Below, one piece after another: positions 1 through 64,000 of a stretch of DNA of 64,000 nt. This DNA is from Penicillus capitatus (lineage: Eukaryota > Plantae > Chlorophyta). The position numbers and the translations under genes were made by a program. How positions within the stretch are numbered: the first letter of the stretch is position 1; each line of letters starts with the position of its first letter. Below the pieces are notes generated by a model, which saw nothing but the letters and a program-made list of their open reading frames with translations, did no database searches and was not told the origin of the DNA. The stretch is taken from the NCBI GenBank assembly GCA_965649825.1, contig OZ287694.1, positions 1,859,197 through 1,923,196 of the forward strand, given 5' to 3'.

Positions 1-583
1 GCTTTTCCGAAAAAGTAGACGATGGAGCTGTTTGCAATGCAGCGTTGAATTTCATACGCTGTGCTCTTTGCTGGCGACGCATCTGACAGCTGCCAGATTA
101 GATTCAATCTCACACCATCTTATTTACAGGGCTGCAAAGAATGCTTTCGTGCAAAGTCGTTTTCATCCTCACAGGACGCAAAAGGGCTCTCATCGAAGTA
201 GATTATACTTACATCAGGTCTTGTAAATCCTCAGCCAGATACCCAGTAAGCTCTTCAACACCCTCTATCTTTTCTTCTATTTAGTGATGGTTTAGATTGA
301 AGGCCATTCTCACACAATTGGGAGAAACAAGGTTCGCGATAATGGTTACAAGCCAAAAAGATAAGGAGAGAACGCTGCAGACATTTGGACGCCAAACTAT
401 CCGTCGGGAGATTTTGATTAATATCATCAACGTGCAACAACTGCAATCCACACCTACGTCCGGGTTGTCATTTCGACTACAAAGTTTATTGCCAGCCTCT
501 TAAACGACGCCCAAACGGTAGGTTTCAAGTGCACGCGTTGTGACCTCAACGTTACCATTCTCCTTTGTGCAGGTTGTCCGAAT

Positions 584-3500
584 ATGGAATCTCAAGCATC
601 GACCGAAGAACCGACGGCCGAGGGACCGCCCGCAACGGAAAATGAAAGTCGGCTCCGCCAGAGCTATTCGGGCGTGGAAGAACTAAACGACCCGAAACTC
701 CTGCGCGCTGTCGCCAAGAAATACCGCATTGAAAGCACGAAGTCGCTGGTGGCGTCATACAACGCCACGACGGATAGGGACGAACGTGGCGTCCTCCTTT
801 ACTGGCTGCGCAGATACGACGAGCAAAAAGATGACTGTCTCAACCCGAAGCACGTCCATGAGTTCGCGGAGTTGGCGAGGATCATGCCTTACTCGATGCA
901 AGACAAAGAACTCCTGAAGAATCTGATCCGTGCTTTCGGTTCACGCCTTCGTCAGAGAGAGTTTCTCGAAGAGAATCTGGCCGTGGCTCTCTACAGAGCA
1001 CTCATGCATGTTGACTCTTCCGCATTTGACGGCGTGGCCGATCTGGTAGTTGTAGCAAGGAAGCTGTTAAACAGCTTATGTCCGGAACCAAAACTCTCTA
1101 GAGAGACCTTCTCAGAGCACGAAGCAACGTTTTTCGCACTTCAACAAACCTTTTTTCTGCTCAATGAAAAAAGCCATGGCAACATCAGCGAAGAAGAGAA
1201 GCAAGAGTTTCGTCGAGCCATCGCCAAGAAGCAGAACGAGATGGAGCTCTCGTGCAAGTACTACCCAGTAAACTTCTCTTTCAAGGCGCTTCGTCAAGAA
1301 GTGGAACGCCTCGATCTCAAGGGTCCATCATCGCCTCTCGCACAAGCGATGCGATGTGCCACTCTTGCACTGTGCGGAACCCTGCATGTTTTCCATTGCG
1401 TCAGAAACCTGGCGAGCTTTGATATCGATCCCTCGGAAATCGTGGATTCAAACAGAAGTCTGCGAGAGATGATTGCCGGACTTGGTGTGTCGAAGAGACC
1501 GTGGTTTGATCTGTTTCGAAATCTGATGATGGCAAGGCTTGATGCATCGAAGGACGTCACGAGTCTCGAGCTTTTCGAATCCTGTTACAACGCTGCGATG
1601 GAATATCAACGAAAGATGAGAAAAGGAGAAGACTTGAAGGCGCTTAGATTTGGCATCATTCAAGAACTTGGCGTGCTCGCAAAGAAAGGATCGGTGGAAA
1701 TCACTCGCGAAGAAGCCATAAAAAAGCTGCTGCAACTGGCAACAAAAGAAGCCGTCGACGAACGATGGATTGACGATGCAGATGTCTTACTCGCGTTCCT
1801 AGATGTCATACACAAGATCCACAAAACCAACCAAGGAGACGAAAGACCCAAAGAAACAATCCAACTCCTGCACCTGTCTTGCGAGGGCCGTGTCAATGAA
1901 GTGTTGGCGGAATGGTTGGGTGGAAGAAGCCTAGAAGACAAGCTTCGAGTCAGAGGCCCGCAAAGGCCAGTGCTGGTGCGTAAGGAGTTGTTTGTCGCGA
2001 TCGGCAGAGACGTGGGGTATATTCCACTCTCCGTCATGGATGCAAATAAAGAACAGTTGAGGAAAAGATACATGCACGATGACTTCGCAACGGCAACACC
2101 AAAAAACGCACGTTCAAGTGGACAAGTGTCGTGTTTTGTAGGTTGCCTCCCTATTCGTAAAAGGATCTTGTAAACACGTTAAGGACATGAAGCAGCACGT
2201 TGTCATCTCCGAGGAAGTCATTGAAAAACAAGTGTTAAAATCGGGATATGAAACAGAAAAGGGTATCCGCAGAACCAAAGAAAGAGAAGAAGGATCTTCG
2301 ATCCGCAGAAGAGATCATGCAAAGGAATACTACGAGCAGAAGAGAGTAGCCACAAAGCCCATTGCTCTAAAAGACTTATTTAAGAAAAGGTCTCTGATAC
2401 CCGGAGCCCCGGAGAGCGAAGTTCGAAGAGTGCTTCTATACGGGAACCCCGGTTCCGGAAAGACATGCATCACCAAAGTCTTCGCGTACAAGTGGGCACT
2501 CCGAGAAATGGCTCAAGAGTTCGATACCGTTTACGTTGTTCCGGTGCGAGTCTTGAACAGTACCGAGCACAAAGGGCAGCAGTGGGCGAGGATCGAAGCA
2601 GTCATTTCGCGAATATGCTACTCTGAAAGAGATTGTGCGGCCGATTGCGAAGACCTCGTCGCTCAGATTCAACACGATCTCGACAGTCCTTCGACGCTGC
2701 TCATGGTCGACGGATTGGACGAGGCAAACGACCACGCAAGAGAGCTGGTATCCAAAATTTGGGACCGCTCATGCAAGATGCTGTTGTTGTCTCGCCCATA
2801 CAACATGAGAAACGTAGAGACGCGTGTTGACATTCAAGTGGAGTGCCTTGGATTCGACGACCAACAGTTACGGGACTACATAGAGAGCGAATTGCCAGAG
2901 GACGAAGCTCCGAGACTCATCCGCTCTCTCGAAAGTTCTGATGCCATGTGGGAGATGGCGCATATTCCGGTGACGGCACACATACTTTGTTCCTTGTCAA
3001 AGGAGCACGGCAGCGCGTTTGAAGAAGGAAAGAGAGCGAGCACGTTTCAAGTATACAACGACATGGCGAACTACGTCTGGAAGAGGTTCGAAGAGAAGTC
3101 GATGGCAAAAAACGTACAGAAGTCGGAGCTCTTCGGCGACTTGGAGAAAGTCGCCTTCGAAGCTCTTCGGAACGGAGCGATTCTCATCCACGAGAGATTT
3201 GTTATGGAGCACGCAACGACTAAGAATGCGGCTCGAACTTTCAAAGAAAGCGGTCTCCTTTTGCTCGTATTGGAGGGACAAGAATACCAATTCCCTCACC
3301 TAACGTTTCAAGAGTACTTTGCTGGAAGACACATCGCGAGAAGCTTGAAGCAAAAAGCGTCGGACGAGGCGGCGAGAGTTCTCGATTTCATTCAGGAAGG
3401 AAAGTACAATGAGAAGCATGCCTTGGCATTATCCTTCGCGATGCACGCATTTGCAAGAGGCCAAAGCAGGAATGCGTTGAAAGAGATGCTCTCGATTGTT

Positions 3501-5105
3501 GATGAACAACCAGTTGAGGTTCTCGGAATTCAACACTTTTTCTTGAGAATGCGAGTCCTCGAGGCAACAATGGAAGAGGCGGAAGGAGCCGATTTGGAGA
3601 CTATCGCGAGAGACGAACGAGCAATTGAACTCTCCGAAACTGCTCGTTTCTTGCTGGAAAGAACAATCGACAACGTTCTAATCCGCGAAATTGTGATCGA
3701 AAAGCTCGAAAAATGCTTCTGCGTTTTGGACAGATTTCCCAAGATACTCAATGGTATCATTAATGAGACGAAGACGTTACTGGCAAAATCACAAGACTTG
3801 ACATGGAAAGAAAGAGCCAAAATCAATGCTGTACTGAAGCTTGCAAAACACTCCCCAAAGCATATTGGCGATATTGGATCGTTCTTGCAACTAGATACCA
3901 GAATCCTAAAATGGCACCGTACATGCGATGGTATGAAAAGGTTGCAAGATATCGCAAAAGAAATACCACAACTCACAAGAGACCTACTGCCGGTGCTTCA
4001 GAAAGGGTGCATCGACAAAGACTCCGACGTGCGCAAGAGTGGGATGGAGGCCATAGGCAAAATCGCTGAGGCGGCGCCGCGATTCACGAGCGATCTGCTG
4101 CCGATGCTTCAGAAAGGGTGCCTCGACGAAGTCTTCAGGGTACATTATGGTGCAATGTCGACCGTCGGCAGAATTGCTAAGGTGGCGCCGCAATTCGCGG
4201 ATGACCTGCTGTCAATGCTCGAGAAAGGGTGCATCGATGAATCATCCGACGTGCGCGAGAGTGCGATGCTTGCCATCCACAACATTGCTGAAACGGCGCC
4301 GCACCTATCGGGCAAAGTGCTGCCGATGCTTCGGAAAGGGTTCATTGACGAACACCCCGACGTGCGCCAGAGTGCGTTGTTTTCCAGCGGCAAAATCGCT
4401 GCGGTTGCGCCGCACATTTCTGACGAACTGCTGCTGGTGCTTCGGAAAGGGTTCATCGACGAACACCCCATCGTGCGCGAGAGTGCAGTGGGCGCCATCA
4501 TGGACATCGTTGGCGTAGCGCCGTTCCTTCTTGACGACCTACTTCCGATGGTTCGGAAAGGGTGGATCGATGAATCCTCCAACGTGCGCAACTGGGCGAT
4601 GTGTGCCATCTCTTGCATCGCTAAGGCGGCTCCGCAGTGCTCGGGCGATCTGCTGTCAATGCTCGAGAAAGGGTGCATCGATGAATCATCCGACGTGCGC
4701 GGGAGGGCGATGGAGGCCATCGGCAGCATCACTAATGCGGCGGCTCACCTCTCGGGCGACCTACTGCCGTTGCTTAAAAAAGGGTGCATCGATGAAGCCT
4801 CCGGCGTGCACGAGGCCGCCGATAAGGCACTAAAGGGCATTAACGTTAGTAAGAACATGCTTTCGTCCGTCTTTCTTACTACTGCGTATGAACGCGATAT
4901 TTCGTTACTTCTTATAAGGGATGCATTTACACTCAAGTCCTCATCCGAATCCGAAACAGTATCTCTTCTCTTGCATGCAACGTCTTCCGAAGAAATCGGA
5001 CAATGGGACAAAAAAGATCTTAATATATTTGTTACAAATTTGAAGCAAGGGTTTGATGAGAGCTTTCCTGGATTGTCAGACTCTTTGAACAAAAGATTAA
5101 CGTAA
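584..5105 (+). CDS. NLR-like STAND ATPase 1: orphan N-terminal helical domain + NACHT + 8 HEAT repeats; join(584..2092,2142..5105)
   Basis: ORFs 584..2173 and 2187..5105 join in frame across a 49-nt intron (GC donor 2093, AG 2140-2141) at the same position as the GT-AG intron of the paralog at 14206. Walker A GNPGSGKT (2442-2465), Walker B LLMVDGLDE, NACHT-typical FPHLTFQEYFA motif, C-terminal HEAT-like repeats. Confidence 0.85.
3963..4847 (+). repeat. Coding tandem array: 8 x 111 nt (37-aa HEAT-like units)
   Basis: Consensus APxxxxxLLPMLQKGCxDExxxVRxxAMxAIxxIAxA read directly from the translation; 111-nt period. Confidence 0.9.
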
Positions 5106-5534
5106 AGACATGCACTCACATCTAAAACCTGTAGAACATCAGTAGTGCTTATTAAATCACTTTGATCGCATAGTGGTGTCGTACCTGAAACTATGTTTCA
5201 CTATTGCGGCGAATCTTTTCTTTGTACTACTAGCCTTGGAAGAAGATCATTCTCTTCCCAAGTCATCTTGCGTTCCGTCGACTCAAATTCATAGTGGACA
5301 GCTTGTTTGGTGTGTCGTATCATGGGTTCGATGTGCTCGAACAGAATCTATCATTTGGTTATTTAGAAACATCCACGTTGTCCCTACCAAAGGAGCCACA
5401 GGAAGTAAATCAATTGTTATCAAAAATTCGCGCTAAGAGTTTTACACAATTGCCGCACTCGCGGCAGTTTACAGGAGTATGTATGTTCGGATATGCAAGT
5501 GTTCGTTGCGCATGGACGCTTTTGCTCTCTTCCG

Positions 5535-6035
5535 GTTAACGGGTATTGGCGCTTGCTGTGTAAACGGTGTGAAACATCGCATGTCGATTAAAGGGCCCTC
5601 ATTCAAGTTGGGCATTGTAATGAGAGATTCGTCGCGTATTTCGTTGAAGTTGTTCTGCGTCGAACATTGGTTTTGTATGCGCGCTCATTCTTGTTCAAGA
5701 GCATCCTTTTTGGGATCAATGCTATGATTTCAGGGAATTTTGCTGTCGTTCGGTATGAACCCAGGATGAGATGAGTATTTCTCTATCGCCATTGTTGGAG
5801 GCTGCTTGGCGGATTTCAGAATGCCGCCAGATGGATCTCTTCACGCACGAAAAAACAGCTCTATAACAGAACACGTTTCTCCTCGGGCGTTTATCGAAGT
5901 CGCCGCAGATACGGAAGCGTACCGTCTACCTTTGTTTTGCTCGTTAACGTTAGCCGATTCTTCGCAAGATGTTAGCGTACCATATTCTGCATCTGTTCCC
6001 TTGATCGTGAACTGCGAGACGTTGTGTGTACTGCA
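5535..6035. repeat. Dispersed ~500-bp block upstream of the plus-strand TRP-like gene (homologs at ~21832-22328 and ~47985-48400)
   Basis: Shared strings such as attggcgct.gctgtg, gatgagtatttct and cttgatcgtga.ctgc.agacgtt align by eye. Indels break frames, so coding status is unclear. Confidence 0.6.
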
Positions 6036-6153
6036 AACAGCGGCCCAAGTCGAGTGACGCCTCGCATCGAGTGAGTGGCAGGTCTTATCTTTACCTGTGC
6101 CCGATCCAGCTTGAGATGCATTCAGACGTATTGTCAGGCTGCATCAGACGGCA

Positions 6154-8627
6154 ATGATGCAGCTGCGTGACGGAGTGCACGGTCGGTTCCAAAAGACAGT
6201 GATAATGACTTCGCGAACGCATTTCCATCTTTTAAGTATCATTCGACATTCCTTTTTCGCAACCACTTTGCGATGGGTTCAGTATTTTCGAGAACGGATG
6301 AAAACGCTGTCAGGGAGAGAGACGCCAACGACTTCGTCAACCTGGCTCTCGCTTCGATGGTTGAGATGCAACCTCCACGAAACGTTGTTGAACCGCCGCT
6401 GGAATGGAAGTCGGAAGACGTAAACCGGTGAGCAGCAGCCCTTGCACGGTTCGACCTGTCACGGCGGGTTTGTCTGACGAACAGGCTCATCGCTGAGCAC
6501 GGAATGGATTTTGCCTATGCCATGGACGAAAACTTTCACCCTGTTTTCTGGGATGCCATTAAGAAAGGTCAATACGACTGTGCAAACATGCTGCTTCATT
6601 ACCCAAGGTCCGAAGGATGCGAAGAGACATTTCGAAGACGTGGTGGTGATCTGCTGTTGTGGGCAATCGAGAACGATACATACGAGAGTGTCAGCTTCAT
6701 TCTGGAAAAACTCTTGGAGAAACACGTTACTGTCGGCGAAACCCAAAAGCTCCTATCAACACATCTGTGCACCATTGGCGAACGACGTCCCGAAATGCTG
6801 GCGGATCTCCTCAAGAACGACAAGTTCACCATCGAATACGCCAGATTTCGAGTACCGAAGGCTGTTTTTGACATCAACAGCAAGATTCCAAAAACCATGA
6901 TCACAAGGACAATACCGGCATCGTTGAAATGGGAAGTGATCGACGGCGAACGGGGAAAGGGTTTATGGATCAAGCACTGGGAAGAAGAGGGTCACTCAAT
7001 CGACAGCACCTCAGATGCGCAAACCTCAGTGATTGCAAAGATCTTCTTCATTGACTGTCCAGTGCATCTACTCCGCAACGACAATACTATGGGGCAGCAC
7101 CTCTGCGAATACCTCAACAATCTAAGCATGCCAGTGGAAGCTTTTGAATCTGAAACATTGAAGAAGTTTATTGACCACTGGTTTCAAGTTTTTCGCCCTC
7201 TCTATCAAGTCCTCCGCATCCAGGATATCGTCGCCACTTTGATCTTTACAATCTTCTCCCTTACGTTTGGACCTTCAAATGAGATCGGAAAGTTCTATTC
7301 CCTGACTTGGCCCTACATGTTATCTGTTTCCGCCTCGCTGCGTGCTGTTGGAGCTTATCATCTCGGTTCTTGTCGAAGGTCAGCAACCACTCGCCTGCTT
7401 GTTCTATCAGCTAATGTCTGAGATGAATGGGTGTAGGTTCATCCTCTGTTTGATTGAATGGACGCTGTATTATCTGCTTGTTTTTAGCAGCATCAGAGTT
7501 CATCACTACAAATACTGCGCCTTTTTGATATCTCTTATCTGCATCCTTCAATGGATCTCGGTATTTACCACATCGACCTGTGTCTCCCACTGAATCTGTT
7601 TGTGCACCCTAGATGTTTTTCTCGTGTCGGCCTTTTAAACGAATTGGGACGTTTATTTCGATGGTGAATTCAGTCATATCAGACTCCTGGCGTTTTCTGC
7701 TGTTAGTGACTCTGTTCATCGTCGGGTATTCGTCAGCATTCGTGGCGATCTTTAAGAATGGGTCTATGGGAGACGACGGAGAAAACTTCAACTCTTTTCC
7801 ACGTGCCATTGAAACCCTTTTCTACGCCTGTATTGGGAACTTCGAAGTGGAGGTACGACGTCCTTATTAACTTCTACTATGTCCGTGATGTTGGATCCGA
7901 TATGGTGATGCAGATGTTTCGTTCATTAAACAGCTTTCTTGCGTTTTGGGCCACTTTCCTGTTTGCTTCATTCATCTACCTTCTACCGATCGTACTGATC
8001 AGTGTGTTGATCGCCATTGTGCAAGATGTTTACGACAGAGTTCGGTCAAAAGAGAAAGCGGAACTGCGAAAACTCCGACTCCAGATAATTGCCAGATTTC
8101 AGTCTGCGAATGTTTTTGACACAGGAACATGGTAAGCCATAAAAGCATCATCGGAATCTGAGCTCACCGTTAATGTTTGATGGCACAGCAGCAATCCTAT
8201 CAAGTGGTTTTTTAGCTTTTGGTTCCGGGGTTGTTATCGATGCCTTCGACCATGGCAACGCGCAAGAAGACCTAGTGAAGTCATTGCAAATGAATTGAAG
8301 GGTGTCTACTTCCATTTTCTGATTCCTGAGATCAATGTACTGGAATCGCATAAAGTTGAATGGAAGGGAAAACTGGTGGCAATGGAAAGAACCATCAAGT
8401 CTGAAGGTCAGAAAGTCGAGAGAAGTTTGAAGGAGAAACTCGAACTGGCAGACAAGAAGATGGATGAATTGACAGCCCAATGTTCGAAGCTTGATAAGGA
8501 AACAACAGAAAGCAGATTAGAGGAGGAAAAATGGAGGTGTCACGTGAAGGAGAGAATGGACAGATTGGAGTCTGCCATGGACCGAATGCTTCAAAAACTG
8601 GATGCGAATGGTTTATCTTCCGGTTGA
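6154..8627 (+). CDS. TRP-like cation channel A (ankyrin-like repeats + 6 TM + pore loop + coiled coil); 5' end uncertain
   Basis: Inferred GT-AG introns 6428-6484, 7379-7436, 7561-7612, 7853-7913, 8132-8188 join ORFs 6504, 7342, 7613, 7758 and 8295. Ankyrin-like PVFWDAIKKGQYDCANMLL; pore segment FNSFPRAIETLFYACIGNFE; S6 LISVLIAIVQDVYDRV; C-terminal coiled coil. Confidence 0.75.
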
Positions 8628-10489
8628 GCAATCACACGGCACATTCAGTCATACCGCATTCAGTATAAAGTCCCTCAGAAGATTTCATTTCGTAGTTGGA
8701 TAGGGCAAAGATCGATGATCATCTGCACCGGGCGTTTTTCGGATTGTGTTCTGTTGACACACCATTCATCGTATCTAAGACATTAACTGTGCGTGTGACG
8801 ATGACTTAAATATCTGCTGAAAATAAGTTTGCTCAAAGACAGAAATTCTGATGAACAATCCAATGTTTACAGGTCCACTGTTACTCGCCGGCAACGGGAC
8901 AGAGCTGTATGCATTGGGACACTTTAAGATTGGCTTTCTGGATTGCATATCTCCTCGACTTCATCCCCAAATCTTGTCTCTTATGGCTATTGAATCCAGA
9001 CATCAATGAATTGAAGCTCATGTCGTGCAATATGTTCTTCTATTGTAGATAAAGACAAACGGACATGTGCGCGGTAAGAATAACGGAGGTGTTATTGATG
9101 CTATTCGTGCTCTATGTTTTGACAGCGAGATACAAAAAGGAGTCCGTTTTGCTCAGTCTGTACTCTTCGTGCACGACTCGTGGTCATTCGATCTCAAATG
9201 CTTCGCCTTTCAGCGGGTTGTCTCGTACGGCGGAGAGGGATGCGACGGTATCCTCGCTTGGATAACGTGGAGAACCGCCGAGACGAGATGTCGATGGACT
9301 GGAACATCAACTCTAAACACGTGCGTTTGAGTTCGACTCGACGACCATTCTTCGGATCAGAAGATTCTGGCGACGACTTCAGTGTACGGCTGCGTGAATA
9401 CGGGACAGCGACGGGGATCCTGATGTTGGAGCTCGATTGCGCATTCCTCGCCACCGACGAATAGGTGCACCCTCTATACGGACGGGTTCAGTGGCGGAGT
9501 GGGATATTGCCCACCCACCGTTCAAAGATGCGTCGGATCGCAATTCTGTGGCTCAGTCGTATCATTCGAACAATCTCACTCTTTTAATTCTCTCTGTAGA
9601 AGACATCTAGTACTGTTTACGTATCCGTGGCGCCTTCTCCACTTAGGAGCACGATCTTTCGATTCCTCCCGCGTCAGAGCGTAAATCTTCAGTGCGAGAT
9701 AGACACCGAATGCTCTATGCGAGCGGATGCCGATTGCGCTTAACAGAACTCCGAGATGCTTGATGTGACCGTTGCCATGACAGCTTGATAACGGGAAGGA
9801 GAGGGCGAAGACGACCTTCCGCGACAGCGAAAGGATAAGAGATCGTATCTCTCTACGAAAACTCTGAGACGATAGTTCATCGGTTTTCGAGGTTCCCATG
9901 ATGCGTCGAGTAATACCATCATGCAAGAGAAGACGACAATGAGATCACGAATCTTTTAAGCAGCTTGGATCTGCAGACCAAGCAGACAAATCTGTTGTTC
10001 CTCGTATACCTGTGTGGCCAGTCTATTCTTTTAGTCACGTAACAGATTTGTCTAATATTAAAGCGCGGAGATATCTTCCACTCTCTTTCCATGAAGCGCA
10101 CGCTGGCAGAGGTCTTGATGGGCCAAAAAGAGAGACGGAGTTTTCGCGACGGCATAACAGGGATACACTATGCAGACGATGCTTAGACACATTTTATTAA
10201 GAACATGTGCCGTTCTTTCGTTCCACCACCAAGCAACGTTGGTGTAAATCTGCGTTGTTGAATTCTCACGACGAAGAATTCAAAAAAATAATGAAACAAA
10301 TGATCATTAGAAGTCCCACCGGGAAGCTAGCTCTTCTGCAGCCATCATCGACAGGGCAAAGAGTGCCAAAATGCCATAGAACATGTCAGCAGCAGCTTCC
10401 AGTTAACCATCCCTCTTTGTAAAGGGAAACAAAACGAAAAAAGAGAGATGCGGTTGCAAAGCAGATTGGTTATTTTGTTTGACAATCGC

Positions 10490-13064
10490 TTACGTCGAAG
10501 AAGGCTCAGGACTGGCGACCTTCTGAAGGATCTGGTCCATAGCGGTTTTCATATCACCCATGGTCTCTTCCATCTTACGCATTCTGTCGAACACTGCGAT
10601 CAACTCGTCCTTCGTATGTCGACGGATCTCTGAACAAAACATTATCGATTGCCAAACCTTAAGCATCAGGTAATGGGCGCTGACCTCCAAGAGCTTTGTT
10701 GTGCTTTCTTGCTTCGGATATGATGGTTCTTTCGAGTGCGACGAGTTTGCCGTGCCACTCTTCGTCAGAGGATTCTTCTTCACAGTATTCAGGAACCAGG
10801 AAATGAAAGTACGTGCCTTTGATCTTGTCAAGTTCCCTGTTCTTGCGACGTATCACCCACAGTAGTGGTTTGACTATCCAAACATCTAAAAAACAGCACC
10901 ATGGTCCATTGTCTGTACACCTGGGTACCAAAACAAATACAAAAACCATGTGCAGCATTTGATCGAATATAGCGGTCTTACCACTTAACAAACCCGCCAA
11001 CCATGGCACACTTGCGTGTCGCTTGCAGTCGGTGCATCAACTGTTGTGCCTCCTCTTTTGACCGAACTCTGTCATGCGTATCCGTCAAGATGGCGACCAG
11101 CAAACTCATGAGCACAATGGGCCCGATGTAGACGAAGGAATTGTACAGCAAGGCCGTCCAGATTGTGCGAAAGTTACTGGTAGGGAAAATTATCTGCATC
11201 AGGAAAACCTCAGTCAAAACCAAGAAATGCTGACTTCTGGCAGAGCTTACGTCAGTCTCAAAGTTTCCATGACCTTTGCGGAGCAACGTCCCCAGCGCAT
11301 GTGGAAAGGTATCGAAGCAGTCATCTTCGTCATCGTCATTGTCATAGCCACATGTACCGCCTAAGAGAACCATGAAAGCTGCGGAATATCCAATCATCAG
11401 TAACAAGCCCATTATTGCGAAAGGCAGAGAGTCCTTCGCTGCATAACCCATCATTGAAACAAAGTGTCCCAATCGACCGAATGGTCGAATGGTTCGAAAG
11501 AACTGATCCACAAACACACATGGCATTGCGACAGAGAATAGGACTTCTGGATGAATCCTACCACAACCCAGCAGAGGATGCATCCAACGGATGCCGTGAA
11601 AGCAGAGTAGGCGGAATGATTGCCAGCGATGTATGCGTATGCAAAGAGTACAACGTCAATGATGAGCATCGTGATTCTAGATACAAACATCAAAGGGACA
11701 GATGGATGAGGATCAGTGACGTGACTGCCATACCTTAGAACTGAAAAAGAACAAAAAATTCCTAACAGATTTGCAAAGCATGACACCACTATGAGTGCCA
11801 TCACGGTTAAACGATTGACTGGCACAGTAGGGTCATTTTCTCGATAGCTGTGTAGGATGGCAAATACTGTGAACGCCTTAGCAACCAAGACATCCAGCAG
11901 GGCACCCATCAAGTAGAAGTTGCGATAGAAGCTGTACAACCAGTCAACAAGGGCTCTGATCGATCCCGACTTGGCAAATAACTGCATCATTTCTGTCGTG
12001 CTGAAAGGATGATACTTCACGATACCGAAACCCGATCCTCTACAGAAACATGCTCAAGCTTGATCAACAATACCAACGAACACACTTTGATTCTAGGATC
12101 TCCCAGAAATCCCCATTTCTGAGGCAAAGAAGTTTTGCAACCGCTTTAATCTGTTGACCTGTGGTGTTCTTAAATCTCCAGGCATCTTTACTGTTCTGGA
12201 TCCAGAGATCTTTTGCTGCACTTCTTTCCATCGTCCAGCTTTCTGGATGATGATCAGTAGACATCGCTACTGTTCTTCTTCCATTTCTGCCGAACACAGT
12301 CTTCGATACTTCAAACCTGGCGTACTCCACTGTGAACCTGTCTTCTTTAAGCAAACCGACTGTGATCTTAGTGAAGTCAGACTCGAGGGTCGAGTAGTGT
12401 GAACCCAAGAGTTCTATTGTTTCTGCCAGTGACCCATATTTTCGGGTGAGTTTGTCCAGAATGAACTCGACATGGGCGTCAGATCTGTTGACGATGGCTC
12501 TAGACAAAAGATCACCGTCTTCGTCTTTGAACTTCACAGGAATCCCATTGGTCTTCGCAAAATCGAGGAGTACGCTCGCGCAGTCAAGTTGGTCTCTCTT
12601 CACAGCGTCCCAGAAGATGGGACTCCCTTCTGCGTCAACTGCATCGATAATGCGAGTCCCGTAATCGGAAATGAGTCTGTCCAGTTCACAAGACGGTTAA
12701 CTAACCATAAATAGTGCGAGGAGATGCTTACTGTCTGGTGTTCTCCAACGTCCACTCTGACGGAGGCTCAAGGAACCACGTTTCACTTTTGCTCGAGGAA
12801 GAGTCGCCGTCATCTGCGACAGCACGCAACGGACAACTGTCACCCCCGTGACCGGGAATGGAAAACGAGACGGGCAGTCCACGCACCGTTTACCGTCTCC
12901 TCTTCCGGATAGCTATTGTCTTCCGCGTCCGTCGATAATGTCGTTTCCTGACGTTGTGAATCGTTCGGCTGCCGAGATGAAGACGCTTTCTTCAAGGAAT
13001 CGACATGTTCGACTGGTAATAAGCTTTCCATTTCTTCGGCAATCTCTTGAGGGGCTGAAGACAT
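10490..13064 (-). CDS. TRP-like cation channel C (convergent with A)
   Basis: ATG at 13064 (MSSAPQEIAEE). Inferred introns include 12814-12886, 12677-12731 and 12040-12085. Ankyrin-like PIFWDAVKRDQLDCASVLL; pore FDTFPHALGTLLRKGHGNFE; S6 LMSLLVAILTDTHDRV; stop 10490-10492. Confidence 0.75.
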
Positions 13065-13878
13065 TTTGCTTTCTCGTCTGTCGGTCTGTCTGAGAAAACG
13101 TATCGTCAAGTGCGAGAAAAGACGAACAATGAACGCGTTCCGTCGATGAGTCTGACGGACGACGCGGCATCCATTTATTCGCCATCATCTCATGTGTACG
13201 GCCATTACTTCATGTGCCAAGATCACTTTGCTTGCTAGTTATTCTCTTGTTACGCTAACAGAATCTCCCTGCGTCTGAATCTTTAGAAAGTCGTTCGCCG
13301 AGCAACCACGCCGTGCGAGACTGTTCTGCTGTGTCTCGCGTGCGATCTTCGCTAGTCAAGGAGCACAGCGCGTTGCCTTTGAGCGAGGCAATGCCCTCCC
13401 ACTGCGTCTAACGTGTTGAGGGATGTCAGAAGGCCGCGACGGTCGTAGCCGGTGCTACAACAGCTAATCCCCTGCGTCTCTGTCTGCCACACATCTCCTG
13501 GCCGATGGTCCTGGTCATGCGGCTAAGTGCGGTGACCAACCTCTCCCTGAGGACTCTGCTCTCCGTTTACTAAACTAACAGCAATTGCTGCCATCGTCTT
13601 GCCGAGGCGGGATACGAGTTTAGCCTCTTAGACCAAGGCGTGGGGAAGACATCCAAAAGTGCGGCGCTCTGTTCTACAAACACCTTCTCGTGAGCGACAT
13701 GCAAACAGGAGGTGGCCTACATGGGTCTTGACGGTGAGAAGAAGTGACTGTTCTTCTTCCATTCGGGTAGAGCCACTGTGAAGAGTCTGAAGATTCCTGG
13801 CAGCATTTTGGAGAATCGTTTTCGAATCCACACTGACGGAATAGTGTGATGTCGGGATCTAGGCTCATTCGGAGGAGA
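13011..13878. repeat. Duplicated 5'/upstream block of the minus-strand TRP-like genes (copy at 61504-62378)
   Basis: Direct alignment by eye; the first ~370 bp differ at only a handful of positions. Confidence 0.9.
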
Positions 13879-14205
13879 CAGAACAATGCAAGAAGCTGCC
13901 AGCACACAGCATTGGACATCTGCCTATCAGAATTCGTACACCGAGCCATCCGATACGCTATTCGCCGTATCTGTGGCTCTCCGACGCGAAGATGATCGTT
14001 CAGAAATCCGACTTCATTTGACACCTTAGAAGGGTTTTCAATCAACGTCATCGAATCTTAACCGCATTCCGAACTTCCAATTCGTTATTTCACTGCGAAC
14101 TTTGGCCGAGAACGTTTACAACGCCGAAACGCTGAAACGATAAGTTTGTTCTGCACGTGCTGTGTGCGCAACGATATGATTCTCCATTGCACAGGTGGTC
14201 GAAGA

Positions 14206-17200
14206 ATGCAGTCCGAAGCTTTGGTCGAAGAAACGACGGCTGGTGGACCGTCCGCATCGGGCGATGTCGTTCGACCCGGCAAGAGCGACTCGCACGTCAA
14301 AGAACTTGACAACCCGAAGCTCCTGCGCACAGTCGCCAAAAAATACGGCGTAGAGAGCACGAAGTTACTGGTGGCGGCGTATAACGCAACGACGGTTAAG
14401 GATGAGCGTGGAGTTTTGCTTCATTGGCTCCGCAGATACGACGAATGGAAAGACGACTGCCTCAAACCGAAACACGTGCTTAGATATGCAGAACTAGCCA
14501 AAGTCGCCCACGTCTCCGAACAAGATGCCACGGTTCTGAGAAACCTGGTCTATAACTTCGGTTCCCTGATCCGTCCTAACGAATTTCTTGACGAGGACGT
14601 GGCAAAGGCTATGCTCAGTGCGCTCACATGGGTTGAATCTAGCGTCTATGATGACACCTCTCGATTGGCTGATCTGGGGTTAGACCTCTTGCTCAGCCTG
14701 TCCTCCAGACCCAGACTCACAAGACAAAACTTTCTTAAATACGAAGCAAACTTTCTCTGCATCCATCAAGTCTTTTTTCTCTTGCAAACCATCGGTCGTG
14801 GTCACTTGCTTGAGGAAGAGAAGAAAAGGCTTCGTAGAATTGTGGCACAGAAAAAGGAAGAGATGGAGTTATCCATTCTATATTACCCGGTGTCCTTTCA
14901 CTTTGAGTCAATTCAGCAAGCTGTCGAGCGCTTAGAAATCCAAGACACCCCATCAAGTCTCAGAAAAGCGAAAAGATATGCTGCATCTGGACTCTATGGC
15001 ACGATGCATGTCTTCCACTTGCTCAGACAACTGACCGGCGGCGATGTCGATCCTACATCAATAGAATATGCATACAGAAGAGGTCGAGCGGCACTTGCCA
15101 ACGCGGGAGTGTCAGAGAGGGAGTGGTATGATATACTCCAGATTCTAACGGCGGCCAGAATCCGCGCGCTTAAAGAAGAGAGAAAATGCGAACTTGTTGT
15201 ACTAGCGTACGACGCGGCGATGGAAGGGCAACGCAAAACCACTAGGGAAAAAGAGCAAAAAGCCTTAAGATATGGCATCCTCCAAGAAATGAGGCTTTTG
15301 GCAAGTGATAAGGACTTTTGTCAAGATGGCCGCAAGAAAGCAATGGCGAAGCTGGTCGAATTAACGACAAGTGCAGTAATCTCCGAGAGCTGGATCCATG
15401 ATGCAGACATCCTTGTTGCGATTTTAGACGCACTGCACGTAATCCACTCGATAGGCGAACAAAATGAAAATATAGGCGATGCTCTCCGAAGCATACAACG
15501 ATCATGCGACGAACGTACGAAAGGGACGTTAAAAGTTTGGCTCGATGGCAATACCATAGAAGAGAAGCTTCAACACCAGGAACATGCGGATAACGAGTAT
15601 GAAGATCCGTTCGACAAGATAGGTGCATCCGTTGGATACTTGCATCCGTCTACGATTCGTTCTAATATCGAAGAGCTCAAGAGAACGTACCTGCACGACA
15701 ACTTTGCTACAGTGAGCGCCATTGCTATTGTTTCGCCAAGACATGAAAGTTGTGTCCGTGTTGAAGGTGCCTTCCTTGTTTGCATCTGAAGTCCGTGGGC
15801 ACGTGAAGCATATGGAGCATCATGTTGTCGCGTACGAAGAAATTGTCGAAAAAAGGAGTATTGAAAGAAAAGAAAAACAACGTAAAGGAGACGGGGATGG
15901 AACGGAGGCAGAGAGCTCCACGATGCAGAAAAGAGATGACCCAAAAGAATACCGCGAGCAAAAGAGAAAGGTCACAACCCCCATTTCAATAGAAGACTTG
16001 TTCAAACCGAGATCGTTAAAAGCGGGGGTCGGCAAGAGCGATATCCGAAAAGTGCTTCTATATGGAAATCCCGGTTCGGGGAAGACTTGCCTCAGCAAAG
16101 CCATTGCTTACAGATGGGCATTGGGAAAAACGTTGCAGGAGTTTAAAGCCATCTACGTGGTCCCTGTAAGACGTCTAAATGTCGCTAAAGCCAAAGGGGC
16201 ACGAGGAGAAGGGCTTACGGAAGTGATCGCACACATGTGTTTTGAGCAAAAGGAAAGCGATACTGAATTTGAAGACTTGAAGACTCAAGTTAACGACGAT
16301 TTCGATATGTCTAGCACATTGCTAGTTTTTGACGGATTGGACGAGGCCGATGACGACACAAGAGAACTCCTTTCTAAGGTCGAGAAGGATGAATGCAGAC
16401 TTCTGATACTTACACGACCATACAACCTGCAAGGGATACGAACCAGAGTAGATTTCGAGTTCGAGTGCTTGGGATTCAATGACCAACAACTCAGAAACTA
16501 CATAAACAAAGAACTGCAGCAAGATGGAGCTTCGAGACTCATCCATTCTTTGCAAGAAAATCGGGGTATGTGGGAAGCCGCACACACTCCGGTGACGGCG
16601 TACATTCTCTGCACTTTGTCGAAAGAACGTGGAACTTCTATTGAGAATCGAGGGAAAAGGACGAGCATGTTTCAGATCTATGTCGACATGACAGATTTTG
16701 TATGGAAGAGGTTCAAAGAAAAGGCCGACGCCAGAACGGCGGACAAGAGTGTCGTTTTCGAAGATCTGGAGAAGATCGCTTTCGAAGCTCTTAAGAAAGG
16801 ACAAATACTCATCGAAGAGAGTATAGTTGAGCATTATACAACATCCACAAACACGACGGAAATCTTTAGGAAAAGCGGATTCCTCCTACTCGTTTTGGAG
16901 GGAAAACAATATCAGTTTCCACATCTCACCTTTCAAGAGTATTTCGCCGGAGAATACATTGCAAGAAACTTAATACAAAAAGGATCGGAGGAAGAGACGA
17001 AGGTACTCGATTTTATTCAAGAAGAGAAGTATAATGAAAAGCATGCTTTGACGCTATCCTTCGCAATGCACGCATTCGCGAGAAAACGGAGCAAACATGA
17101 GTTGAAAGAGATGCTTTCGATTGTCGATCAACAACCCGTTGAGGTTCTCGGAATTCAACACTTTTTCTTGAGAATGCGAGTCCTCGAAGCAATATTGGAA

Positions 17201-19855
17201 GAGGCGGAAGCTGCCGATTTGAAGACTCTCGAGAGAGACGAACAAGCAATCGAGATCGCCGAAAGTGCCCGCCGACTTCTAAAAGGAACGATTGACAACA
17301 TTCTAGTCTGCGAAATTGTAGTCGAGGCATTCGACAAATGCTTTCGCGTTTTGGAACACTTTCCTATAATACTCAATGACGCCATTGATGGGACGAAGAC
17401 ACTATTAGCAAGTTCAAGATACTTAACATGGAACGAAAGAGCCAGAGTTGATGCTATGCTCAAGCTAGCAAGGCATTCTCCGAAGCATATTGGTGACATT
17501 GGATCGTTCTTACGACTAAATGCCAAAGTCAAAGATCGGCAACGGAACACCATTGGCTCGTTCCTGCAACGGAACACCATTGGCTCGTTCCTGCAACGGA
17601 ACACCATTGGCTCGTTCCTGCAACGGAACACCATTGGCTCGTTCCTGCAACGGAACACCATTGGCTCGTTCCTGCAACGGAACACCATTGGCTCGTTCCT
17701 GCAACGGAACACCATTGGCTCGTTCCTGCAACGGAACACCATTGGCTCGTTCCTGCAACGGAACACCATTGGATCGTTCCTGCAACGGAACACCATTGGA
17801 TCGTTCCTGCAACGGAACACCATTGGATCGTTCCTGCAACGGAACACCATTGGATCGTTCCTGCAACGGAACACCATTGGCTCGTTCCTGCAACGGAACA
17901 CCATTGGCTCGTTCCTGCAACGGAACACCATTGGCTCGTTCCTGCAACGGAACACCATTGGATCGTTCCTGCAACGGAACACCAAAATCAAAGAGCGGCA
18001 CAGCAAAGAAGATGGCACAGCAAGGTTGCTAGATGTTGTAAGGAAGATACCGCAGATCGCGGATAGCCTGCTACCGATGCTTCAAGATATGTGCACCGAA
18101 GAAGACAGTAATGTGCGTAGTAGTGCGATGGAGGCCATCGGCAGCATCGCTAAGGCGGCACCGCACATCTCCAGCGATTTGCTACCGATGCTTCAAGAAG
18201 GGTTCACCGACGAAGACAGTAATGTGCGCATGAGTGCGATGGAGGCCATCGGCAGCATCGCTAAGGCGGCAGCGCACATCTCCAGCGATTTGCTACCAAT
18301 GATTCAAGAAGGCTTCACCGACGAAGCCACTAACGTGCGCATGAGTGCGATGGAGGCCATCGGCAGCATCGCTGAGTCGGCGCCGCACATCTCAGGCCAT
18401 TTGCTAACGATGCTTCAAAAAGGATACGACGAGAATGCCTCTGACGTGCGCGTGAGTGCCATGTTTGCGATTTGCCGCATTGCCAAGGCGGCACCGCAGA
18501 TCGCTGATAGCCTGCTACCGATGCTTCAAAAAGAGTGCATCAACGGAGACTTTAACGTACGCATAAGTGCGATGGAGGCCGTCGGCAGCATCGCTATGGC
18601 AGCGCCGCAGCTCGCGAGCTACTTGCTGCCAGAGCTCCAGAAAGGGTGTGACGACCCGGACTTTGACGTGCGCATGAGTACAATGTCAGCAATCGGCAGA
18701 ATCGCTATGGCGGCACCGCAGCTCGCGAGCAACTTGCTGCCAGAGCTCCAGAAAGGGTGTGACGACCCGGACTTCCACGTGCGACGGAGAGCGATGTTGG
18801 CCATTCGCCGAATCGTTAAGGCGGCTCCGCAGCTCGCAGGCAACGTGCTGCCGAACCTTCCAAAAGGGTGTAGCGACAAAGTCTTTGACGTGCGTTGGAG
18901 AGCAATGCAGGCTATCGGCAGCATCGCTGAGGCGGCGCCACACTTCGGGGGCTACCTAATAGCGATGCTTCAGAAAGGGTGCAGCGACAAAGCTTCCGTC
19001 GTGCGCAAGAGTGCGATGCCGGCCATCAGTGACGTCGCCAAAGCGGCGCCGCAGCTGGCGGTCGGTTTGCTGTCGATGCTTCAGAAGGGGTGTATCGACA
19101 AAGCCTCTGTCGTGCGAGAAAACGCGATATTGGCTATCGGTGACATCGCTTTGGCCGCGCCGCAGCTCGTAGCCGACGTGCTTCCGGTGCTTCAGAAAGG
19201 GTGCATCAACGACCCGGCCTCCGTAGTGCGCAAGAATGCTATATTGGCTGTCGGCAGCATCGCTGAGGTGGCGCCACATCTTGGGGGCTACCTGTTGGCA
19301 GTGCTTCAGGAAGGGTGTGATGACAAAGACTTTGGCGTGCGTCAGAGGGCGATGTCGGCCATCCGCCACATTGTTGAGTCGGGGCCGCACCTTGCCGGCG
19401 TCGTGTTGCCGGTGTTCCAGAAAGGATGCAGTGATGAAGACGTTCGCGTGCGCGAGAATGCAATGGAGGCTATCAGCAGTATCGCTGAGGCGGCGCCGCA
19501 CCTCGCAGGCGACGTGCTGCTAGTACTTCAAAAAGGGTGCAACGACGAAGATTTCGGCGTACACTCGGCCGCCAAGAAGACACTAAACAGTATCAACGTT
19601 GATAAGTTTGTTTTTTCGACCATCTTCTTTACTCCTACGTATGAAGAGTGCTTTCTGTTACTTCTTATGAAAAATGCATTTACACTCGACTCTCCTTTCG
19701 GTTATGAAAAAGTTTCCCTCATTTTACACACGACTTCTTCCAAACAAATTGGTCGGTGGAACAAGAAGAATCTTGATGGATTTTTGTGGAGGTTAAGAAA
19801 ACAGGCTGATGAGCGCTTTTCTGGGTTGTCAAGCTATCTTAGAACAAAATACTAG
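14206..19855 (+). CDS. NLR-like STAND ATPase 2: orphan N-terminal domain + NACHT + 27-nt repeat insert + 14 HEAT repeats; join(14206..15711,15767..19855)
   Basis: ATG 14206 aligns with the start of paralog 1; 55-nt GT-AG intron 15712-15766; Walker A GNPGSGKT at 16064; Walker B LLVFDGLDE; frame open to the TAG at 19855. Confidence 0.88.
17540..17983 (+). repeat. In-frame minisatellite: 16.4 x 27 nt encoding (NTIGSFLQR)n
   Basis: Unit caacggaacaccattgg(c/a)tcgttcctg. The synonymous C/A variant runs 8C-4A-3C-1A. Absent from paralog 1. Confidence 0.97.
18047..19600 (+). repeat. Coding tandem array: 14 x ~111 nt HEAT-like units
   Basis: Fourteen units counted in the translation; units 2/3 and 6/7 are near-identical neighbours. 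Confidence 0.9.
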
Positions 19856-20703
19856 CGTAAAGAAATGCATTTGCGTTGGTAATCTAAGGAACCCTAGTGC
19901 TGTTCTGGAAATCGCGTTTATTGCATAGTAGCGTCATATGTGGAACGTTGCTTCACTATCGCGGAGAATTTTTTATTTATACCTGCCTTGAAAAGAGATT
20001 GGGCATCGAGTCAAATCCTCTAGCGTTCCATAGACTCTAATCAATGGTGGATAGCTTGTTTGGTGTGTCGTATCATGGGTTTGACGTGCTCGAAGAGAGT
20101 CAATCATCGTGTGTTTAGAAGCATCCAACGCTGTACGTGCTATCCGTTGGCGCTCTGAAAAAATGCGTGGAAAGCTTTTTTGGCGACAGTTATGAGGCCT
20201 TTGAAGCGAAGGAAGAACAAGTCGAAGAGGCCTAGAGACCAGCAATCAGCGTAACGTGGGTAGCTTGAACAAACAGACTGTCTGAGTGCCATGTTGGGTC
20301 AAGTGGATTTTATTACGCCGTATCGGAACAAGAGGCTGTCGTATGCATGTGAAGAATAACGCGCTGTCATTCGCGGACGCTTAAGCGTTGACAAAAGTCT
20401 CAGAAGATGCCAAGATTTTGGAGTTTTCATGTTGCCGTGAAGATAAATTTTACAGCATTACCGGCCTGCCTAATGCAGACTACGTTGACTTCATGGCTCG
20501 AAACTTAAAACGAAAAAGTTTTAAAACGATGCCAAGAAAAGAGCAAAACAAGCAAATTGTAACGGTCATCCAATGCGATAGAATGCAAAGTTGCTGTGAA
20601 GTCGAGGCAGAAAAACGTGGCGCCGAAGGGTACCGCGGGACGAAATCAAGACCTTGTCAGATGCGAGTAAAAAGACGGATTTCATGTGTGTAACGTCAGA
20701 CGA

Positions 20704-20860
20704 CACAAATAAACGAACAAAGCTTTTAAGTGCATGCGAAATTTAAGAGAGTGTGGACTTGTTGATTGAGTCGATTTGTGTCACATGACATCTCTGATAC
20801 CTAGCACGTAATGTCCTTGAATTTCTTATGATCTTGACCTGTGTTCAACAACGAACGTCA
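20704..20860. repeat. ~160-bp dispersed repeat (second copy 32379-32538)
   Basis: Shared core acttgttgattgagtcgatttgtg...cacgtaatgtccttgaat...ttgacctgtgttcaa..ac.gaacgtcaa. Confidence 0.75.
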
Positions 20861-21831
20861 AGTGCTGCTCGATTATCTAGAATCGCAGCAATCAACACTA
20901 AGGTGCTACATTTTGCAAAACCACTTGCCATCAATGTCGAAAGGATCTGGCTGTCACATCGTGATTGCCTAGATTTCCGAGATTCTGTTCCCGAAGGGGC
21001 GCTTACACCACGTGTCATGTCACCTGTGGCATACAAAGACATGACCGTGGACACATGTGAACCTTTTGCTCTGTAAACGTGGAAGCCTTTCTCTGACAAT
21101 CACGGACTCTCATTTAAGATCAATCTTGCATAATTGTCGCGCATGAGGCGCCGCCGCACTAAACGAATAATACAGCTGAAGGATTTCACAGCTTACAGAG
21201 CAAGGTTGTTTGTCCACAAAATGTGCTCATTTGTATATGGAATGTGACACAACTTCACAGGTTAGGTGAGTCATCCAACGCCCGGGGCCATAGGAAAGTG
21301 CCCCTGACAAGACGTTAGTGCCTCTTCAGGAACAAGACCCCTCAGAATCGAGGCAGATGATGTGACTTCCACACGAGAGCGTAACAAAAATCACCTTCAG
21401 TTAAAGGCATTTTTGAGGAACGTGTCCCGATGAGCAAGTGCAGAAAATGCAGCAGTCTTGTCGCCCGCCGTGGCCACCGGAAACGGTTGGGTCTATACAT
21501 AACCACACCGGCGCACTGAGTATCGATCGGAGACGGGTGCCAGCCTCCGTTTCCAACCTGACTTTCCAATAACAATAGGATGATTGTTACTGAATGTGGG
21601 CAGAAGTTCTCAGCCGTTAGCCTTAAAGGTTAAGGAATCCTTACCCATCCTGGATACTTAGACGCGACAGTTCTATGTAAGGTTATTCGTGTTCCTGACT
21701 CTGTCTATCATTGAGTGCGTTTTCGTCGACATCGTCGCGCGTGAATTGAGTCCAACTTTTTCGAATTCGTTTACACTATCCCCAACCAACAGAAAGGTTC
21801 GTTAAACGTTCACGCTCCTGATACCTCTCGA

Positions 21832-22328
21832 GTTAGCGGGCATTGGCGCTCGCTGTGACCAGTGTGAAACATCTCATGCCTGTTACTGGAAACATCTCGC
21901 TTTTGATCGCCGTGGTGATGAGATTCTTCCCGTTTTTACAGGAATTGTTCTACGTCGAACAGTGTTTTGTATGCGAGTTTATTGCCGTTCAAGAGCATAG
22001 TTTCTCTGAAAGCGATCGCGGAATTTCAGACAATTAGTCATCGTTCGGTACTTCAGTCCGAGATGAGTATTTCTTCATCACCATTGTTGGAGGCTTGTTG
22101 ACGGATCTCAGAATGCCAGTGAATCTCGTTGTTCGAGAAAAAAAACAGCTCTACAACAAGACGTACTTCTCCTCAGGCGTTTATGGACGTAACGGTAGAC
22201 CCTTATGCATGCCGTCAGTCGTTGTTGTACTCGCTAAAATTAGCTAATTCTTCCTCGAAGCAGATAAGAGCATCGCATTTTATATGTGCTTCGCTTGATC
22301 GTGAGCTGCAAGACGTTATGTGTACTAC
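21832..22328. pseudogene. Orphan copy of the TRP-A upstream block, with no channel gene following
   Basis: Aligns to 5535-6035 and also lies downstream of an NLR-like gene; similarity stops near 22328. Confidence 0.5.
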
Positions 22329-22860
22329 AACATAAAGCTGTCTTCTTTAGACGCCCGTATATCTAAAATCTGCAATTTATGCGGATTTCTTCGTATACAT
22401 ACACACGCGGTTCGGCACCTGGACCGAATTTTGAGTTCCCTCGTTTCTGAGCGTAACGATCGATACCATCAACAGGAATGGTATCTTCTGATTCATGTCC
22501 ATGATTTAGGCAATCCGATTTCGGAGAAACGCATTCGATCGCGGTTCAACGTACGAACGACCACCGGAGAGCTCAATCCATCTTCACATAACTCTCTACG
22601 AAGTGCAGAAGACATGGATGCTGCGCTCTTACACAGTTCTGAGACCGACATGTGCGGCTCTCGCAATCGCTGCCGTATCTGGCAGACTTCTTCGCTCTTT
22701 AAGCAGTTGCCATAAAGATGGAAACATCTTAACATGGAAGCATCGACAGGTTACTGACAAGACAAACTGCTACAGGTCCAAAAGAGAAGCAGGTATGTTT
22801 CAAATGCCCGGATGCTGTCCGTCATGGATCAGGAAGGACGACTCGGTGGTGAAGACCTGT

Positions 22861-23907
22861 TTAGGTCATCGGGTACATATCGGACGCCTTCTCATCCACT
22901 ACTTCATCGTCTGCTTCTGAAGTGTACTTGAGATGACCGGAGAAGATTGTAATCGGACCATACTTCCCAACAGCTTCCTGGACTTTAAAATGCGAGCCCG
23001 GATAGACGTCGACCTTTACTCTTTCCGAACGACTCTGATGAAACGCGCTTCGTTCCACCGTCGACCAATCGAAATGAATACTGCTGCTGATCTTGAGCTG
23101 AAAAATTCTTCCGAAACCTGCTGACGCACTTACAGACGTAGAGAAAGACCCCGCTCTCGTCGACTCTCTTTCCAGATTCGTGCCTCTTGCGTATTCCAAT
23201 TCGACTCCTATTATCGATTTGCCAGCCTTGTTGTCAAACTCCGTGATGGTGACCCACTTATCAGACGCTTCCCATTCTTTGTCGCCTTCTTTCCACCCGA
23301 CAAATCGATTGCGGCCTCGAGTCTTTGATTTCCAGCTACCGCAGTAGAGCACACTGTTGGTCCAAAGGAAAATAAAATGGTACGGCGCCCTGGCTCTGCG
23401 AATCATGAGATTGTCGTTATTCTCGTCGAGATAAAGATGGAAACGTTCCCAGGTGTGGATCTCTCCCCTTCCTTCGACATCGCCTTCGTCTTCGCAACAC
23501 AACCATTGCTGAGTTTTGGTGTTTTTGATAGCAAAGACTCCATCGTCGACTATATAAAGTTCAAATCGATGCGCCTCTTCACAATTCTCTCCGTCGGCGC
23601 GGAACCTTCCGCTTCCCGAACGCGCATCGTGACGCACAAACTTCAAGTTTGTGCCGAGGAGGGCGATGTACCGCGTTCCGACACTGACGCCGTCATTTCC
23701 CGGCCCCACTTGAAAACGCCACAGCTGGTCGGTGTTCGTCACTCGGACGGTAGAAGGATTCTTAACGCTTCGCGTCGGACGCCATAGCTGGTTGGGGTTC
23801 GTCGCTTGGACGGTAGAAGTATTCTTGACACTTCTTGCAGAACGGACCTCGGTTGCGACTGCCGTTTCAGTAAACAGCAGCAACAATGCGACAGATGTGA
23901 AGGACAT
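22861..23907 (-). CDS. Secreted protein: signal peptide + fascin-like beta-trefoil + Ser/Thr-rich beta domain (putative aerolysin/ETX-MTX2-type pore-forming module)
   Basis: Intronless ORF. MSFTSVALLLLFTETAVA resembles a signal peptide. Fascin-like units IALLGTNLKFV..., FAIKNTKTQQWLCCE...WERF. The C-terminus has alternating S/T beta strands (SFSTSVSASAGFG...ISSSIHFDWST). The pore-former call is inference from the sequence pattern. Confidence 0.65.
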   Translation of the reverse strand: MSFTSVALLLLFTETAVATEVRSARSVKNTSTVQATNPNQLWRPTRSVKNPSTVRVTNTDQLWRFQVGPGNDGVSVGTRYIALLGTNLKFVRHDARSGSGRFRADGENCEEAHRFELYIVDDGVFAIKNTKTQQWLCCEDEGDVEGRGEIHTWERFHLYLDENNDNLMIRRARAPYHFIFLWTNSVLYCGSWKSKTRGRNRFVGWKEGDKEWEASDKWVTITEFDNKAGKSIIGVELEYARGTNLERESTRAGSFSTSVSASAGFGRIFQLKISSSIHFDWSTVERSAFHQSRSERVKVDVYPGSHFKVQEAVGKYGPITIFSGHLKYTSEADDEVVDEKASDMYPMT

Positions 23908-24414
23908 CTCCGAAGCGGGCGGCAGGAAATCAAGGGCCTGCACAAGACAGTCACATCGCCATGGAAATCTTGGCGACAAACAGTGACAGTTGAATCAGGA
24001 TTCATGCCTTCTGTCGTGCGAAAGACACGGCGAGTCGAACTAACGTGCGTAGTGGAAACGAAACAAAACGGAAACACGCAAAGAATTGATTAAATTACAC
24101 AGCCCGGCCGTTTCCCGGGATGCTATCGCCCGTCACTTTAAACAATGAACGAACGCGCAAGGCGCGTCTGAGCCTCTTACTTCTTCGGTGTGTCGAAACT
24201 CGTATGGCGTAGAACTTCCTTCGTCTTCCGTCCTCGCGTTGGTATGGAGATCGTCGCAGAGTCTTCTCACGTCTCCTCGAGTCCATCCCGTCCACTGTAG
24301 CTGGTTCACGCGAAAAAAAACAAAAAAGGCAAAAGGCAAAAGGCAAAAGGTAGAGAAAGATGATGAATGGATGCAGCAACCGACGCAGTCTTCTGCGTCA
24401 GCAGCTTTAGGGCT

Positions 24415-24477
24415 AGGGTGACTGCTCAGTCGAGTGACCGAACAGTTTCGACGGCGCCACCCGTCTCATCAGACCCC
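24415..24477 (-). ncRNA. Type I hammerhead ribozyme (minus strand)
   Basis: Minus strand reads GGGGU-CUGAUGA-GACGG(GUGGCG)CCGUC-GAA-ACUGUUC(12 nt)GAGCAGU-C/ACCCU: complete core, 5-bp stem II, 7-bp stem III, 5-bp stem I. Predicted GUC cleavage between 24420 and 24419. Confidence 0.9.
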
Positions 24478-24489
24478 TTAAGAGTTTTT

Positions 24490-24568
24490 GCCGATTTAGC
24501 GCTATCCAGTCCCGCCACGAGGAGGCACGGCTCGACGATGCGTTGGCAAACGCACCGCCGTTGGGACC
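24490..24568 (-). ncRNA. HDV-like self-cleaving ribozyme, minimal P4 (minus strand)
   Basis: P1 GGUCCC/GGGACU with a G.U first pair; J1/2 10-bp hairpin GCGGUGCGUU/AACGCAUCGU; P2 GCCGU/AUCGGC (one bulged U); P3 GCC/GGC; L3 UCCUCGU; J1/4 GG for P1.1; J4/2 CUAA with candidate catalytic C at 24499. P4 is reduced to ~6 nt. Confidence 0.72.
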
Positions 24569-24571
24569 ACA

Positions 24572-24904
24572 TTTTTGGGTGGTAATCACGAAATGAAATG
24601 CCATTCTTTTTGGGTGGTAATCACGAAATGAAATGCCATTCTTTTTGGGTGGTAATCACGAAATGAAATGCCATTCTTTTGGGTGGTAATCACGAAATGA
24701 AATGCCATTCTTTTGGGTGGTAATCACGAAATGAAATGCCATTCTTTTGGGTGGTAATCACGAAATGAAATGCCATTCTTTTGGGTGGTAATCACGAAAT
24801 GAAATGCCATTCTTTTTGGGTGGTAATCACGAAATGAAATGCCATTCTTTTTGGGTGGTAATCACGAAATGAAATGCCATTCTTTTTGGGTGGTAATCAC
24901 GAAA
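24572..24904. repeat. Minisatellite, 9 full + 1 partial copies of a 34-35-nt unit
   Basis: Unit t(4-5)gggtggtaatcacgaaatgaaatgccattc; only the T-run length varies; no spacers. Confidence 0.97.
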
Positions 24905-24921
24905 GTGCCTTGGGTAATCAC

Positions 24922-25497
24922 GAGGATGTCCTTCCTTCCGGGATTCCTCAACCAGGTCGAAGGGAAGGCCCGCCTACGGGAGGCGGCCTCCCACTTCGCC
25001 TTCGGGACTAACGGGTGGGCCCGACGCCGTAGAAGCCGTTCAACAGTCCGCGCCACAACCGTCGCACGATTGCCGCCATCGACGGCAGCGTCTCATGCGC
25101 TGTTTGAAAGGTTCTTCGACGGACAACCGAACGACGAGTTCGACGTAGTGGGACCGGAGCTGCGCAACTGTGGGGGAGTATCTCCCGGAAAGAAGGGCCA
25201 TCCGAGGATGTCCCCCCGATCCGAGATTCCTCAACCAGGTCAAAGCAAAGGCCGCCTACAGGAGACGACCCTTACCCCGCCTTCGGGACTAACGGGTGGG
25301 CCCGACGCCGCAGAAGCCGCTCAACGGCCCCCGCCACAACCGCCGCACGATTGCCGCCGTTCTCGGCAGCGTCTCATGCGCTGTGTGAAGGTCTTCGATA
25401 CTGCAAAACTTCAATATGACGGACAATCGAACGACGCGTTCGACGCATCCGGACTGGAACTGCGCAACTACGGGGGAGTATCTCACGGAAAGAAAGA
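24922..25497. repeat. Diverged tandem duplication, 282-nt period, GC- and hairpin-rich
   Basis: gaggatgtcc starts at 24922 and 25204; shared cgccttcgggactaacgggtgggcccgacgcc, gcagcgtctcatgcgctg and gggggagtatctc.cggaaagaa. Confidence 0.9.
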
Positions 25498-25808
25498 CGA
25501 AAAATGGTGCGCGTCATCACTTATATACCCCTTCAGATGATGTGACAGCGTCACATCGTTTTGTCGCGCAATCAGCCAATCACGACGCGAGTTCAGAGCA
25601 CCAACCGTCGGAAGAAGAAGCAGGGAGGAAGGCGTCGCGTCGGCCGATAGCCAATCACGTTGCAGTATCGGAATATTCGATCTGTCACATCAGATTCTCG
25701 TCGATCCAACCAATCAGCGCGCACCTTTCGATTATCCGACCGTAACGCGACAGGGTCACATCACCATTCAGGTATATAAGGCCCACCACGACGCGCATTT
25801 CGTCTTTT
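25493..25808. promoter_or_regulatory. Bidirectional Pol II-type promoter
   Basis: TATATAA on minus (25521-25527) and on plus (25773-25779). Each is followed in its own direction by gacgcgca(cc)attt(t)tcgtcttt. Three CCAATCA boxes (25576, 25651, 25710) and three gtcacatc motifs (25550, 25684, 25755) lie between them. Confidence 0.65.
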
Positions 25809-26244
25809 GTCGTTAGGGCGGTTCTACTGGTGTGTTCTCGCTTCCGGGTTTCGGCTCGGAACACAGAACGCCAAAAACCGGGCCAGTGCTGCCACGCTAT
25901 AAGCCGCCAACCCAGCCCGTCGGTGTTGCGAGGCGCCCCTTCGGGAGGTGCTGCTGACCATCACCTTCCCGCCGCGGTTGGCGCGTGCAAAGGTCGTTAG
26001 ACGCTGGATTCGGAGTGTCTAAGGCGTGTTGCGAGGCATCACTCAGGTGGCGCTGATGACCTCCACACCTGGCTCCGAACTTTGCGCTCCGCCGCACGCT
26101 TAAGACATACGGCTCCACTGCGCTAATGCCACGCCGCCTTCGGGTGACGCGTCACTGGTTCAGTGGGGAGGGTGGGCTTGGGGTTATCCTAGCCAATCCG
26201 GATCTTTCCGGATCGCGTCGAGGGTTTTGGTGCTTCGACGTGAA
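25790..26244 (+). ncRNA. Putative structured non-coding RNA upstream of the plus-strand hammerheads
   Basis: Nested helices: ggcggttct/agaacgcc (25817-25872), tccgggt-TTCG-gctcgga (25843-25860), cgccaacc/ggttggcg, ttagacgct/agtgtctaa (25997-26022), atccgga/tccggat (26196-26213). Several UUCG tetraloops; no convincing ORF. Confidence 0.45.
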
Positions 26245-26290
26245 GGGGTCTGACGAGACGGGTGGCTCCGTCGAAACCCTTAGGTCTTCT
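26245..26290 (+). ncRNA. Hammerhead ribozyme core with poor stem I (degenerate or partner-dependent)
   Basis: GGGGU-CUGACGA-GACGG(GUGGCU)CCGUC-GAA-ACC(CUUA)GGU-C. Core and stem II are intact, but the sequence after GUC (UUCUG) pairs weakly with GGGGU. Confidence 0.55.
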
Positions 26291-26459
26291 GTTGACGTGT
26301 CGTCCGTACCGCGCGCGCTCGAATTACGCGTTCAATTCTCGCTCTCCGTGTTGGATCTCGGCCGATGTCCAGCGCACGGGTAGATCTGCCGACATCGTCC
26401 GCGGGTCTTTTTCCTCCGCCGATTCGATGTCGCGTTCGTTCGCGCTGCGGCGCGGGAAA

Positions 26460-26526
26460 GGGGTCTGATGAGACGGATGGCGCCGTCGAAACCGCAGAGT
26501 GCTTCGTTGCATTCGGCGGTCACCCC
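26460..26526 (+). ncRNA. Type I hammerhead ribozyme (plus strand)
   Basis: GGGGU-CUGAUGA-GACGG(AUGGCG)CCGUC-GAA-ACCGC...GCGGU-C/ACCCC. Stem III is extended by gagtgc/gcattc and stem I is a perfect 5 bp. Predicted cleavage after C26521. Confidence 0.93.
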
Positions 26527-29291
26527 AGCCAGTCGTTTTTTTCTTTCTGTCTCTTTTTCGCCTATCTATATCTATGTTTCTGCCTACGTGCGTTAACACT
26601 AACTGACCTTTACAGCCGATGGCAAGGCGATCTGCATGTATGTATGTATGTACACATGCTCCCCGCTCGGCTTTAAAGAAGAATTCTTCGCGCTGTGTCT
26701 CTCACTCGTTCGTCCTCCTGCCGTTAAGTGATCTGACCCTAGTTTGTTCAACGTGATGGTAGACTTGGAGGCGACGCATTTTTTTGGTATTGGAAAGTGG
26801 ACCTTTGTACCTACCTAGACCAGAGTGGCAGAGCAGCAGTCCTCTGGATTTCTGATGAGTGGTTCTTAACAGCACATCAACCTTGTCGATCATCAGGACG
26901 CCGACGTTGTGCGACACCGCCGTTGCAACGTATAGCGAGCCCGTGAAGCTTTCGAGTGACCTCATTCTCACAACGTGAACCGGCGATTCTCAAGCTTGCC
27001 GTTGCAACGGCGGACTCCATCGCCCGACCGCTTCATTCGCTCTTGCATCAAGAGAATATCACTCCTCAGCGCTGTCGCCGTCTCCACGTCAAACTACGTT
27101 TTAAACGGAGCGTTCCGTTCTCCTTCAGGTGGGTGGGTGGGTGTCCTGCAAACAGACGTTGGCTATACACAGTGAGTGACCAGAAGCCCGAGCAAATGCA
27201 AGACGGCCCTTGGCCTGTCAAATCAGAAGCGCGCTGTTCTCTCTTTGCTTTCCAGTCGTCACACCACAACAGACAGAACCGGTGGCCATGCTGAGACTGT
27301 CCTGTTTTAACATCCCATCTTCTAGGCGAGACGTTGCGGACCGGAATCGAACTTCTAGGTGCTCTCCCCTGAGCACTGCTGCATTAGGAGTGAAGATCAC
27401 CGGGAGTGTCGCGATATAAACCTATGACATGCATTACCGTTTTGGAGTCCCCGATTCAAGGGACATTGATCGCATCAGAACGCGCCGAAGGACTGAAGGA
27501 AGGTGTTTGTCGACGAACGCATAACACAGCTTTCTGGTGCAAGATCCGACGAGATCGCAGCTGCATGGGTTTATGTCCCACGAGATTCGAAAGGCCGACA
27601 CACTCGGTGTGAAGCTAGCCGCCGCCAATCGAGAACAACGAATTCAAGAACTTCGATTCCTCACTTCCAACGAAACCTCTTTCTTCCCGCCGCCGACCCT
27701 CTTCTGAAGTGTTCCACACTTGGTCGTCGCTCACCGGATTGTTTATTCATATGCCGGCGCTTTCAGATGGAGCAAGATCTGTCACAGCTTCGTGCGACTG
27801 TTGTCCTCGTTCCCGCAGATCATCCCAGTGCGCGTCGTCGCCAGTCATGGTCGCATGGATGCGCCAAACGTGCGAAGTCTACAAGAAGACAAATGAATGA
27901 ATGACTCGGCACGCCGTCGGAATACACGACGTTTAAGTAAGTAACAGGCGAGAACAGTTCATTATCTACGAGAAAAGCTACGCGGAGCGAGCGACTAGTG
28001 CTTTCCCAACTCCGTGCATCGATCGCCCTCAGCAACGTCGTCGCGCCAATGTCCTTTCAGATCGTCCACGTAGCGCCGGTGACACACTAGACGACAGCAA
28101 CTCACCATGTCCGACGAGCCAGACAGAGACTATAAAAATTTACTCCTCTGATGACGATACGAGCAGCTAGCTGGATTCAGACAAGTGAGATTAGAAAACT
28201 CCGTCGCCGCAAAAACACAGACAGATGTTGTGTCAACGTTTCCGATTAGGCAAGGAAGCTTTTGGATGCGCTCGTATCGTGGAAGTAGCAGTTGTGTGTG
28301 CCCTGACGACGATAAGACAGACAGACAGACTTTGGTAGATGCGACCTGAACTTATGCCAAGTGTGGCAGCTTCTGGTTGCGTAAGATTGTCTGTTTCTCG
28401 TGACTGAAGCGTCAGTCAGGTCGTAACAAGGAAGCCTGTCGCGCGGAGTATGAGGCGGTTTTTGATGGAATACAAAGGTTACACAATTGACAACTTTTCA
28501 ATGAACAAAACGGAGCGAAAAGGTTACTTACAATCAACTTGTACAGCAAACAGAAATAAAGTAACTCGTAAGCAAAGAAGCAGAACAATTCTAATCTAAT
28601 CTTCTTCTTCCCCTTTTACTTAACCCTTCAGGTGCGACAGCTCGGACCGTCGTCTAAGCCGCCGTGCGTGGTCGGTCTTGAAGTGAGAGGTGAACGGGAG
28701 AGCCGGTGCGTCATAGGTGTTCTCTGAAAGACTTATGCCAGAATGGATAGAGACATTCACGAAGAGGTCACAGTACTCGGCCAGTCTTCCGAACCCCCCC
28801 AAATGCGTTCGGTAGTTTCTCAAATCTCTCTCCGCGCCTGCTCGAAGAGAACGAACAGCTCTCTAGCCGGTGAGGCAGAGGGAGAGGGGGTTCCACTGTT
28901 AGTTATGACTCTCCCATCCAGTGGGTTTGAAGAGTGGGAGAGAGGACCACTGGCCGAAGAGGAGTCCAGTGGGATCATCGGATAAACGCTGCTGCGTTCT
29001 TTTGCACATTTGCTGTGATTGTTCTGTCGTAAACCGCTCGTTCGGTGACGACTGTTGCCATTGTAGGCTGCTTTCGCATGTTTACACTTTGACAGTTTTC
29101 ACGCTGGTAGATCTGTTCCGTCACCTCCGTTAATGCCCGTCACATTCTCCCCGACACGTGTATGTACGGATAAAAAACCGATCGATAAACGCGCGCGCAA
29201 AGCACGAAGCTATGAAGAACATAGAGTACTATTACATACCATTGTTTCGGTTCGACTCATAAGGATCGAACTCAACTTGACAGTGAAACAA

Positions 29292-30110
29292 CCAGAGCAG
29301 TGAATGCGAATGGAGACGGCCGGTTCGACTTATGGCTGTCGAACCCGTCTTGCCAGAGAAACAGCCAGAGCAGTGAATGCGAATGAAGACAGCCGGTTCG
29401 ACTTATGGCTGTCGAACCCATCTTGCCAGAGAAACAGCCAGGGTCAGCCCCGGCGGAAAAACAGCCGGTTCGACTTATAGAGAGGTCGAACTCTTGTTGC
29501 TCAGACGATGCGTGTGCTTGCCAGAAAAACAGGCCAGGGTCAGCCCCGGCGGAAAAACAGCCGGTTCGACTTATAGAGAGGTCGAACTCTTGTTGCTCAG
29601 ACGATGCGTGTGCTTGCCAGAAAAACATGCCAGGGTCAGCCCCGGCGGAAAAACAGCCGGTTCGACTTATAGAGAGGTCGAACTCTTGTTGCTCAGACGA
29701 TGCGTGTGCTTGCCAGAAAAACAGGCCAGGGTCAGCCCCGGCGGAAAAACAGCCGGTTCGACTTATAGAGAGGTCGAACTCTTGTTGCTCAGACGATGCG
29801 TGTGCTTGCCAGAAAAACAGGCCAGGGTCAGCCCCGGCGGAAAAACAGCCGGTTCGACTTATAGAGAGGTCGAACTCTTGTTGCTCAGACGATGCGTGTG
29901 CTTGCCAGAAAAACATGCCAGGGTCAGCCCCGGCGGAAAAACAGCCGGTTCGACTTATAGAGAGGTCGAACTCTTGTTGCTCAGACGATGCGTGTGCTTG
30001 CCAGAAAAACATGCCAGGGTCAGCCCCGGCGGAAAAACAGCCGGTTCGACTTATAGAGAGGTCGAACTCTTGTTGCTCAGACGATGCGTGTGCTTGCCAG
30101 AAAAACAGGC
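29292..30110. repeat. Compound minisatellite: 2 x 73 nt then 7 x 96 nt, each unit with a GTTCGAC..GTCGAAC hairpin
   Basis: 73-nt period (29292, 29365); 96-nt period from 29438 to 30110; the units differ essentially only at aacaGgcc/aacaTgcc. Confidence 0.96.
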
Positions 30111-30215
30111 CAAGGACAGGACAGAGGACACCGCGCCCATGCAACCAAGGACAGGACAGAGGACACCGCGCCCATGCAACCAAGGACAGGACAGAGGACA
30201 CCGCGCCCATGCAAC
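30111..30215. repeat. 3 x 35-nt tandem repeat
   Basis: caaggacaggacagaggacaccgcgcccatgcaac starts at 30111, 30146 and 30181. Confidence 0.95.
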
Positions 30216-31087
30216 CAATCAGTGTAATAGTATACCTTCTCTTCCGTTGCCCACGACGATCAGAACAATCGAAACCTTGCCTCAATGGGCGCTTTCCAGT
30301 TTCTTCGACATCCCAAAGCAAACGAGACAAACCTGTTCCCTTGGCGATCTAACCGTCCGATCACGCTACCTTTCCCGCATCCCCTACACCAATTCCCAGC
30401 GCCTCCGCACTATACCTACCGCCGCATGCAAACCCCGTGGAGCGAAATAACATACCGTCTAGTCTACCACTCTCCCTTGTGGGCACCAACGTCTTCCTCA
30501 AGCTGACGACGAAGCAGAGCTTCGTGGCGAAACCGACGCAAGAGATTCACGAACCACGGCTCTTGAGAAAAGAATCCACGCAGAACACCCGAAGCGTGCT
30601 CGCAGTGGCAACGGAAAAACAGAAAAGAAAAAACAACAAGCCTACGACACACACCGACAACGGAAAGACAGCGCTGGCGCGGGAAAGAAAAAACCACGTT
30701 TCCTACGAAGACACTCAAGGAAAGAGAAAAACGCGCGTCGAGCCATAGAGATCGCAGAACTCAAGGTCAGCATGCAGTCAACCGAGGTACGTGGCCCCAC
30801 GGCAATCCTCGTTCCCAAGCCGTCATCGCCCCACGCTCTCCACTATTCGCACACCTAGGTCGTCGTGCTTTGGCCTCACCGCATACTCGCCATCCATTTT
30901 CTCTCCTTCATCACATATCACCGGTAAACGCATTAGATCGCCAATTCCTTATCCTCTCATGTTGACCCTTGACGTTATCTTCTCTCCTCACCCGCCTGTC
31001 TCGACAAGATTCCGCCTTCCATATAAAAATGCCCGATACAACCGCTGACGAAACCTAATCCGCACACCGGACCGCTTTAACGGTCAT

Positions 31088-32041
31088 CTACCTTCTCGAC
31101 CTCTTCCGGGAGCCCCCCAGTGAACCCCCTGTCCCCCCGGCAACCTTCCGTTTCGAATCGTTTTCTTTCAACATCTCCATCCGTTCTCTTCGAACCCGCG
31201 TGTCCCGAAGATTGTAGCGGCGCTTTGCATTTCTCTCCCTTGTTAATTCTTCTTCGTACGACGTGTCCCGACGGCGGCGTCTAGAACCGCTGCCCTCAGA
31301 CTCCTCTTTCGTTTCCATGACAACGTCGGGCTGCGCCTCCGGCACCGCGTCCCCTTCTTCGTCCGTGACAACGTCGGGCTGCGCCTCCGGCACCGCGTTC
31401 CCTTCTTCGTCCGCGACAACGTCGGGCTGCGCCTCCGGCACCGCGTCCCCTTCTTCGTCCGCGACAACGTCGGGCTGCGCCTCCGGCACCGCGTCCCCTT
31501 CTTCGTCAATGTCGAGTTCCACGACAACTTCCTCCACCTCCACGCCCACGATATTGTCTTCTCCGTACGTAAGTTCAGTGAGGACGAACAGCATCATGTC
31601 CTTTGCCAATTCGTTCTGTCTTTGGCGAACCTCTGTCGGAGGGGCGCTGAGCTGTGACCTTAGATGTCTTACAAACATGGCAACCCTGAAGAACATAAAT
31701 TCATCGTCGTGGTTGCCAAGTTGAGTTGCCAAAGCATTTCCCAGAACGTTCGCAACGTCAGCCCATGTGCGAATATGCCCTTCTTCGCCTTCATTGGTAT
31801 TCCCGACCAGGAACCGCACCCCCATTTGGCACAAAACGGTCCGAACGGCGGCGAATGCACCCGGTGTCCACGTGTGTAGTGGCCCCACGTCTGCCCCGAA
31901 GATGTCGGCCGCGACCATAAGTCCAAAATGGCTAGAGACCGCTGCGTGAAAAATGTTGTATTGTTCACGCTGAACATCTTGCTGCAAACCGCATAAGACG
32001 TGGTTTGTGAGAACCTGTACTGCCAACGTAAACGAACCCAT
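31088..32041 (-). CDS. Orphan protein with acidic 16-aa repeats and a basic, NLS-like tail
   Basis: Open frame (first ATG 32041). Contains 4 x 48-nt repeats (EEGDAVPEAQPDVVxD, 31319-31507) and the tail RRRRR...KRRYNLR...RKRSRR. Upstream TATA/CCAAT; degenerate paralog at 40759-41839. Confidence 0.6.
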   Translation of the reverse strand: MGSFTLAVQVLTNHVLCGLQQDVQREQYNIFHAAVSSHFGLMVAADIFGADVGPLHTWTPGAFAAVRTVLCQMGVRFLVGNTNEGEEGHIRTWADVANVLGNALATQLGNHDDEFMFFRVAMFVRHLRSQLSAPPTEVRQRQNELAKDMMLFVLTELTYGEDNIVGVEVEEVVVELDIDEEGDAVPEAQPDVVADEEGDAVPEAQPDVVADEEGNAVPEAQPDVVTDEEGDAVPEAQPDVVMETKEESEGSGSRRRRRDTSYEEELTRERNAKRRYNLRDTRVRRERMEMLKENDSKRKVAGGTGGSLGGSRKRSRR

Positions 32042-32177
32042 CACCGTTACTTTTGAGGCAATATGAAAACCGAACACCAATATTTTTCGTGCAAAGTGGC
32101 AAGAAGCACAAAGTCCGTAAGAACACCAGAGAACCTTGAAACAACAAAACAACCTTCACCGTACTGCGCTCGTAATC

Positions 32178-32342
32178 ATATATATACAAGCGTAATGAAT
32201 TAATGGAAAATTAAGTCAACCTATGGTTAGGTTTCCGAACTCGCATCGCCATTGGTTAGATCGACGAATCGTTCAAGCTGATTAATTAATGCAAAGAATA
32301 GCTAAATCTACGGTTAGGTTTCCGAACTCGCATCGCGATTGG
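32178..32342 (-). promoter_or_regulatory. Promoter of the orphan gene: TATA plus two 31-nt direct repeats ending in a CCAAT box
   Basis: TATATATAT at 32178-32186; ggttaggtttccgaactcgcatcgc(c/g)attgg at 32225 and 32312. Confidence 0.55.
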
Positions 32343-34273
32343 CTGACTCGATGAGGGAGGCGACACCACGGCGGACGGCACAAATGAAGCAAACAAAACG
32401 TTTGGAGTGCATACCAAGTTTAAGGGAGTGTGGCTACTTGTTGATTGAGTCGATTTGTGACCCGACACCCCTGACAACTTACACGTAATGTCCTTGAATC
32501 TCTAACAATTTTGACCTGTGTTCAATACCGAACGTCAACAAGATCCTTCATACTAGCTCCTGAACTTAACAGTTCTGTCACGCAATCGTTTTAAAGGGAT
32601 TGCATAGCTGCCCATGGGGTCCTCAAGTCAAAGAAAGTGGTTCAATCTTCTGACTTTGTAACCGATCTTCAAGGGAAATCATAGTTATGTTGTTGTCCGG
32701 TCCTGCTTTTTCAGATATAAATAATGATTGTGCAACAAAGGGTCATCCATAATACAAAGGAAGAAAAAATGCACCAGACCCAAAGAATTTGAACTGGTAT
32801 CATGTAAGGCAGCGCCGCCGACAACCAAGAAGTCGACAGACTCGTAAATTTCTCAGTTTCCTTAGTCGGTCGGACGTTGAGTGATAGCCAGTCTCTCCTC
32901 CATCTGCCTCTGAAGAGATGCCATCATCGTCTCATTCCTGGTCGCCATTGTTTTAATCTGATCTTCCATTCTCTGCTGTGGCGCGCTGAACTTTTTCCAG
33001 ACCTCGTCTATTCTTCCTGTCACGTAATGCCCTTCCTGGAGGCCTGGTCACCATCGTGGCGTCTGGGGGTCCGGGGGAAGGAATGTCCTCTGGAAGCGGC
33101 GCTACTAGGTCGACACTGGCGTCTTCAGAGCTTCGCTGCGAGCCGTAGATTTCCGCGTTGTCGATGATCCGCTCTGCCCCTCGCTGTTGCAAATCGGAGG
33201 TCTCCGCCTGACGAAATCTGTTAAGGCGGTCTTCGAAGTTAGGGTAGAGAGGCGCGTAGAGAATAGTCGCGCGTTGAACGTTGTGCTCCGCGTCGTGATC
33301 CGCCAGGATGCAGCGAAACAAGAAGTCTTACAACAATCGTAAAGGCAAAAGTCCGTGCATACCCCCCTTTTATACCGCCCTGGTGATGCGACTCCACGAA
33401 GAAGTGAGTCATCGCGCCACCTGAGCCAGAGAAGATCGTCCCAAGACACAGTCGACAAGACATGCAGCGCCCCTGCGCACAGCTGACCCCCACAGAACAA
33501 GACAACGTCACATCGCTCGGCGACACTTCCTTCCCTGTTCCTGCACAACAAGTGTCACTACGGATCTTCTGCTCTTCGAGGGCTCACAGTTTTCTGTCGA
33601 TTCTGTAGTAGAGGGAATTCCGTGTGACAACGATGTTGGCTCGTGCCTTGATTTGCGTTCATTCGCCGTCATCTGTACGCGCTCGTAATCATCGGACAAC
33701 TCGTCACCATCAGATTGAAGATCACGATCATAGGAACGAAAAGGAACACGATGTACAACAGAGATTGCCACACAGACAGGAATTTGTCTTCCGAATAGAA
33801 AGCTTGTGAAGCAAAGAGCAACTCAGTAGGGGAGACACACAGGAGATGCTTACGTCGGCTTCACTGTTCCCAATGGTCGAGAAGAACAGGGCTTCTGCGA
33901 TACGTATGGTGGAATGACAGCCGTGTAGATCCTGGGGAATGTCGTCCAGTTTCCTAAAAAAAGAGTACGGAAGGCCATCGAAAACCAGATGTGGTTGTCA
34001 AGAGCAGAAGTGTGAACGGCACAATGCTGTCTAAGAGATTCGCCATAGGAATGATCAGAGGCCCGAACAACTCAAAGGGTTGGCAGTACTGCAACATCTC
34101 GGTAGTAAAAGGTCAACCCATCGGCACAGTAGAAACAAAAGCTGAAACGGTCTTAACTCGTCCACGCCTTAAAAGGCGTTCGTCGAGCTCGCGCCGAGTC
34201 TTGTGCCGCGTCATCTGAAGAACGTTCAGACAATGATGTTCTGTTTCTTGCGTCTGACAGCGACGGCGCATCA

Positions 34274-34556
34274 CGGTATCCATCGCCGCGAAGGGCCCTG
34301 CCGATGAGCGAGATGGCGCGTCGATCTCCGAGTCTATACGCTAGAGCATAAACGCCAGGTATGTTGTGACGACAGCTGCAGACCGACCGAGCACGCTGCC
34401 TTGGAGCTGGTCGTTGAGGAGGTCGTCTTTGGAGCGTTCGACAAGCCGGTCCTCGATCTACGGTTTGTACGCTTGTGAAGATACGGTCGGAGAATGGGAC
34501 CGACTGTACGTGTTTGGGTTTGAAGAGAGGGGTGGATGAGAGGGTTTGAGCGTGAC
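34274..34556 (+). pseudogene. Decayed coding-like block, duplicated at ~44297-44580
   Basis: Codon-aligned similarity (AALELVVEEVVFGAFDKP vs AAMGQVVEEVSFGTLDEP); both copies carry in-frame stops. Confidence 0.5.
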
Positions 34557-34558
34557 AG

Positions 34559-35122
34559 GTGTTGTCGGAGATTCGGAAAGCTTGTGGCGACAAAGACTCT
34601 GACGTGCGCAAGAGCGCGATGTTAGCCATCTGCAGAACCGTTGAGGCAGCACCGGACCTCTCGGACGAGTTGCTGCCAACGCTTCAGAAGGGGTTCTGCG
34701 ACAAACACTCCGACGTGCGCTCCAGTGCGATGGAGGCCTTTGGCAGTATCGCAAAATCGAGGCCGCATATCGCAGGCGAATTACTGCCGGTGCTTCAAGA
34801 AGGTTGCGTCGACGAACACTCCAACGTGCGCTGGAGGGCTAGGAAAATCCTAAACGGCATTGACGTTGATCAGATTATGCATTCGACTATCCCTCTTACT
34901 TCTGCGTATAGATGGGGCCTATTGCTAATTCTTACAAGGAATATATTTACTCTCGACTATCCTTCCAAGTCCAAAAAAGTTTCTCTTCTATCGCATAGAA
35001 TTTCTTCCGAAAGAATCGGAGTGTTCGACAGGGAAGACATTAACAATTTCCTTATGTATTTGAGAAAAGAACTCGATGAAAGGTTTTCCGGATTGTCTGA
35101 TTATCTGAAAACAAAAGATTAA
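34559..35122 (+). pseudogene. 5'-truncated NLR-like gene 3 (last ~2.5 HEAT repeats + C-terminal tail)
   Basis: CGDKDSDVRKSAMLAI... repeats and the tail DERFSGLSDYLKTKD match NLR1/2. The 3' flank shares gcttgtttggtgtg. No NACHT lies upstream. Confidence 0.85.
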
Positions 35123-37021
35123 CGCAGATGAATGGCGTTCACGTTGAAAATCTACAACTGAAATCCTATTAGGATGGTGTACTTATCGCATCTTGGTGTC
35201 ATACGTAACTTTGCTTTATTGTTGCGGCTAGTTTCCTTTTTTACTAGTCTTTGGAATAGAACGAGCATCTATCTCAGTAATCTCGATTCCGTATACTCAA
35301 ATTAATTGGGATGGCTTGTTTGGTGTGTTGCAACATGAATTACGTGCTTTAGCAGACCGATTTGTTTACTCAAAGGACTCTGCTGTTTGTTCTTATTCGT
35401 ACCGATTTTGTCGGAGTTGGCAAAATCATCTGACATTGGAAACTATCGCCGAGTTTCCGACTAAATCACCAACACATCTCAGGAATTGGAAAAGAGCGTA
35501 CGTATTCTTGTGCTTTTTGTGAACTGTGCGTCGACATTAATTTCACACTCTGACAAACCTTCGTTCAAAAAACTCAACACGATGATCGACCCATGTAATT
35601 GCTGACTCTGACGATTTCATTATGTTCGAGGACTCATTGCTCAAATTGGTCGTGCCTTGGTCACGCTTCTATCCCACCCTAATCGCCGATCATCGCGGCT
35701 GATTCCTCCACGTGTAGAATTCGTTAATCGAGTTTGCATGGTGTAGACTAGCGTTACGGTTCGTCCATTCTCGGCGACGGTCATAGAGAAACCACTACTC
35801 GAAAATCTCTCAAGGTTAATCGGTCGATGCTATCGACCCGGTGATGAAAGTATACATGTGTGCCCCCAGATGTCTTGAGGCGATCGTTACAGATCAAATT
35901 ATGAGTCCTTAAACTCCATGGCCCAGAAAGCCCGAAATGACCTGGTCCAGACGGTCTTCTGCACATGCCGTACCTTCATGCAGATCTGCCTCGTTTCATT
36001 TGCATAGAAGAAGCACGACGTGCATAGGAGAAGGGTGGACTCGACGAGACGTTCATTCGCGACACTGACAACACGAGAAACCGTGCCGTCATGCAGCTCA
36101 GAGTGTGTTGGTTCAGATAACGGCATCATAGACCGGATGGGTATATAGCTGCGCCGGCTGCCAACGGACATTTCGCGAATGTCGTGCCGGATTCTGAAGA
36201 CCAGGCAGCCCGTTGCACGAGAACAGCGGTAAATGAGACATCGAGGAGGGCGTTCTGTGTGCTGTCTGTCCATCAGCCTTCTGGACGGGGAAGTGGTTTG
36301 CTGACGCCGCATCGTTCGTCGAGGATGCGCCCGTCGCCAGAGGAACAGCTGTCATGGACAAGGCAAGAAGCGTCCATTTCCGCCTCCTCGTGACCTTGAA
36401 TGTTGCGCAGGCGACGTGTTCATTTTGACGAAGTCGATCACCTGCAACTACGGGGTTCTATTCTCGCAGAGATCTTTCACTGGTTGCCGTGGACAAAGCA
36501 AACGCGAGTCCCTCCTTTCTCGCATACGAGACATTCTCCGTTGCCGAATGTAGGTCGTAGCATAAGCGAGAAATGGAACCGAGCGACGGCATCTTCGCGC
36601 CCGGGCGGCCGACTTAAACCTTGCGAAGAAAAGGTTGCGTCCATCCCGCTTATGCAGTGACCGTACAAAGCGGTGGACTGCGTTTCATCTCTCAGAGAGA
36701 CAGCCTCGCTGCGTGCTGTGAAGCACCCTCCAAGGCAGTCACATCGTGTCGAATGCGTGCACGAGAATCATCAGCAAGTTTTTCATGCAACGCCAGCTGT
36801 CGAGTGGCAGGCAATGGATACGATCGAGTTGGACAATGTGTTCGTCAGCAAACGAGGCAGTGCCGAATCCGGACACGTCGCTTCGAGTTTGCTGTCTGGA
36901 TTGAGAACGTGAATTCCAGCTGCATGGTATAAATTCGACCATACCTCCGGACCACTGCCATTTCCCTTTACGCGCTGTACCATCTATCTCTTCGAGGTTC
37001 TTTTCACTCCGTTTAAACATC

Positions 37022-37510
37022 ATGACTGCCAAAGCGGCTGTGTTCGTCGTCGTCGTCGCTCTTCTCTGCCTCCACGCCGCAAGATTCCTTCCTTCGCAGC
37101 ATCCCTCGATGGTGACTGCCTGGTGTTCTCGCAGGCGTATGCTTACCGCCTTACCACAGAGTCGGTCGTCGACGAGAACGGACGCGTCGTCGGCAAACTG
37201 TTCTTGACAGAAAGGCTCGCCAATGAAGATGGTATGGCTGTGTGGCAAAATCATTTGTTCACGGTAGCTGTGGAGGAACATTTCGGGATGAAACATACAC
37301 AGGTACTCCTGAAATCATCACGACGGAAAAAGATTGGGAGGAATGCGAAACTCATATGTGCACAAAAGGTTCGTTACCGGATGCATTCGGCGAGTGTCGA
37401 ATAGAGATGGCTGTATCTAGGCTATGAAGCATGGGACTATTACGAGAAGGATCTTCGATGCAGGGGGTTCACTTACGTGCCTTCCTACATTGACGAAGCT
37501 GGTTGGGTGA
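37022..37510 (+). CDS. Possible small secreted Cys-containing protein, multi-exon (structure unresolved)
   Basis: Signal-peptide-like MTAKAAVFVVVVALLCLHA; candidate GC-AG intron 37079-37134 restores frame to AYAYRLTTES; a downstream frame reads CRGFTYVPS. Later exons could not be joined reliably. Confidence 0.3.
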
Positions 37511-38084
37511 GCGGCGTATGCTGGACACCCTCAGCCTAACAAGCGACAAGCCGATCGCATTCTCCCCTGCATAAGTTCTAGGGATTTTGCATGACTCTCT
37601 AGATCCATTCATTTGACTGACAGTGTTCGATTTAATGAACATCTTCAGCCGTTATTGAAGTCTCTCTCACGATGCGCGTCTGCGCCGGCGAACATGTAAA
37701 GTGAACGAAGATGTCTTTGTGGCCATGATCGCCACTAGACGGTTTACCGTCTGCCATTTGTAAAACGGCAATGGCTGGCTCTGCATTTCTTCTAAGGCCG
37801 TCTATTGCTCCTTGCAGAACAACAAATGCGAACACGCCACTCTCGGCAAAGGAACACAGGATCATCTTTTTTGCTAAACTTTTGCTCTTATCTGCGTGTT
37901 CTCTGTGTCCTTGGTTATGGTGCAGTGCAATGGAACCCAGACATTCCAACTCAGAATGTTAATTCGCAAGGGAGATACGCAGGACTCGCGAAGAAGGACG
38001 GACTATGGCGTTGCCGAAGCCTGTCCAGCAGACAAAACTATGGGTACTCAGTCGACTTCAAGAATCCTGTTCAACGTGAGCCGC

Positions 38085-38620
38085 AGAAGGCTTGGATGCT
38101 GCGCTCTTACACAGTTCTGACCGAGACGTGCGGTTCTCGCAATCGCTGACATATCTAGCAGACTTTCTCTCCAGGCACTTGTCGAAAGATGCTACAAGAT
38201 GGAGACATGTTTACATGCAAGCGTCGACAGGTTGCAGACAAGGCAAACTTCTGAAGGATGACAAAGGAAACAGATAAGCTTCAAACGATTGGATGCGGTA
38301 GGGCATTAGGAAAGAACACTGGATGGTGACCATCTGTTTAGGTTATCGTGTACATCTCAGGCGGCGCCTCCTCAGCCACTCCTTCAGCACCTTCTGAAAT
38401 GCACCTGAGATAACCCGTAAACATAGCCAACGTCTTACCTAGTCAAATTGACATCTGCAGGACTCAAAGGCCTATCTCTGCACGCATGGGATACCTTCCC
38501 GTGGACCGTTTTCCTCCAACCGAAGCACACAAACGCATCATCATAGGCGAGATCTACCAGCTCGTCTGGGCCATGACATGTGGTTCATGACAGAACCTAC
38601 AGAACTCGTTTTGACGGTCA
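38085..38620 (-). pseudogene. Relic of the fascin/beta-PFT-like gene 3' end and its 3' flank
   Basis: gatgctgcgctcttacacagttctga and ctgtttaggt.atcg.gtacat match 22615-22930; stops and indels in the coding part. Confidence 0.6.
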
Positions 38621-39261
38621 AAGTGAGTGCGAGTGTCCGTGACGAACGAGGGCAGTGCTCGTTAAGGAAAATTTTATTCGAAAACGTATCTCATCGAAAA
38701 TGATTTCTTGATTACAATCAAATCACGTGTCCGCCGAGCTGCGACCGTTTCTAAGCGATATCGGCAACCAGGTTGCTGCTTTTGCCGCCATTCTTTTCGC
38801 CATGGAAACAGTGTGTACCTCTGTCAGCAAAACCACACGATCGCTCCGATTTCTCCTCCTTGTTTGGGAGCTCTGTGCAGGAAAACGATTCGGACGTGAC
38901 GATTGACCATTCTTCCTACTTAAATGGCATCTTCCGCAAAACGTTGCTTTTTGACAGGCGTTCGTCTTTAAGCTCATACATAGGTCTGCTCGAACAAACG
39001 ACGTCGTACGTTCGATTCTCTCTTCGGTCGCTAGCGCAACTAAGATCCTTACCTCGAGGTTCCAAACAATGCTCCAAAGTCGAATCGCATTCTTATGTCT
39101 GGTAAAACGACTTCGCCGAGAGAGTGCTGCTGTTCAGCGTGCATTTTCCGCAGGCCGTGTGTTGTTTCCACGGCGTTCTTTCATCTCACACAGGTCTTTT
39201 CCTTGAGGCGAAGGAATCAATGCGCAAAGGTTGTGTGTACTAAGGTGAAGATGGAAGAAAA

Positions 39262-39792
39262 ATGAGAAGAAACGTGAATGAGCTTCTTGAAGATGGGCGG
39301 TCCCTCAAGGAGATGGAAACGACGCATCAGCGTTCAGTGCTGCAGAGTGAGGGACTTCTGCCTGAGATGACAGCTGCCAACTCCCTTAACAATGTCGAAG
39401 GGTCTGTGAAGACAAGCGAGAGTGAGGGCAACTCCAAAACGGAGATACCAGTACTTACGGCAGAATCCGTGAGTGAGGATGATATCACAGCAGGTGTGGT
39501 TGGAAGAGCGAAATCTGGTCGTTCGCTTCAAAAATCCTCGGCCGCACCTGCGACGGCGACTCCCGGTCATAGAAAACCAAAGCAGCAAGTTCCATTTCCC
39601 GCTCCTCATCAGAATACAATGGAGGCGTTTTCGATAGACCATAATGGAGAGTCCTTCGTCATCTCAACCAAAAAAAATCGTGAAACTCCCTTGAAGATGG
39701 CGGCGGACTCAGGGGTTTGGCAGAGAACCATAAGCAGTTGGATAGAAAACAATGGTTTAGAAGCACATCTGTTTCTTACTATATGGAACTAG
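39262..39792 (+). CDS. Hypothetical exon, low-complexity, ending in an ankyrin-like start (ETPLKMAADSG)
   Basis: 176-aa ORF; TPLxxAAxxG resembles the ankyrin consensus; no continuation identified. Confidence 0.3.
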   Translation: MRRNVNELLEDGRSLKEMETTHQRSVLQSEGLLPEMTAANSLNNVEGSVKTSESEGNSKTEIPVLTAESVSEDDITAGVVGRAKSGRSLQKSSAAPATATPGHRKPKQQVPFPAPHQNTMEAFSIDHNGESFVISTKKNRETPLKMAADSGVWQRTISSWIENNGLEAHLFLTIWN

Positions 39793-40758
39793 TTGTCAGC
39801 AGGTATCATCATGAACAAGGCTCGTATGTAATGTTCAAGCTGTGTTTGTGTTTTTCGCGTTTTTTTGTCATTCGAGGTGAAGCAGAACTCTAAATGTCCA
39901 CGTCAGCCAAAGAGCAACATGAATATCCGAAAACCACCAAGGGATCTCTGATGTTGGTGGAATTCCTCCAGACGTAACCTCCGTTAGATTTCATGATGTT
40001 CATTCAACGAAAAGAAGAGTGCGCGGTGTGACGCTTTCAGGGCAGCAGGACACCGGATCTAACACCTAATAATGACTCTGAATGATGCTCGTTTGGAAGA
40101 CAGCAGACAATGCAAGCCATCTGCAGGGGGCTACGCCAAAGTATGACAGACAGGTTTCAATGGACCCAGCCTAGGTACAGGACCGAAACGCGATGTGTTT
40201 AGTTAATTACCTTGGCCTCGTGCACGCACATAGTCCTTGGGAAGTCAGCAGTCCATCAGACCGACTACGAACCAATGCCTCGTGGCAAAACCGACGCAAG
40301 AAAGCCACGGACCACGGCTCTAAAAGAAGAAAACCATGCAAAACACCCAAAGCGTGTTTGCAATGGCAACGAAAAACAATAAAGAAAAAACAATGAACGC
40401 GCGTCGAGCCATGGTGATCGCGGAACTCTGGGTCGGCACGCCGCAGTCAAGCAAGGAACTTGGCCCACTGCAACCCTCATCATTCATTCCCCTACCATTA
40501 TCGCCCCACGCTCTCCACTCATCGCCCTCCTTGGTCGTCGTGCTTTGGCCTCACAGCATACTCGATATCCGTTTTCTCTCCGTTATCACACATCGCCGAT
40601 AAACGCATCAGATCGCCAACTCCCTATCCTTCCACGTCGACCCATGACGTTATCTTCTTTCCTCGCCTGCCCATCTCGACATCGTTCCGCCATCAACACG
40701 AATACTCCCGAAACGACCTCCGACGAAACCTAATCTGCAGGCCAGACCGCCTAAACCA

Positions 40759-41839
40759 TCATCTGTCTTTTTGACTTCTTCCGCGGGCCTTTAAGCGAAC
40801 TCCCCGCGCCGTCGTCGCCCTTCCGTTTTGCGTCATTTTTTAACCTCTCCAACCGTTTTCTTCTCGCACCCGCGCACTCCGAAGATTGTAGCGGCGCTTT
40901 GCCTCCCTCGCAAAAGATCTGCTTGCAGATGTGTCGGCGGCAGCAAAAAGAGAGTTAGAGGCCGCCGAGAGTATTTCCGTCTCCGTAAAGGAGGCAACTG
41001 CGTGCATTGATTGTAAGTTATCTCTCATTAGACGACTGATAAAGTCCCGCGAACAGTGTCGCCCTTGTCAAATCTTCCTCATACGACAATTCCCGATTGG
41101 GGCGTTTAGAACCGCGGCCCTCGGACTCCCTCCCGTTTCCGTGACAACATCTCCGTCTTCGTCCGGCACCACATCCGAGTCGGGCTAGTTCACATCGTCG
41201 GGAAGGACGAATTCCATTTGGAGTTCTTCCACCTCCAAACCCGCGAAGTGGTCGTCCTCCAACGTGGCTTCGTTGACCACGAATTGTATGATGTCCCTGG
41301 CCAATGCGTTTTGCCGTTGGCGAACCTCTATCGCCGGGGCGGTGAGTTGCGACCGTAGTCGTCTCACGAACATCGCGACCCTGAAGTGTGCAAAATCGTC
41401 GAGGTGCACGCCACGTTGAACCGCCAAAGCGTTTCCCAGAACGCTTGACAACGGATTTATCTGCGAAATCGTAGTCGAGAAGCTCAATCAGTGCGTCCAC
41501 GTTTTGGAGAAATTCCCCGTGATACTCGACGACACCATTGACGAGACAAAGTCGGAGGTTCGTGACTTTGACCACATCTGAATCCATTCGACTTCGAGAG
41601 AGCTTCGTCGACCACACAATTCTGATGGGCGAACGCATCGAAAGTCTGACACGTTTGAAGACCTCATTCGATCCATGAAACGCTTTGTTGTCGGCCTCTG
41701 CTCCACACATAACTCTCTCTGACTCCTTTCTTACGTAATGCACAGCGGCCCGGAAAAAAATATCACACCGGTCCCGCCACATGAACCGGCTCGACAGTTC
41801 GGCCGGATTGGAGTCGGCGTTTTCTTCAGGTGCGGCCAT
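40759..41839 (-). pseudogene. Degenerate paralog of the 31088-32041 orphan gene
   Basis: VLGNALA...FRVAMFVRRLRSQLTAP..EVRQRQN matches the paralog. TAG at 41185 replaces CAG and frames shift. The KRRYNLR tail is retained, and the downstream ~550 bp also aligns with 30490-31085. Confidence 0.7.
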
Positions 41840-41847
41840 TGAGCAGA

Positions 41848-42276
41848 TCAGAATCGGGCAGAAGTCAAAGCGAATGGAGCAGAAGCCGAAGCGAATTCAT
41901 CCGCGTTCCTGATGAAACGCTGAACTGCTAACCGCTGCACCACGGAGGCGTTCTCTGATTCCATGCTGTCGCGCTTTCCTCTTATGCAGAGGATATCTCT
42001 TAACGCGATCGAGTTGACGCAGCACAGCCAGTGTCGGGTCCCGAGTCCCATTGCGCGGTCAAGGGCGTCGTCGGCTTGTTGGAAGGAATCGACCACGATC
42101 GCGTAGTCGTCTCTGTCGTTGACACGCTTCGTTTCGATTTGGTGGTCGACGGAGAGTGTCAATGACCAGAAACGCCGTTCGATTTTCGAGGCTTCTGGAT
42201 CTTCTGCGAAGAAATTGGGAAAAGTGCGAGCACATGTATGAGAAGGGCACGCGGAGCACGTAGAGTTAAACTTCAT
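41848..42276 (-). CDS. Hypothetical protein
   Basis: 142-codon frame of protein-like composition ending 8 nt before the next ATG; no family recognised; start uncertain. Confidence 0.3.
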   Translation of the reverse strand: MKFNSTCSACPSHTCARTFPNFFAEDPEASKIERRFWSLTLSVDHQIETKRVNDRDDYAIVVDSFQQADDALDRAMGLGTRHWLCCVNSIALRDILCIRGKRDSMESENASVVQRLAVQRFIRNADEFASASAPFALTSARF

Positions 42277-42412
42277 TGGTTTTTAAGTTCATCGCCGATA
42301 CACCAACGGGGACTATGCACCCACTCAAAGGAATGCTTACCGTAATCGCACACGTTTCCCATCGCAGGCCATCGTCCACTGTTTGCTGCTCAAGGGCAGT
42401 CTTCCTACGCTA

Positions 42413-43372
42413 ATGAATGTGAGCGATAGTTTCTCTGAAAAGCAGGCCACGGAAGACACTCTCTTGAAACAGCTAAAGCAACGGGGACAGAGGCTTGTGT
42501 GGCAAACCCATTTCGGACGTCTGTGATGCACCCGAGTCGTTTTCTAGGCTTCCCTCGGGGACGACACGTGGGATGCGCTCTTCCATGACGTGCTGGACGT
42601 CTCAATACCTTACGCTTCCTTCATCATCGAAGATCTGCACACCGTCACCAACGCTGTCCGCACGGTCTGCGTTCTGCAAGGGGTTGGGAGATCCGTGTCT
42701 GGGAGGCTTCTGTGGACAGGAATTCTATCCGCCCCTGCCGAACAGATCAGATTTGTGGAATTTTGGGGCTGGACATCACGTTGGACTCGATCACGCCGGG
42801 CACATGTTTTATTGTCGAGAGTCCAGGGGTCGCAGAAAACTCGATCAGATGGACACCGAGATCTCAGGCTTTCTGATCCAGCTCATCGATCACCCACATC
42901 TCGGCCATGAGAAGACGCTTCTCCTCCGGTTTGGCGATCGTGGAATGACACTGGATGGGGACACATGGAAGTGGAAGTCGGGAAGAAGCCGAGTCGGTGC
43001 TACCGGCCGTCGACGTTGCGAGACTCGAAGACGAAATGCGTCCTCGCGAACGACATCTCTGCCGTCCAGCTGTGTCGAGCATCTGCGGATCGCGAGATGG
43101 AACAGATCGACCTGCCGCCAACGTTGGCTCTCTTATTGGACGTTCCTGTCCCGTACGGAAGCGCCAGTAAACCATCTCTCCAACTCCTGAATCTGGGACG
43201 GCGAGCAGACGATCCCCGTGATCTGCTATCCTTCCTTCGGATAAATGCTTGGCAGGTGGATCATTACTTTAACGCATGTGCCAAGGCTGCCAAGGGGTCC
43301 TTTCCGAAACGTATTCGGGAATTCAACGATCTCTGTGCGCAAGCTGTCGGACAGACGGACAGCGCAACGTAG
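42413..43372 (+). CDS. Hypothetical multi-exon gene
   Basis: Protein-like segments in ORFs 42590, 42495 and 42965 with plausible short introns; no family recognised. Confidence 0.3.
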
Positions 43373-46300
43373 GATGGGATTTCAGAGTGACGGATCTCTC
43401 TTCGATCCATCCATTGCAGGCTGTATGTGGAGTACCTGGATGCTACTGTTGCCTTCTCTCGAACGCAGTACACACAGTTCGATTGCGTTTCCAGTCTGTT
43501 TGGAGTAGCCCTGTTCACTACGGCACTCTGTGTCCAGACAAAGGACATCAGGCGAGGCATCGAGTATCTGTTTCTCACACTCAGACTCCGTCTCGGCGGT
43601 TGTGGAGGGGAGCATCCAGAGCAGCTCACACCCTTGTCACTCTATTGTTGCTGCATGGCTTCACCTACTCTTGAATAGGTTCATCACAGGAGGGTCGCGT
43701 CGCCGGTGCAGTTGTGCCTTGTGATGATTTGCGTGCATTGAACGACAGTGGATCTGTAGGAATGTTGCAGAGGATTCCCTGTCGTACAGCAAAAATCGCT
43801 GATTTACTTGAATGGCAAATTAAACAGTCGTCTCCGTACATTGATGGTCGACACATCCGCCGTGACAACTTGTGCAGGCCCTTGTCAGCAACCATACATT
43901 AGGTGAAGAGTGGCCTATACTCGTTCGCGGCCGTGAAACATGTGCCCATCGCGTATCCTTACTTTGGACACTCATCATAAGGTGCATCACGTCGGAGAGG
44001 AGGTATCTGTCGACGGCGATTGTGTACAGAAGACCATTTCCTTCGTCTTTCATTTCGGATTCGGTGATCACCAGAGTGACGTGTCAGGCGCCAGATATCA
44101 TGAGTATTAGTAGCTGTCGTGCAGTGGACAATAGAGACCAAGCTATCGCTTCATGCGGAGAAGGAAGCACTGTCCAACGTCGCCAAAAAAAACAGAAGAT
44201 CTTAACAATGCTGAAGACACGAAGGAATGAGAGAAACAACAAACGAAGGTGCGTTTGGCTTTATATCCTCTCGCAACCCGTCCTCCAACGTCACATCGCG
44301 GTATATATCGCTGTGAAGGGCCTTGCCGATTAGCGAGATGACGGAGTGATCTCCTTCGAGTCTAAACGCCAGAGCATAAACGGCAGGTGTGTTGTGACGA
44401 CAGCTGTAGACCGACAGACCGCGCTGCCATGGGGCAGGTCGTTGAGGAGGTCAGCTTCGGAACGCTTGACGAGCCAGACTTCGATCTATGGCGTGTACGC
44501 TCGTAGAAATACGGAAGGCAAATGGGACGACTGTGCGTGTTGTGGTTTGAAGTGTGGGGTGGATGATAGGATCGGTGAGTCGAAGGTATTGTTGGTAAGC
44601 GATCTACTGGACGCCTGTCGCGTCAATAAGCACAGAGGAGCCTGTTGGAATGCTGGGAGAAGACGATGGGTGCCGAGAAACGCCTCGACAGAACGCCGCA
44701 TGGCGTCGACACAGGCGTGTCACATCAACGCGTCCGTTGTCGACTGGAAGGTGACGCTTCGGCGAACAAGGCGTCAACGTCTCGACGATAGCATGGATTC
44801 AACGTTCTGTACGAAAGGGATCGAATGAGAGACGTCGCGTGGCTTCTGGCATTTCGCCAAACCAAGTGTTAAGGTTTGGCGGCAATTACTCTACGACCAC
44901 TCGCTCTTCTTCACACCTTCTGTGTTTGCAGGATACTCTCAGTTAGTATAGTGGACTGAGTCTCCATCTCCTCCCGAGTCATTCTTGCCATCAACGGCTG
45001 CGGTGCAGGCCATGTAAGAGATTCTCTGGAAGACGCTGACCATCGTCGCAGCTTCAACGATACTCTATCTGTTATGTGTTGTTGTAGACGGCGTCAGTCT
45101 GGACAGCATCTAGTGTGAGGCGTCTCATATCTGTTTGCTGCACCAAGTATTGCAAGGCAAGACAAGACAAGACCGTGACTTGTCGACGTACGGCACGTAG
45201 CGACAACGAGAAATATACTCCGTCAAGAGTCCCCTTCCTAACAGACTCAGTCGTGGTGCAAAAAGAAGATTCGTTCGCTCTCTTCTCGGATGTAGAATTA
45301 ATTGTCAATCGGCAATCTATTGCACGAAGACACGTTCGATCTCCGCTCCGCGAAATTGTACCATTAGCCTCATGCTTTTCATTGTCCACTTCTATCATTG
45401 ACCAAGACAACTGAAGATGAATACGAACGAAGCATACGTATCTGTTCGTAAGTATACAACATTAGAAAGGTCTAGCACCGTTTTGTTTCTGACAGTTGCA
45501 TACGGCGAGTTAAGATGAATCAGTCCGTTTCAAAACCGACACGTTCGAACGTACTGACCAATCTAGTAATAACAGTCCGCGAAGCTAAAGGTATAGAAGA
45601 AGACACGCTCACCCCGCGCGGACATCGCCTTCACGCCACATGGAGGGTGTTTTGTCGTGGAGATCGAAGAAGTCCACAGGCGATACTTGAGGCCTAGAGT
45701 TGTCAATCTCCACTCAAGTTTTTGAATACAGTACAGCTCACATATCCACCAGTTAAACCAGTGTTCGATTCCTTTTTTGATAGGCAGTCGCTGTTTAAGC
45801 CAAATGCGATCGGTTCACATCCACATCGAAAATTCTGGAAAAATGGACAAACGATGGCAAAGAGCAACGATAAAACACATCGCGTTTGAAGCCGACCATA
45901 CTGCCTACCTTCACGGCAGATTTTCTGAAACATGCACGTCATGATTGCAAGACAGACAATCAATTAACGACGGCAATGCAATGGAAGTAGAATCCTTTGG
46001 GATGCTCTTTTTATACTCCTAGATGACAGACCACGAAATATGAAACAGGAACATCTAAGGACCTGCTGCTCAACTTCTGGTCTTGTGTAACTTCCCATGT
46101 CTTTCATGAATACTTCTTGTTCTTCTAAGGCCCTTCGTTTAGTGAATCACCTTCTTCTCAGCTACCTAGGGTTGTCATCGTCGCTATGCTCAACTAAAAT
46201 CTTGTCAGTCTTGTTCCCGCAAGACCGATCTCCAGCGTCTAATAGAAATAAATGACGATCATTCTCTCTACTGATTCATTGTCTACATAGCGCTCGTCTT

Positions 46301-48667
46301 CATCTGTTCGAATGATGTTTCTCGTTTTTCTCAAACAAATCGATCGTTTTAGAGATTCTTTGTGCGCTCAAGCCGATTGACTTTTCCTGGAAGCTAAAGT
46401 TCATAGGAACTCGGAAAGAAGTATCGTTTGGCCGCGAAACAATAGTTCATCCCCATTCTTCTCTACGTATCCTTCCTACTGCGTTCACAAAAATGCGGAG
46501 TTCAGGTTTCGCAAGCAGGAACGTTACACACCATACGGATCCCCGCCATCCGTTTCCTCTACCCAGTTTTTGTTTATCTGCCGTGATGAATCGCGTGGTA
46601 AAGTACGTACTAGGAAAATACATCAGAAAGAAGGAGGAAGCTCTTCAGAGTGATCCAAAGCAAGTGACGAGACATTGACGAGTCACTTGTCGACGAGGTT
46701 TTCTTGTGCATTCCCAGCAGAGACTATCTGCAGTCTAGTCAACTGATCGGTCGAAGGCGGTGATGCTGTCGAGCAGCGCTCTTAGGAGACATCAAGACCG
46801 GACTGGTATTCCTAGGGCTTCGACAACGGAACAGTATATAGCTGACCAAATGTCTTCCAAGCAAACGGCGTCAGTACAACCCGTGTCCACTAACATGACG
46901 AAGATGACGTCTGCGTCAATCACAAGTCGACTGTCAAGAACACATCGATGCTCATCACGTTTGAAATCGCCTGTGAGCACAAGGAAACGAAGAGAGAATC
47001 TCAACGCAGCGTCTCACGCGCCAATCAATGCCTGGGTGACAAAAAATGATGATGACGATGGTCTTGATACGTGGTCTGGACGAAGCGACAGAACTGCTGA
47101 CACTGCTTGCAAGCGAATCTGGAGAAGCTAGGGTGGGACAAGACCCAGATGATGGAGTTCTGATCAACGTGCTGCTCACGACTGTCGACATCGCATGCAG
47201 AAACGGCATCAAGTGTGCGATGGTGTTATCCCTTGGGTCTCTTTGTTTCTCTGTTCAACGATATCCCCCTGTTGGCAGTAGCTCTGAACTGCTGGTGTGT
47301 GATCTGTCTCACTAGAGACGGCGGTTATGTTTTTTTTTGTGCATCGGTGTTTTGGCTGCCGTATTTCGAAATTCTGCCTGTATTGGGAATTTCTGTCTCT
47401 TTAGCTGTATCATGGGCTCAATGTACGATGAAGAGTTCGTGTGATTTTGTATAAAGGTTCACTCACCATCCCCTCAACGATGCATGCACCCGTGTATTGT
47501 TTTTCGTTTCTCAAAGGTTTCGAAAACTGTGTGATGGTTTGTGTGGGAACGATTCGAATGTCTGCTAGAGAGGTCATTGTTTCTGGAACGCTGTATGAAT
47601 CTCGTTCGTCGTTTCTGACCCATTGTCTGGCAGTGTCTCATGACACAAACGTTGCGTATTCTCTTCCGTGTCATCAGAAGGTGTCGTTCAGTCGCACAGA
47701 ACAACGGAGACCCAGAGATACACTCAATCACTCATGGGGAGGGGTTCGATGAAGCATGACATCGCGAAGCCGCATATGCGTGCATCTCATTCACTTTCAG
47801 AACGACGAGATTTGCTGTCTGTCTTACAGGAGCTGGATTGCAGTGACTGGACGACACATAGGAGTCCATATCTGTTCATAGGATCGATGGCCCGATTCCA
47901 CTTGAAGATGCAGTCATGATGTGACTGGCTGACCCCAGGATGCTTCTTCTTTTGACTTCTATTACTGGAGTGCTTCCTCTTCTCGACAGATCCCGCAATG
48001 CCATTGGATCGGAACGTCGTTCTTTGCTTGACTGGGCATCGAACCAGGCGCAGATGTGTGACTTCTGTCTCTGTTGAGCTCAGTAACGATGGGTGATTTT
48101 CTTCGACGTACTAGATAGAGCCTTCGGATCTTCATTCGCGCCTACTTCATAATGAGCTGCAAGACAGTTTACGTACTCCAAGATCGGCCTGAGCTGTGTG
48201 ACACTTGGCATGGAACTAGCAATCAGTCTTGTCGTTACCAATACTCGATCCATTTTGAGAGCATTTAGACGTAACGTTGATGCTGCATTAAATGGCAATG
48301 GCGCAGCCGCGTGACGAAGTGCGTGGTCGGTTCCCGAAAACAGTGATAGTGTGTCCGTAGACACATTTTCAACCTATCTTAAGCACCATTTGAGCTTCTT
48401 TTTTTCGCGACCGTTTTGCGACGAGTTCAGGATTTTCAACCGCTGAAAACGCTTTAAGCGAAAGAAACAACGAGCTGCTGCTGCCTTCGTCGTCGCAGTT
48501 GTTCGGACCGAGTCGGGGGATGATGCCGCTGCAGACAACGCAAGCTGCAACCGCAGGTGCATTAAACCCACTCATGACTTCTTTGTCTTTCGACCGAAGA
48601 ATGGACGACGACGCGTTGCTCTAGGACAAAGTAGCGGTTCGTCAAACGACCCTCGGCGATGCGTTAT

Positions 48668-49007
48668 TGTTGGGAATCGAATGTAAGAGTGGTTCAGACG
48701 ATAGTCGAGTCCTTGCGCGTTGAGACGACGGAAACGCAATCAGATTTGATGCGATACGAACAGGAGTGTTTACAGGGTGAAATGTCGACCTTATATACCC
48801 AGGGTGGTTATGGACTTCCTAACCTTACGTCCTAACAGCTGCGAACTCCTAGTGCATGCAGCATAACCACACCCCTTACGTTATGGGGAAGTTAGGTCGA
48901 GAGCCGACATCCGTCGCGACCGATGGTCGGCGCGCCTGGATGGTTATGTGACGGCTCCACCGCTTCCGGTGGTTACACAGATGACAGTTAAGGGTTCATT
49001 TCCTACA
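48668..49007 (-). repeat. 3' LTR (340 bp)
   Basis: Matches 53599-53938; preceded on minus by the polypurine tract at ~49012-49020. Confidence 0.97.
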
Positions 49008-49113
49008 GTGACTCCTCCTCACTTAACACGTCACGTCCCGACGTTTAAGTGACAGAATGAACGAAAACACACAAGTCAGGTAAGAGGTAGAACCATTGAG
49101 CGTCATGAGAACT

Positions 49114-52100
49114 TTATTGAGGAGCGATCCACGGCTTCACGCAGAACTGCGGTACTCTCTTCATGCGGCCATCGACCAGAACTCTGCAAGCTCCTTGATT
49201 ACCCCACCACGTCACGACACCTTTCTCGAACGCTGCTTCGAGTTTCCCGTGGTCTTCAAGTCGATAGACGCGGACCTCTTTCCCAAGCTCGATGCGTGGG
49301 ATCGCGGCTTCTGCAGTCCAGGACTCGCGGATCTTCTTCGCAGAGTCACGAAAACGCTCGCGACAAAGCGCAAGATCGGTCAGACGGTCTGCAAGGGCGG
49401 TCTGCAAGGGCTCTGCATCCCCTTTGCTCTCGCCGGCTAACAGATTCACTTCAGTGCGGCTTTTCGGCACGACCCCTGTGAGAAGTTCGAGTGGCGACAG
49501 GAACTTGCCTCGTCGTGCGTTCACAGCAAACGTCGCAGCCGGGAGGTTCTCGTCCCAGCTTCTCGGATTCTGGCACTTCCTCAGGCGGTCAAGGACGAGG
49601 CGCTGTACGTTCTCGACTTTGCCATGGCTGCGGGGGTATCGTGGCGTCGACCATCGATGCTCGATCCCGAGATTCTTCACCGTCTCACTAAAAACACCTT
49701 GGAACTCCGTCCCGTTGTCCGTCAGGATTCTCTGCGGCACGCCCCAAGCGCAAACGACTTTATTGATAAGGAACTTGAGGGTCTTCGCAGCTCCCAAGGA
49801 CGTCAATGCATCTGTTATTACGAATCCTGTGAAGCAGTCGATCGCCGTGACGAATCCTACTGCCTTCCTCGGCGTCGCCGGCAAGCCGACGACCGTGTCC
49901 AACTCGACCAGCTCCCATGGTTCTTCGATGGCAATGGGGATAGTGCTACGGATGGGGGGCTTGGAACCGAATAACTGGCAGGTTTGGCAGGTCTTCACGA
50001 GATCTTGTACTTGCTTGCGCATCTGCGGAAACCAATATCTTTGCCTTACTCGTTGTAACGTTATTTCGGCAGAAAAGTGTCCGACGCAGTGTTCTTCACC
50101 GACGACTGCGCGGACTTGGTTCGGCAGCAGACAAATCTTGCGCCGTCCATCTAAGTCTTCAAAGAAAAGATTGCGCTCACCCCACCGAAATCGACTGTCC
50201 TGTTCGTTGACCGAGGGGAGGATTTCTGCGTACTCGCGGTAGGCTTGGAAAGCGGAAGCAACGTCTTCGGCCACGAGCGCTGGACATTCATCGCATTCTT
50301 CTTCTTTATTGACTGGTCGAGGTTCCGAATCTTCATCGACCAGGCGACTCAGTCCATCAGCGTTGCGATGTCTCTCTCCGGGCCTCGTCACATAATGGAC
50401 GTCGTACTCGGACAAGATGAGCTTCCAACGGGCAATACGACCCGTCAGGTCTGTTTTGCGCAGCATATGTGACAATGCTGCATGGTCGGTTCGAGCGACC
50501 ACCTTGCGTCCTAAGACATAGACGCGAAATTTCTTGAGCCCGGCAACCAATGCCAATCCTTCTCGCTCGGTGGCTGAGTATCGTGTCTCAGCATCCTTTA
50601 GGAGTCTGGAGTAGAAGTAGATCGGACGCTCTTCACCGTCTTGCTCCTGTGACAAAACGGCCCCGATTCCGTAAGAGCTGGCATCCGTGTCGACGAGAAA
50701 GGGCAGGTCTTCGTTGACCGCCGCCAAAACCGCTCCGTCGACAAGGAGCTTCTTCAACTCCTCCAGTGCCTTCTGGGCGTCGGGAGTCCACAAGAAGTCT
50801 CGTCGTGTCGAAAGGAGACTTGACATCGGCGCACTTACGCCCGCGAAGTTCTTCAGGAAGCGGCGATAATAGGAGAACATGCCGTAAAGAGATTGCAGTT
50901 GTTTTCTGTCCGTCGGCGAGGGCATCCTTGCGATTTTCTCAACTTTCGCTTCATCCATTCTCATCCCTTCTGGGCACAGCCGGTGGCCAAGGAAGTCGAC
51001 TTCTCGATAGCCAATAAAGCACTTCTTCGGTTTCAGGCGGAGCCCTCCATTGCGACAGCGCTGAAACACACGCCGCAAGTCTTCAATGATCCCGGTTTCG
51101 TCTTGGTGTGCACAACAGACGTCGTCGATGAAGACGCCGACTCGGTCCAATCCGCCATAGACTTGCTCGACCAAGCGCGAGTAGGCAGCCGGACCGTTCG
51201 TCACTCCAAAGGGGAGGACAAGCCAGCAATAGACACCGAAGCTTGTGGCGAAGGCCGTCTTTAGTACGGATTCAGGATGCAGACCAAGGGAATAATATCC
51301 ACTGAATCCGTCGAGGGCCGAGTACCACGCGTGACCCATGACGCGGTCCAGCAGGTCGTCCGCCCGTGGCAGCACGAACTTGTCTGGAATGGTGGCGTCG
51401 TTGAGGCGCTGGTACGCACAACAGAATCGAAAGGTACCGTCTTTCTTTGGGGCGATGGTGATCGGCGACAACCAACGATCCTTGCGTTTTGGGCAACCAT
51501 ATTTTCTCGCGGCCTCTTCCCACGGGATGATTAGCTTGGCTTCAAGCAGCTCGTCGATTTGTGCCTTGACGAACTCAGTTTCTTTTGGCGCCAGGCGTCG
51601 CGTCCGGCCACAGCGCTTCGCGACTTCTCCTTGACGCAACTCGATTTCAAATTGCATGAGCGGTGTTCTGACCATGTCTTGAAAGGTTAGTGCAAAGCAG
51701 TCTACGTATTCACTGACGAGAGAGCGGATATCCGAAAGCACCTCAGGCTTCAATTTCGGGTTGACGTGCAATTCGCCAAGCACTTGGTCACTCAGTGCAA
51801 GGAAGCATTCGTCCTCGTCCTCACTCTCGCTATCGCTGGCGAGGGCTTGCATTTGCTCGATCAACTCCTCCAGTGCAGCGGCCATATCGGATTCGCTGCT
51901 GGCATCGGAGGTATCGTCTTCAACAGCTGCGGGTTGCTTTTTCGCGAAAAACAGTTTGCGCCACTTCGGCACGACCGTAATGCGCTTCTTCACTCCGAAG
52001 GTATATGTTCCTTCTTCGAAGTCGGCTCGGCTGCGGACGGTGCGCAGCCAGTCCGTACCGAGAAGAATGTCATATGAATTCTTCGTCGGCAGGACACTGA

Positions 52101-53544
52101 AAGCTTGATGTATCCAAACACCGCCCACTTCGACGCGAACTTCGTCAGTGCGTCCTAGCGGCTTCTGGACAGAACCATCCGCAAGCAGTAACGTTCCTTG
52201 GCTGGGCGTAGTGTGCCTGATGCGGAATTGACGGGCGAATTCCGCATCCATTATGGAGTTCGAGGAGCCAGGGTCTACAATCACCTTGGGCACGAACTGC
52301 CCTGCGACGAATACCTTGCATCGCTCGAGCCAGTCCCTGCCGCCTCGTTTCTGTGCGAGGGTGGCTTGGTACGGCTGCGGTCCTTGCGGTTGTTGAGCTG
52401 CCGGTTCCATATATACGTCGGTCTGCTGCGGTGGTGCTGAGGCAGAAGGCTCATCCTCGCCCTTCTTCTTTTTAGGCTTTGGAGTGAAACCGAACGCGTC
52501 TCTTAGCGCCAGTATCACTTGGGAGTAGACTTCACGTTTGCTGCGTCCTTTCAGGAAACGCAGCGGAATGGCCCATGCTTGAGCAGCGTAATCCGCCCAC
52601 TCACGGTCGAGCTCGGGCTTCTTACGCGGTTTCCGCGCTTTTTTCCCAGCCGCACCTCGGCGTCGCTTACTGGGTTGCTGCTCATCTTCATCCGCCATTC
52701 TGGCGGTTGCTTCAGCCCTCTCGTTGTCTTCACCCTCGGACACAGACTCAACGAAGCGAGACGCGTTGCATTCCGCGCGTCTTGCGCGTCGCTTTTCCTG
52801 CCTCTTTGCAAGCAGGCCTGTCAGTCCGGAGATGAGTTGACGGAGTTCTTCGTCTTCGGAGTCATCCGCCGCCGGTTCCTCAGCCACGATGGTTGTGGTT
52901 CTTCGCCCTGTCTTCGCAAGGCGACGAGCTCCGTTCTCCTTGAGGACCGTCGGATGGTTACGATTTTCATGTTGGGGTTCAGGTTCGTCTTCCTCTTCGT
53001 CAGTCTCCTCGTACCCTCGGACATTCTTGCGCGCCTCCGTCGCGTACTTCGCATAGCGAACGGCATATTCGTAGGTTGGCGCGTTGTTGCTTGCAGCAAG
53101 TCGAGTGAATGCGTATTCTGCCGCGCGGTCATTCCGGAGGCCTCTCAGCCAGTACTTGTAGTAATCGTCTGGGTCGACAGCAGGCTGAGCTCTAGAACAC
53201 ATCAAGGCGAAGCGCTCAGCGTACGCGATCAAGGATTCTCGTCGCTTCTGGAAGATGTGTCTGAGCTGGTCTCTGGCGCGGTCAGGGTCCTGGTCGCGAA
53301 CAAAACGGTCGATCACCAGCTGACTCCAATCGGCCCAGTCGATATTCAGATGGGCGTCGGCGTCATGGTGCAGTTCCGCCCAATCCGCGGCTGGTCCGTC
53401 AAGCAAGGTGACGGCGATTTCGGCTCGCGTCCCGGGCTGGTCCTCTATTTGCTGCAGGCGGAAGAGCGAGGTCATCTTGCTGACCCATCTCCTAGGGTCA
53501 GTGCGTCCATCGTAACGCGGGAAGGCAATCGACTCAATGCGCAT
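49114..53544 (-). CDS. gag-pol: Gag-Pol polyprotein, single ORF, 1476 aa
   Basis: Gag FPRYDGRTDPRRW; protease IVDPGSS; RT LDGFSGYY and FIDD; RNase H DTDASSYGIGAVL and TDHAAL; integrase H-x3-H...CxxC and D..D..E (LDTV, TDNGTEF, GKVEN). Confidence 0.96.
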   Translation of the reverse strand: MRIESIAFPRYDGRTDPRRWVSKMTSLFRLQQIEDQPGTRAEIAVTLLDGPAADWAELHHDADAHLNIDWADWSQLVIDRFVRDQDPDRARDQLRHIFQKRRESLIAYAERFALMCSRAQPAVDPDDYYKYWLRGLRNDRAAEYAFTRLAASNNAPTYEYAVRYAKYATEARKNVRGYEETDEEEDEPEPQHENRNHPTVLKENGARRLAKTGRRTTTIVAEEPAADDSEDEELRQLISGLTGLLAKRQEKRRARRAECNASRFVESVSEGEDNERAEATARMADEDEQQPSKRRRGAAGKKARKPRKKPELDREWADYAAQAWAIPLRFLKGRSKREVYSQVILALRDAFGFTPKPKKKKGEDEPSASAPPQQTDVYMEPAAQQPQGPQPYQATLAQKRGGRDWLERCKVFVAGQFVPKVIVDPGSSNSIMDAEFARQFRIRHTTPSQGTLLLADGSVQKPLGRTDEVRVEVGGVWIHQAFSVLPTKNSYDILLGTDWLRTVRSRADFEEGTYTFGVKKRITVVPKWRKLFFAKKQPAAVEDDTSDASSESDMAAALEELIEQMQALASDSESEDEDECFLALSDQVLGELHVNPKLKPEVLSDIRSLVSEYVDCFALTFQDMVRTPLMQFEIELRQGEVAKRCGRTRRLAPKETEFVKAQIDELLEAKLIIPWEEAARKYGCPKRKDRWLSPITIAPKKDGTFRFCCAYQRLNDATIPDKFVLPRADDLLDRVMGHAWYSALDGFSGYYSLGLHPESVLKTAFATSFGVYCWLVLPFGVTNGPAAYSRLVEQVYGGLDRVGVFIDDVCCAHQDETGIIEDLRRVFQRCRNGGLRLKPKKCFIGYREVDFLGHRLCPEGMRMDEAKVEKIARMPSPTDRKQLQSLYGMFSYYRRFLKNFAGVSAPMSSLLSTRRDFLWTPDAQKALEELKKLLVDGAVLAAVNEDLPFLVDTDASSYGIGAVLSQEQDGEERPIYFYSRLLKDAETRYSATEREGLALVAGLKKFRVYVLGRKVVARTDHAALSHMLRKTDLTGRIARWKLILSEYDVHYVTRPGERHRNADGLSRLVDEDSEPRPVNKEEECDECPALVAEDVASAFQAYREYAEILPSVNEQDSRFRWGERNLFFEDLDGRRKICLLPNQVRAVVGEEHCVGHFSAEITLQRVRQRYWFPQMRKQVQDLVKTCQTCQLFGSKPPIRSTIPIAIEEPWELVELDTVVGLPATPRKAVGFVTAIDCFTGFVITDALTSLGAAKTLKFLINKVVCAWGVPQRILTDNGTEFQGVFSETVKNLGIEHRWSTPRYPRSHGKVENVQRLVLDRLRKCQNPRSWDENLPAATFAVNARRGKFLSPLELLTGVVPKSRTEVNLLAGESKGDAEPLQTALADRLTDLALCRERFRDSAKKIRESWTAEAAIPRIELGKEVRVYRLEDHGKLEAAFEKGVVTWWGNQGACRVLVDGRMKRVPQFCVKPWIAPQ

Positions 53545-53580
53545 GGCTTGTCAGAGATGATAGAAAACGCTCGACAGTTG

Positions 53581-53596
53581 CCCCGGAGGTCCACCA
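53581..53596 (-). other. tRNA primer-binding site
   Basis: TGGTGGACCTCCGGGG lies 2 nt inside the 5' LTR. Its complement ends ...GAGGUCC-A-CCA (U70, A73), compatible with tRNA-Ala (inference). Confidence 0.8.
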
Positions 53597-53598
53597 GA

Positions 53599-53938
53599 TG
53601 TTGGGAATCGAATGTAAGAGTGGTTCAGACGATAGTCGAGTCCTTGCGCGTTGAGACGACGGAAACGCAATCAGATTTGATGCGATACGAACAGGAGTGT
53701 TTACAGGGTGAAATGTCGACCTTATATACCCAGGGTGGTTATGGACTTCCTAACCTTACGTCCTAACAGCTGCGAACTCCTAGTGCATGCAGCATAACCA
53801 CACCCCTTACGTTATGGGGAAGTTAGGTCGAGAGCCGACATCCGTCGCGACCGATGGTCGGCGCGCCTGGATGGTTATGTGACGGCTCCACCGCTTCCGG
53901 TGGTTACACAGATGACAGTTAAGGGTTCATTTCCTACA
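53599..53938 (-). repeat. 5' LTR (340 bp)
   Basis: Matches 48668-49007; followed on minus by the PBS. Confidence 0.97.
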
Positions 53939-56900
53939 GTTATTCAACCGCCGTTAGAATGGAAGCCGGAAGACGTAGACCGGTGAGCAGCATTGCGCGT
54001 TTCGACCTACCTTTCACTGCTCATTCTGATTAACGGACAGGTTCGTCTCCGAGCATGGAACCCGTGTTATTGATGCCAAGGACGAGTGCGGATTGCCTAT
54101 TTACTGGGATGCCATTCTGAAAGGGCAATACGACTGCGCAAACATGCTGATCGGTTACGCAAAGAACAACGGAATTGCCGTGACATTTCGAGAAGAGGAT
54201 GCAGATCTGCTGTTGTGGGCAATCGAGACAGATTTATACAACATTGTCAGATTCATTCTGGAAAAGCTCACGGAGAAATGCGCTTCTGTTGAAGAAACGA
54301 GCGATCTCCTAACGAGACATCTACTCACCATCGGCGAAAGATGTCCCGAAATGCTAGCTGATCTCCTCGAGAACGATAAGTTTACCATCGAGTATGCCAG
54401 ATTTCAAGTACCGAAGGCTGTTTTTGATAGCAACAGCAAGATTCCAAAAACCATGATCACAAGGACGATACCGGACAACTGGGCGGCGATGGATGGGGAA
54501 CAGGGAAAGGGTTTATGGATCGAGCGCTGGAGACAAGAGGCTCATTCATTGGGCACCACTTCAGATGCGCAGATGTGGGTCGTTGCTAAGGTTTTCTGCA
54601 TCAATTTTTCAGTACCTCGGAAAGAACAGAACGCATTGCTATCGTCTTTCCTGTGTATACTCGACCTCCCGAGCACCGAGGAGAAGCAGCGTCCTTGCGA
54701 ATACCTCTACGATCTGCGCTTTCCAGTGGAAGTTTTCGAATCTGAAACGATGGTGAATTTCATTGACCACTGGTTTCGAGTTTATCTCCCCATCTACCAA
54801 ATCATCATCATCCTGGATAGCGTAGCCACTTTAGCCTTTACAATCTTCTCCTTGACATTTGGACATCCAGACGAAATCGGAAATACAAGTTTTAGACTTT
54901 TGATGTGCCTGATATTCACTCCCACCATTCTAAAATCTTTTGGAGCGTATTACATCCGGTCTTTTCGAAGGTCAGCAACCACTCGCATGCTTCTTCTTCC
55001 GGCTATTTCTGAGATAGATGGGTGCAGGTTCAGTAGCTGGATGATTGACTTTACGTTGATGCTGCTAGCCCTTTACACTCACGAACATGATCATCTCATC
55101 AAACCTTGCGCCTTTCTGATGTCCCTCATGTGCATCCTTCAATGGATCTCGGTATTTACCAAATCAATTCTGCCTTCACTTAGTTTGTTCACGCACTCTA
55201 GATGTTTTTCTTGTTGCAGCCGTTTGAACAAATCGGGACGTTCGTCTCAATGATGACTTCAGCCGTCTTGAACTCCTGGCGTTTTTTGTTGTTAATTACT
55301 CTGTTCATTGTCGGGTATTCGTCAGCATTTGTGGCACTCTATAATAATGTGTCCATTGGAGATGACGAAGGAAACTTCGATTCTCTTTGGCATGCAATCC
55401 AAACCTTCATCTTCGCATGTCTTGGGAACTTCGAAGTAGAAGTACGTTCTCATTAACTTCCCCTGCTATGTCTTTGATGTTAAATCTGATGCTCATGTAG
55501 ATGTTTCGTTCCTCAAACAGCTTTTTTGCGATTTGGGCCACTCTGCTGTTTGTTTCATTCGTCTACATTTTGCCGATCATACTGATCAGTGTGCTGATCG
55601 CCATTGTGCAAGATATCTACGACAGAGTTCGATCGAAGGAGAAAGCAGAGCTGCGAAGACTCCGTCTACAGATTGTCTCCGGATTTCAATGTCTGAGTTT
55701 TGACAAAGAACACACATGGTAAGTCTTCGAAGCATCGTCGGAATCTAAAGCTCACTGTCATGTTTGATGGCGCTGCAGCAACCTTATTGCGCTTTTCCTT
55801 CGCTTTTTGTCAGGCCGTTTACGTCGACTCTTTCGCCCACTGCAACATACAAGGACGGCTGATGAAGTTATCGAGAATGAATTGAATGGACATTACTTCC
55901 ACTTTCTGGTTCCTGAAGTCAATGGACTAGAATCACATCACGACGAATGGCAGGGCAAACTGGTGGCAATGGAAAGAACCATAAAGTCAGAGGTCCAAAA
56001 GAATGAGAGAAGTTTGAAGGAGAAACTCGAACTACTGGAACGCAAGATAGATAAACTGACAACAATGTTTGAGGCTTGACAAGGAAACTACAGAAGACGA
56101 CAACCTCCAGGAGGAAAGCTTGAAGGTGTTATGCCAAAGGGAGAATGGACAAATGGAAACTGTAGTGGATTGAATCCTTCACAAATTGGATGCGATTGAT
56201 CTATCTTCCAATTGAACAGTATCGTGGCACATTTAAACGCACAGTGTTTAGCGTAAAGCTCCTTCAGGAGACTTCCATTTCTTAATTGCATAGAGCAAAC
56301 GTCGATTGCCATTTACTCTGAGCATTTTAGGAGTATCTTTTGTTGACACCACCAACCGCATCAGGTTTTTCTAAATGTGCGTGTGACGATGACCTATGTG
56401 TTGCCAATGAGTTTGATGAACGACAGAAATTGCTGTTGAACAATCAAATGTTTACAAGTCCATTGTTAATCGTCGAGAATGGGACAAATCTGTAAGCATT
56501 GGAGCACTTTGAGATTCGCTTTCTGGTTCTCCCATATAAGCTGACAGGCATGCTTGTTCCGATAGGCTGTAGGCCGGGTTGCCATACACCTCCAAAGGAC
56601 GGCTGGCGATATACTTTACCCGAGGGCGACGGCTGACTGGGAAAAAGATTTAGGTATCAATCCGTGCAGAGAGATATTCCGTTCTGTCGTTCGGCTGGAA
56701 ATATCGGCGGCCGTGAGGTGGTCAACTACTAAGTTTCGTCCATACCTCTCGATCGCTGATCTTTGCATCGTATTCACTTTATGTCTTACGGGATCCTGCT
56801 TTCCTCGGCAATGGGCTCTCTGTTGTTCGATTTTCTTTCTTCTTCCGTGTCAGGAAAGGACTGTCCTTTCCTAGCTTCTGTGCACAACACGATGCACCGA

Positions 56901-58969
56901 GCGCACGTACACTGACTGCTAAGTTGTAGAGTGATATGCCTTGCGTCACTCGGTTCTTCATTTCTCGTTCTAGAACGAGAAATGAAGAACAGGGTACAGT
57001 TAATTACACTTACGACTAAATAACTGTTTTGGGAGCTGCTGGATCTGACACTCATCTTACTTCTTTGCTTGGCAATAGTACTTACCGCCAGACTGATCTA
57101 CTATGTTGGGAATTCGGGACGACATGCACAGTTGGATATCCCTATCGTGCTTAAAAGAGTGTTGCCTTCTTGGGTAATGCTTAGTCGGATGACAAATCAC
57201 AGCAGCTTCCTTCCTGTCCAATTGATAGTCGGCCACCGATGCTTCCTCTGTTAATGTCGCAGATGTCTTTACGTCGGCGATGGCAGAAGACACTGCCCGG
57301 TCTCATAATCAGTATCGCTGTTCAAGTCATGATTTCAATAGGGAGCCCGGTCGATGGCATCTGTTATCTTCGACATTTGGCTACGTGTCTCACCTGTAAG
57401 AAGACAGTATTTTGTTTGGTTCTGTGAGTCTGCATCTCCACGTTAGCCAGGCCAGCCGATCTCAATGGCCGATAAGAGGTCTGGATGTGAACGTAATCTT
57501 AGATAGCCATTGAAGACTTAATCATGGTCTTCAAAACCATTTGTTAATTTGGGTTAGAGACTAAGGGTCTGTGGCTACAAAGTCTGTCTCCCTTCAATCT
57601 CGAAGTAATCATGTCGCACAATAGATAGGCTGTCTAGTTCGAAAAATAATATCAAAGGTATTGACACATCGGAGCGATAGGACGACACAGAGATTGGCTG
57701 TCTTAAGTTCAAGGTCGGTAGAGCGCGACACGGGAACAGCAGAAAACAAGTTCCTCTCGCACCTTGTTTTCCAAAGCGCATCCATCTCTAAACGTTCTGT
57801 TTGCCTGTCTACGATAACAGGTTCAAGATAATCTAGGGTTCGACAATACAGGTATGTATGAAGAGACAAAGTATAGTGTGCGCTTTCCAATACTTTATCC
57901 TCGTTATCTCGGAACATCAACGCCGCTGCCTTCGCTGCCACTTTCTTCAGAAGGATGTGTCGGAGTGTCAAAGCAAGGATAGATTACCTGCCGATCCGAA
58001 GCCTGTTGTTCAGAGATGCATCGGATCTCGATTCCGTGTCCAATCCCATCCATCGAAGAATCTCACCCTTCTAATTCTCCGTGTATCGACATACACTGAC
58101 TGCTCAGGCGGCCGTGACACTTCTCCATTTGGGGTACGATCTTTCGACACCTCCCACGTCAGAACGCAACTCTCTCGGTCAAAATCTAAACCTGAATACT
58201 CGATGCGAGCGGATGCCGATTGCGGTTTGCAGAACACTGAGACGCTTGAAGTGACCGCTGTCATAACAGCTTGATGACGGGAAGGAAAAGAGACAAAGAC
58301 GACATCACACGACAACGAAAGGATAAGAGATCGCATCTCTCTAAAGAGAGTTTTACGGCAATCGTTCATTGCTCCGTCGAGATTCCCATAAGACAACAAG
58401 TGCGACGATCATGCGAGAAGAGAGGATGATGAGATGACGAATCCTTCAAACAGTTTGGATCTACACATCAGTCAAAACGGTTGTCTCCTTAAATACCTGT
58501 GTTGCTTGATGTTCTAGTTAAGTATAACAGACTCCTCTAATACTCAAGGCCGCGAGATCTTTACTCTCTCCATCTGAAGCGCAATAGCTCGTAGAGTCTT
58601 GATCAGCCAAAGGAAGATGGAGTTGTCGCGGCGGCATCGCAGGGATACACTTTTCAGACTCCCATCACATTACATACACTACCAATTAAGAATTCACGTC
58701 GTTCTTTCGTTTCATTCCCGAGTAACTAGTGGAAATCTATGCGTTGTTTGAACAATGATGCATTCAGAAAGCGATGAAATGAATGGTTACTAGAAATCCC
58801 ATTGGGAAGCGCTTCTGCAGCCATCGACAACAGAGAAAGGAGTGCAAAAATATCATCGGACATGTCAGCAGCAGCTTCCCGTTAAACAGGCCTCTTGGTA
58901 AAGGGCAACATAGCGAGAGGGAAGATGTCGTTGCAAAGCAGATTAGTGTGTATGCTTAGCAGCAATCGC

Positions 58970-61557
58970 TTACGTCAAAGAAGGCTCAGGACTGGCGAGC
59001 TTTTGAAGGATCTGGTCGATAGCGGTTTTCATATCACTCATAGTCTCATCCATCTTGCGCATCTCACCCATGGTCTCCTCCATCTTGCGCAGTCTGTCGA
59101 ACACTGCGATCAACTCGTTCTTCGTATTTTGACGAATCTCTGAATAAAGCATCGTCGACTGAGAAACAAAGACTATAGTCTCGGGTACTGGGCTAACCGC
59201 CAAGAGCTTTGTTGTTCTTTCCAGCTTCGAACCTGATTGTTTTTTTGATTGCGGCAAGTTTGCCATGCCATTCCTCGTTCAAAGATCCTTCTTCAACGCC
59301 TTCAGGAACGAGGAAATGAAAGTACGTGCCCTCGATCTTGTCAAGTTCCGTGTTCTTGCGACGTATCACCCACAGTACAGTCTTGTATATCCATGGGGTG
59401 CAGAATTCGCCACAGATTTCCGACTCTACACACCTAAATATCAAAACAAACCCAAATCTGTGAGGCATTTTAATCGTCTGAGTGGTTTTACCACTTAACA
59501 AACCATCCAACCATGGCACAGTCGAATACCGCTTGCAGTCGGTACATCGTCTGTTCACCTATCTCTTTTGACCGAACTCTGTCGTGGGTGTCGGTCAGGA
59601 TGGAAATCAGCAAACTCATGAGTGCGATAGGCCCGATGTAGACGAAAGAATTGAAGAGCAAAGCCCTCCAGACTGTAAGAAAGTCACTGGACGGGCGAAG
59701 CATCTGCATCAGGTAATCTCAGTCAGAGAGGCCAAGAAATGCTGTCTGCTGACAGAGCTCACCTCGGGTTCAAAGTTCCCGAGCCCTGTGTGGAACAGTG
59801 TCTCTAGCGCATGTGGAAAGGTATTGAAGTTTTCTCCATCGCCATCGCCATCGCCCATGTTAAAAAGAACCATGAAAGCTGCAGAATACCCAATCGTCAG
59901 TAACAAGCCCATCATCGCGAACGGCAGCGAGTCGTTCATTGCATAGCCCACCATCGAAACGAAGGGTCCAAATCGACCGAAAGGTCGAAGGGTCCGGAAG
60001 AACTGATCAACAACCATCGCACGACGACAGCGCAGGAGAAGGATCTTTAGGAGAAACTTACCACGACCCAGCAGAGGATGCATCCAACAGATGTTGTGAA
60101 GGCAGCAAAGGTGGTGCAATGGTAAGTGTTGTATGTGTGTGCAAAGAGCACGACGTCGATGATGAGCATAACGACCCTAGGTACAAACGTCAAGGATGTA
60201 TGAATTGGGGATACTTGCTTAACTGCCTTACCTTAGCAGTGAAAAGGAACAAAGAATTCCCAGTAGATTCGCAAAGCATGACACCGCTATGAGTGTTATG
60301 ACAGTTCCACGACTGACTGGCTCGGCATCGGCATCGTCTTTATGGCTGTATAGGATGGCGAAGACCGTGAATGCCACGGCAACCACGACATCCAGCAGGA
60401 CACCCATCAAGTAGAAGTTGCGATAGAAGCCATAGAACCAGTCAACAAGGGCTCGTGCTGTCTCCGACGTAGAGATTTTCGCTCCTTCTGTCGCGCCGAG
60501 AAGATGATACTTCACGATATTGAAACCCGATCCTCTACGCAAAAGCACTCGATTCAGCTGAACAGCATCAGGAACATACTCCGTTTCTAATAGCGCCCAG
60601 AAATCGTCATTAGCGATGCAATTGAATTTTGCAACTGCTTTGATCTGCTCGCCTTCGGTGTCTGACAATCTCTGCCCGTATTTGCTTTTCTGGATCCAGA
60701 GGTCCTTTGCCGCACGGTTATCCATTGTCCAGCTTTCCAGATGATGATCCGTAGACATCGCAATTGGTGTTCTTGCATTTCTGCCGAACAGAGTTTTCGG
60801 CACTTTGAACCTGGCGTACTCGATTGCGAATCTGTCTTTCTTAATGTAGTCGTATGTAATCTCATGGACGTCGGACATGAGAGAAATATAATGATGCTGT
60901 AGGAGTTTGACTGTCTCTACCAGTGTCGCATATTTTCCTGCGAGCATGTCCAGAACGAACCTGACATGGACGTCAGATCCGTTGTCGATGGCTCTGCTCA
61001 AAAGATCTCCGCTTTCGCATTCGAACGTCACAGGAATCCCATTGCTCTTCGCATAATCGAGGAGTGAACTCGCGCAGTCAAGTCGGCCGCTCTTCACGGC
61101 ATCGTAGAAAATTGGATCGCCTTCTGCGTCAACGGCATCGACAATGCGAGTCCCGTGTTCGGAAATGAGTCTATCCAGTTCACAAGACCGTTAACGAACC
61201 ATACAGAGCACGAAGCGATGCTTACTGTCTGGTGTCCTCCAACGTCCACTCCGACGGAGGCTCGAGGAACCACTCTCTCCTCTCGCCGGAGGCCGAGTCG
61301 CCGCCATCTGCAGTAGCACGCAACCGTCACCTCCGTGACGGAGATTAGAAAGCGGGACGGGAAGTCCACGCACCGTTTGCCGTCTCCTCTTTCGGCTGTT
61401 TTCTACTGTCTTCAGTGCTCGTCGAGAGTTTCGGCTCTTGACGTGGTGCACCATTCTGCTGAAGTTGAGATGAAGACGCTTCCTTTGAGGAATTCATGTG
61501 CTCGACTGGTAATAAGCTTTCCATTTCTTCGGCAATCTCTTGAGGGGCTGAAGACAT
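58970..61557 (-). CDS. TRP-like cation channel D (paralog of C)
   Basis: ATG 61557 (MSSAPQEIAEE); introns at the same positions as in C; pore FNTFPHALETLFHTGLGNFE; S6 LMSLLISILTDTHDRV; stop 58970-58972. Confidence 0.75.
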
Positions 61558-62378
61558 TTTGCTTTCTCGTCTGTCGGTCTGTCTGAGAAAACGTGTCGTC
61601 AAGTGCGAGAAAAGACGAACAATGAACGCGTTCCGTCGATGAGTCTGACGGACGACGCGGCATCCGTTTATTCGCCATCATCTCATGTGTACGGCCATTA
61701 CTTCATGTGCCAAGATCACTTTGCTTGCTAGTTATTCTCTTGTTACGCTAACGGAATCTCCCTGCGTCTGAATCTTTAGAAAGTCGTTCGCCGAGCAACC
61801 ACGCCGCGCGAGACTGTTCCGCTGTGTCTCGCGTGCGATCTTCGCTCGTCAAGGAGCACAACGCGTTGCCTTTGTGCGAGGTAATGCCCTCCTACTGTGT
61901 CTAACGTCTTGAGGGATGTCAGAAGGCCGCGACGGTCGTAGCCAATGCTACAACAGCTGATTCCCTGCGTCTCTGTCTGCCACATATCTCCTGGCCGATG
62001 GTCCTGGCCATGCGGCTGTGTGCGGTGACCAACCTCTCCCTGAGGACTCTGCTCTCCGTTTACTAAACTGACAGCAGTTCCGCTGCCGTCGTCTTGCAGA
62101 GGCGGGAGACGAATGCAGCCTCTTAGACCAAGGCGTGGGGAAGACATCGAAAAGTGCGGCGCTCTGTCCTACAAACACCTTCTCGTAAGCGACGTGCAAA
62201 AAGGAGGTGGTCTACGTAGGTCTCGACGATGAGAAGAAGCGACTGCTCTTCTTCCATAAAGGTCGAGCCACTGCGAAGAGTCTGAAGATTCCTGGCAGCA
62301 CGTTGGAGAATCGTTTTCGAATCCAAACTATTGCGGAATAGTGTAATGTCGGGATCTACGCTCATTCGAAGAAGTCTA
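61504..62378. repeat. Copy of block 13011-13878
   Basis: Direct alignment by eye. Confidence 0.9.
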
Positions 62379-63299
62379 CCATCCCCATCCATCCCTGTGG
62401 ACACGATTGATCTGGCACTCCAGAAAGGTACTGTCTTTGTTTTATGGAGAAACCATCATGCACTAATATTTCCATCCACCTGCCTCCTCATCTTGTCAGG
62501 CTATGTCTCTTCGTATCCATCTCTCTTTTGAATTCCAGCGGCTTCGGCGAATCGCTGACATACACGGTACACGATATTGGCGTATGATCGAAACAGGCTG
62601 TTCTCTGTGCACACGGCATTTCCAACTGTCGAAAGAGAACAAGTCACCTGACAGCAGTGATCATCACACGTTGGGGGTGTCGCTGTCAGATGCGATTCCA
62701 CTGTCTTGACATCCAGGAACCGTCCAGCCGGTGACAGGTAAACGCTGCAAGGTCCAGGTTGTCAGAAGGTCTTTCCTCTGCCCTGGAATCTTCTTTGTCG
62801 TCACGTCTTCGACGCTGTTCAGTCGATGGTGCCGATGTGGATGTTCAAACAACACAAGTGGCTGTTTCTGTGAGATTAGGAAGAATCAGATCTCTATGTG
62901 ATGGATCGTCTGTGGATGTACAAAGTGAGAATGTGTGGAACTAGTGTCTACATCCAAGATCTGACATATGTGAAATGGCTCGATCTTACCCCGGCTTTAT
63001 AGCTGGGCCAATCCATCTTCACATAACTAACTCTCTACGAAGTGCAGAAGACATGGATGCTGCGCTCTTACACAGTTCGGAGACCGACATGTGCAATTCT
63101 CGCAATCGCTGCCGTATCTGGCAGACTTCTTCGCTCTTTAAGCACTTGCCATAAAGATGGAAACATCTTAACATGGAAGCATCGACAGGTTACTGACAAG
63201 ACAAACTGCTACAGGTCCAAAAGAGAAGCAGGTAAGTTTCAAATGCCCGGATGCTGTCCGTCATGGATCAGGAAGGACGACTCGGTGGTGAAGACCTGT

Positions 63300-64000
63300 T
63301 TAGGTCATCGGGTACATATCGGACGCCTTCTCATCCACTACTTCATCGTCTGCTTCTGAAGTGTACTTGAGATGACCGGAGAAGATTGTAATCGGACCAT
63401 ACTTCCCAACAGCTTCCTGGACTTTAAAATGCGAGCCCGGATAGACGTCGACCTTTACTCTTTCCGAACGACTCTGATGAAACGCGCTTCGTTCCACCGT
63501 CGACCAATCGAAATGAATACTGCTGCTGATCTTGAGCTGAAAAATTCTTCCGAAACCTGCTGACGCACTTACAGACGTAGAGAAAGACCCCGCTCTCGTC
63601 GACTCTCTTTCCAGATTCGTGCCTCTTGCGTATTCCAATTCGACTCCTATTATCGATTTGCCAGCCTTGTTGTCAAACTCCGTGATGGTGACCCACTTAT
63701 CAGACGCTTCCCATTCTTTGTCGCCTTCTTTCCACCCGACAAATCGATTGCGGCCTTGAGTCTTTGATTTCCAGCTACCGCAGTAGAGCACACTGTTGGT
63801 CCAAAGGAAAATAAAATGGTACGGCGCCCTGGCTCTGCGAATCATGAGATTGTCGTTATTCTCGTCGAGATAAAGATGGAAACGTTCCCAGGTGTGGATC
63901 TCTCCCCTTCCTTCGACATCGCCTTCGTCTTCGCAACACAACCATTGCTGAGTTTTGGTGTTTTTGATAGCAAAGACTCCATCGTCGACTATATAAAGTT
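63300..64000 (-). CDS. Second copy of the secreted fascin/beta-PFT-like gene (5' part runs beyond the window)
   Basis: Nearly identical to 22861-23561 (offset 40439). The one coding change noticed is KTRGRN vs KTQGRN. The 3' flank from ~63009 is also near-identical. Confidence 0.7.
   Translation of the reverse strand, partial: LYIVDDGVFAIKNTKTQQWLCCEDEGDVEGRGEIHTWERFHLYLDENNDNLMIRRARAPYHFIFLWTNSVLYCGSWKSKTQGRNRFVGWKEGDKEWEASDKWVTITEFDNKAGKSIIGVELEYARGTNLERESTRAGSFSTSVSASAGFGRIFQLKISSSIHFDWSTVERSAFHQSRSERVKVDVYPGSHFKVQEAVGKYGPITIFSGHLKYTSEADDEVVDEKASDMYPMT

Follow-up and report, generated by a model that had tools for sequence, protein, structure and literature searches.

The window, that is, the whole 64-kb stretch (64,000 nucleotides) of Penicillus capitatus DNA analyzed here, was found to contain two head-to-head non-coding units that have a CCAAT-box region in common. 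We regard this locus as belonging to a multi-copy family of non-coding transcription units, in which pairs of ribozymes would give the RNAs poly(A)-independent 3' ends and perhaps contribute to transcription termination, and assign a probability of roughly 0.55 to this reading. Each arm carries one ribozyme predicted to cut at its own 5' edge and one type I hammerhead predicted to cut at its own 3' edge. The features of the cassette exceed chance; the hammerhead core pattern CTGANGAGNC..GNCGAAA occurs three times in the 64 kb, every time within this region, against 0.02 occurrences expected. The same pattern had zero matches in the viral (IMG/VR) and prokaryote-genome collections and one match in the JGI metagenome collection. 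All of the sequence features listed in the original prediction were found where it had placed them, and the RNA ends it proposed (24569, 24420, and 26521) are exactly the cleavage sites assigned below.

At least 13 related units were identified on 10 other contigs of two assemblies. They were retrieved via spurious ORFs spanning the arms (L003-L010 from ENA assembly ERZ25074695 and L011-L012 from ERZ26696514). The cassette recurs as a whole, together with the two promoters that lie ahead of the start sites, in the form of paralogs, tandem pairs (one in L008 and one in L010), and a segmental duplicate, and the flanks are unrelated among L004, L007, L008, and L010. Single units, each with its own promoter of the same type, were found in L004b, L009, L011, and L012. 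The recurrence of the cassette features in the related units excludes chance juxtaposition. Other copies could have exposed the locus as fragments of a Penelope-like element or a retrozyme joined by chance, but the outcome was the opposite, as the juxtaposition is kept in other copies. The two arms have nothing in common beyond promoter, start region, and ribozyme. Conservation is 93-100% in the ribozyme cores, which are kept in the two assemblies, compared with 73-89% for the neighboring sequence. Differences in conservation between one arm and the other are confounded by gene conversion. Decay is seen in a few copies (L007, L006, and the hammerhead of L004b). The absence of a credible ORF inside the cassette, as anticipated, was borne out by variable columns that spread evenly over the three codon positions (17/53, 18/53, and 20/52) and by indels whose lengths are not multiples of three. 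By this pattern of variation, the ORFs inside the cassette are spurious and the units are non-coding.

The promoter region of ~290 bp comprises two outward promoters of the form GTCACATCA-N9-GGTATATAAG and three CCAAT boxes. In the left promoter (25498-25546, minus strand), which is kept in all left arms, GTCACATCA and GGTATATAAG lie at 25546-25538 and 25529-25520, respectively, and transcription would start near 25508-25505, between GCGCACCA and UUUUUCGUCUUU, as judged from the distance to the TATA box and an Inr-like CA. The right promoter (25755-25797, plus strand) has GTCACATCA at 25755-25763 and GGTATATAAG at 25771-25780, with a putative start near 25797, between GCGCA and UUUCGUCUUU. Most paralogs have TATTTAAG instead in the right promoter, the layout of which is identical in the second assembly (L011 and L012). 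Both promoters place GTCACATCA 9 nt before GGTATATAAG and continue as ..GCGCA(CC)ATTT(TT)CGTCTTT. The shared upstream region (25547-25754) bears CCAATCA at 25576-25582, 25651-25657, and 25710-25716 as well as one more GTCACATCA at 25684-25692; it is 87-93% identical among paralogs, which vary in the number of ATATTCCATCTGTCACATCAGA repeats. GTCACATCA occurs seven times in the window (0.64 expected), of which three are in the promoter region and the other four stand alone with no TATA box. As for the single symmetric promoter originally proposed, the outward promoters with matching motifs are present, but the symmetry is not essential, since single units exist.

The left RNA, encoded on the minus strand with a predicted length of ~937 nt, comprises two structured units and a 35-nt repeat array. 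Units A (24905-25204) and A' (25205-25497) lie in tandem (24905-25497, minus strand), are ~290 nt each and ~80% alike, and are 93-100% identical among paralogs. Their consensus fold amounts to -103.5 kcal/mol on the minus strand versus -62.5 kcal/mol on the plus strand and contains many G.U pairs, with one-sided changes that pair on the minus strand only; the z values of the fold are -3.3 for A and -1.9 for A'. The far greater stability on the minus strand agrees with the orientation of the TATA box and that of both ribozymes. The array (24572-24904, minus strand) consists of 9.6 copies of a unit (TRF: period 35, 99%) that reads GAAUGGCAUUUCAUUUCGUGAUUACCACCCAAAAA as RNA, and both the copy number and the unit differ among paralogs.

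The first ribozyme candidate of the left arm is an HDV-like module (24490-24568, minus strand) with a predicted cut at 24569/24568. P1 (GGUCCC/GGGACU, 6 bp) has a G.U pair at its base, a 12-bp helix (P1.2) lies inside J1/2, and P2 (GCCG/CGGC), P3 (GCC/GGC), and P1.1 (CC/GG) follow, with no P4. L3 reads UCCUCGU, presumably one base different from L3 of the HDV ribozyme, and J4/2 is CUAA with C24499 as the candidate catalytic residue. The HDV-like ribozymes fold into a nested double pseudoknot (P1, P1.1, P2, and P3, with or without P4) and cleave at the first nucleotide of P1, and J1/2 helices are known activators of the large versions (PMC4908430). At the level of sequence features, G1.U is invariant, L3 offers two C residues for P1.1 (UUCUCGU in L004b keeps a wobble), and CUAA precedes P2', so that the G.U, L3, and J4/2-C hallmarks appear to be in place. 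Near-invariance begins exactly at G1 while the upstream columns 1-20 are unconserved, which matches a ribozyme with no upstream sequence requirement. The five helices can form in 11 copies with 99.3% of the cells paired, and four pairs show compensatory changes. These changes are confined to P1 and P1.2, and the pseudoknot helices P2, P3, and P1.1 never vary among copies. A nested three-way junction fits the module equally well; it likewise contains P1 along with the J1/2 helix and represents the minimum-energy fold. In L006, 3 nt of L3 are missing. Even L004b, a diverged copy, retains the 3' tail CUAARUCGGCA, which has no other explanation. Altogether, the sequences are compatible with an HDV-like fold.

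Two type I hammerheads occupy the outer positions. In HH-L (24411-24479, minus strand), helix I pairs GGGGU (24477-24473) with ACCCU (24419-24415), the core is CUGAUGA...GAAA, helix III is of 10 bp, and the predicted cut follows GUC at 24420/24419, with AGCC next. R2 (26460-26530, plus strand) has the same core, GGGGU (26460-26464) paired with ACCCC (26522-26526) as helix I, a helix III of 11 bp, and a predicted cut after GUC at 26521/26522, again with AGCC next. The three-way junction is the minimum-energy fold of both HH-L (z -2.7) and R2 (z -2.3), and the two are conserved at 94-100% in 10 copies and at 87-99% with the second assembly included, respectively. HH-L and R2 each possess CUGANGA, GAAA, and an NUH triplet with A15.1-U16.1, and as modeled they share the type I topology, in which helices II and III are loop-closed and helix I is open. 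All of the 14 distinct type I sequences retain the core and the NUH site together with four or more of the five helix I pairs. The full junction is the minimum-energy fold in nine of the 14, and a tenth (R2 of L004) has helix I closed and a different inner fold.

Close to the limits of the conserved block, the outer hammerheads make up an inverted repeat (35 nt at 97% identity; 35-73 nt in extent). This arrangement may be read as the remains of mobile elements, either inverted 5'-truncated fragments of a Penelope-like element or a retrozyme, or terminal inverted repeats of a DNA transposon with hammerhead-like sequence, such that the ribozymes would have no role at present. Penelope-like elements carry hammerheads and insert as inverted pairs, homology breaks off sharply at the left boundary in six paralogs (24331-24336 in L004, L007, L008a/b, and L010a/b), and the few decaying copies suit such a reading. 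Nevertheless, what HH-L and R2 have in common is limited to the catalytic core plus helices I and II. Their helix III sequences are unrelated and yet both form hairpins of 10-11 bp, indicating selection on structure rather than on a DNA repeat. The conserved block continues outward past the hammerheads, and the unrelated arms and the elevated conservation of the cores in two assemblies also speak against mobile remains. According to precomputed Pfam annotation, none of the related loci that were fetched has an RT, GIY-YIG, or transposase ORF within 5-6 kb. The cassette has no RT or GIY-YIG ORF either, and the window contains a single RT, of the Ty3/gypsy type, 23 kb away. We consider this reading highly improbable.

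A search with Rfam covariance models, which had been proposed as a check, was negative, with zero matches at the gathering score for any ribozyme and, for the right arm, none even at E<=10. Sub-threshold matches were obtained for HH-L only, namely 17.8 bits to RAGATH-1-hammerhead (threshold 56.3) and 15.7 bits to Hammerhead_3 (threshold 48.5), with E ~0.8; the weak RAGATH-1-hammerhead alignment has the same layout as HH-L. The gathering score is a detection threshold and not a property of ribozymes, but the result is still a real negative.

In the right arm, the 5' RNA (25797-26185, plus strand; predicted length ~389 nt) is variable in its 5' part and conserved in its 3' part (26123-26185): identity is 73-96%, with large indels, over 25816-26122 and 86-96% over 26123-26286. 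The predicted 3' end of this RNA is formed by GGGGAGGGUGGGCUUGGGG (26165-26183), a G-tract that lies just upstream of the R1 site and is the only G-quadruplex motif in the window. Its G tracts are invariant in 14 copies, with changes in the loops only. Both of the hammerhead cores claimed for this arm are present, but the inner one (26250-26276) fits type III, not type I. When R1 (26180-26280, plus strand) was read as type I, helices I and III were 58 and 70% paired, respectively, and the N1.1-N2.1 pair failed in nine of 10 sequences. Re-read as type III, helix III is GGGGU (26180-26184)/ACCCU (26276-26280), helix I is AUCCU (26186-26190)/GGGGU (26245-26249) with two hairpins as a cap, and CUGACGA (26250-26256), helix II (26257-26272), and GAAA (26273-26276) make up the core. 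The predicted cut, at 26185/26186, follows GUU in the window copy; the site is GUC in most copies. Pairing of helices I and III is complete (100%) across 10 distinct sequences, and R1 is without covariation because both strands of these helices are invariant. RNAalifold recovered helix I and the cap. After GAAACCCU, the sequence is not conserved. By its sequence, R1 would have helices I and II closed, helix III open, and the site 5' of the core, as in type III hammerheads.

The body between R1 and R2 (26281-26459, plus strand) lies within the predicted 336-nt excised RNA (26186-26521), the length of which ranges from 293 to 357 nt among 11 copies, with 340 nt in the second assembly. The body contains islands conserved across assemblies and a partly covarying hairpin, and overall stability is not noteworthy (z -1.5). 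The excised RNA carries at its 5' end AUCCUAGCC, a sequence that resembles ACCCUAGCC found after the type I sites, and ligation would therefore rebuild helix I of R2. The conserved islands and this likeness would suit a circular RNA product no less than a simple spacer.

The locus may be a retrozyme-like generator of circular RNAs, in which the 336-nt (26186-26521) and 149-nt (24568-24420) RNAs would be the functional or selfish products and the upstream RNA a leader. Their 5'-OH and 2',3'-cyclic-phosphate ends, natural substrates for an RtcB-type ligase, would allow them to be circularized, and the RNAs may be copied back into DNA by an RT encoded elsewhere. Animal retrozymes have monomers of 170-400 nt and a GC content below 50% (PMC7229834); the excised RNA of the right arm falls into the former range, but GC here, at 54-60%, is above the latter. 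The islands and partial covariation of the body and the rebuilt helix I favor this possibility, as does L004b, in which the HDV-like module, a body of ~1.2 kb, and a hammerhead remnant look like the same frame of a 5' and a 3' ribozyme around a cargo. Against it, neither tandem monomer arrays nor solitary monomers were found in ~170 kb of related loci, where every hammerhead sits inside a promoter-bearing unit. Only 36-nt cores are repeated and the R1-R2 sequence is unique, at odds with the tandem 170-400-bp monomers of animal retrozymes, each of which has one type I hammerhead. Plant LTR retrozymes have direct LTRs with a type III hammerhead, a PBS, a PPT, and a 4-bp target-site duplication, but we found no direct terminal repeats beyond the hammerhead core, boundary duplication, or PBS/PPT. 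The ORF for RT and GIY-YIG endonuclease that Penelope-like elements carry between pseudo-LTRs is likewise absent from the cassette. In addition, the copies carry promoters and both divergent arms, which is impossible for a single RNA intermediate, and no target-site duplications or nearby RT were detected. R1-only units exist in the second assembly, the ligated 149-nt left product would not rebuild its hammerhead, and the excised RNA is neither unusually stable nor rod-like. We judge the retrozyme-like reading to be rather unlikely.

T runs are present after the ribozymes of both arms, as the original prediction had stated. On the left, a hairpin downstream of the hammerhead cut (24373-24408, minus strand) is found in every left-arm copy, with replacements of U.G by C-G pairs, and the T-rich tail (24305-24372, minus strand) consists of CCUUUUGCC repeats followed by T6 and T8. 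A run of four or more T occurs +65 to +76 past the cut in 10 of 10 copies. A match to mir-84 was rejected as spurious, being accounted for by the conserved hairpin. The left T-rich tail is complementary to GGCAAAA upstream of HH-L. On the right, a T7 run (26536-26542, plus strand) begins 15 nt past the R2 cut, with a run of four or more T at +12 to +19 in 11 of 11 copies, and paralog homology stops just beyond, at 26541-26560 in L004, L010b, and L007. The T runs could be distal partners of helix I rather than terminators.

In snRNA-type genes, a proximal element lies at a set distance from the TATA box, and a 3' box or a T-run terminator follows. The T runs at a fixed distance past every type I hammerhead and the constant 9 nt that separate the upstream element from the TATA box would suit such genes and raise the question of which polymerase transcribes the units. 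They may be RNA polymerase III genes with external, U6-like promoters, for which GTCACATCA would serve as the proximal sequence element, the T runs would terminate, and the ribozymes would trim. The newt hammerhead satellite transcripts, driven by an snRNA-type promoter, are a precedent. However, runs of T4-T7 also occur inside the arms upstream of R2 (T5 at 26406-26410 in the window and T6-T7 in L004 and L010b), the CCAAT boxes and Inr-like start are typical of polymerase II, and transcripts of 0.7-1.1 kb would be long for polymerase III. Furthermore, L012 has a GTCACATCA-TATA pair at 6725-6750, away from the hammerhead-bearing unit. We regard polymerase III as improbable, and RNA polymerase II is most likely the enzyme for these units, because the pair also occurs apart from them.

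For the favored reading, a family of non-coding genes with ribozyme-made 3' ends, we propose the following course of events. Each unit would be transcribed from its own promoter, composed of GTCACATCA, the TATA box 9 nt downstream, and the Inr-like start. The first cut, by the HDV-like fold at 24569/24568 on the left or the type III hammerhead at 26185/26186 on the right, would free an upstream RNA of ~937 or ~389 nt with a 2',3'-cyclic-phosphate 3' end that is nearly scar-free and not polyadenylated; a first ribozyme that cuts at its own 5' edge would leave a clean end on the upstream RNA. The second cut, by the type I hammerhead 149 nt (left, 24420/24419) or 336 nt (right, 26521/26522) further on, would free a small ribozyme-bearing RNA, and the polymerase would then carry an uncapped 5'-OH RNA into the conserved T-rich tract, promoting termination. 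The ribozyme that cuts at its 5' edge is the constant feature, since units with R1 but without R2 exist in the second assembly and the HDV-like module of L004b lies ~470 nt past the promoter. The left product, with its two ~290-nt units and 35-nt array, and the right product, with its G-quadruplex-type end, look like stable structured non-coding RNAs.

Of the two alternatives in the original prediction, a non-coding RNA locus with poly(A)-independent ends is favored by the promoter-bearing cassette copies, the single units, and the 5'-edge cutters, whereas a non-autonomous mobile element is disfavored by the lack of RT, Penelope-like ORF, tandem monomer array, PBS/PPT, and target-site duplication in the loci searched. 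More tentatively, and with somewhat less than even confidence, we suggest that cellular genes adopted ribozyme pairs in place of cleavage and polyadenylation, so that the right 3' end would be closed by a G-quadruplex cap and the hammerhead would serve termination and yield a circularizable RNA. RNA ends made by ribozymes without polyadenylation would be unusual in nature, and the locus, if this is true, would be the first natural one in which a hammerhead and an HDV-like ribozyme are combined in a single transcript to form RNA ends.

Among the known systems, retrozymes are non-coding elements (LTR in plants and non-LTR in animals), the RNA of which is cut out by two hammerheads and circularized. 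The cassette is alike in being non-coding, in using hammerheads of types I and III whose cores are canonical, and in that two ribozyme cuts would free an RNA of a few hundred nucleotides with 5'-OH and cyclic-phosphate ends, the right one (~340 nt) being in the animal size range. In contrast to retrozymes, it has no tandem monomers, LTRs, PBS, PPT, or target-site duplications, two ribozyme types per RNA (a type I hammerhead together with either a type III or an HDV-like ribozyme), an external TATA/CCAAT promoter in every copy, divergent pairing, and a GC content of 54-60%, and its copies spread as DNA blocks including the promoter. The second system is the HDV-like ribozymes at the 5' ends of non-LTR retrotransposon RNAs (R2, RTE, and L1Tc/NARTc). 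The left module resembles them in its compatibility with the double pseudoknot, the predicted cut at its own 5' edge, the G.U at the base of P1, the J1/2 helix, and the predicted removal of co-transcribed upstream RNA. On the other hand, nothing coding comes next (a hammerhead follows after 12 nt in the window), the conserved RNA is the one upstream of the cut, P4 is lacking, and P1 has 6 rather than 7 pairs. Penelope-like elements and Terminons, which carry hammerheads in their terminal repeats, share with the cassette genomic type I-style cores near the ends and a possible inverted orientation, and they are non-polyadenylated, as is predicted for the RNAs of the cassette. The cassette differs from them in having no RT or GIY-YIG ORF, in its arms, which are not truncated copies of one element, and in its helix III hairpins of 10-11 bp as opposed to their minimal dimer-dependent form. 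Finally, amphibian satellite 2 and Schistosoma Sm-alpha are transcribed, self-cleaving repeats that are non-coding and multi-copy like the cassette and, as proposed for the cassette, promoter-driven with type I hammerhead processing. Their monomers, however, are short, tandem or SINE-like, and contain a single hammerhead, and their promoter is internal or of the snRNA type. The original statement that the architecture matches no known element class is thus roughly right, with the qualification that retrozymes and the retroelements processed by HDV-like ribozymes come close in mechanism.

On reading the sequence of 24000-27000, the original prediction of a divergent non-coding cassette was borne out almost line by line. 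The TATA element GGTATATAAG lies at 25529-25520 on the minus strand, for the left arm, and at 25771-25780 on the plus strand, for the right arm. Each copy is preceded, 9 nt upstream, by GTCACATCA and followed, ~20 nt downstream, by GCGCA(CC)AUUU(UU)CGUCUUU, and three CCAATCA boxes and one extra GTCACATCA occupy the space between the two promoters. The window contains GTCACATCA seven times, where 0.64 occurrences are expected; three are at the cassette, and the other sites lack a TATA box. In L012, a related locus of a second assembly, a GTCACATCA-TATA pair also lies outside the unit that bears the hammerhead. Within the left arm are two repeats of ~290 nt and a 35-nt repeat present in 9.6 copies.

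The hammerhead core CTGANGAGNC...GNCGAAA matched three times in 64 kb, all in the cassette region, against 0.02 expected. Based on the core pattern, fold and conservation, we assigned HH-L of the left arm (24479-24411, minus strand) and R2, the outer hammerhead of the right arm (26460-26530, plus strand), to type I. Both retain the full core (CUGAUGA, GAAA and GUC), a 5-bp helix I in which GGGGU pairs with ACCCU or ACCCC, and an identical helix II, and their helices III are closed hairpins of 10-11 bp with mutually unrelated sequences. The minimum-energy fold of each is the hammerhead three-way junction. Being of type I, they should be cut near their own 3' edges, with predicted sites at 24420|24419 (HH-L) and 26521|26522 (R2), which coincide with the ends 24420 and 26521 proposed originally. 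No Rfam family reached the threshold in the window, in the region searched at E<=10, in ten related loci or in two short stretches, so the type I assignment rests on the descriptor, fold and conservation. In a short stretch, HH-L scored 17.8 bits against RAGATH-1-hammerhead, which has the same layout and a cut-off of 56.3. We regard the matches to mir-84, MIR4371, CssrB, Fluoride, Flavi_xrRNA and RcsR1, which fell on hairpins and repeats, as chance.

Relatives of the cassette were retrieved through two spurious ORFs crossing the arms, used as handles in a protein collection. The 233-aa ORF (24839-25540) led to three contigs, and the 85-aa ORF (26126-26383) to eight contigs with nine proteins; the contigs of L004 and L005 were among those already reached with the 233-aa ORF. 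The 233-aa ORF is antisense to the left RNA and was rejected as a gene; the 85-aa ORF is open in many copies but shows no bias at third codon positions, with indels of lengths other than multiples of three. The earlier statement that there is no credible ORF inside thus stands, as the ORFs show no codon-position bias and the indels break the frame. Altogether, the family comprises at least 13 units, including those in the window. In the assembly ERZ25074695, L003 and L006 show synteny with the window and L005 shares some flanking DNA, while L004, L007, L008 and L010 have flanks unrelated to it; L008 and L010 each carry two cassettes in tandem. Single units are found in L009, in L004 (a diverged unit, L004b), and in L011 and L012 of the second assembly (ERZ26696514), the last two being ~70-86% identical to the window in conserved parts. 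As the juxtaposition recurs in tandem and at loci with unrelated flanks, it is conserved rather than accidental. The basic module is the single unit, consisting of a promoter, an RNA, ribozymes and a T run, and two such modules are commonly arranged as a divergent pair.

The single units vary in their makeup. In L004b (L004 7675-9550, minus strand), a GTCACATCA/CCAAT/TATA-like promoter of its own precedes a leader of ~470 nt, an HDV-like module bearing compensatory changes, a body of ~1.2 kb that includes a block resembling window 25980-26040, and a hammerhead that is truncated within helix III. In both L011 and L012 (6150-6300 each), a ~40-nt tandem repeat, TACTTACTTACCCTACTACTGTCTGTCTTCGTT, replaces the body and R2 after units with R1 only. 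The uL13 gene on L004 is interrupted by an intron and at most 66% identical to any named protein, its nearest named relatives being those of green algae, plants and vertebrates. No PDB relative was found for an ESF1-like ORF. Outside these assemblies, the hammerhead core had no match in IMG/VR viral contigs or in prokaryote genomes, and a single one in JGI metagenomes (L002; contig Ga0099817_1511750, 351-441). The L002 match has the same helix II and a T-rich tract followed by a trypsin-like ORF; its helices I and III could not be completed in either topology.

The inner hammerhead of the right arm, R1, had been read as type I. In this topology, helix I is poor and helix III is not conserved, with helices I and III paired in only 58% and 70% of cells, against 100% across 10 distinct sequences when R1 is drawn as type III. 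An invariant GGGGUY|AUCCUAGCC lies ~60 nt upstream of the R1 core and resembles GGUC|ACCCUAGCC at the type I sites. In the type III model, helix III is formed by GGGGU (26180-26184) and the ACCCU after GAAA, and helix I by AUCCU (26186-26190) and the GGGGU before CUGACGA, capped by two hairpins. RNAalifold independently recovered helix I and its cap. Both strands of the helices are invariant, and therefore no covariation is seen. On this modelling, R1 is a type III hammerhead with a predicted cut at 26185|26186. In the decaying locus L007 (5061-5417), CUGA has changed to CCGA in the R1 core, and helix II of R2 carries a G.A mismatch.

The first module of the left arm (24568-24490, minus strand) is compatible with an HDV-like double pseudoknot in which P1 is GGUCCC/GGGACU, its basal pair being G.U, P2 GCCG/CGGC, P3 GCC/GGC, P1.1 CC/GG and J4/2 CUAA; P4 is absent, and J1/2 holds a 12-bp helix. 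L3 is UCCUCGU, which we take to be one base different from that of HDV itself. Among 11 copies, the 20 columns upstream of G1 are unconserved, and near-invariance begins exactly at G1. L004b bears a compensatory change from C-G to U-A in P1 and a different paired sequence in place of the distal J1/2 helix, and the 3' tail CUAAGUCGGCA is kept in this diverged copy. The kept tail favours the pseudoknot because no other model accounts for it. Activation of large HDV-like ribozymes by a stabilising helix in J1/2 has been documented (PMC4908430). Counting against the fold, P2, P3 and P1.1 do not vary among the copies, and the decaying L006 (2825-2936) lacks 3 nt of L3. A nested three-way junction is the minimum-energy fold of the module and fits equally well. 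A loose HDV-like descriptor was discarded as evidence in its own right, as it matches about once per 64 kb of shuffled sequence. We regard the module as likely an HDV-like ribozyme with a predicted cut at 24569|24568, the position (24569) already named in the original prediction. The tail CCUUUUGCC downstream of HH-L (24333-24350) shows complementarity to GGCAAAA(GG), which lies immediately upstream of HH-L (24485-24493) and overlaps with the P2' proposed for the HDV-like module; the pairing is kept in most paralogs, with A-U changed to U.G in L004a, and could represent an alternative conformer or a distal helix.

Combined, the predicted cuts would give both arms the same order of processing, in which the first ribozyme cuts at its own 5' edge and the later type I hammerhead at its own 3' edge. 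On the left arm (minus strand), a transcript from an inferred start at ~25505 would be cut at 24569|24568 to leave an upstream RNA of ~937 nt, and then at 24420|24419 to excise an RNA of 149 nt (24568-24420). On the right arm (plus strand), with an inferred start at ~25797, the cuts at 26185|26186 and 26521|26522 would yield an upstream RNA of ~389 nt and an excised RNA of 336 nt (26186-26521). The upstream RNAs would be freed almost without a ribozyme scar, and the excised RNAs would bear 5'-OH and cyclic-phosphate ends. The expression and catalysis of these RNAs are inferences from the sequence. A run of at least four T lies at +12 to +19 after every R2-type site (11/11 copies), and every HH-L is followed by a conserved hairpin and then by such a run at +65 to +76 (10/10). 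Homology among the paralogs stops just past the T tracts. The TATA element, the CCAAT boxes and the Inr-like start suggest that the units are transcribed by polymerase II. A U6-type polymerase III promoter would also suit the fixed spacing between GTCACATCA and TATA and the fixed positions of the T runs, but several arms contain T5-T7 runs ahead of R2. Alternatively, the T runs might base-pair with the A-rich stretch 5' of helix I.

The original prediction had offered two alternatives, a mobile ribozyme-processed element and a non-coding RNA locus with poly(A)-independent 3' ends. No ORF for an RT, endonuclease or transposase was found in the cassette or within 5-6 kb of it in the fetched related loci. 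Neither target-site duplications nor tandem monomers nor LTRs were found. Furthermore, every copy includes the promoter, which argues against mobility because an RNA intermediate beginning at the start site could not carry it. The original interpretation is partly supported, with the second alternative favoured over the first. The arms share only the promoter, start region and hammerhead, and an inverted duplication was rejected. snRNA, SRP, telomerase, SL RNA and other known small-RNA identities had no Rfam support, no one-and-a-half telomere-type repeat template was seen on reading the arms, and CCCUAGCCCUAAAG after HH-L is not conserved among the paralogs.

Which product matters was examined from both sides. 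The 5'-edge cutter is the constant element, as the second assembly has R1-only units and, in L004b, the HDV-like module comes ~470 nt downstream of that unit's own promoter; this points to the upstream RNAs. The left upstream RNA points the same way, being 93-100% conserved among the paralogs, with a consensus fold of -103.5 kcal/mol for the minus strand compared with -62.5 for the plus, and many G.U pairs and one-sided changes that keep pairing on the minus strand only; unit A, one of its two tandem ~290-nt structured units (24905-25204), folds with z = -3.3. The right upstream RNA would end in GGGGAGGGUGGGCUUGGGG; the 64-kb window has no G-quadruplex motif other than GGGGAGGGTGGGCTTGGGG (26165-26183), which immediately precedes the predicted R1 cut. 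Across 14 copies from two assemblies, its G tracts do not vary and every change falls in the loops, and this too points to the upstream RNAs; the last G tract is also a strand of R1 helix III. Pointing the other way, to the excised RNAs, the right-arm product keeps its length (293-357 nt) and has conserved islands across assemblies, and ligation at its 5' end would rebuild helix I of R2. A rod-like or viroid-like structure for the 336-nt RNA was unsupported (z -1.5). Gene conversion among the paralogs undercuts the case for the upstream RNAs by weakening arguments from unequal conservation. The syntenic L003 and L006 match the window at 96-100% identity over the flanks and left arm and at only 78-86%, with large indels, over the right promoter and leader (25751-26122), where the window resembles the paralogs L005 and L007 (89-96%) and not its own alleles. 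Such a mosaic is suggestive of gene conversion within the family. CCACNNCGCCTTCGGG, 16 nt long, occurs on the same strand at both 24991-25006 and 26129-26144. Through it, the left RNA would be complementary to the right RNA at the tip of a hairpin; the match may be chance.

The surrounding window carries two long uninterrupted ORFs on the plus strand (2187-5105 and 15722-19855), each encoding a NACHT NTPase followed by HEAT repeats and lying behind a 529-547-aa ORF that has no Pfam match; they look like a paralogous gene pair of NLR-like architecture. An intact 1476-aa Ty3/gypsy ORF (gag-protease-RT-RNase H-integrase; 49114-53544, minus strand) lies 23 kb from the cassette, and no other reverse transcriptase is encoded in the window. 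The NACHT-HEAT ORFs and the Ty3/gypsy element mark the window as eukaryotic. The ENA contig ctg329650 shares the NACHT ORF at 2187-5105 and ends at the left edge of the cassette (~24398), implying that assemblies seem to break at this repeat family. A 63-nt tandem repeat (23716-23834) lies inside an ORF at 22861-23979, a ~96-nt tandem array downstream of the cassette (~29400-30200) is common to L003 and L005, and L005 553-4478 holds three 341-aa ORFs in tandem that lack a Pfam match.

Genomic hammerhead and HDV-like ribozymes are mostly tied to retroelements or have no known role, and the purpose of cellular self-cleaving ribozymes is a long-standing question. The units described here have their own promoters and an architecture conserved across paralogs and two assemblies, and the ribozymes in this family appear to serve host-type non-coding genes. 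In the literature, we found no description of a promoter-bearing non-coding unit whose end comprises an HDV-like ribozyme or type III hammerhead and then one of type I. The occurrence of two ribozyme classes in the same position argues for selection on the act of cutting, not on a particular sequence. If confirmed, the family would show that ribozymes naturally provide for termination and for 3' ends formed without poly(A), and would include hammerhead variants missed by current Rfam models. Closest in mechanism are retrozymes, in which an RNA is cut out by two hammerheads, and, also close, the HDV-like ribozymes trimming transcripts of non-LTR retrotransposons; the cassette fails the defining tests of both, as well as those of Penelope-like elements. 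In synthetic biology, HDV and hammerhead ribozymes are used for end-trimming, for which the cassette, if confirmed, would be a natural precedent.

Follow-up and report, generated by a model that had tools for sequence, protein, structure and literature searches.

The window, that is, the whole 64,000-nt stretch of DNA analysed here, carries an HDV-like ribozyme motif and a type I hammerhead motif in direct succession on its minus strand (Table 1), with the end of the HDV-like P2 (24490) sitting 12 nt before the start of the hammerhead. Both motifs, their coordinates and their geometry had been proposed in a preliminary description. They were recovered when the minus strand was re-read, and they are backed by an excess of hammerheads over chance and by conservation in a paralogous locus. 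The predicted cuts at 24568 and 24420 bound 149 nt, the length that had been proposed. A minisatellite, a repeated leader and a putative promoter precede the ribozyme pair, which lies ~950 nt downstream of that promoter. The two leader repeats are 79% identical to each other by self-BLAST. The TATA/CCAAT promoter, the conserved RNA downstream of the cassette and a second hammerhead on a divergent transcript extend beyond the context described previously.

Table 1. Coordinates of the ribozyme motifs and neighbouring features in the window
Feature	Position	Strand	Remarks
TATA-like box, plus-strand transcript	25773-25779	+	UAUAUAA; putative
Three CCAAT boxes	25576-25580, 25651-25655, 25710-25714		between the divergent TATA boxes; putative bidirectional promoter
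TATA-like box, ribozyme transcript	25521-25527	-	UAUAUAA within GGGGUAUAUAAG; putative promoter function
Transcript leader	24905-25494	-	two tandem ~282-nt repeats: 25494-25203, 25194-24921
35-nt minisatellite	24572-24904	-	9.6 copies, directly 5' of the predicted HDV-like cut
HDV-like ribozyme, P4-less, with J1/2 helix	24568-24490	-	predicted cut 5' of G24568 (G1)
HDV-like P1	24568-24563 with 24513-24508	-	GGUCCC/GGGACU, 6 bp
HDV-like J1/2 hairpin (P1.2)	24560-24533	-	12 bp, flanked by 2 nt and 1 nt
HDV-like P2	24531-24527 with 24495-24490	-	GCCG(U)/(A)-CGGC, 4-5 bp
HDV-like P3	24526-24524 with 24516-24514	-	GCC/GGC, 3 bp
HDV-like L3	24523-24517	-	UCCUCGU
HDV-like P1.1	24522-24521 with 24507-24506	-	CC/GG, 2 bp
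HDV-like linker in place of P4	24505-24500	-	AUAGCG, 6 nt
HDV-like J4/2	24499-24496	-	CUAA; C24499 is the candidate catalytic C
Linker between ribozymes	24489-24478	-	AAAAACUCUUAA; variable; L005 differs at 2 positions and has 5 nt inserted
Type I hammerhead ribozyme	24477-24415	-	predicted cut 3' of C24420
Downstream RNA	23990-24419	-	~430 nt, predicted 5'-OH at A24419; L005 homology stops near 23990
Hairpin	24373-24408	-	12 nt into the hammerhead-released RNA; 7-bp core GACGCAG/CUGCGUC and outer stem
Pyrimidine-rich tract after hairpin	24372-24322	-	
Hammerhead-like copy	26245-26290	+	CUGACGA, GACGG/CCGUC, GAAA and GUC intact; C17 is 26286
Second complete type I hammerhead	26460-26526	+	divergent transcript; predicted cut 3' of C26521

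Anatomy of the two ribozyme motifs

The minus-strand hammerhead has an open-ended stem I (GGGGU/ACCCU, 5 bp), a 5-bp stem II (GACGG/CCGUC) and an 11-bp stem III whose first pair is A15.1-U16.1 (A24446-U24421). Its core consists of CUGAUGA (24472-24466) and GAA (24449-24447), with C3, U4, G5, A6, N7, G8, A9, G12, A13 and A14 all present. The cleavage triplet is GUC, in which C17 is C24420 and not a G. The complete plus-strand hammerhead has stem I, core and stem II in common with it and differs in the sequence of stem III. Between the two there are two compensatory and four one-sided changes and one A.G mismatch, and 97.5% of cells are paired as opposed to 27-54% when the partners are slid, all of these figures coming from two independent sequences only. 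A permissive type I descriptor found hammerheads at two loci in the window, compared with 0.023 expected per dinucleotide shuffle. Scores against Rfam stayed below gathering: 17.8 bits at best, for RAGATH-1-hammerhead (cut-off 56.3), and 15.7 bits for Hammerhead_3 (cut-off 48.5).

The additional copy on the plus strand, with stems I and III of only 2-3 bp, may be degenerate, and a search upstream of the complete plus-strand hammerhead found no HDV-like partner. Scanning metagenomes for the hammerhead core returned one contig (L004) with the same stem II as the window; stems I and III of this candidate could not be closed. We also considered a box C/D snoRNA, since CUGAUGA and CUGA with a terminal stem resemble C/D boxes. 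This was rejected because CUGA is missing from the plus-strand copy and because stems II and III form hairpins free of mismatches.

P1, P2, P3 and P1.1 of the HDV-like element can all be formed with standard pairs, and the first P1 pair is G.U (G24568 with U24508). The element had been called complete; P1 is, however, 6 bp long rather than 7, and the P4 helix is absent, with six nucleotides (AUAGCG) found there instead. P4 is likewise absent from described minimal HDV-like ribozymes (bioRxiv 10.1101/2023.06.13.544163). Judged by its sequence, the missing P4 places the element in this minimal subfamily and not outside the class. The element also has a J1/2 helix, a feature that activates large HDV-like ribozymes (PMC4908430).

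Descriptors for HDV-like ribozymes are known to yield many false positives (bioRxiv 10.1101/2023.06.13.544163). A permissive descriptor performed at chance level, with four matches found and 3.55 expected in the shuffled window, while a stricter one, chosen post hoc, gave one match versus 0.07 expected. We nevertheless regard the element as probably above chance because it is conserved in a diverged paralogue, and because independent elements have an identical core with covarying P1 and P2. No HDV family in Rfam matched it even at E = 10. As Rfam was equally silent on all six comparator elements described below, its silence on this one carries little weight. The minimum-free-energy fold keeps P1 and swaps P2 and P3 for a nested 6-bp hairpin (GCCGUG/CGUGGC); ViennaRNA does not score pseudoknots, so this optimum is nested only.

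Conservation of the unit in paralogues

Three copies of the unit were recovered in total: the one in the window, a paralogue with 81% identity (L005) and a near-identical second copy (L001). L005 was found by translating an antisense ORF across the ribozymes. No further copies were seen in the window or at the other loci examined, a six-frame concatenated query for more of them returned nothing, and a HMMER search of representatives gave low-complexity matches only, apart from the L005 protein.

Homology with L005 begins exactly at G24568 (G1), upstream of which identity is 38%. From there, the HDV-like P1 (7/7), core nucleotides 38-79 (42/42) and the hammerhead (63/63) are identical, amounting to 112 of 112 invariant ribozyme positions versus ~26% divergence across the rest of the unit. 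L3, the AUAGCG linker and CUAA, all unpaired in the HDV model, are as invariant as the helices, and so is C24499. J1/2 is identical at 25 of 30 positions, where two changes keep a pair and one pair goes from G.U to A.A; a change of A80 to U provides P2 with an additional A37-U80 pair. The linker between the ribozymes is 59% identical, and with its 5-nt insertion the predicted piece measures 154 nt. Selection accounts for two invariant blocks with a divergent linker in between better than a gene-conversion tract does, and both motifs look functionally constrained at the sequence level. P1, P2 and P3 are invariant among the three eukaryotic copies, so the HDV core has no internal covariation. 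L001 carries a 3-nt deletion in P3/L3, which abolishes the HDV fold and spares the 6-bp hairpin, as well as a 510-nt insertion downstream. This copy may be decaying.

Conservation is not limited to the ribozymes. L005 has a homologous TATA box, ATTGG/CCAAT boxes at the equivalent position and a single leader that aligns with the two leader repeats of the window, and its ribozyme pair lies ~380 nt into the transcript. The preliminary description gave the upstream RNA a precise HDV-cut 3' end directly behind the minisatellite. The HDV-like site is indeed 3 nt after the 35-nt minisatellite in the window, but L005 has no minisatellite, hence this array is outside the conserved design. What is conserved at the HDV-like site is the start of homology at G1.

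Downstream of the hammerhead, identity to L005 is 66-88% in blocks of the ~430-nt RNA and 49-88% over all downstream blocks, reaching 88% in the hairpin. Comparison with L005 revealed no conserved reading frame in this RNA. A small protein of 63 codons from AUG 24277 was rejected: its start is common to L005, but the frame is shifted, which makes it non-coding. The start of the hammerhead-released RNA, ACCCUAGCCCUAAAG, resembles a telomerase RNA template; this candidate was ruled out by CCCUCA in L005 and by the differing plus-strand unit.

Several copies at different loci, a homology break at G1 and two plus-strand hammerhead sites 235 nt apart might also be expected if the unit were, or derived from, a mobile retroelement (a non-autonomous, retrozyme-like or an HDV-led non-LTR element) whose RNA the ribozymes process, with a 149-nt or larger circle as transposition intermediate. 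Ribozymes of the HDV-like class are found at the 5' ends of LINE-type elements, R2 among them, and hammerheads are characteristic of Penelope-like elements and retrozymes (PMC7761336, PMC7229834). However, homology with L005 also spans the promoter and leader beyond the variable spacer, which places the start of the unit elsewhere than at G1. Around the unit there was no sign of LTRs, tandemly arranged monomers, a target-site duplication, poly(A), PBS/PPT or a reverse transcriptase, the sole reverse transcriptase in the window belonging to an unrelated Ty3/gypsy element (48668-53898), and only three copies were recovered. A retroelement origin is therefore unlikely.

The HDV-like core in viral and bacterial contigs

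The HDV-like core recurs in independent elements. The pattern GCCUCCUCGYGGC-N6-UGGAU matched five viral contigs (L016-L020). In all five matches P1 is complementary, with four distinct sequences and G.U as the first pair, P2 measures 5-9 bp, and the J4/2 position has a C followed by UAA or GAA; all give full HDV-like folds. Among ten bacterial 21-mer matches, nine were rejected as coincidences in GC-rich DNA of protein-coding appearance; the remaining one (L014, a Phycisphaerales MAG) has the same P3/L3 core. Across L014 and the viral elements, which are possible homologues of the window element, P1 and P2 covary fully, with five distinct P1 sequences including the GGUCCC of the window. The position of the candidate catalytic C is occupied by CUAA, CAGA, CGAA and similar sequences in the six independent elements, which are themselves predictions. 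L014 and L020 (a giant-virus MAG contig) have no P4, unlike the other four, and their 6-nt linkers (AUUCGA followed by CAGA and AUAACG followed by CUAA, respectively) are nearly identical to AUAGCG followed by CUAA in the window. The L019 element lies close to RAGATH-16 and RAGATH-36 RNAs.

These comparators bear on whether the hammerhead alone is catalytic, the HDV-like segment being a set of conserved ordinary hairpins (P1, the 12-bp helix and the 6-bp GCCGUG/CGUGGC) that serve protein binding or hammerhead folding. Such a nested structure is what the minimum-free-energy fold gives, the L001 deletion shortens just the loop of the 6-bp hairpin, and the absent Rfam HDV match and the chance-level permissive descriptor agree with it. 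Yet segments unpaired in the HDV model are as invariant as the helices, and conservation sets in exactly at the predicted cleavage site. Moreover, the core, P4-less linker and C-UAA recur in unrelated viral and bacterial contigs with covarying P1 and P2, where the 6-bp hairpin is unable to form. Considering this, we find it quite unlikely that the hammerhead acts alone.

A chance resemblance in which neither motif is functional is extremely improbable. Rfam silence at gathering thresholds and the proneness of HDV-like descriptors to false positives would be in keeping with it. It is at odds with the hammerhead expectation of 0.023 per window, the 112 of 112 invariant ribozyme positions against ~26% divergence elsewhere in the unit, and the full HDV-like folds of five out of five viral core matches.

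Predicted processing of the transcript and related systems

The locus probably belongs to a small paralogous family of non-coding units, each with a self-excising cassette of an HDV-like ribozyme and a hammerhead. In the mechanism we propose, the TATA/CCAAT promoter would drive a transcript that contains the HDV-like and type I hammerhead cassette on the same strand. The HDV-like ribozyme would cut at its own 5' edge, before G24568, and the hammerhead at its own 3' edge, after C24420. The cassette would thereby remove itself as a 149-nt piece and divide the primary transcript into two RNAs: a capped leader with a 2',3'-cyclic phosphate end, and an RNA of ~430 nt whose 5'-OH would sit on A24419, with the conserved hairpin 12 nt further on. 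The purpose may be to create scar-free ends and to uncouple the downstream RNA from the capped, repeat-laden leader. The predicted 149-nt piece holds the two ribozymes and a non-conserved linker and nothing else, and therefore looks like a by-product more than a product. A further proposal is that eukaryotic genomes use such a dedicated two-ribozyme 'punctuation' cassette to divide a polymerase II transcript into non-coding RNAs with precise ends and separate fates, and that the 149-154-nt piece, with 5'-OH and cyclic phosphate, is RtcB-ligatable and becomes a two-ribozyme minicircle. This is conceivable though doubtful, RtcB-type circularisation being suggested because of the predicted end chemistry alone.

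The fate of the downstream RNA would differ if the ribozymes were part of the secreted-protein gene that starts at ATG 23907, within its 5' UTR or an intron at its 5' end, and tuned its expression by cap severing or splicing competition. Such tuning has been proposed for CPEB3-type and hammerhead intronic ribozymes. The ORF starts ~83 nt past the conserved unit, the interval has no obvious TATA box, the same arrangement is found in L001, and the pyrimidine tract downstream of the hammerhead, with CAG behind it, is like a 3' splice site. In L005, however, this gene does not come next: an independent CRE/TATA promoter and unrelated sequence lie beyond the unit. Paralogues of the gene in L002 and L003 (56-62%) have no ribozymes, conservation does not extend to the candidate 5' splice sites of the leader, and several AUGs lie upstream of the ORF. 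An expression-tuning role is thus improbable. A tie between the ribozymes and the secreted-protein gene family as a whole was rejected, as no hammerhead accompanies the 56-62% paralogues in L002 and L003. The secreted protein itself had no Pfam match and only insignificant hints of a beta-trefoil; a natterin/aerolysin-like identity was considered and set aside.

As a self-excising cassette, the pair combines features of several known systems. Like the minimal HDV-like ribozymes (drz-Mtgn type and gut-phage theta), the element is a nested double pseudoknot of P1, P1.1, P2 and P3 with G.U at the cleavage site, C first in J4/2 and a short linker for P4. By cutting at its 5' edge it would fix the 3' terminus of the RNA upstream, a role that has been suggested in the case of tRNA trailers. 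Unlike these, it has a context of eukaryotic nuclear type instead of phage tRNA clusters, a 12-bp J1/2 helix, a 6-bp P1 and a hammerhead directly after it. The J1/2 helix (P1.2), which brings P1 and P2 together, is shared with large HDV-like ribozymes such as drz-Agam-2 (PMC4908430). Ribozymes of the latter type keep P4, whereas the window element does not have it. We know of no description of a J1/2 helix combined with the absence of P4.

The hammerhead resembles the type I hammerheads of eukaryotic repeats, retrozymes and Penelope-like elements in its open stem I, canonical core, GUC and multiple related copies per genome. Its 11-bp stem III sets it apart from the dimer-dependent form (1-3 bp), as do the lack of tandem monomers, pseudo-LTRs and reverse transcriptase and the pairing with another ribozyme class. 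Ribozymes of different classes, among them twister, hammerhead, pistol, hatchet and RAGATH, also form clusters on one strand in the genomes of bacteria and phages. The window likewise has different classes close together on one strand, but its setting is a eukaryotic genome, and a TATA/CCAAT promoter precedes the pair. Engineered systems include hammerhead-RNA-HDV guide-RNA cassettes and RiboJ-type insulators, which consist of a hammerhead and a hairpin. The likeness to these synthetic cassettes is one of function only: the HDV-type ribozyme would set the upstream 3' end and the hammerhead the downstream 5' end, with a hairpin after the cut. Unlike the synthetic versions, which are engineered, the cassette may be a natural counterpart of ribozyme insulators and ribozyme-flanked RNA cassettes, as we infer from this comparison.

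We regard the arrangement as new and the ribozyme classes as known. Two ribozymes of complementary geometry stand back to back, both invariant amid drift, which is the arrangement that engineers use for exact RNA ends; in this non-coding gene of a eukaryote it seems to be a product of natural evolution. The HDV-like subfamily concerned is missed entirely by curated covariance models. If the predicted cleavage is true, the P4-less subfamily of phages and metagenomes also has a member on a eukaryotic chromosome, and a J1/2 helix and the loss of P4 can coexist. Self-cleaving ribozymes are widespread, and to our knowledge few have a demonstrated role beyond rolling-circle replicons, retrotransposon processing and glmS. 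The cassette would then offer a tractable case for the role of ribozyme-made ends (uncapped, 5'-OH, cyclic phosphate) in nuclear RNA.

Anatomy of the two predicted ribozymes

We read the minus strand directly from 24640 to 24330. The preliminary description had placed an HDV-like ribozyme and a hammerhead here, and our reading gave the same positions for both, with 149 nt from one predicted cut to the other and a gap of 12 nt between the elements. The hammerhead consists of stem I (GGGGU/ACCCU), the core CUGAUGA, stem II (GACGG-GUGGCG-CCGUC), GAA and an 11-bp stem III that starts with A15.1-U16.1; the triplet is the classical GUC, with C17 at C24420. In the HDV-like element, the six pairs of P1 (GGUCCC/GGGACU) set G24568 (G1, the first nucleotide after the predicted cut) opposite U. 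J1/2 is AA, a perfect 12-bp hairpin (24560-24533) and A, after which P2 (GCCG(U)), P3 (GCC), L3 (UCCUCGU), P3' (GGC) and P1' follow. The GG after P1' pairs with the CC of L3 as P1.1, a 6-nt linker (AUAGCG) replaces P4, and after C24499-UAA, (A)U-CGGC closes P2. The double pseudoknot can be drawn, as the preliminary description held, but its term "complete" overlooked the absence of P4 and the six-pair P1.

Minimal HDV-like ribozymes without P4 have been described in a preprint that cites Riccitelli et al. 2014 (bioRxiv 10.1101/2023.06.13.544163). Large HDV-like ribozymes run faster with a helix in J1/2 ("P1.2") that pinches P1 against P2 (PMC4908430). The window element resembles the minimal ribozymes in lacking P4 and the large ones in its J1/2 helix, and the literature agrees with both unusual features.

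Ribozyme features of the window and identity of the cassette to its copy on L005
Feature	Position	Strand	Basis or character	Identity to L005
HDV-like double pseudoknot	24568-24490	minus	sequence reading, descriptor; immediately upstream of hammerhead	
P1 strand			alignment	7/7
J1/2			alignment	25/30
HDV core, nt 38-79 (P2, P3, L3, P1', P1.1, linker, C-UAA, P2')			alignment	42/42
12-nt linker to hammerhead			alignment	59%, 5-nt insertion
Type I hammerhead	24477-24415	minus	sequence reading, descriptor; alignment	63/63
Downstream RNA, in blocks			alignment	88, 49, 84, 66 and 75%
Second complete type I hammerhead	26460-26526	plus	descriptor	
Weaker hammerhead-like copy	26245-26290	plus	core and stem II kept; stems I and III only 2-3 bp	
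Three CCAAT boxes	25576-25714			
Second TATA box	25773-25779	plus		

On dinucleotide-preserving shuffles of the window, a deliberately permissive type I hammerhead descriptor found 0.023 loci per shuffle and never two. The real window has two, both with helices far longer than the descriptor minimum, and the hammerhead is more than chance. A permissive HDV-like descriptor found 4 loci against 3.55 expected by shuffling; by itself, this fold is not beyond chance. A stricter descriptor, picked post hoc (L3 beginning YCC, P1.1 = GG), found this locus only, against 0.07 expected. Rfam matched nothing in the window at gathering score; its sub-threshold matches were to hammerheads only (17.8 and 15.7 bits), and its HDV families gave none on a 176-nt query even at E = 10. 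The nested optimum from ViennaRNA kept P1 and the J1/2 hairpin and replaced P2 and P3 with a 6-bp hairpin (GCCGUG/CGUGGC). The permissive HDV-like count, the lack of an Rfam HDV match and the nested optimum would suit a locus holding a hammerhead only. At gathering score, Rfam also reported none of six comparator HDV-like elements from bacterial and viral contigs, so its silence on the window says little.

Copies of the cassette

The window is eukaryotic, with NACHT-HEAT genes and a Ty3/gypsy element, and contigs related to it carry a eukaryote-type nitrate reductase. Three relatives of the neighbouring gene for a 348-aa secreted protein were found, all within ENA metagenome assembly ERZ25074695. 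One contig, L001, matches window 33330-22574 at 97-99% and has the same cassette with one change in 190 nt, a 3-nt deletion within P3/L3 (GCCUCCUCG to GCCUCG). The hammerhead was not found in the 56-62% paralogues L002 and L003. Translating an antisense ORF that happens to cross the ribozymes gave a protein match on a further contig, L005, where 9856-10453 is 81% identical to window 23983-24568.

The homology with L005 begins exactly at G24568; the preceding 32 nt are unrelated (38% identity), and the alignment shows no minisatellite in L005. While about 26% of columns differ outside the ribozyme domains, none of the 112 ribozyme positions does, for which our own arithmetic with a uniform rate gives a chance of order 1e-15. 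Since the two invariant blocks flank a divergent linker, a gene-conversion tract is an unlikely source of this pattern. Within J1/2, G.U became G-C, U-A became U.G and G.U became A.A in L005, and A80, directly after P2', became U, creating an extra A37-U80 pair. L3 is intact in both window and L005, so the deletion in L001 is derived. The L001 copy may be decaying, because a repeat of ~510 nt (L001 9310-9819; 86% identical to window 33018-33525), which may be a small mobile element, is also inserted in its downstream RNA.

Related hammerheads and HDV-like cores

When the window was compared with itself, the plus strand yielded two more copies of the 35-nt hammerhead core, one at 26458-26492 (97%) and one at 26243-26286 (89%). 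The complete plus-strand hammerhead shares stem I, core and stem II with the minus-strand one, and its stem III differs in sequence and still pairs. Two compensatory and four one-sided changes and one A.G mismatch separate the pair, with 97.5% of cells paired versus 27-54% when partners are slid. The weaker plus-strand copy is weaker still in L001. The environmental contig L004 (JGI Ga0099817_1511750) has the same hammerhead 5' half at 357-397 (the strand of stem I, the core, and a stem II whose loop is GCGGCG) and, ~65 nt later, the window's stem III 3' strand CUGAGCAGU. Stems I and III could not be closed there, so L004 could be a relative that has been disrupted or rearranged.

An exact 21-mer spanning P3-L3-P3'-P1'-P1.1 matched ten bacterial contigs, nine of them by coincidence in GC-rich, protein-coding-looking DNA. 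The tenth match lies in a compact, complete HDV-like fold of a Phycisphaerales MAG (L014, JACKHI010000001.1, 7228-7280, plus strand): GGUCCC-AG-CGUGAUG-GCC-UCCUCGU-GGC-GGGACU-GG-AUUCGA-CAGA-CAUCACG. Its P1, P3, L3 and P1.1 are the window's, its 7-bp P2 is unrelated in sequence, and P4 is absent. A tRNA-Ile(UAU) gene lies 15 nt further on (7296-7374).

With P1' left free, the pattern GCCUCCUCGYGGC-N6-UGGAU matched five IMG/VR viral contigs (L016-L020). In all five elements, a P1 strand with full complementarity lies 15-16 nt upstream (GGGAUUC, GAAGCGC in two of them, GCUGCAC, GGGAUAG), the first pair is G.U, P2 spans 5-9 bp, and C then UAA or GAA comes just before P2'. On this basis the core marks HDV-like folds with high specificity, and P1 and P2 covary around it. 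A P4 hairpin is present in all but L020, a giant-virus MAG contig, which has the linker AUAACG then CUAA where the window has AUAGCG then CUAA. By sequence, L014 and L020 are close counterparts of the window's P4-less form. Four of the five viral loci also have tRNA genes, and L019 has RAGATH-16 and RAGATH-36 RNAs.

The tandem proposed in the preliminary description was confirmed, and the comparative evidence supports well the reading of both predicted elements as ribozymes, over that of a hammerhead only.

The presumed transcription unit and a possible separator

In L005, the leader (the transcript upstream of the cassette) lies upstream of the unrelated spacer and can be aligned to the tandem pair of 282-nt repeats and the TATA box of the window (GGGUAUAAAAAC in L005, GGGGUAUAUAAG at window 25531-25520). 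With its CCAAT boxes and two TATA boxes, 25520-25780 resembles a bidirectional promoter, which would drive two ribozyme-bearing transcripts. The presumed transcript contains a 35-nt minisatellite (24572-24904; 9.6 copies, 99% matches), whose copy number appears different in L001, and the tandem duplication of the 282-nt leader segment (24921-25494).

Further long minisatellites lie at 29266-30218 and 31319-31507 (periods 73, 96, 35 and 48 nt); the array of 96-nt units has 98% regularity and gives spurious long ORFs on both strands. Segmental duplications (75-99% identity) relate 22574-23561 to 63009-64000 and 6.5-13.9 kb to 54-62.3 kb, and the window ends within a second copy of the gene that, downstream of the ribozymes, encodes the secreted protein. 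The window also holds two large NACHT-HEAT (NLR-like) genes, 2187-5105 (+) and 15722-19855 (+), with arrays of 111-nt (37-codon) HEAT repeats; the second has a perfect in-frame 27-nt minisatellite (17539-17984, QRNTIGSFL ~16 times). A Ty3/gypsy retrotransposon (48668-53898) has an intact 1476-codon gag-pol ORF, and its two LTRs match at 100% over their first 300 nt, suggesting recent insertion.

HDV-like ribozymes cut at their own 5' edge and type I hammerheads near their own 3' edge, in both cases with a 2',3'-cyclic phosphate on the upstream product and a 5'-OH on the downstream one. In the order HDV-like then hammerhead, the pair would excise itself from the transcript and leave its neighbours with ribozyme-free ends, apart from a 5-nt stem I strand. 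Since this order frees both neighbours of ribozyme sequence, we read the pair as a putative self-removing separator. The upstream product would be a capped, non-coding, repeat-rich leader with a cyclic-phosphate end, and the downstream product an uncapped RNA of ~430 nt that starts at A24419, with a conserved hairpin 12 nt further on. Window and L005 share no conserved reading frame in this RNA; both can form a structure with four compensatory pairs, weak evidence from only two sequences.

The preliminary description had emphasized the 149-nt piece, whose predicted ends would suit RtcB-type circularisation. The content of this piece, ribozymes and a non-conserved linker only, argues against it as the selected product, though it may still form a circle. 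A retroelement is one rival to the separator: on the plus strand, cleavage is predicted 3' of C26286 and of C26521, and these two cuts, 235 nt from each other, would yield a retrozyme-sized RNA with ligatable ends. Another is control of the downstream secreted-protein gene, whose ATG lies 83 nt beyond the end of the L005 homology near 23990; past that end, L005 has an independent CRE/TATA promoter. In the tandem, known kinds of ribozyme stand in a new arrangement within a eukaryotic genome, and the HDV-like element combines structural features in a way that is new for its class.
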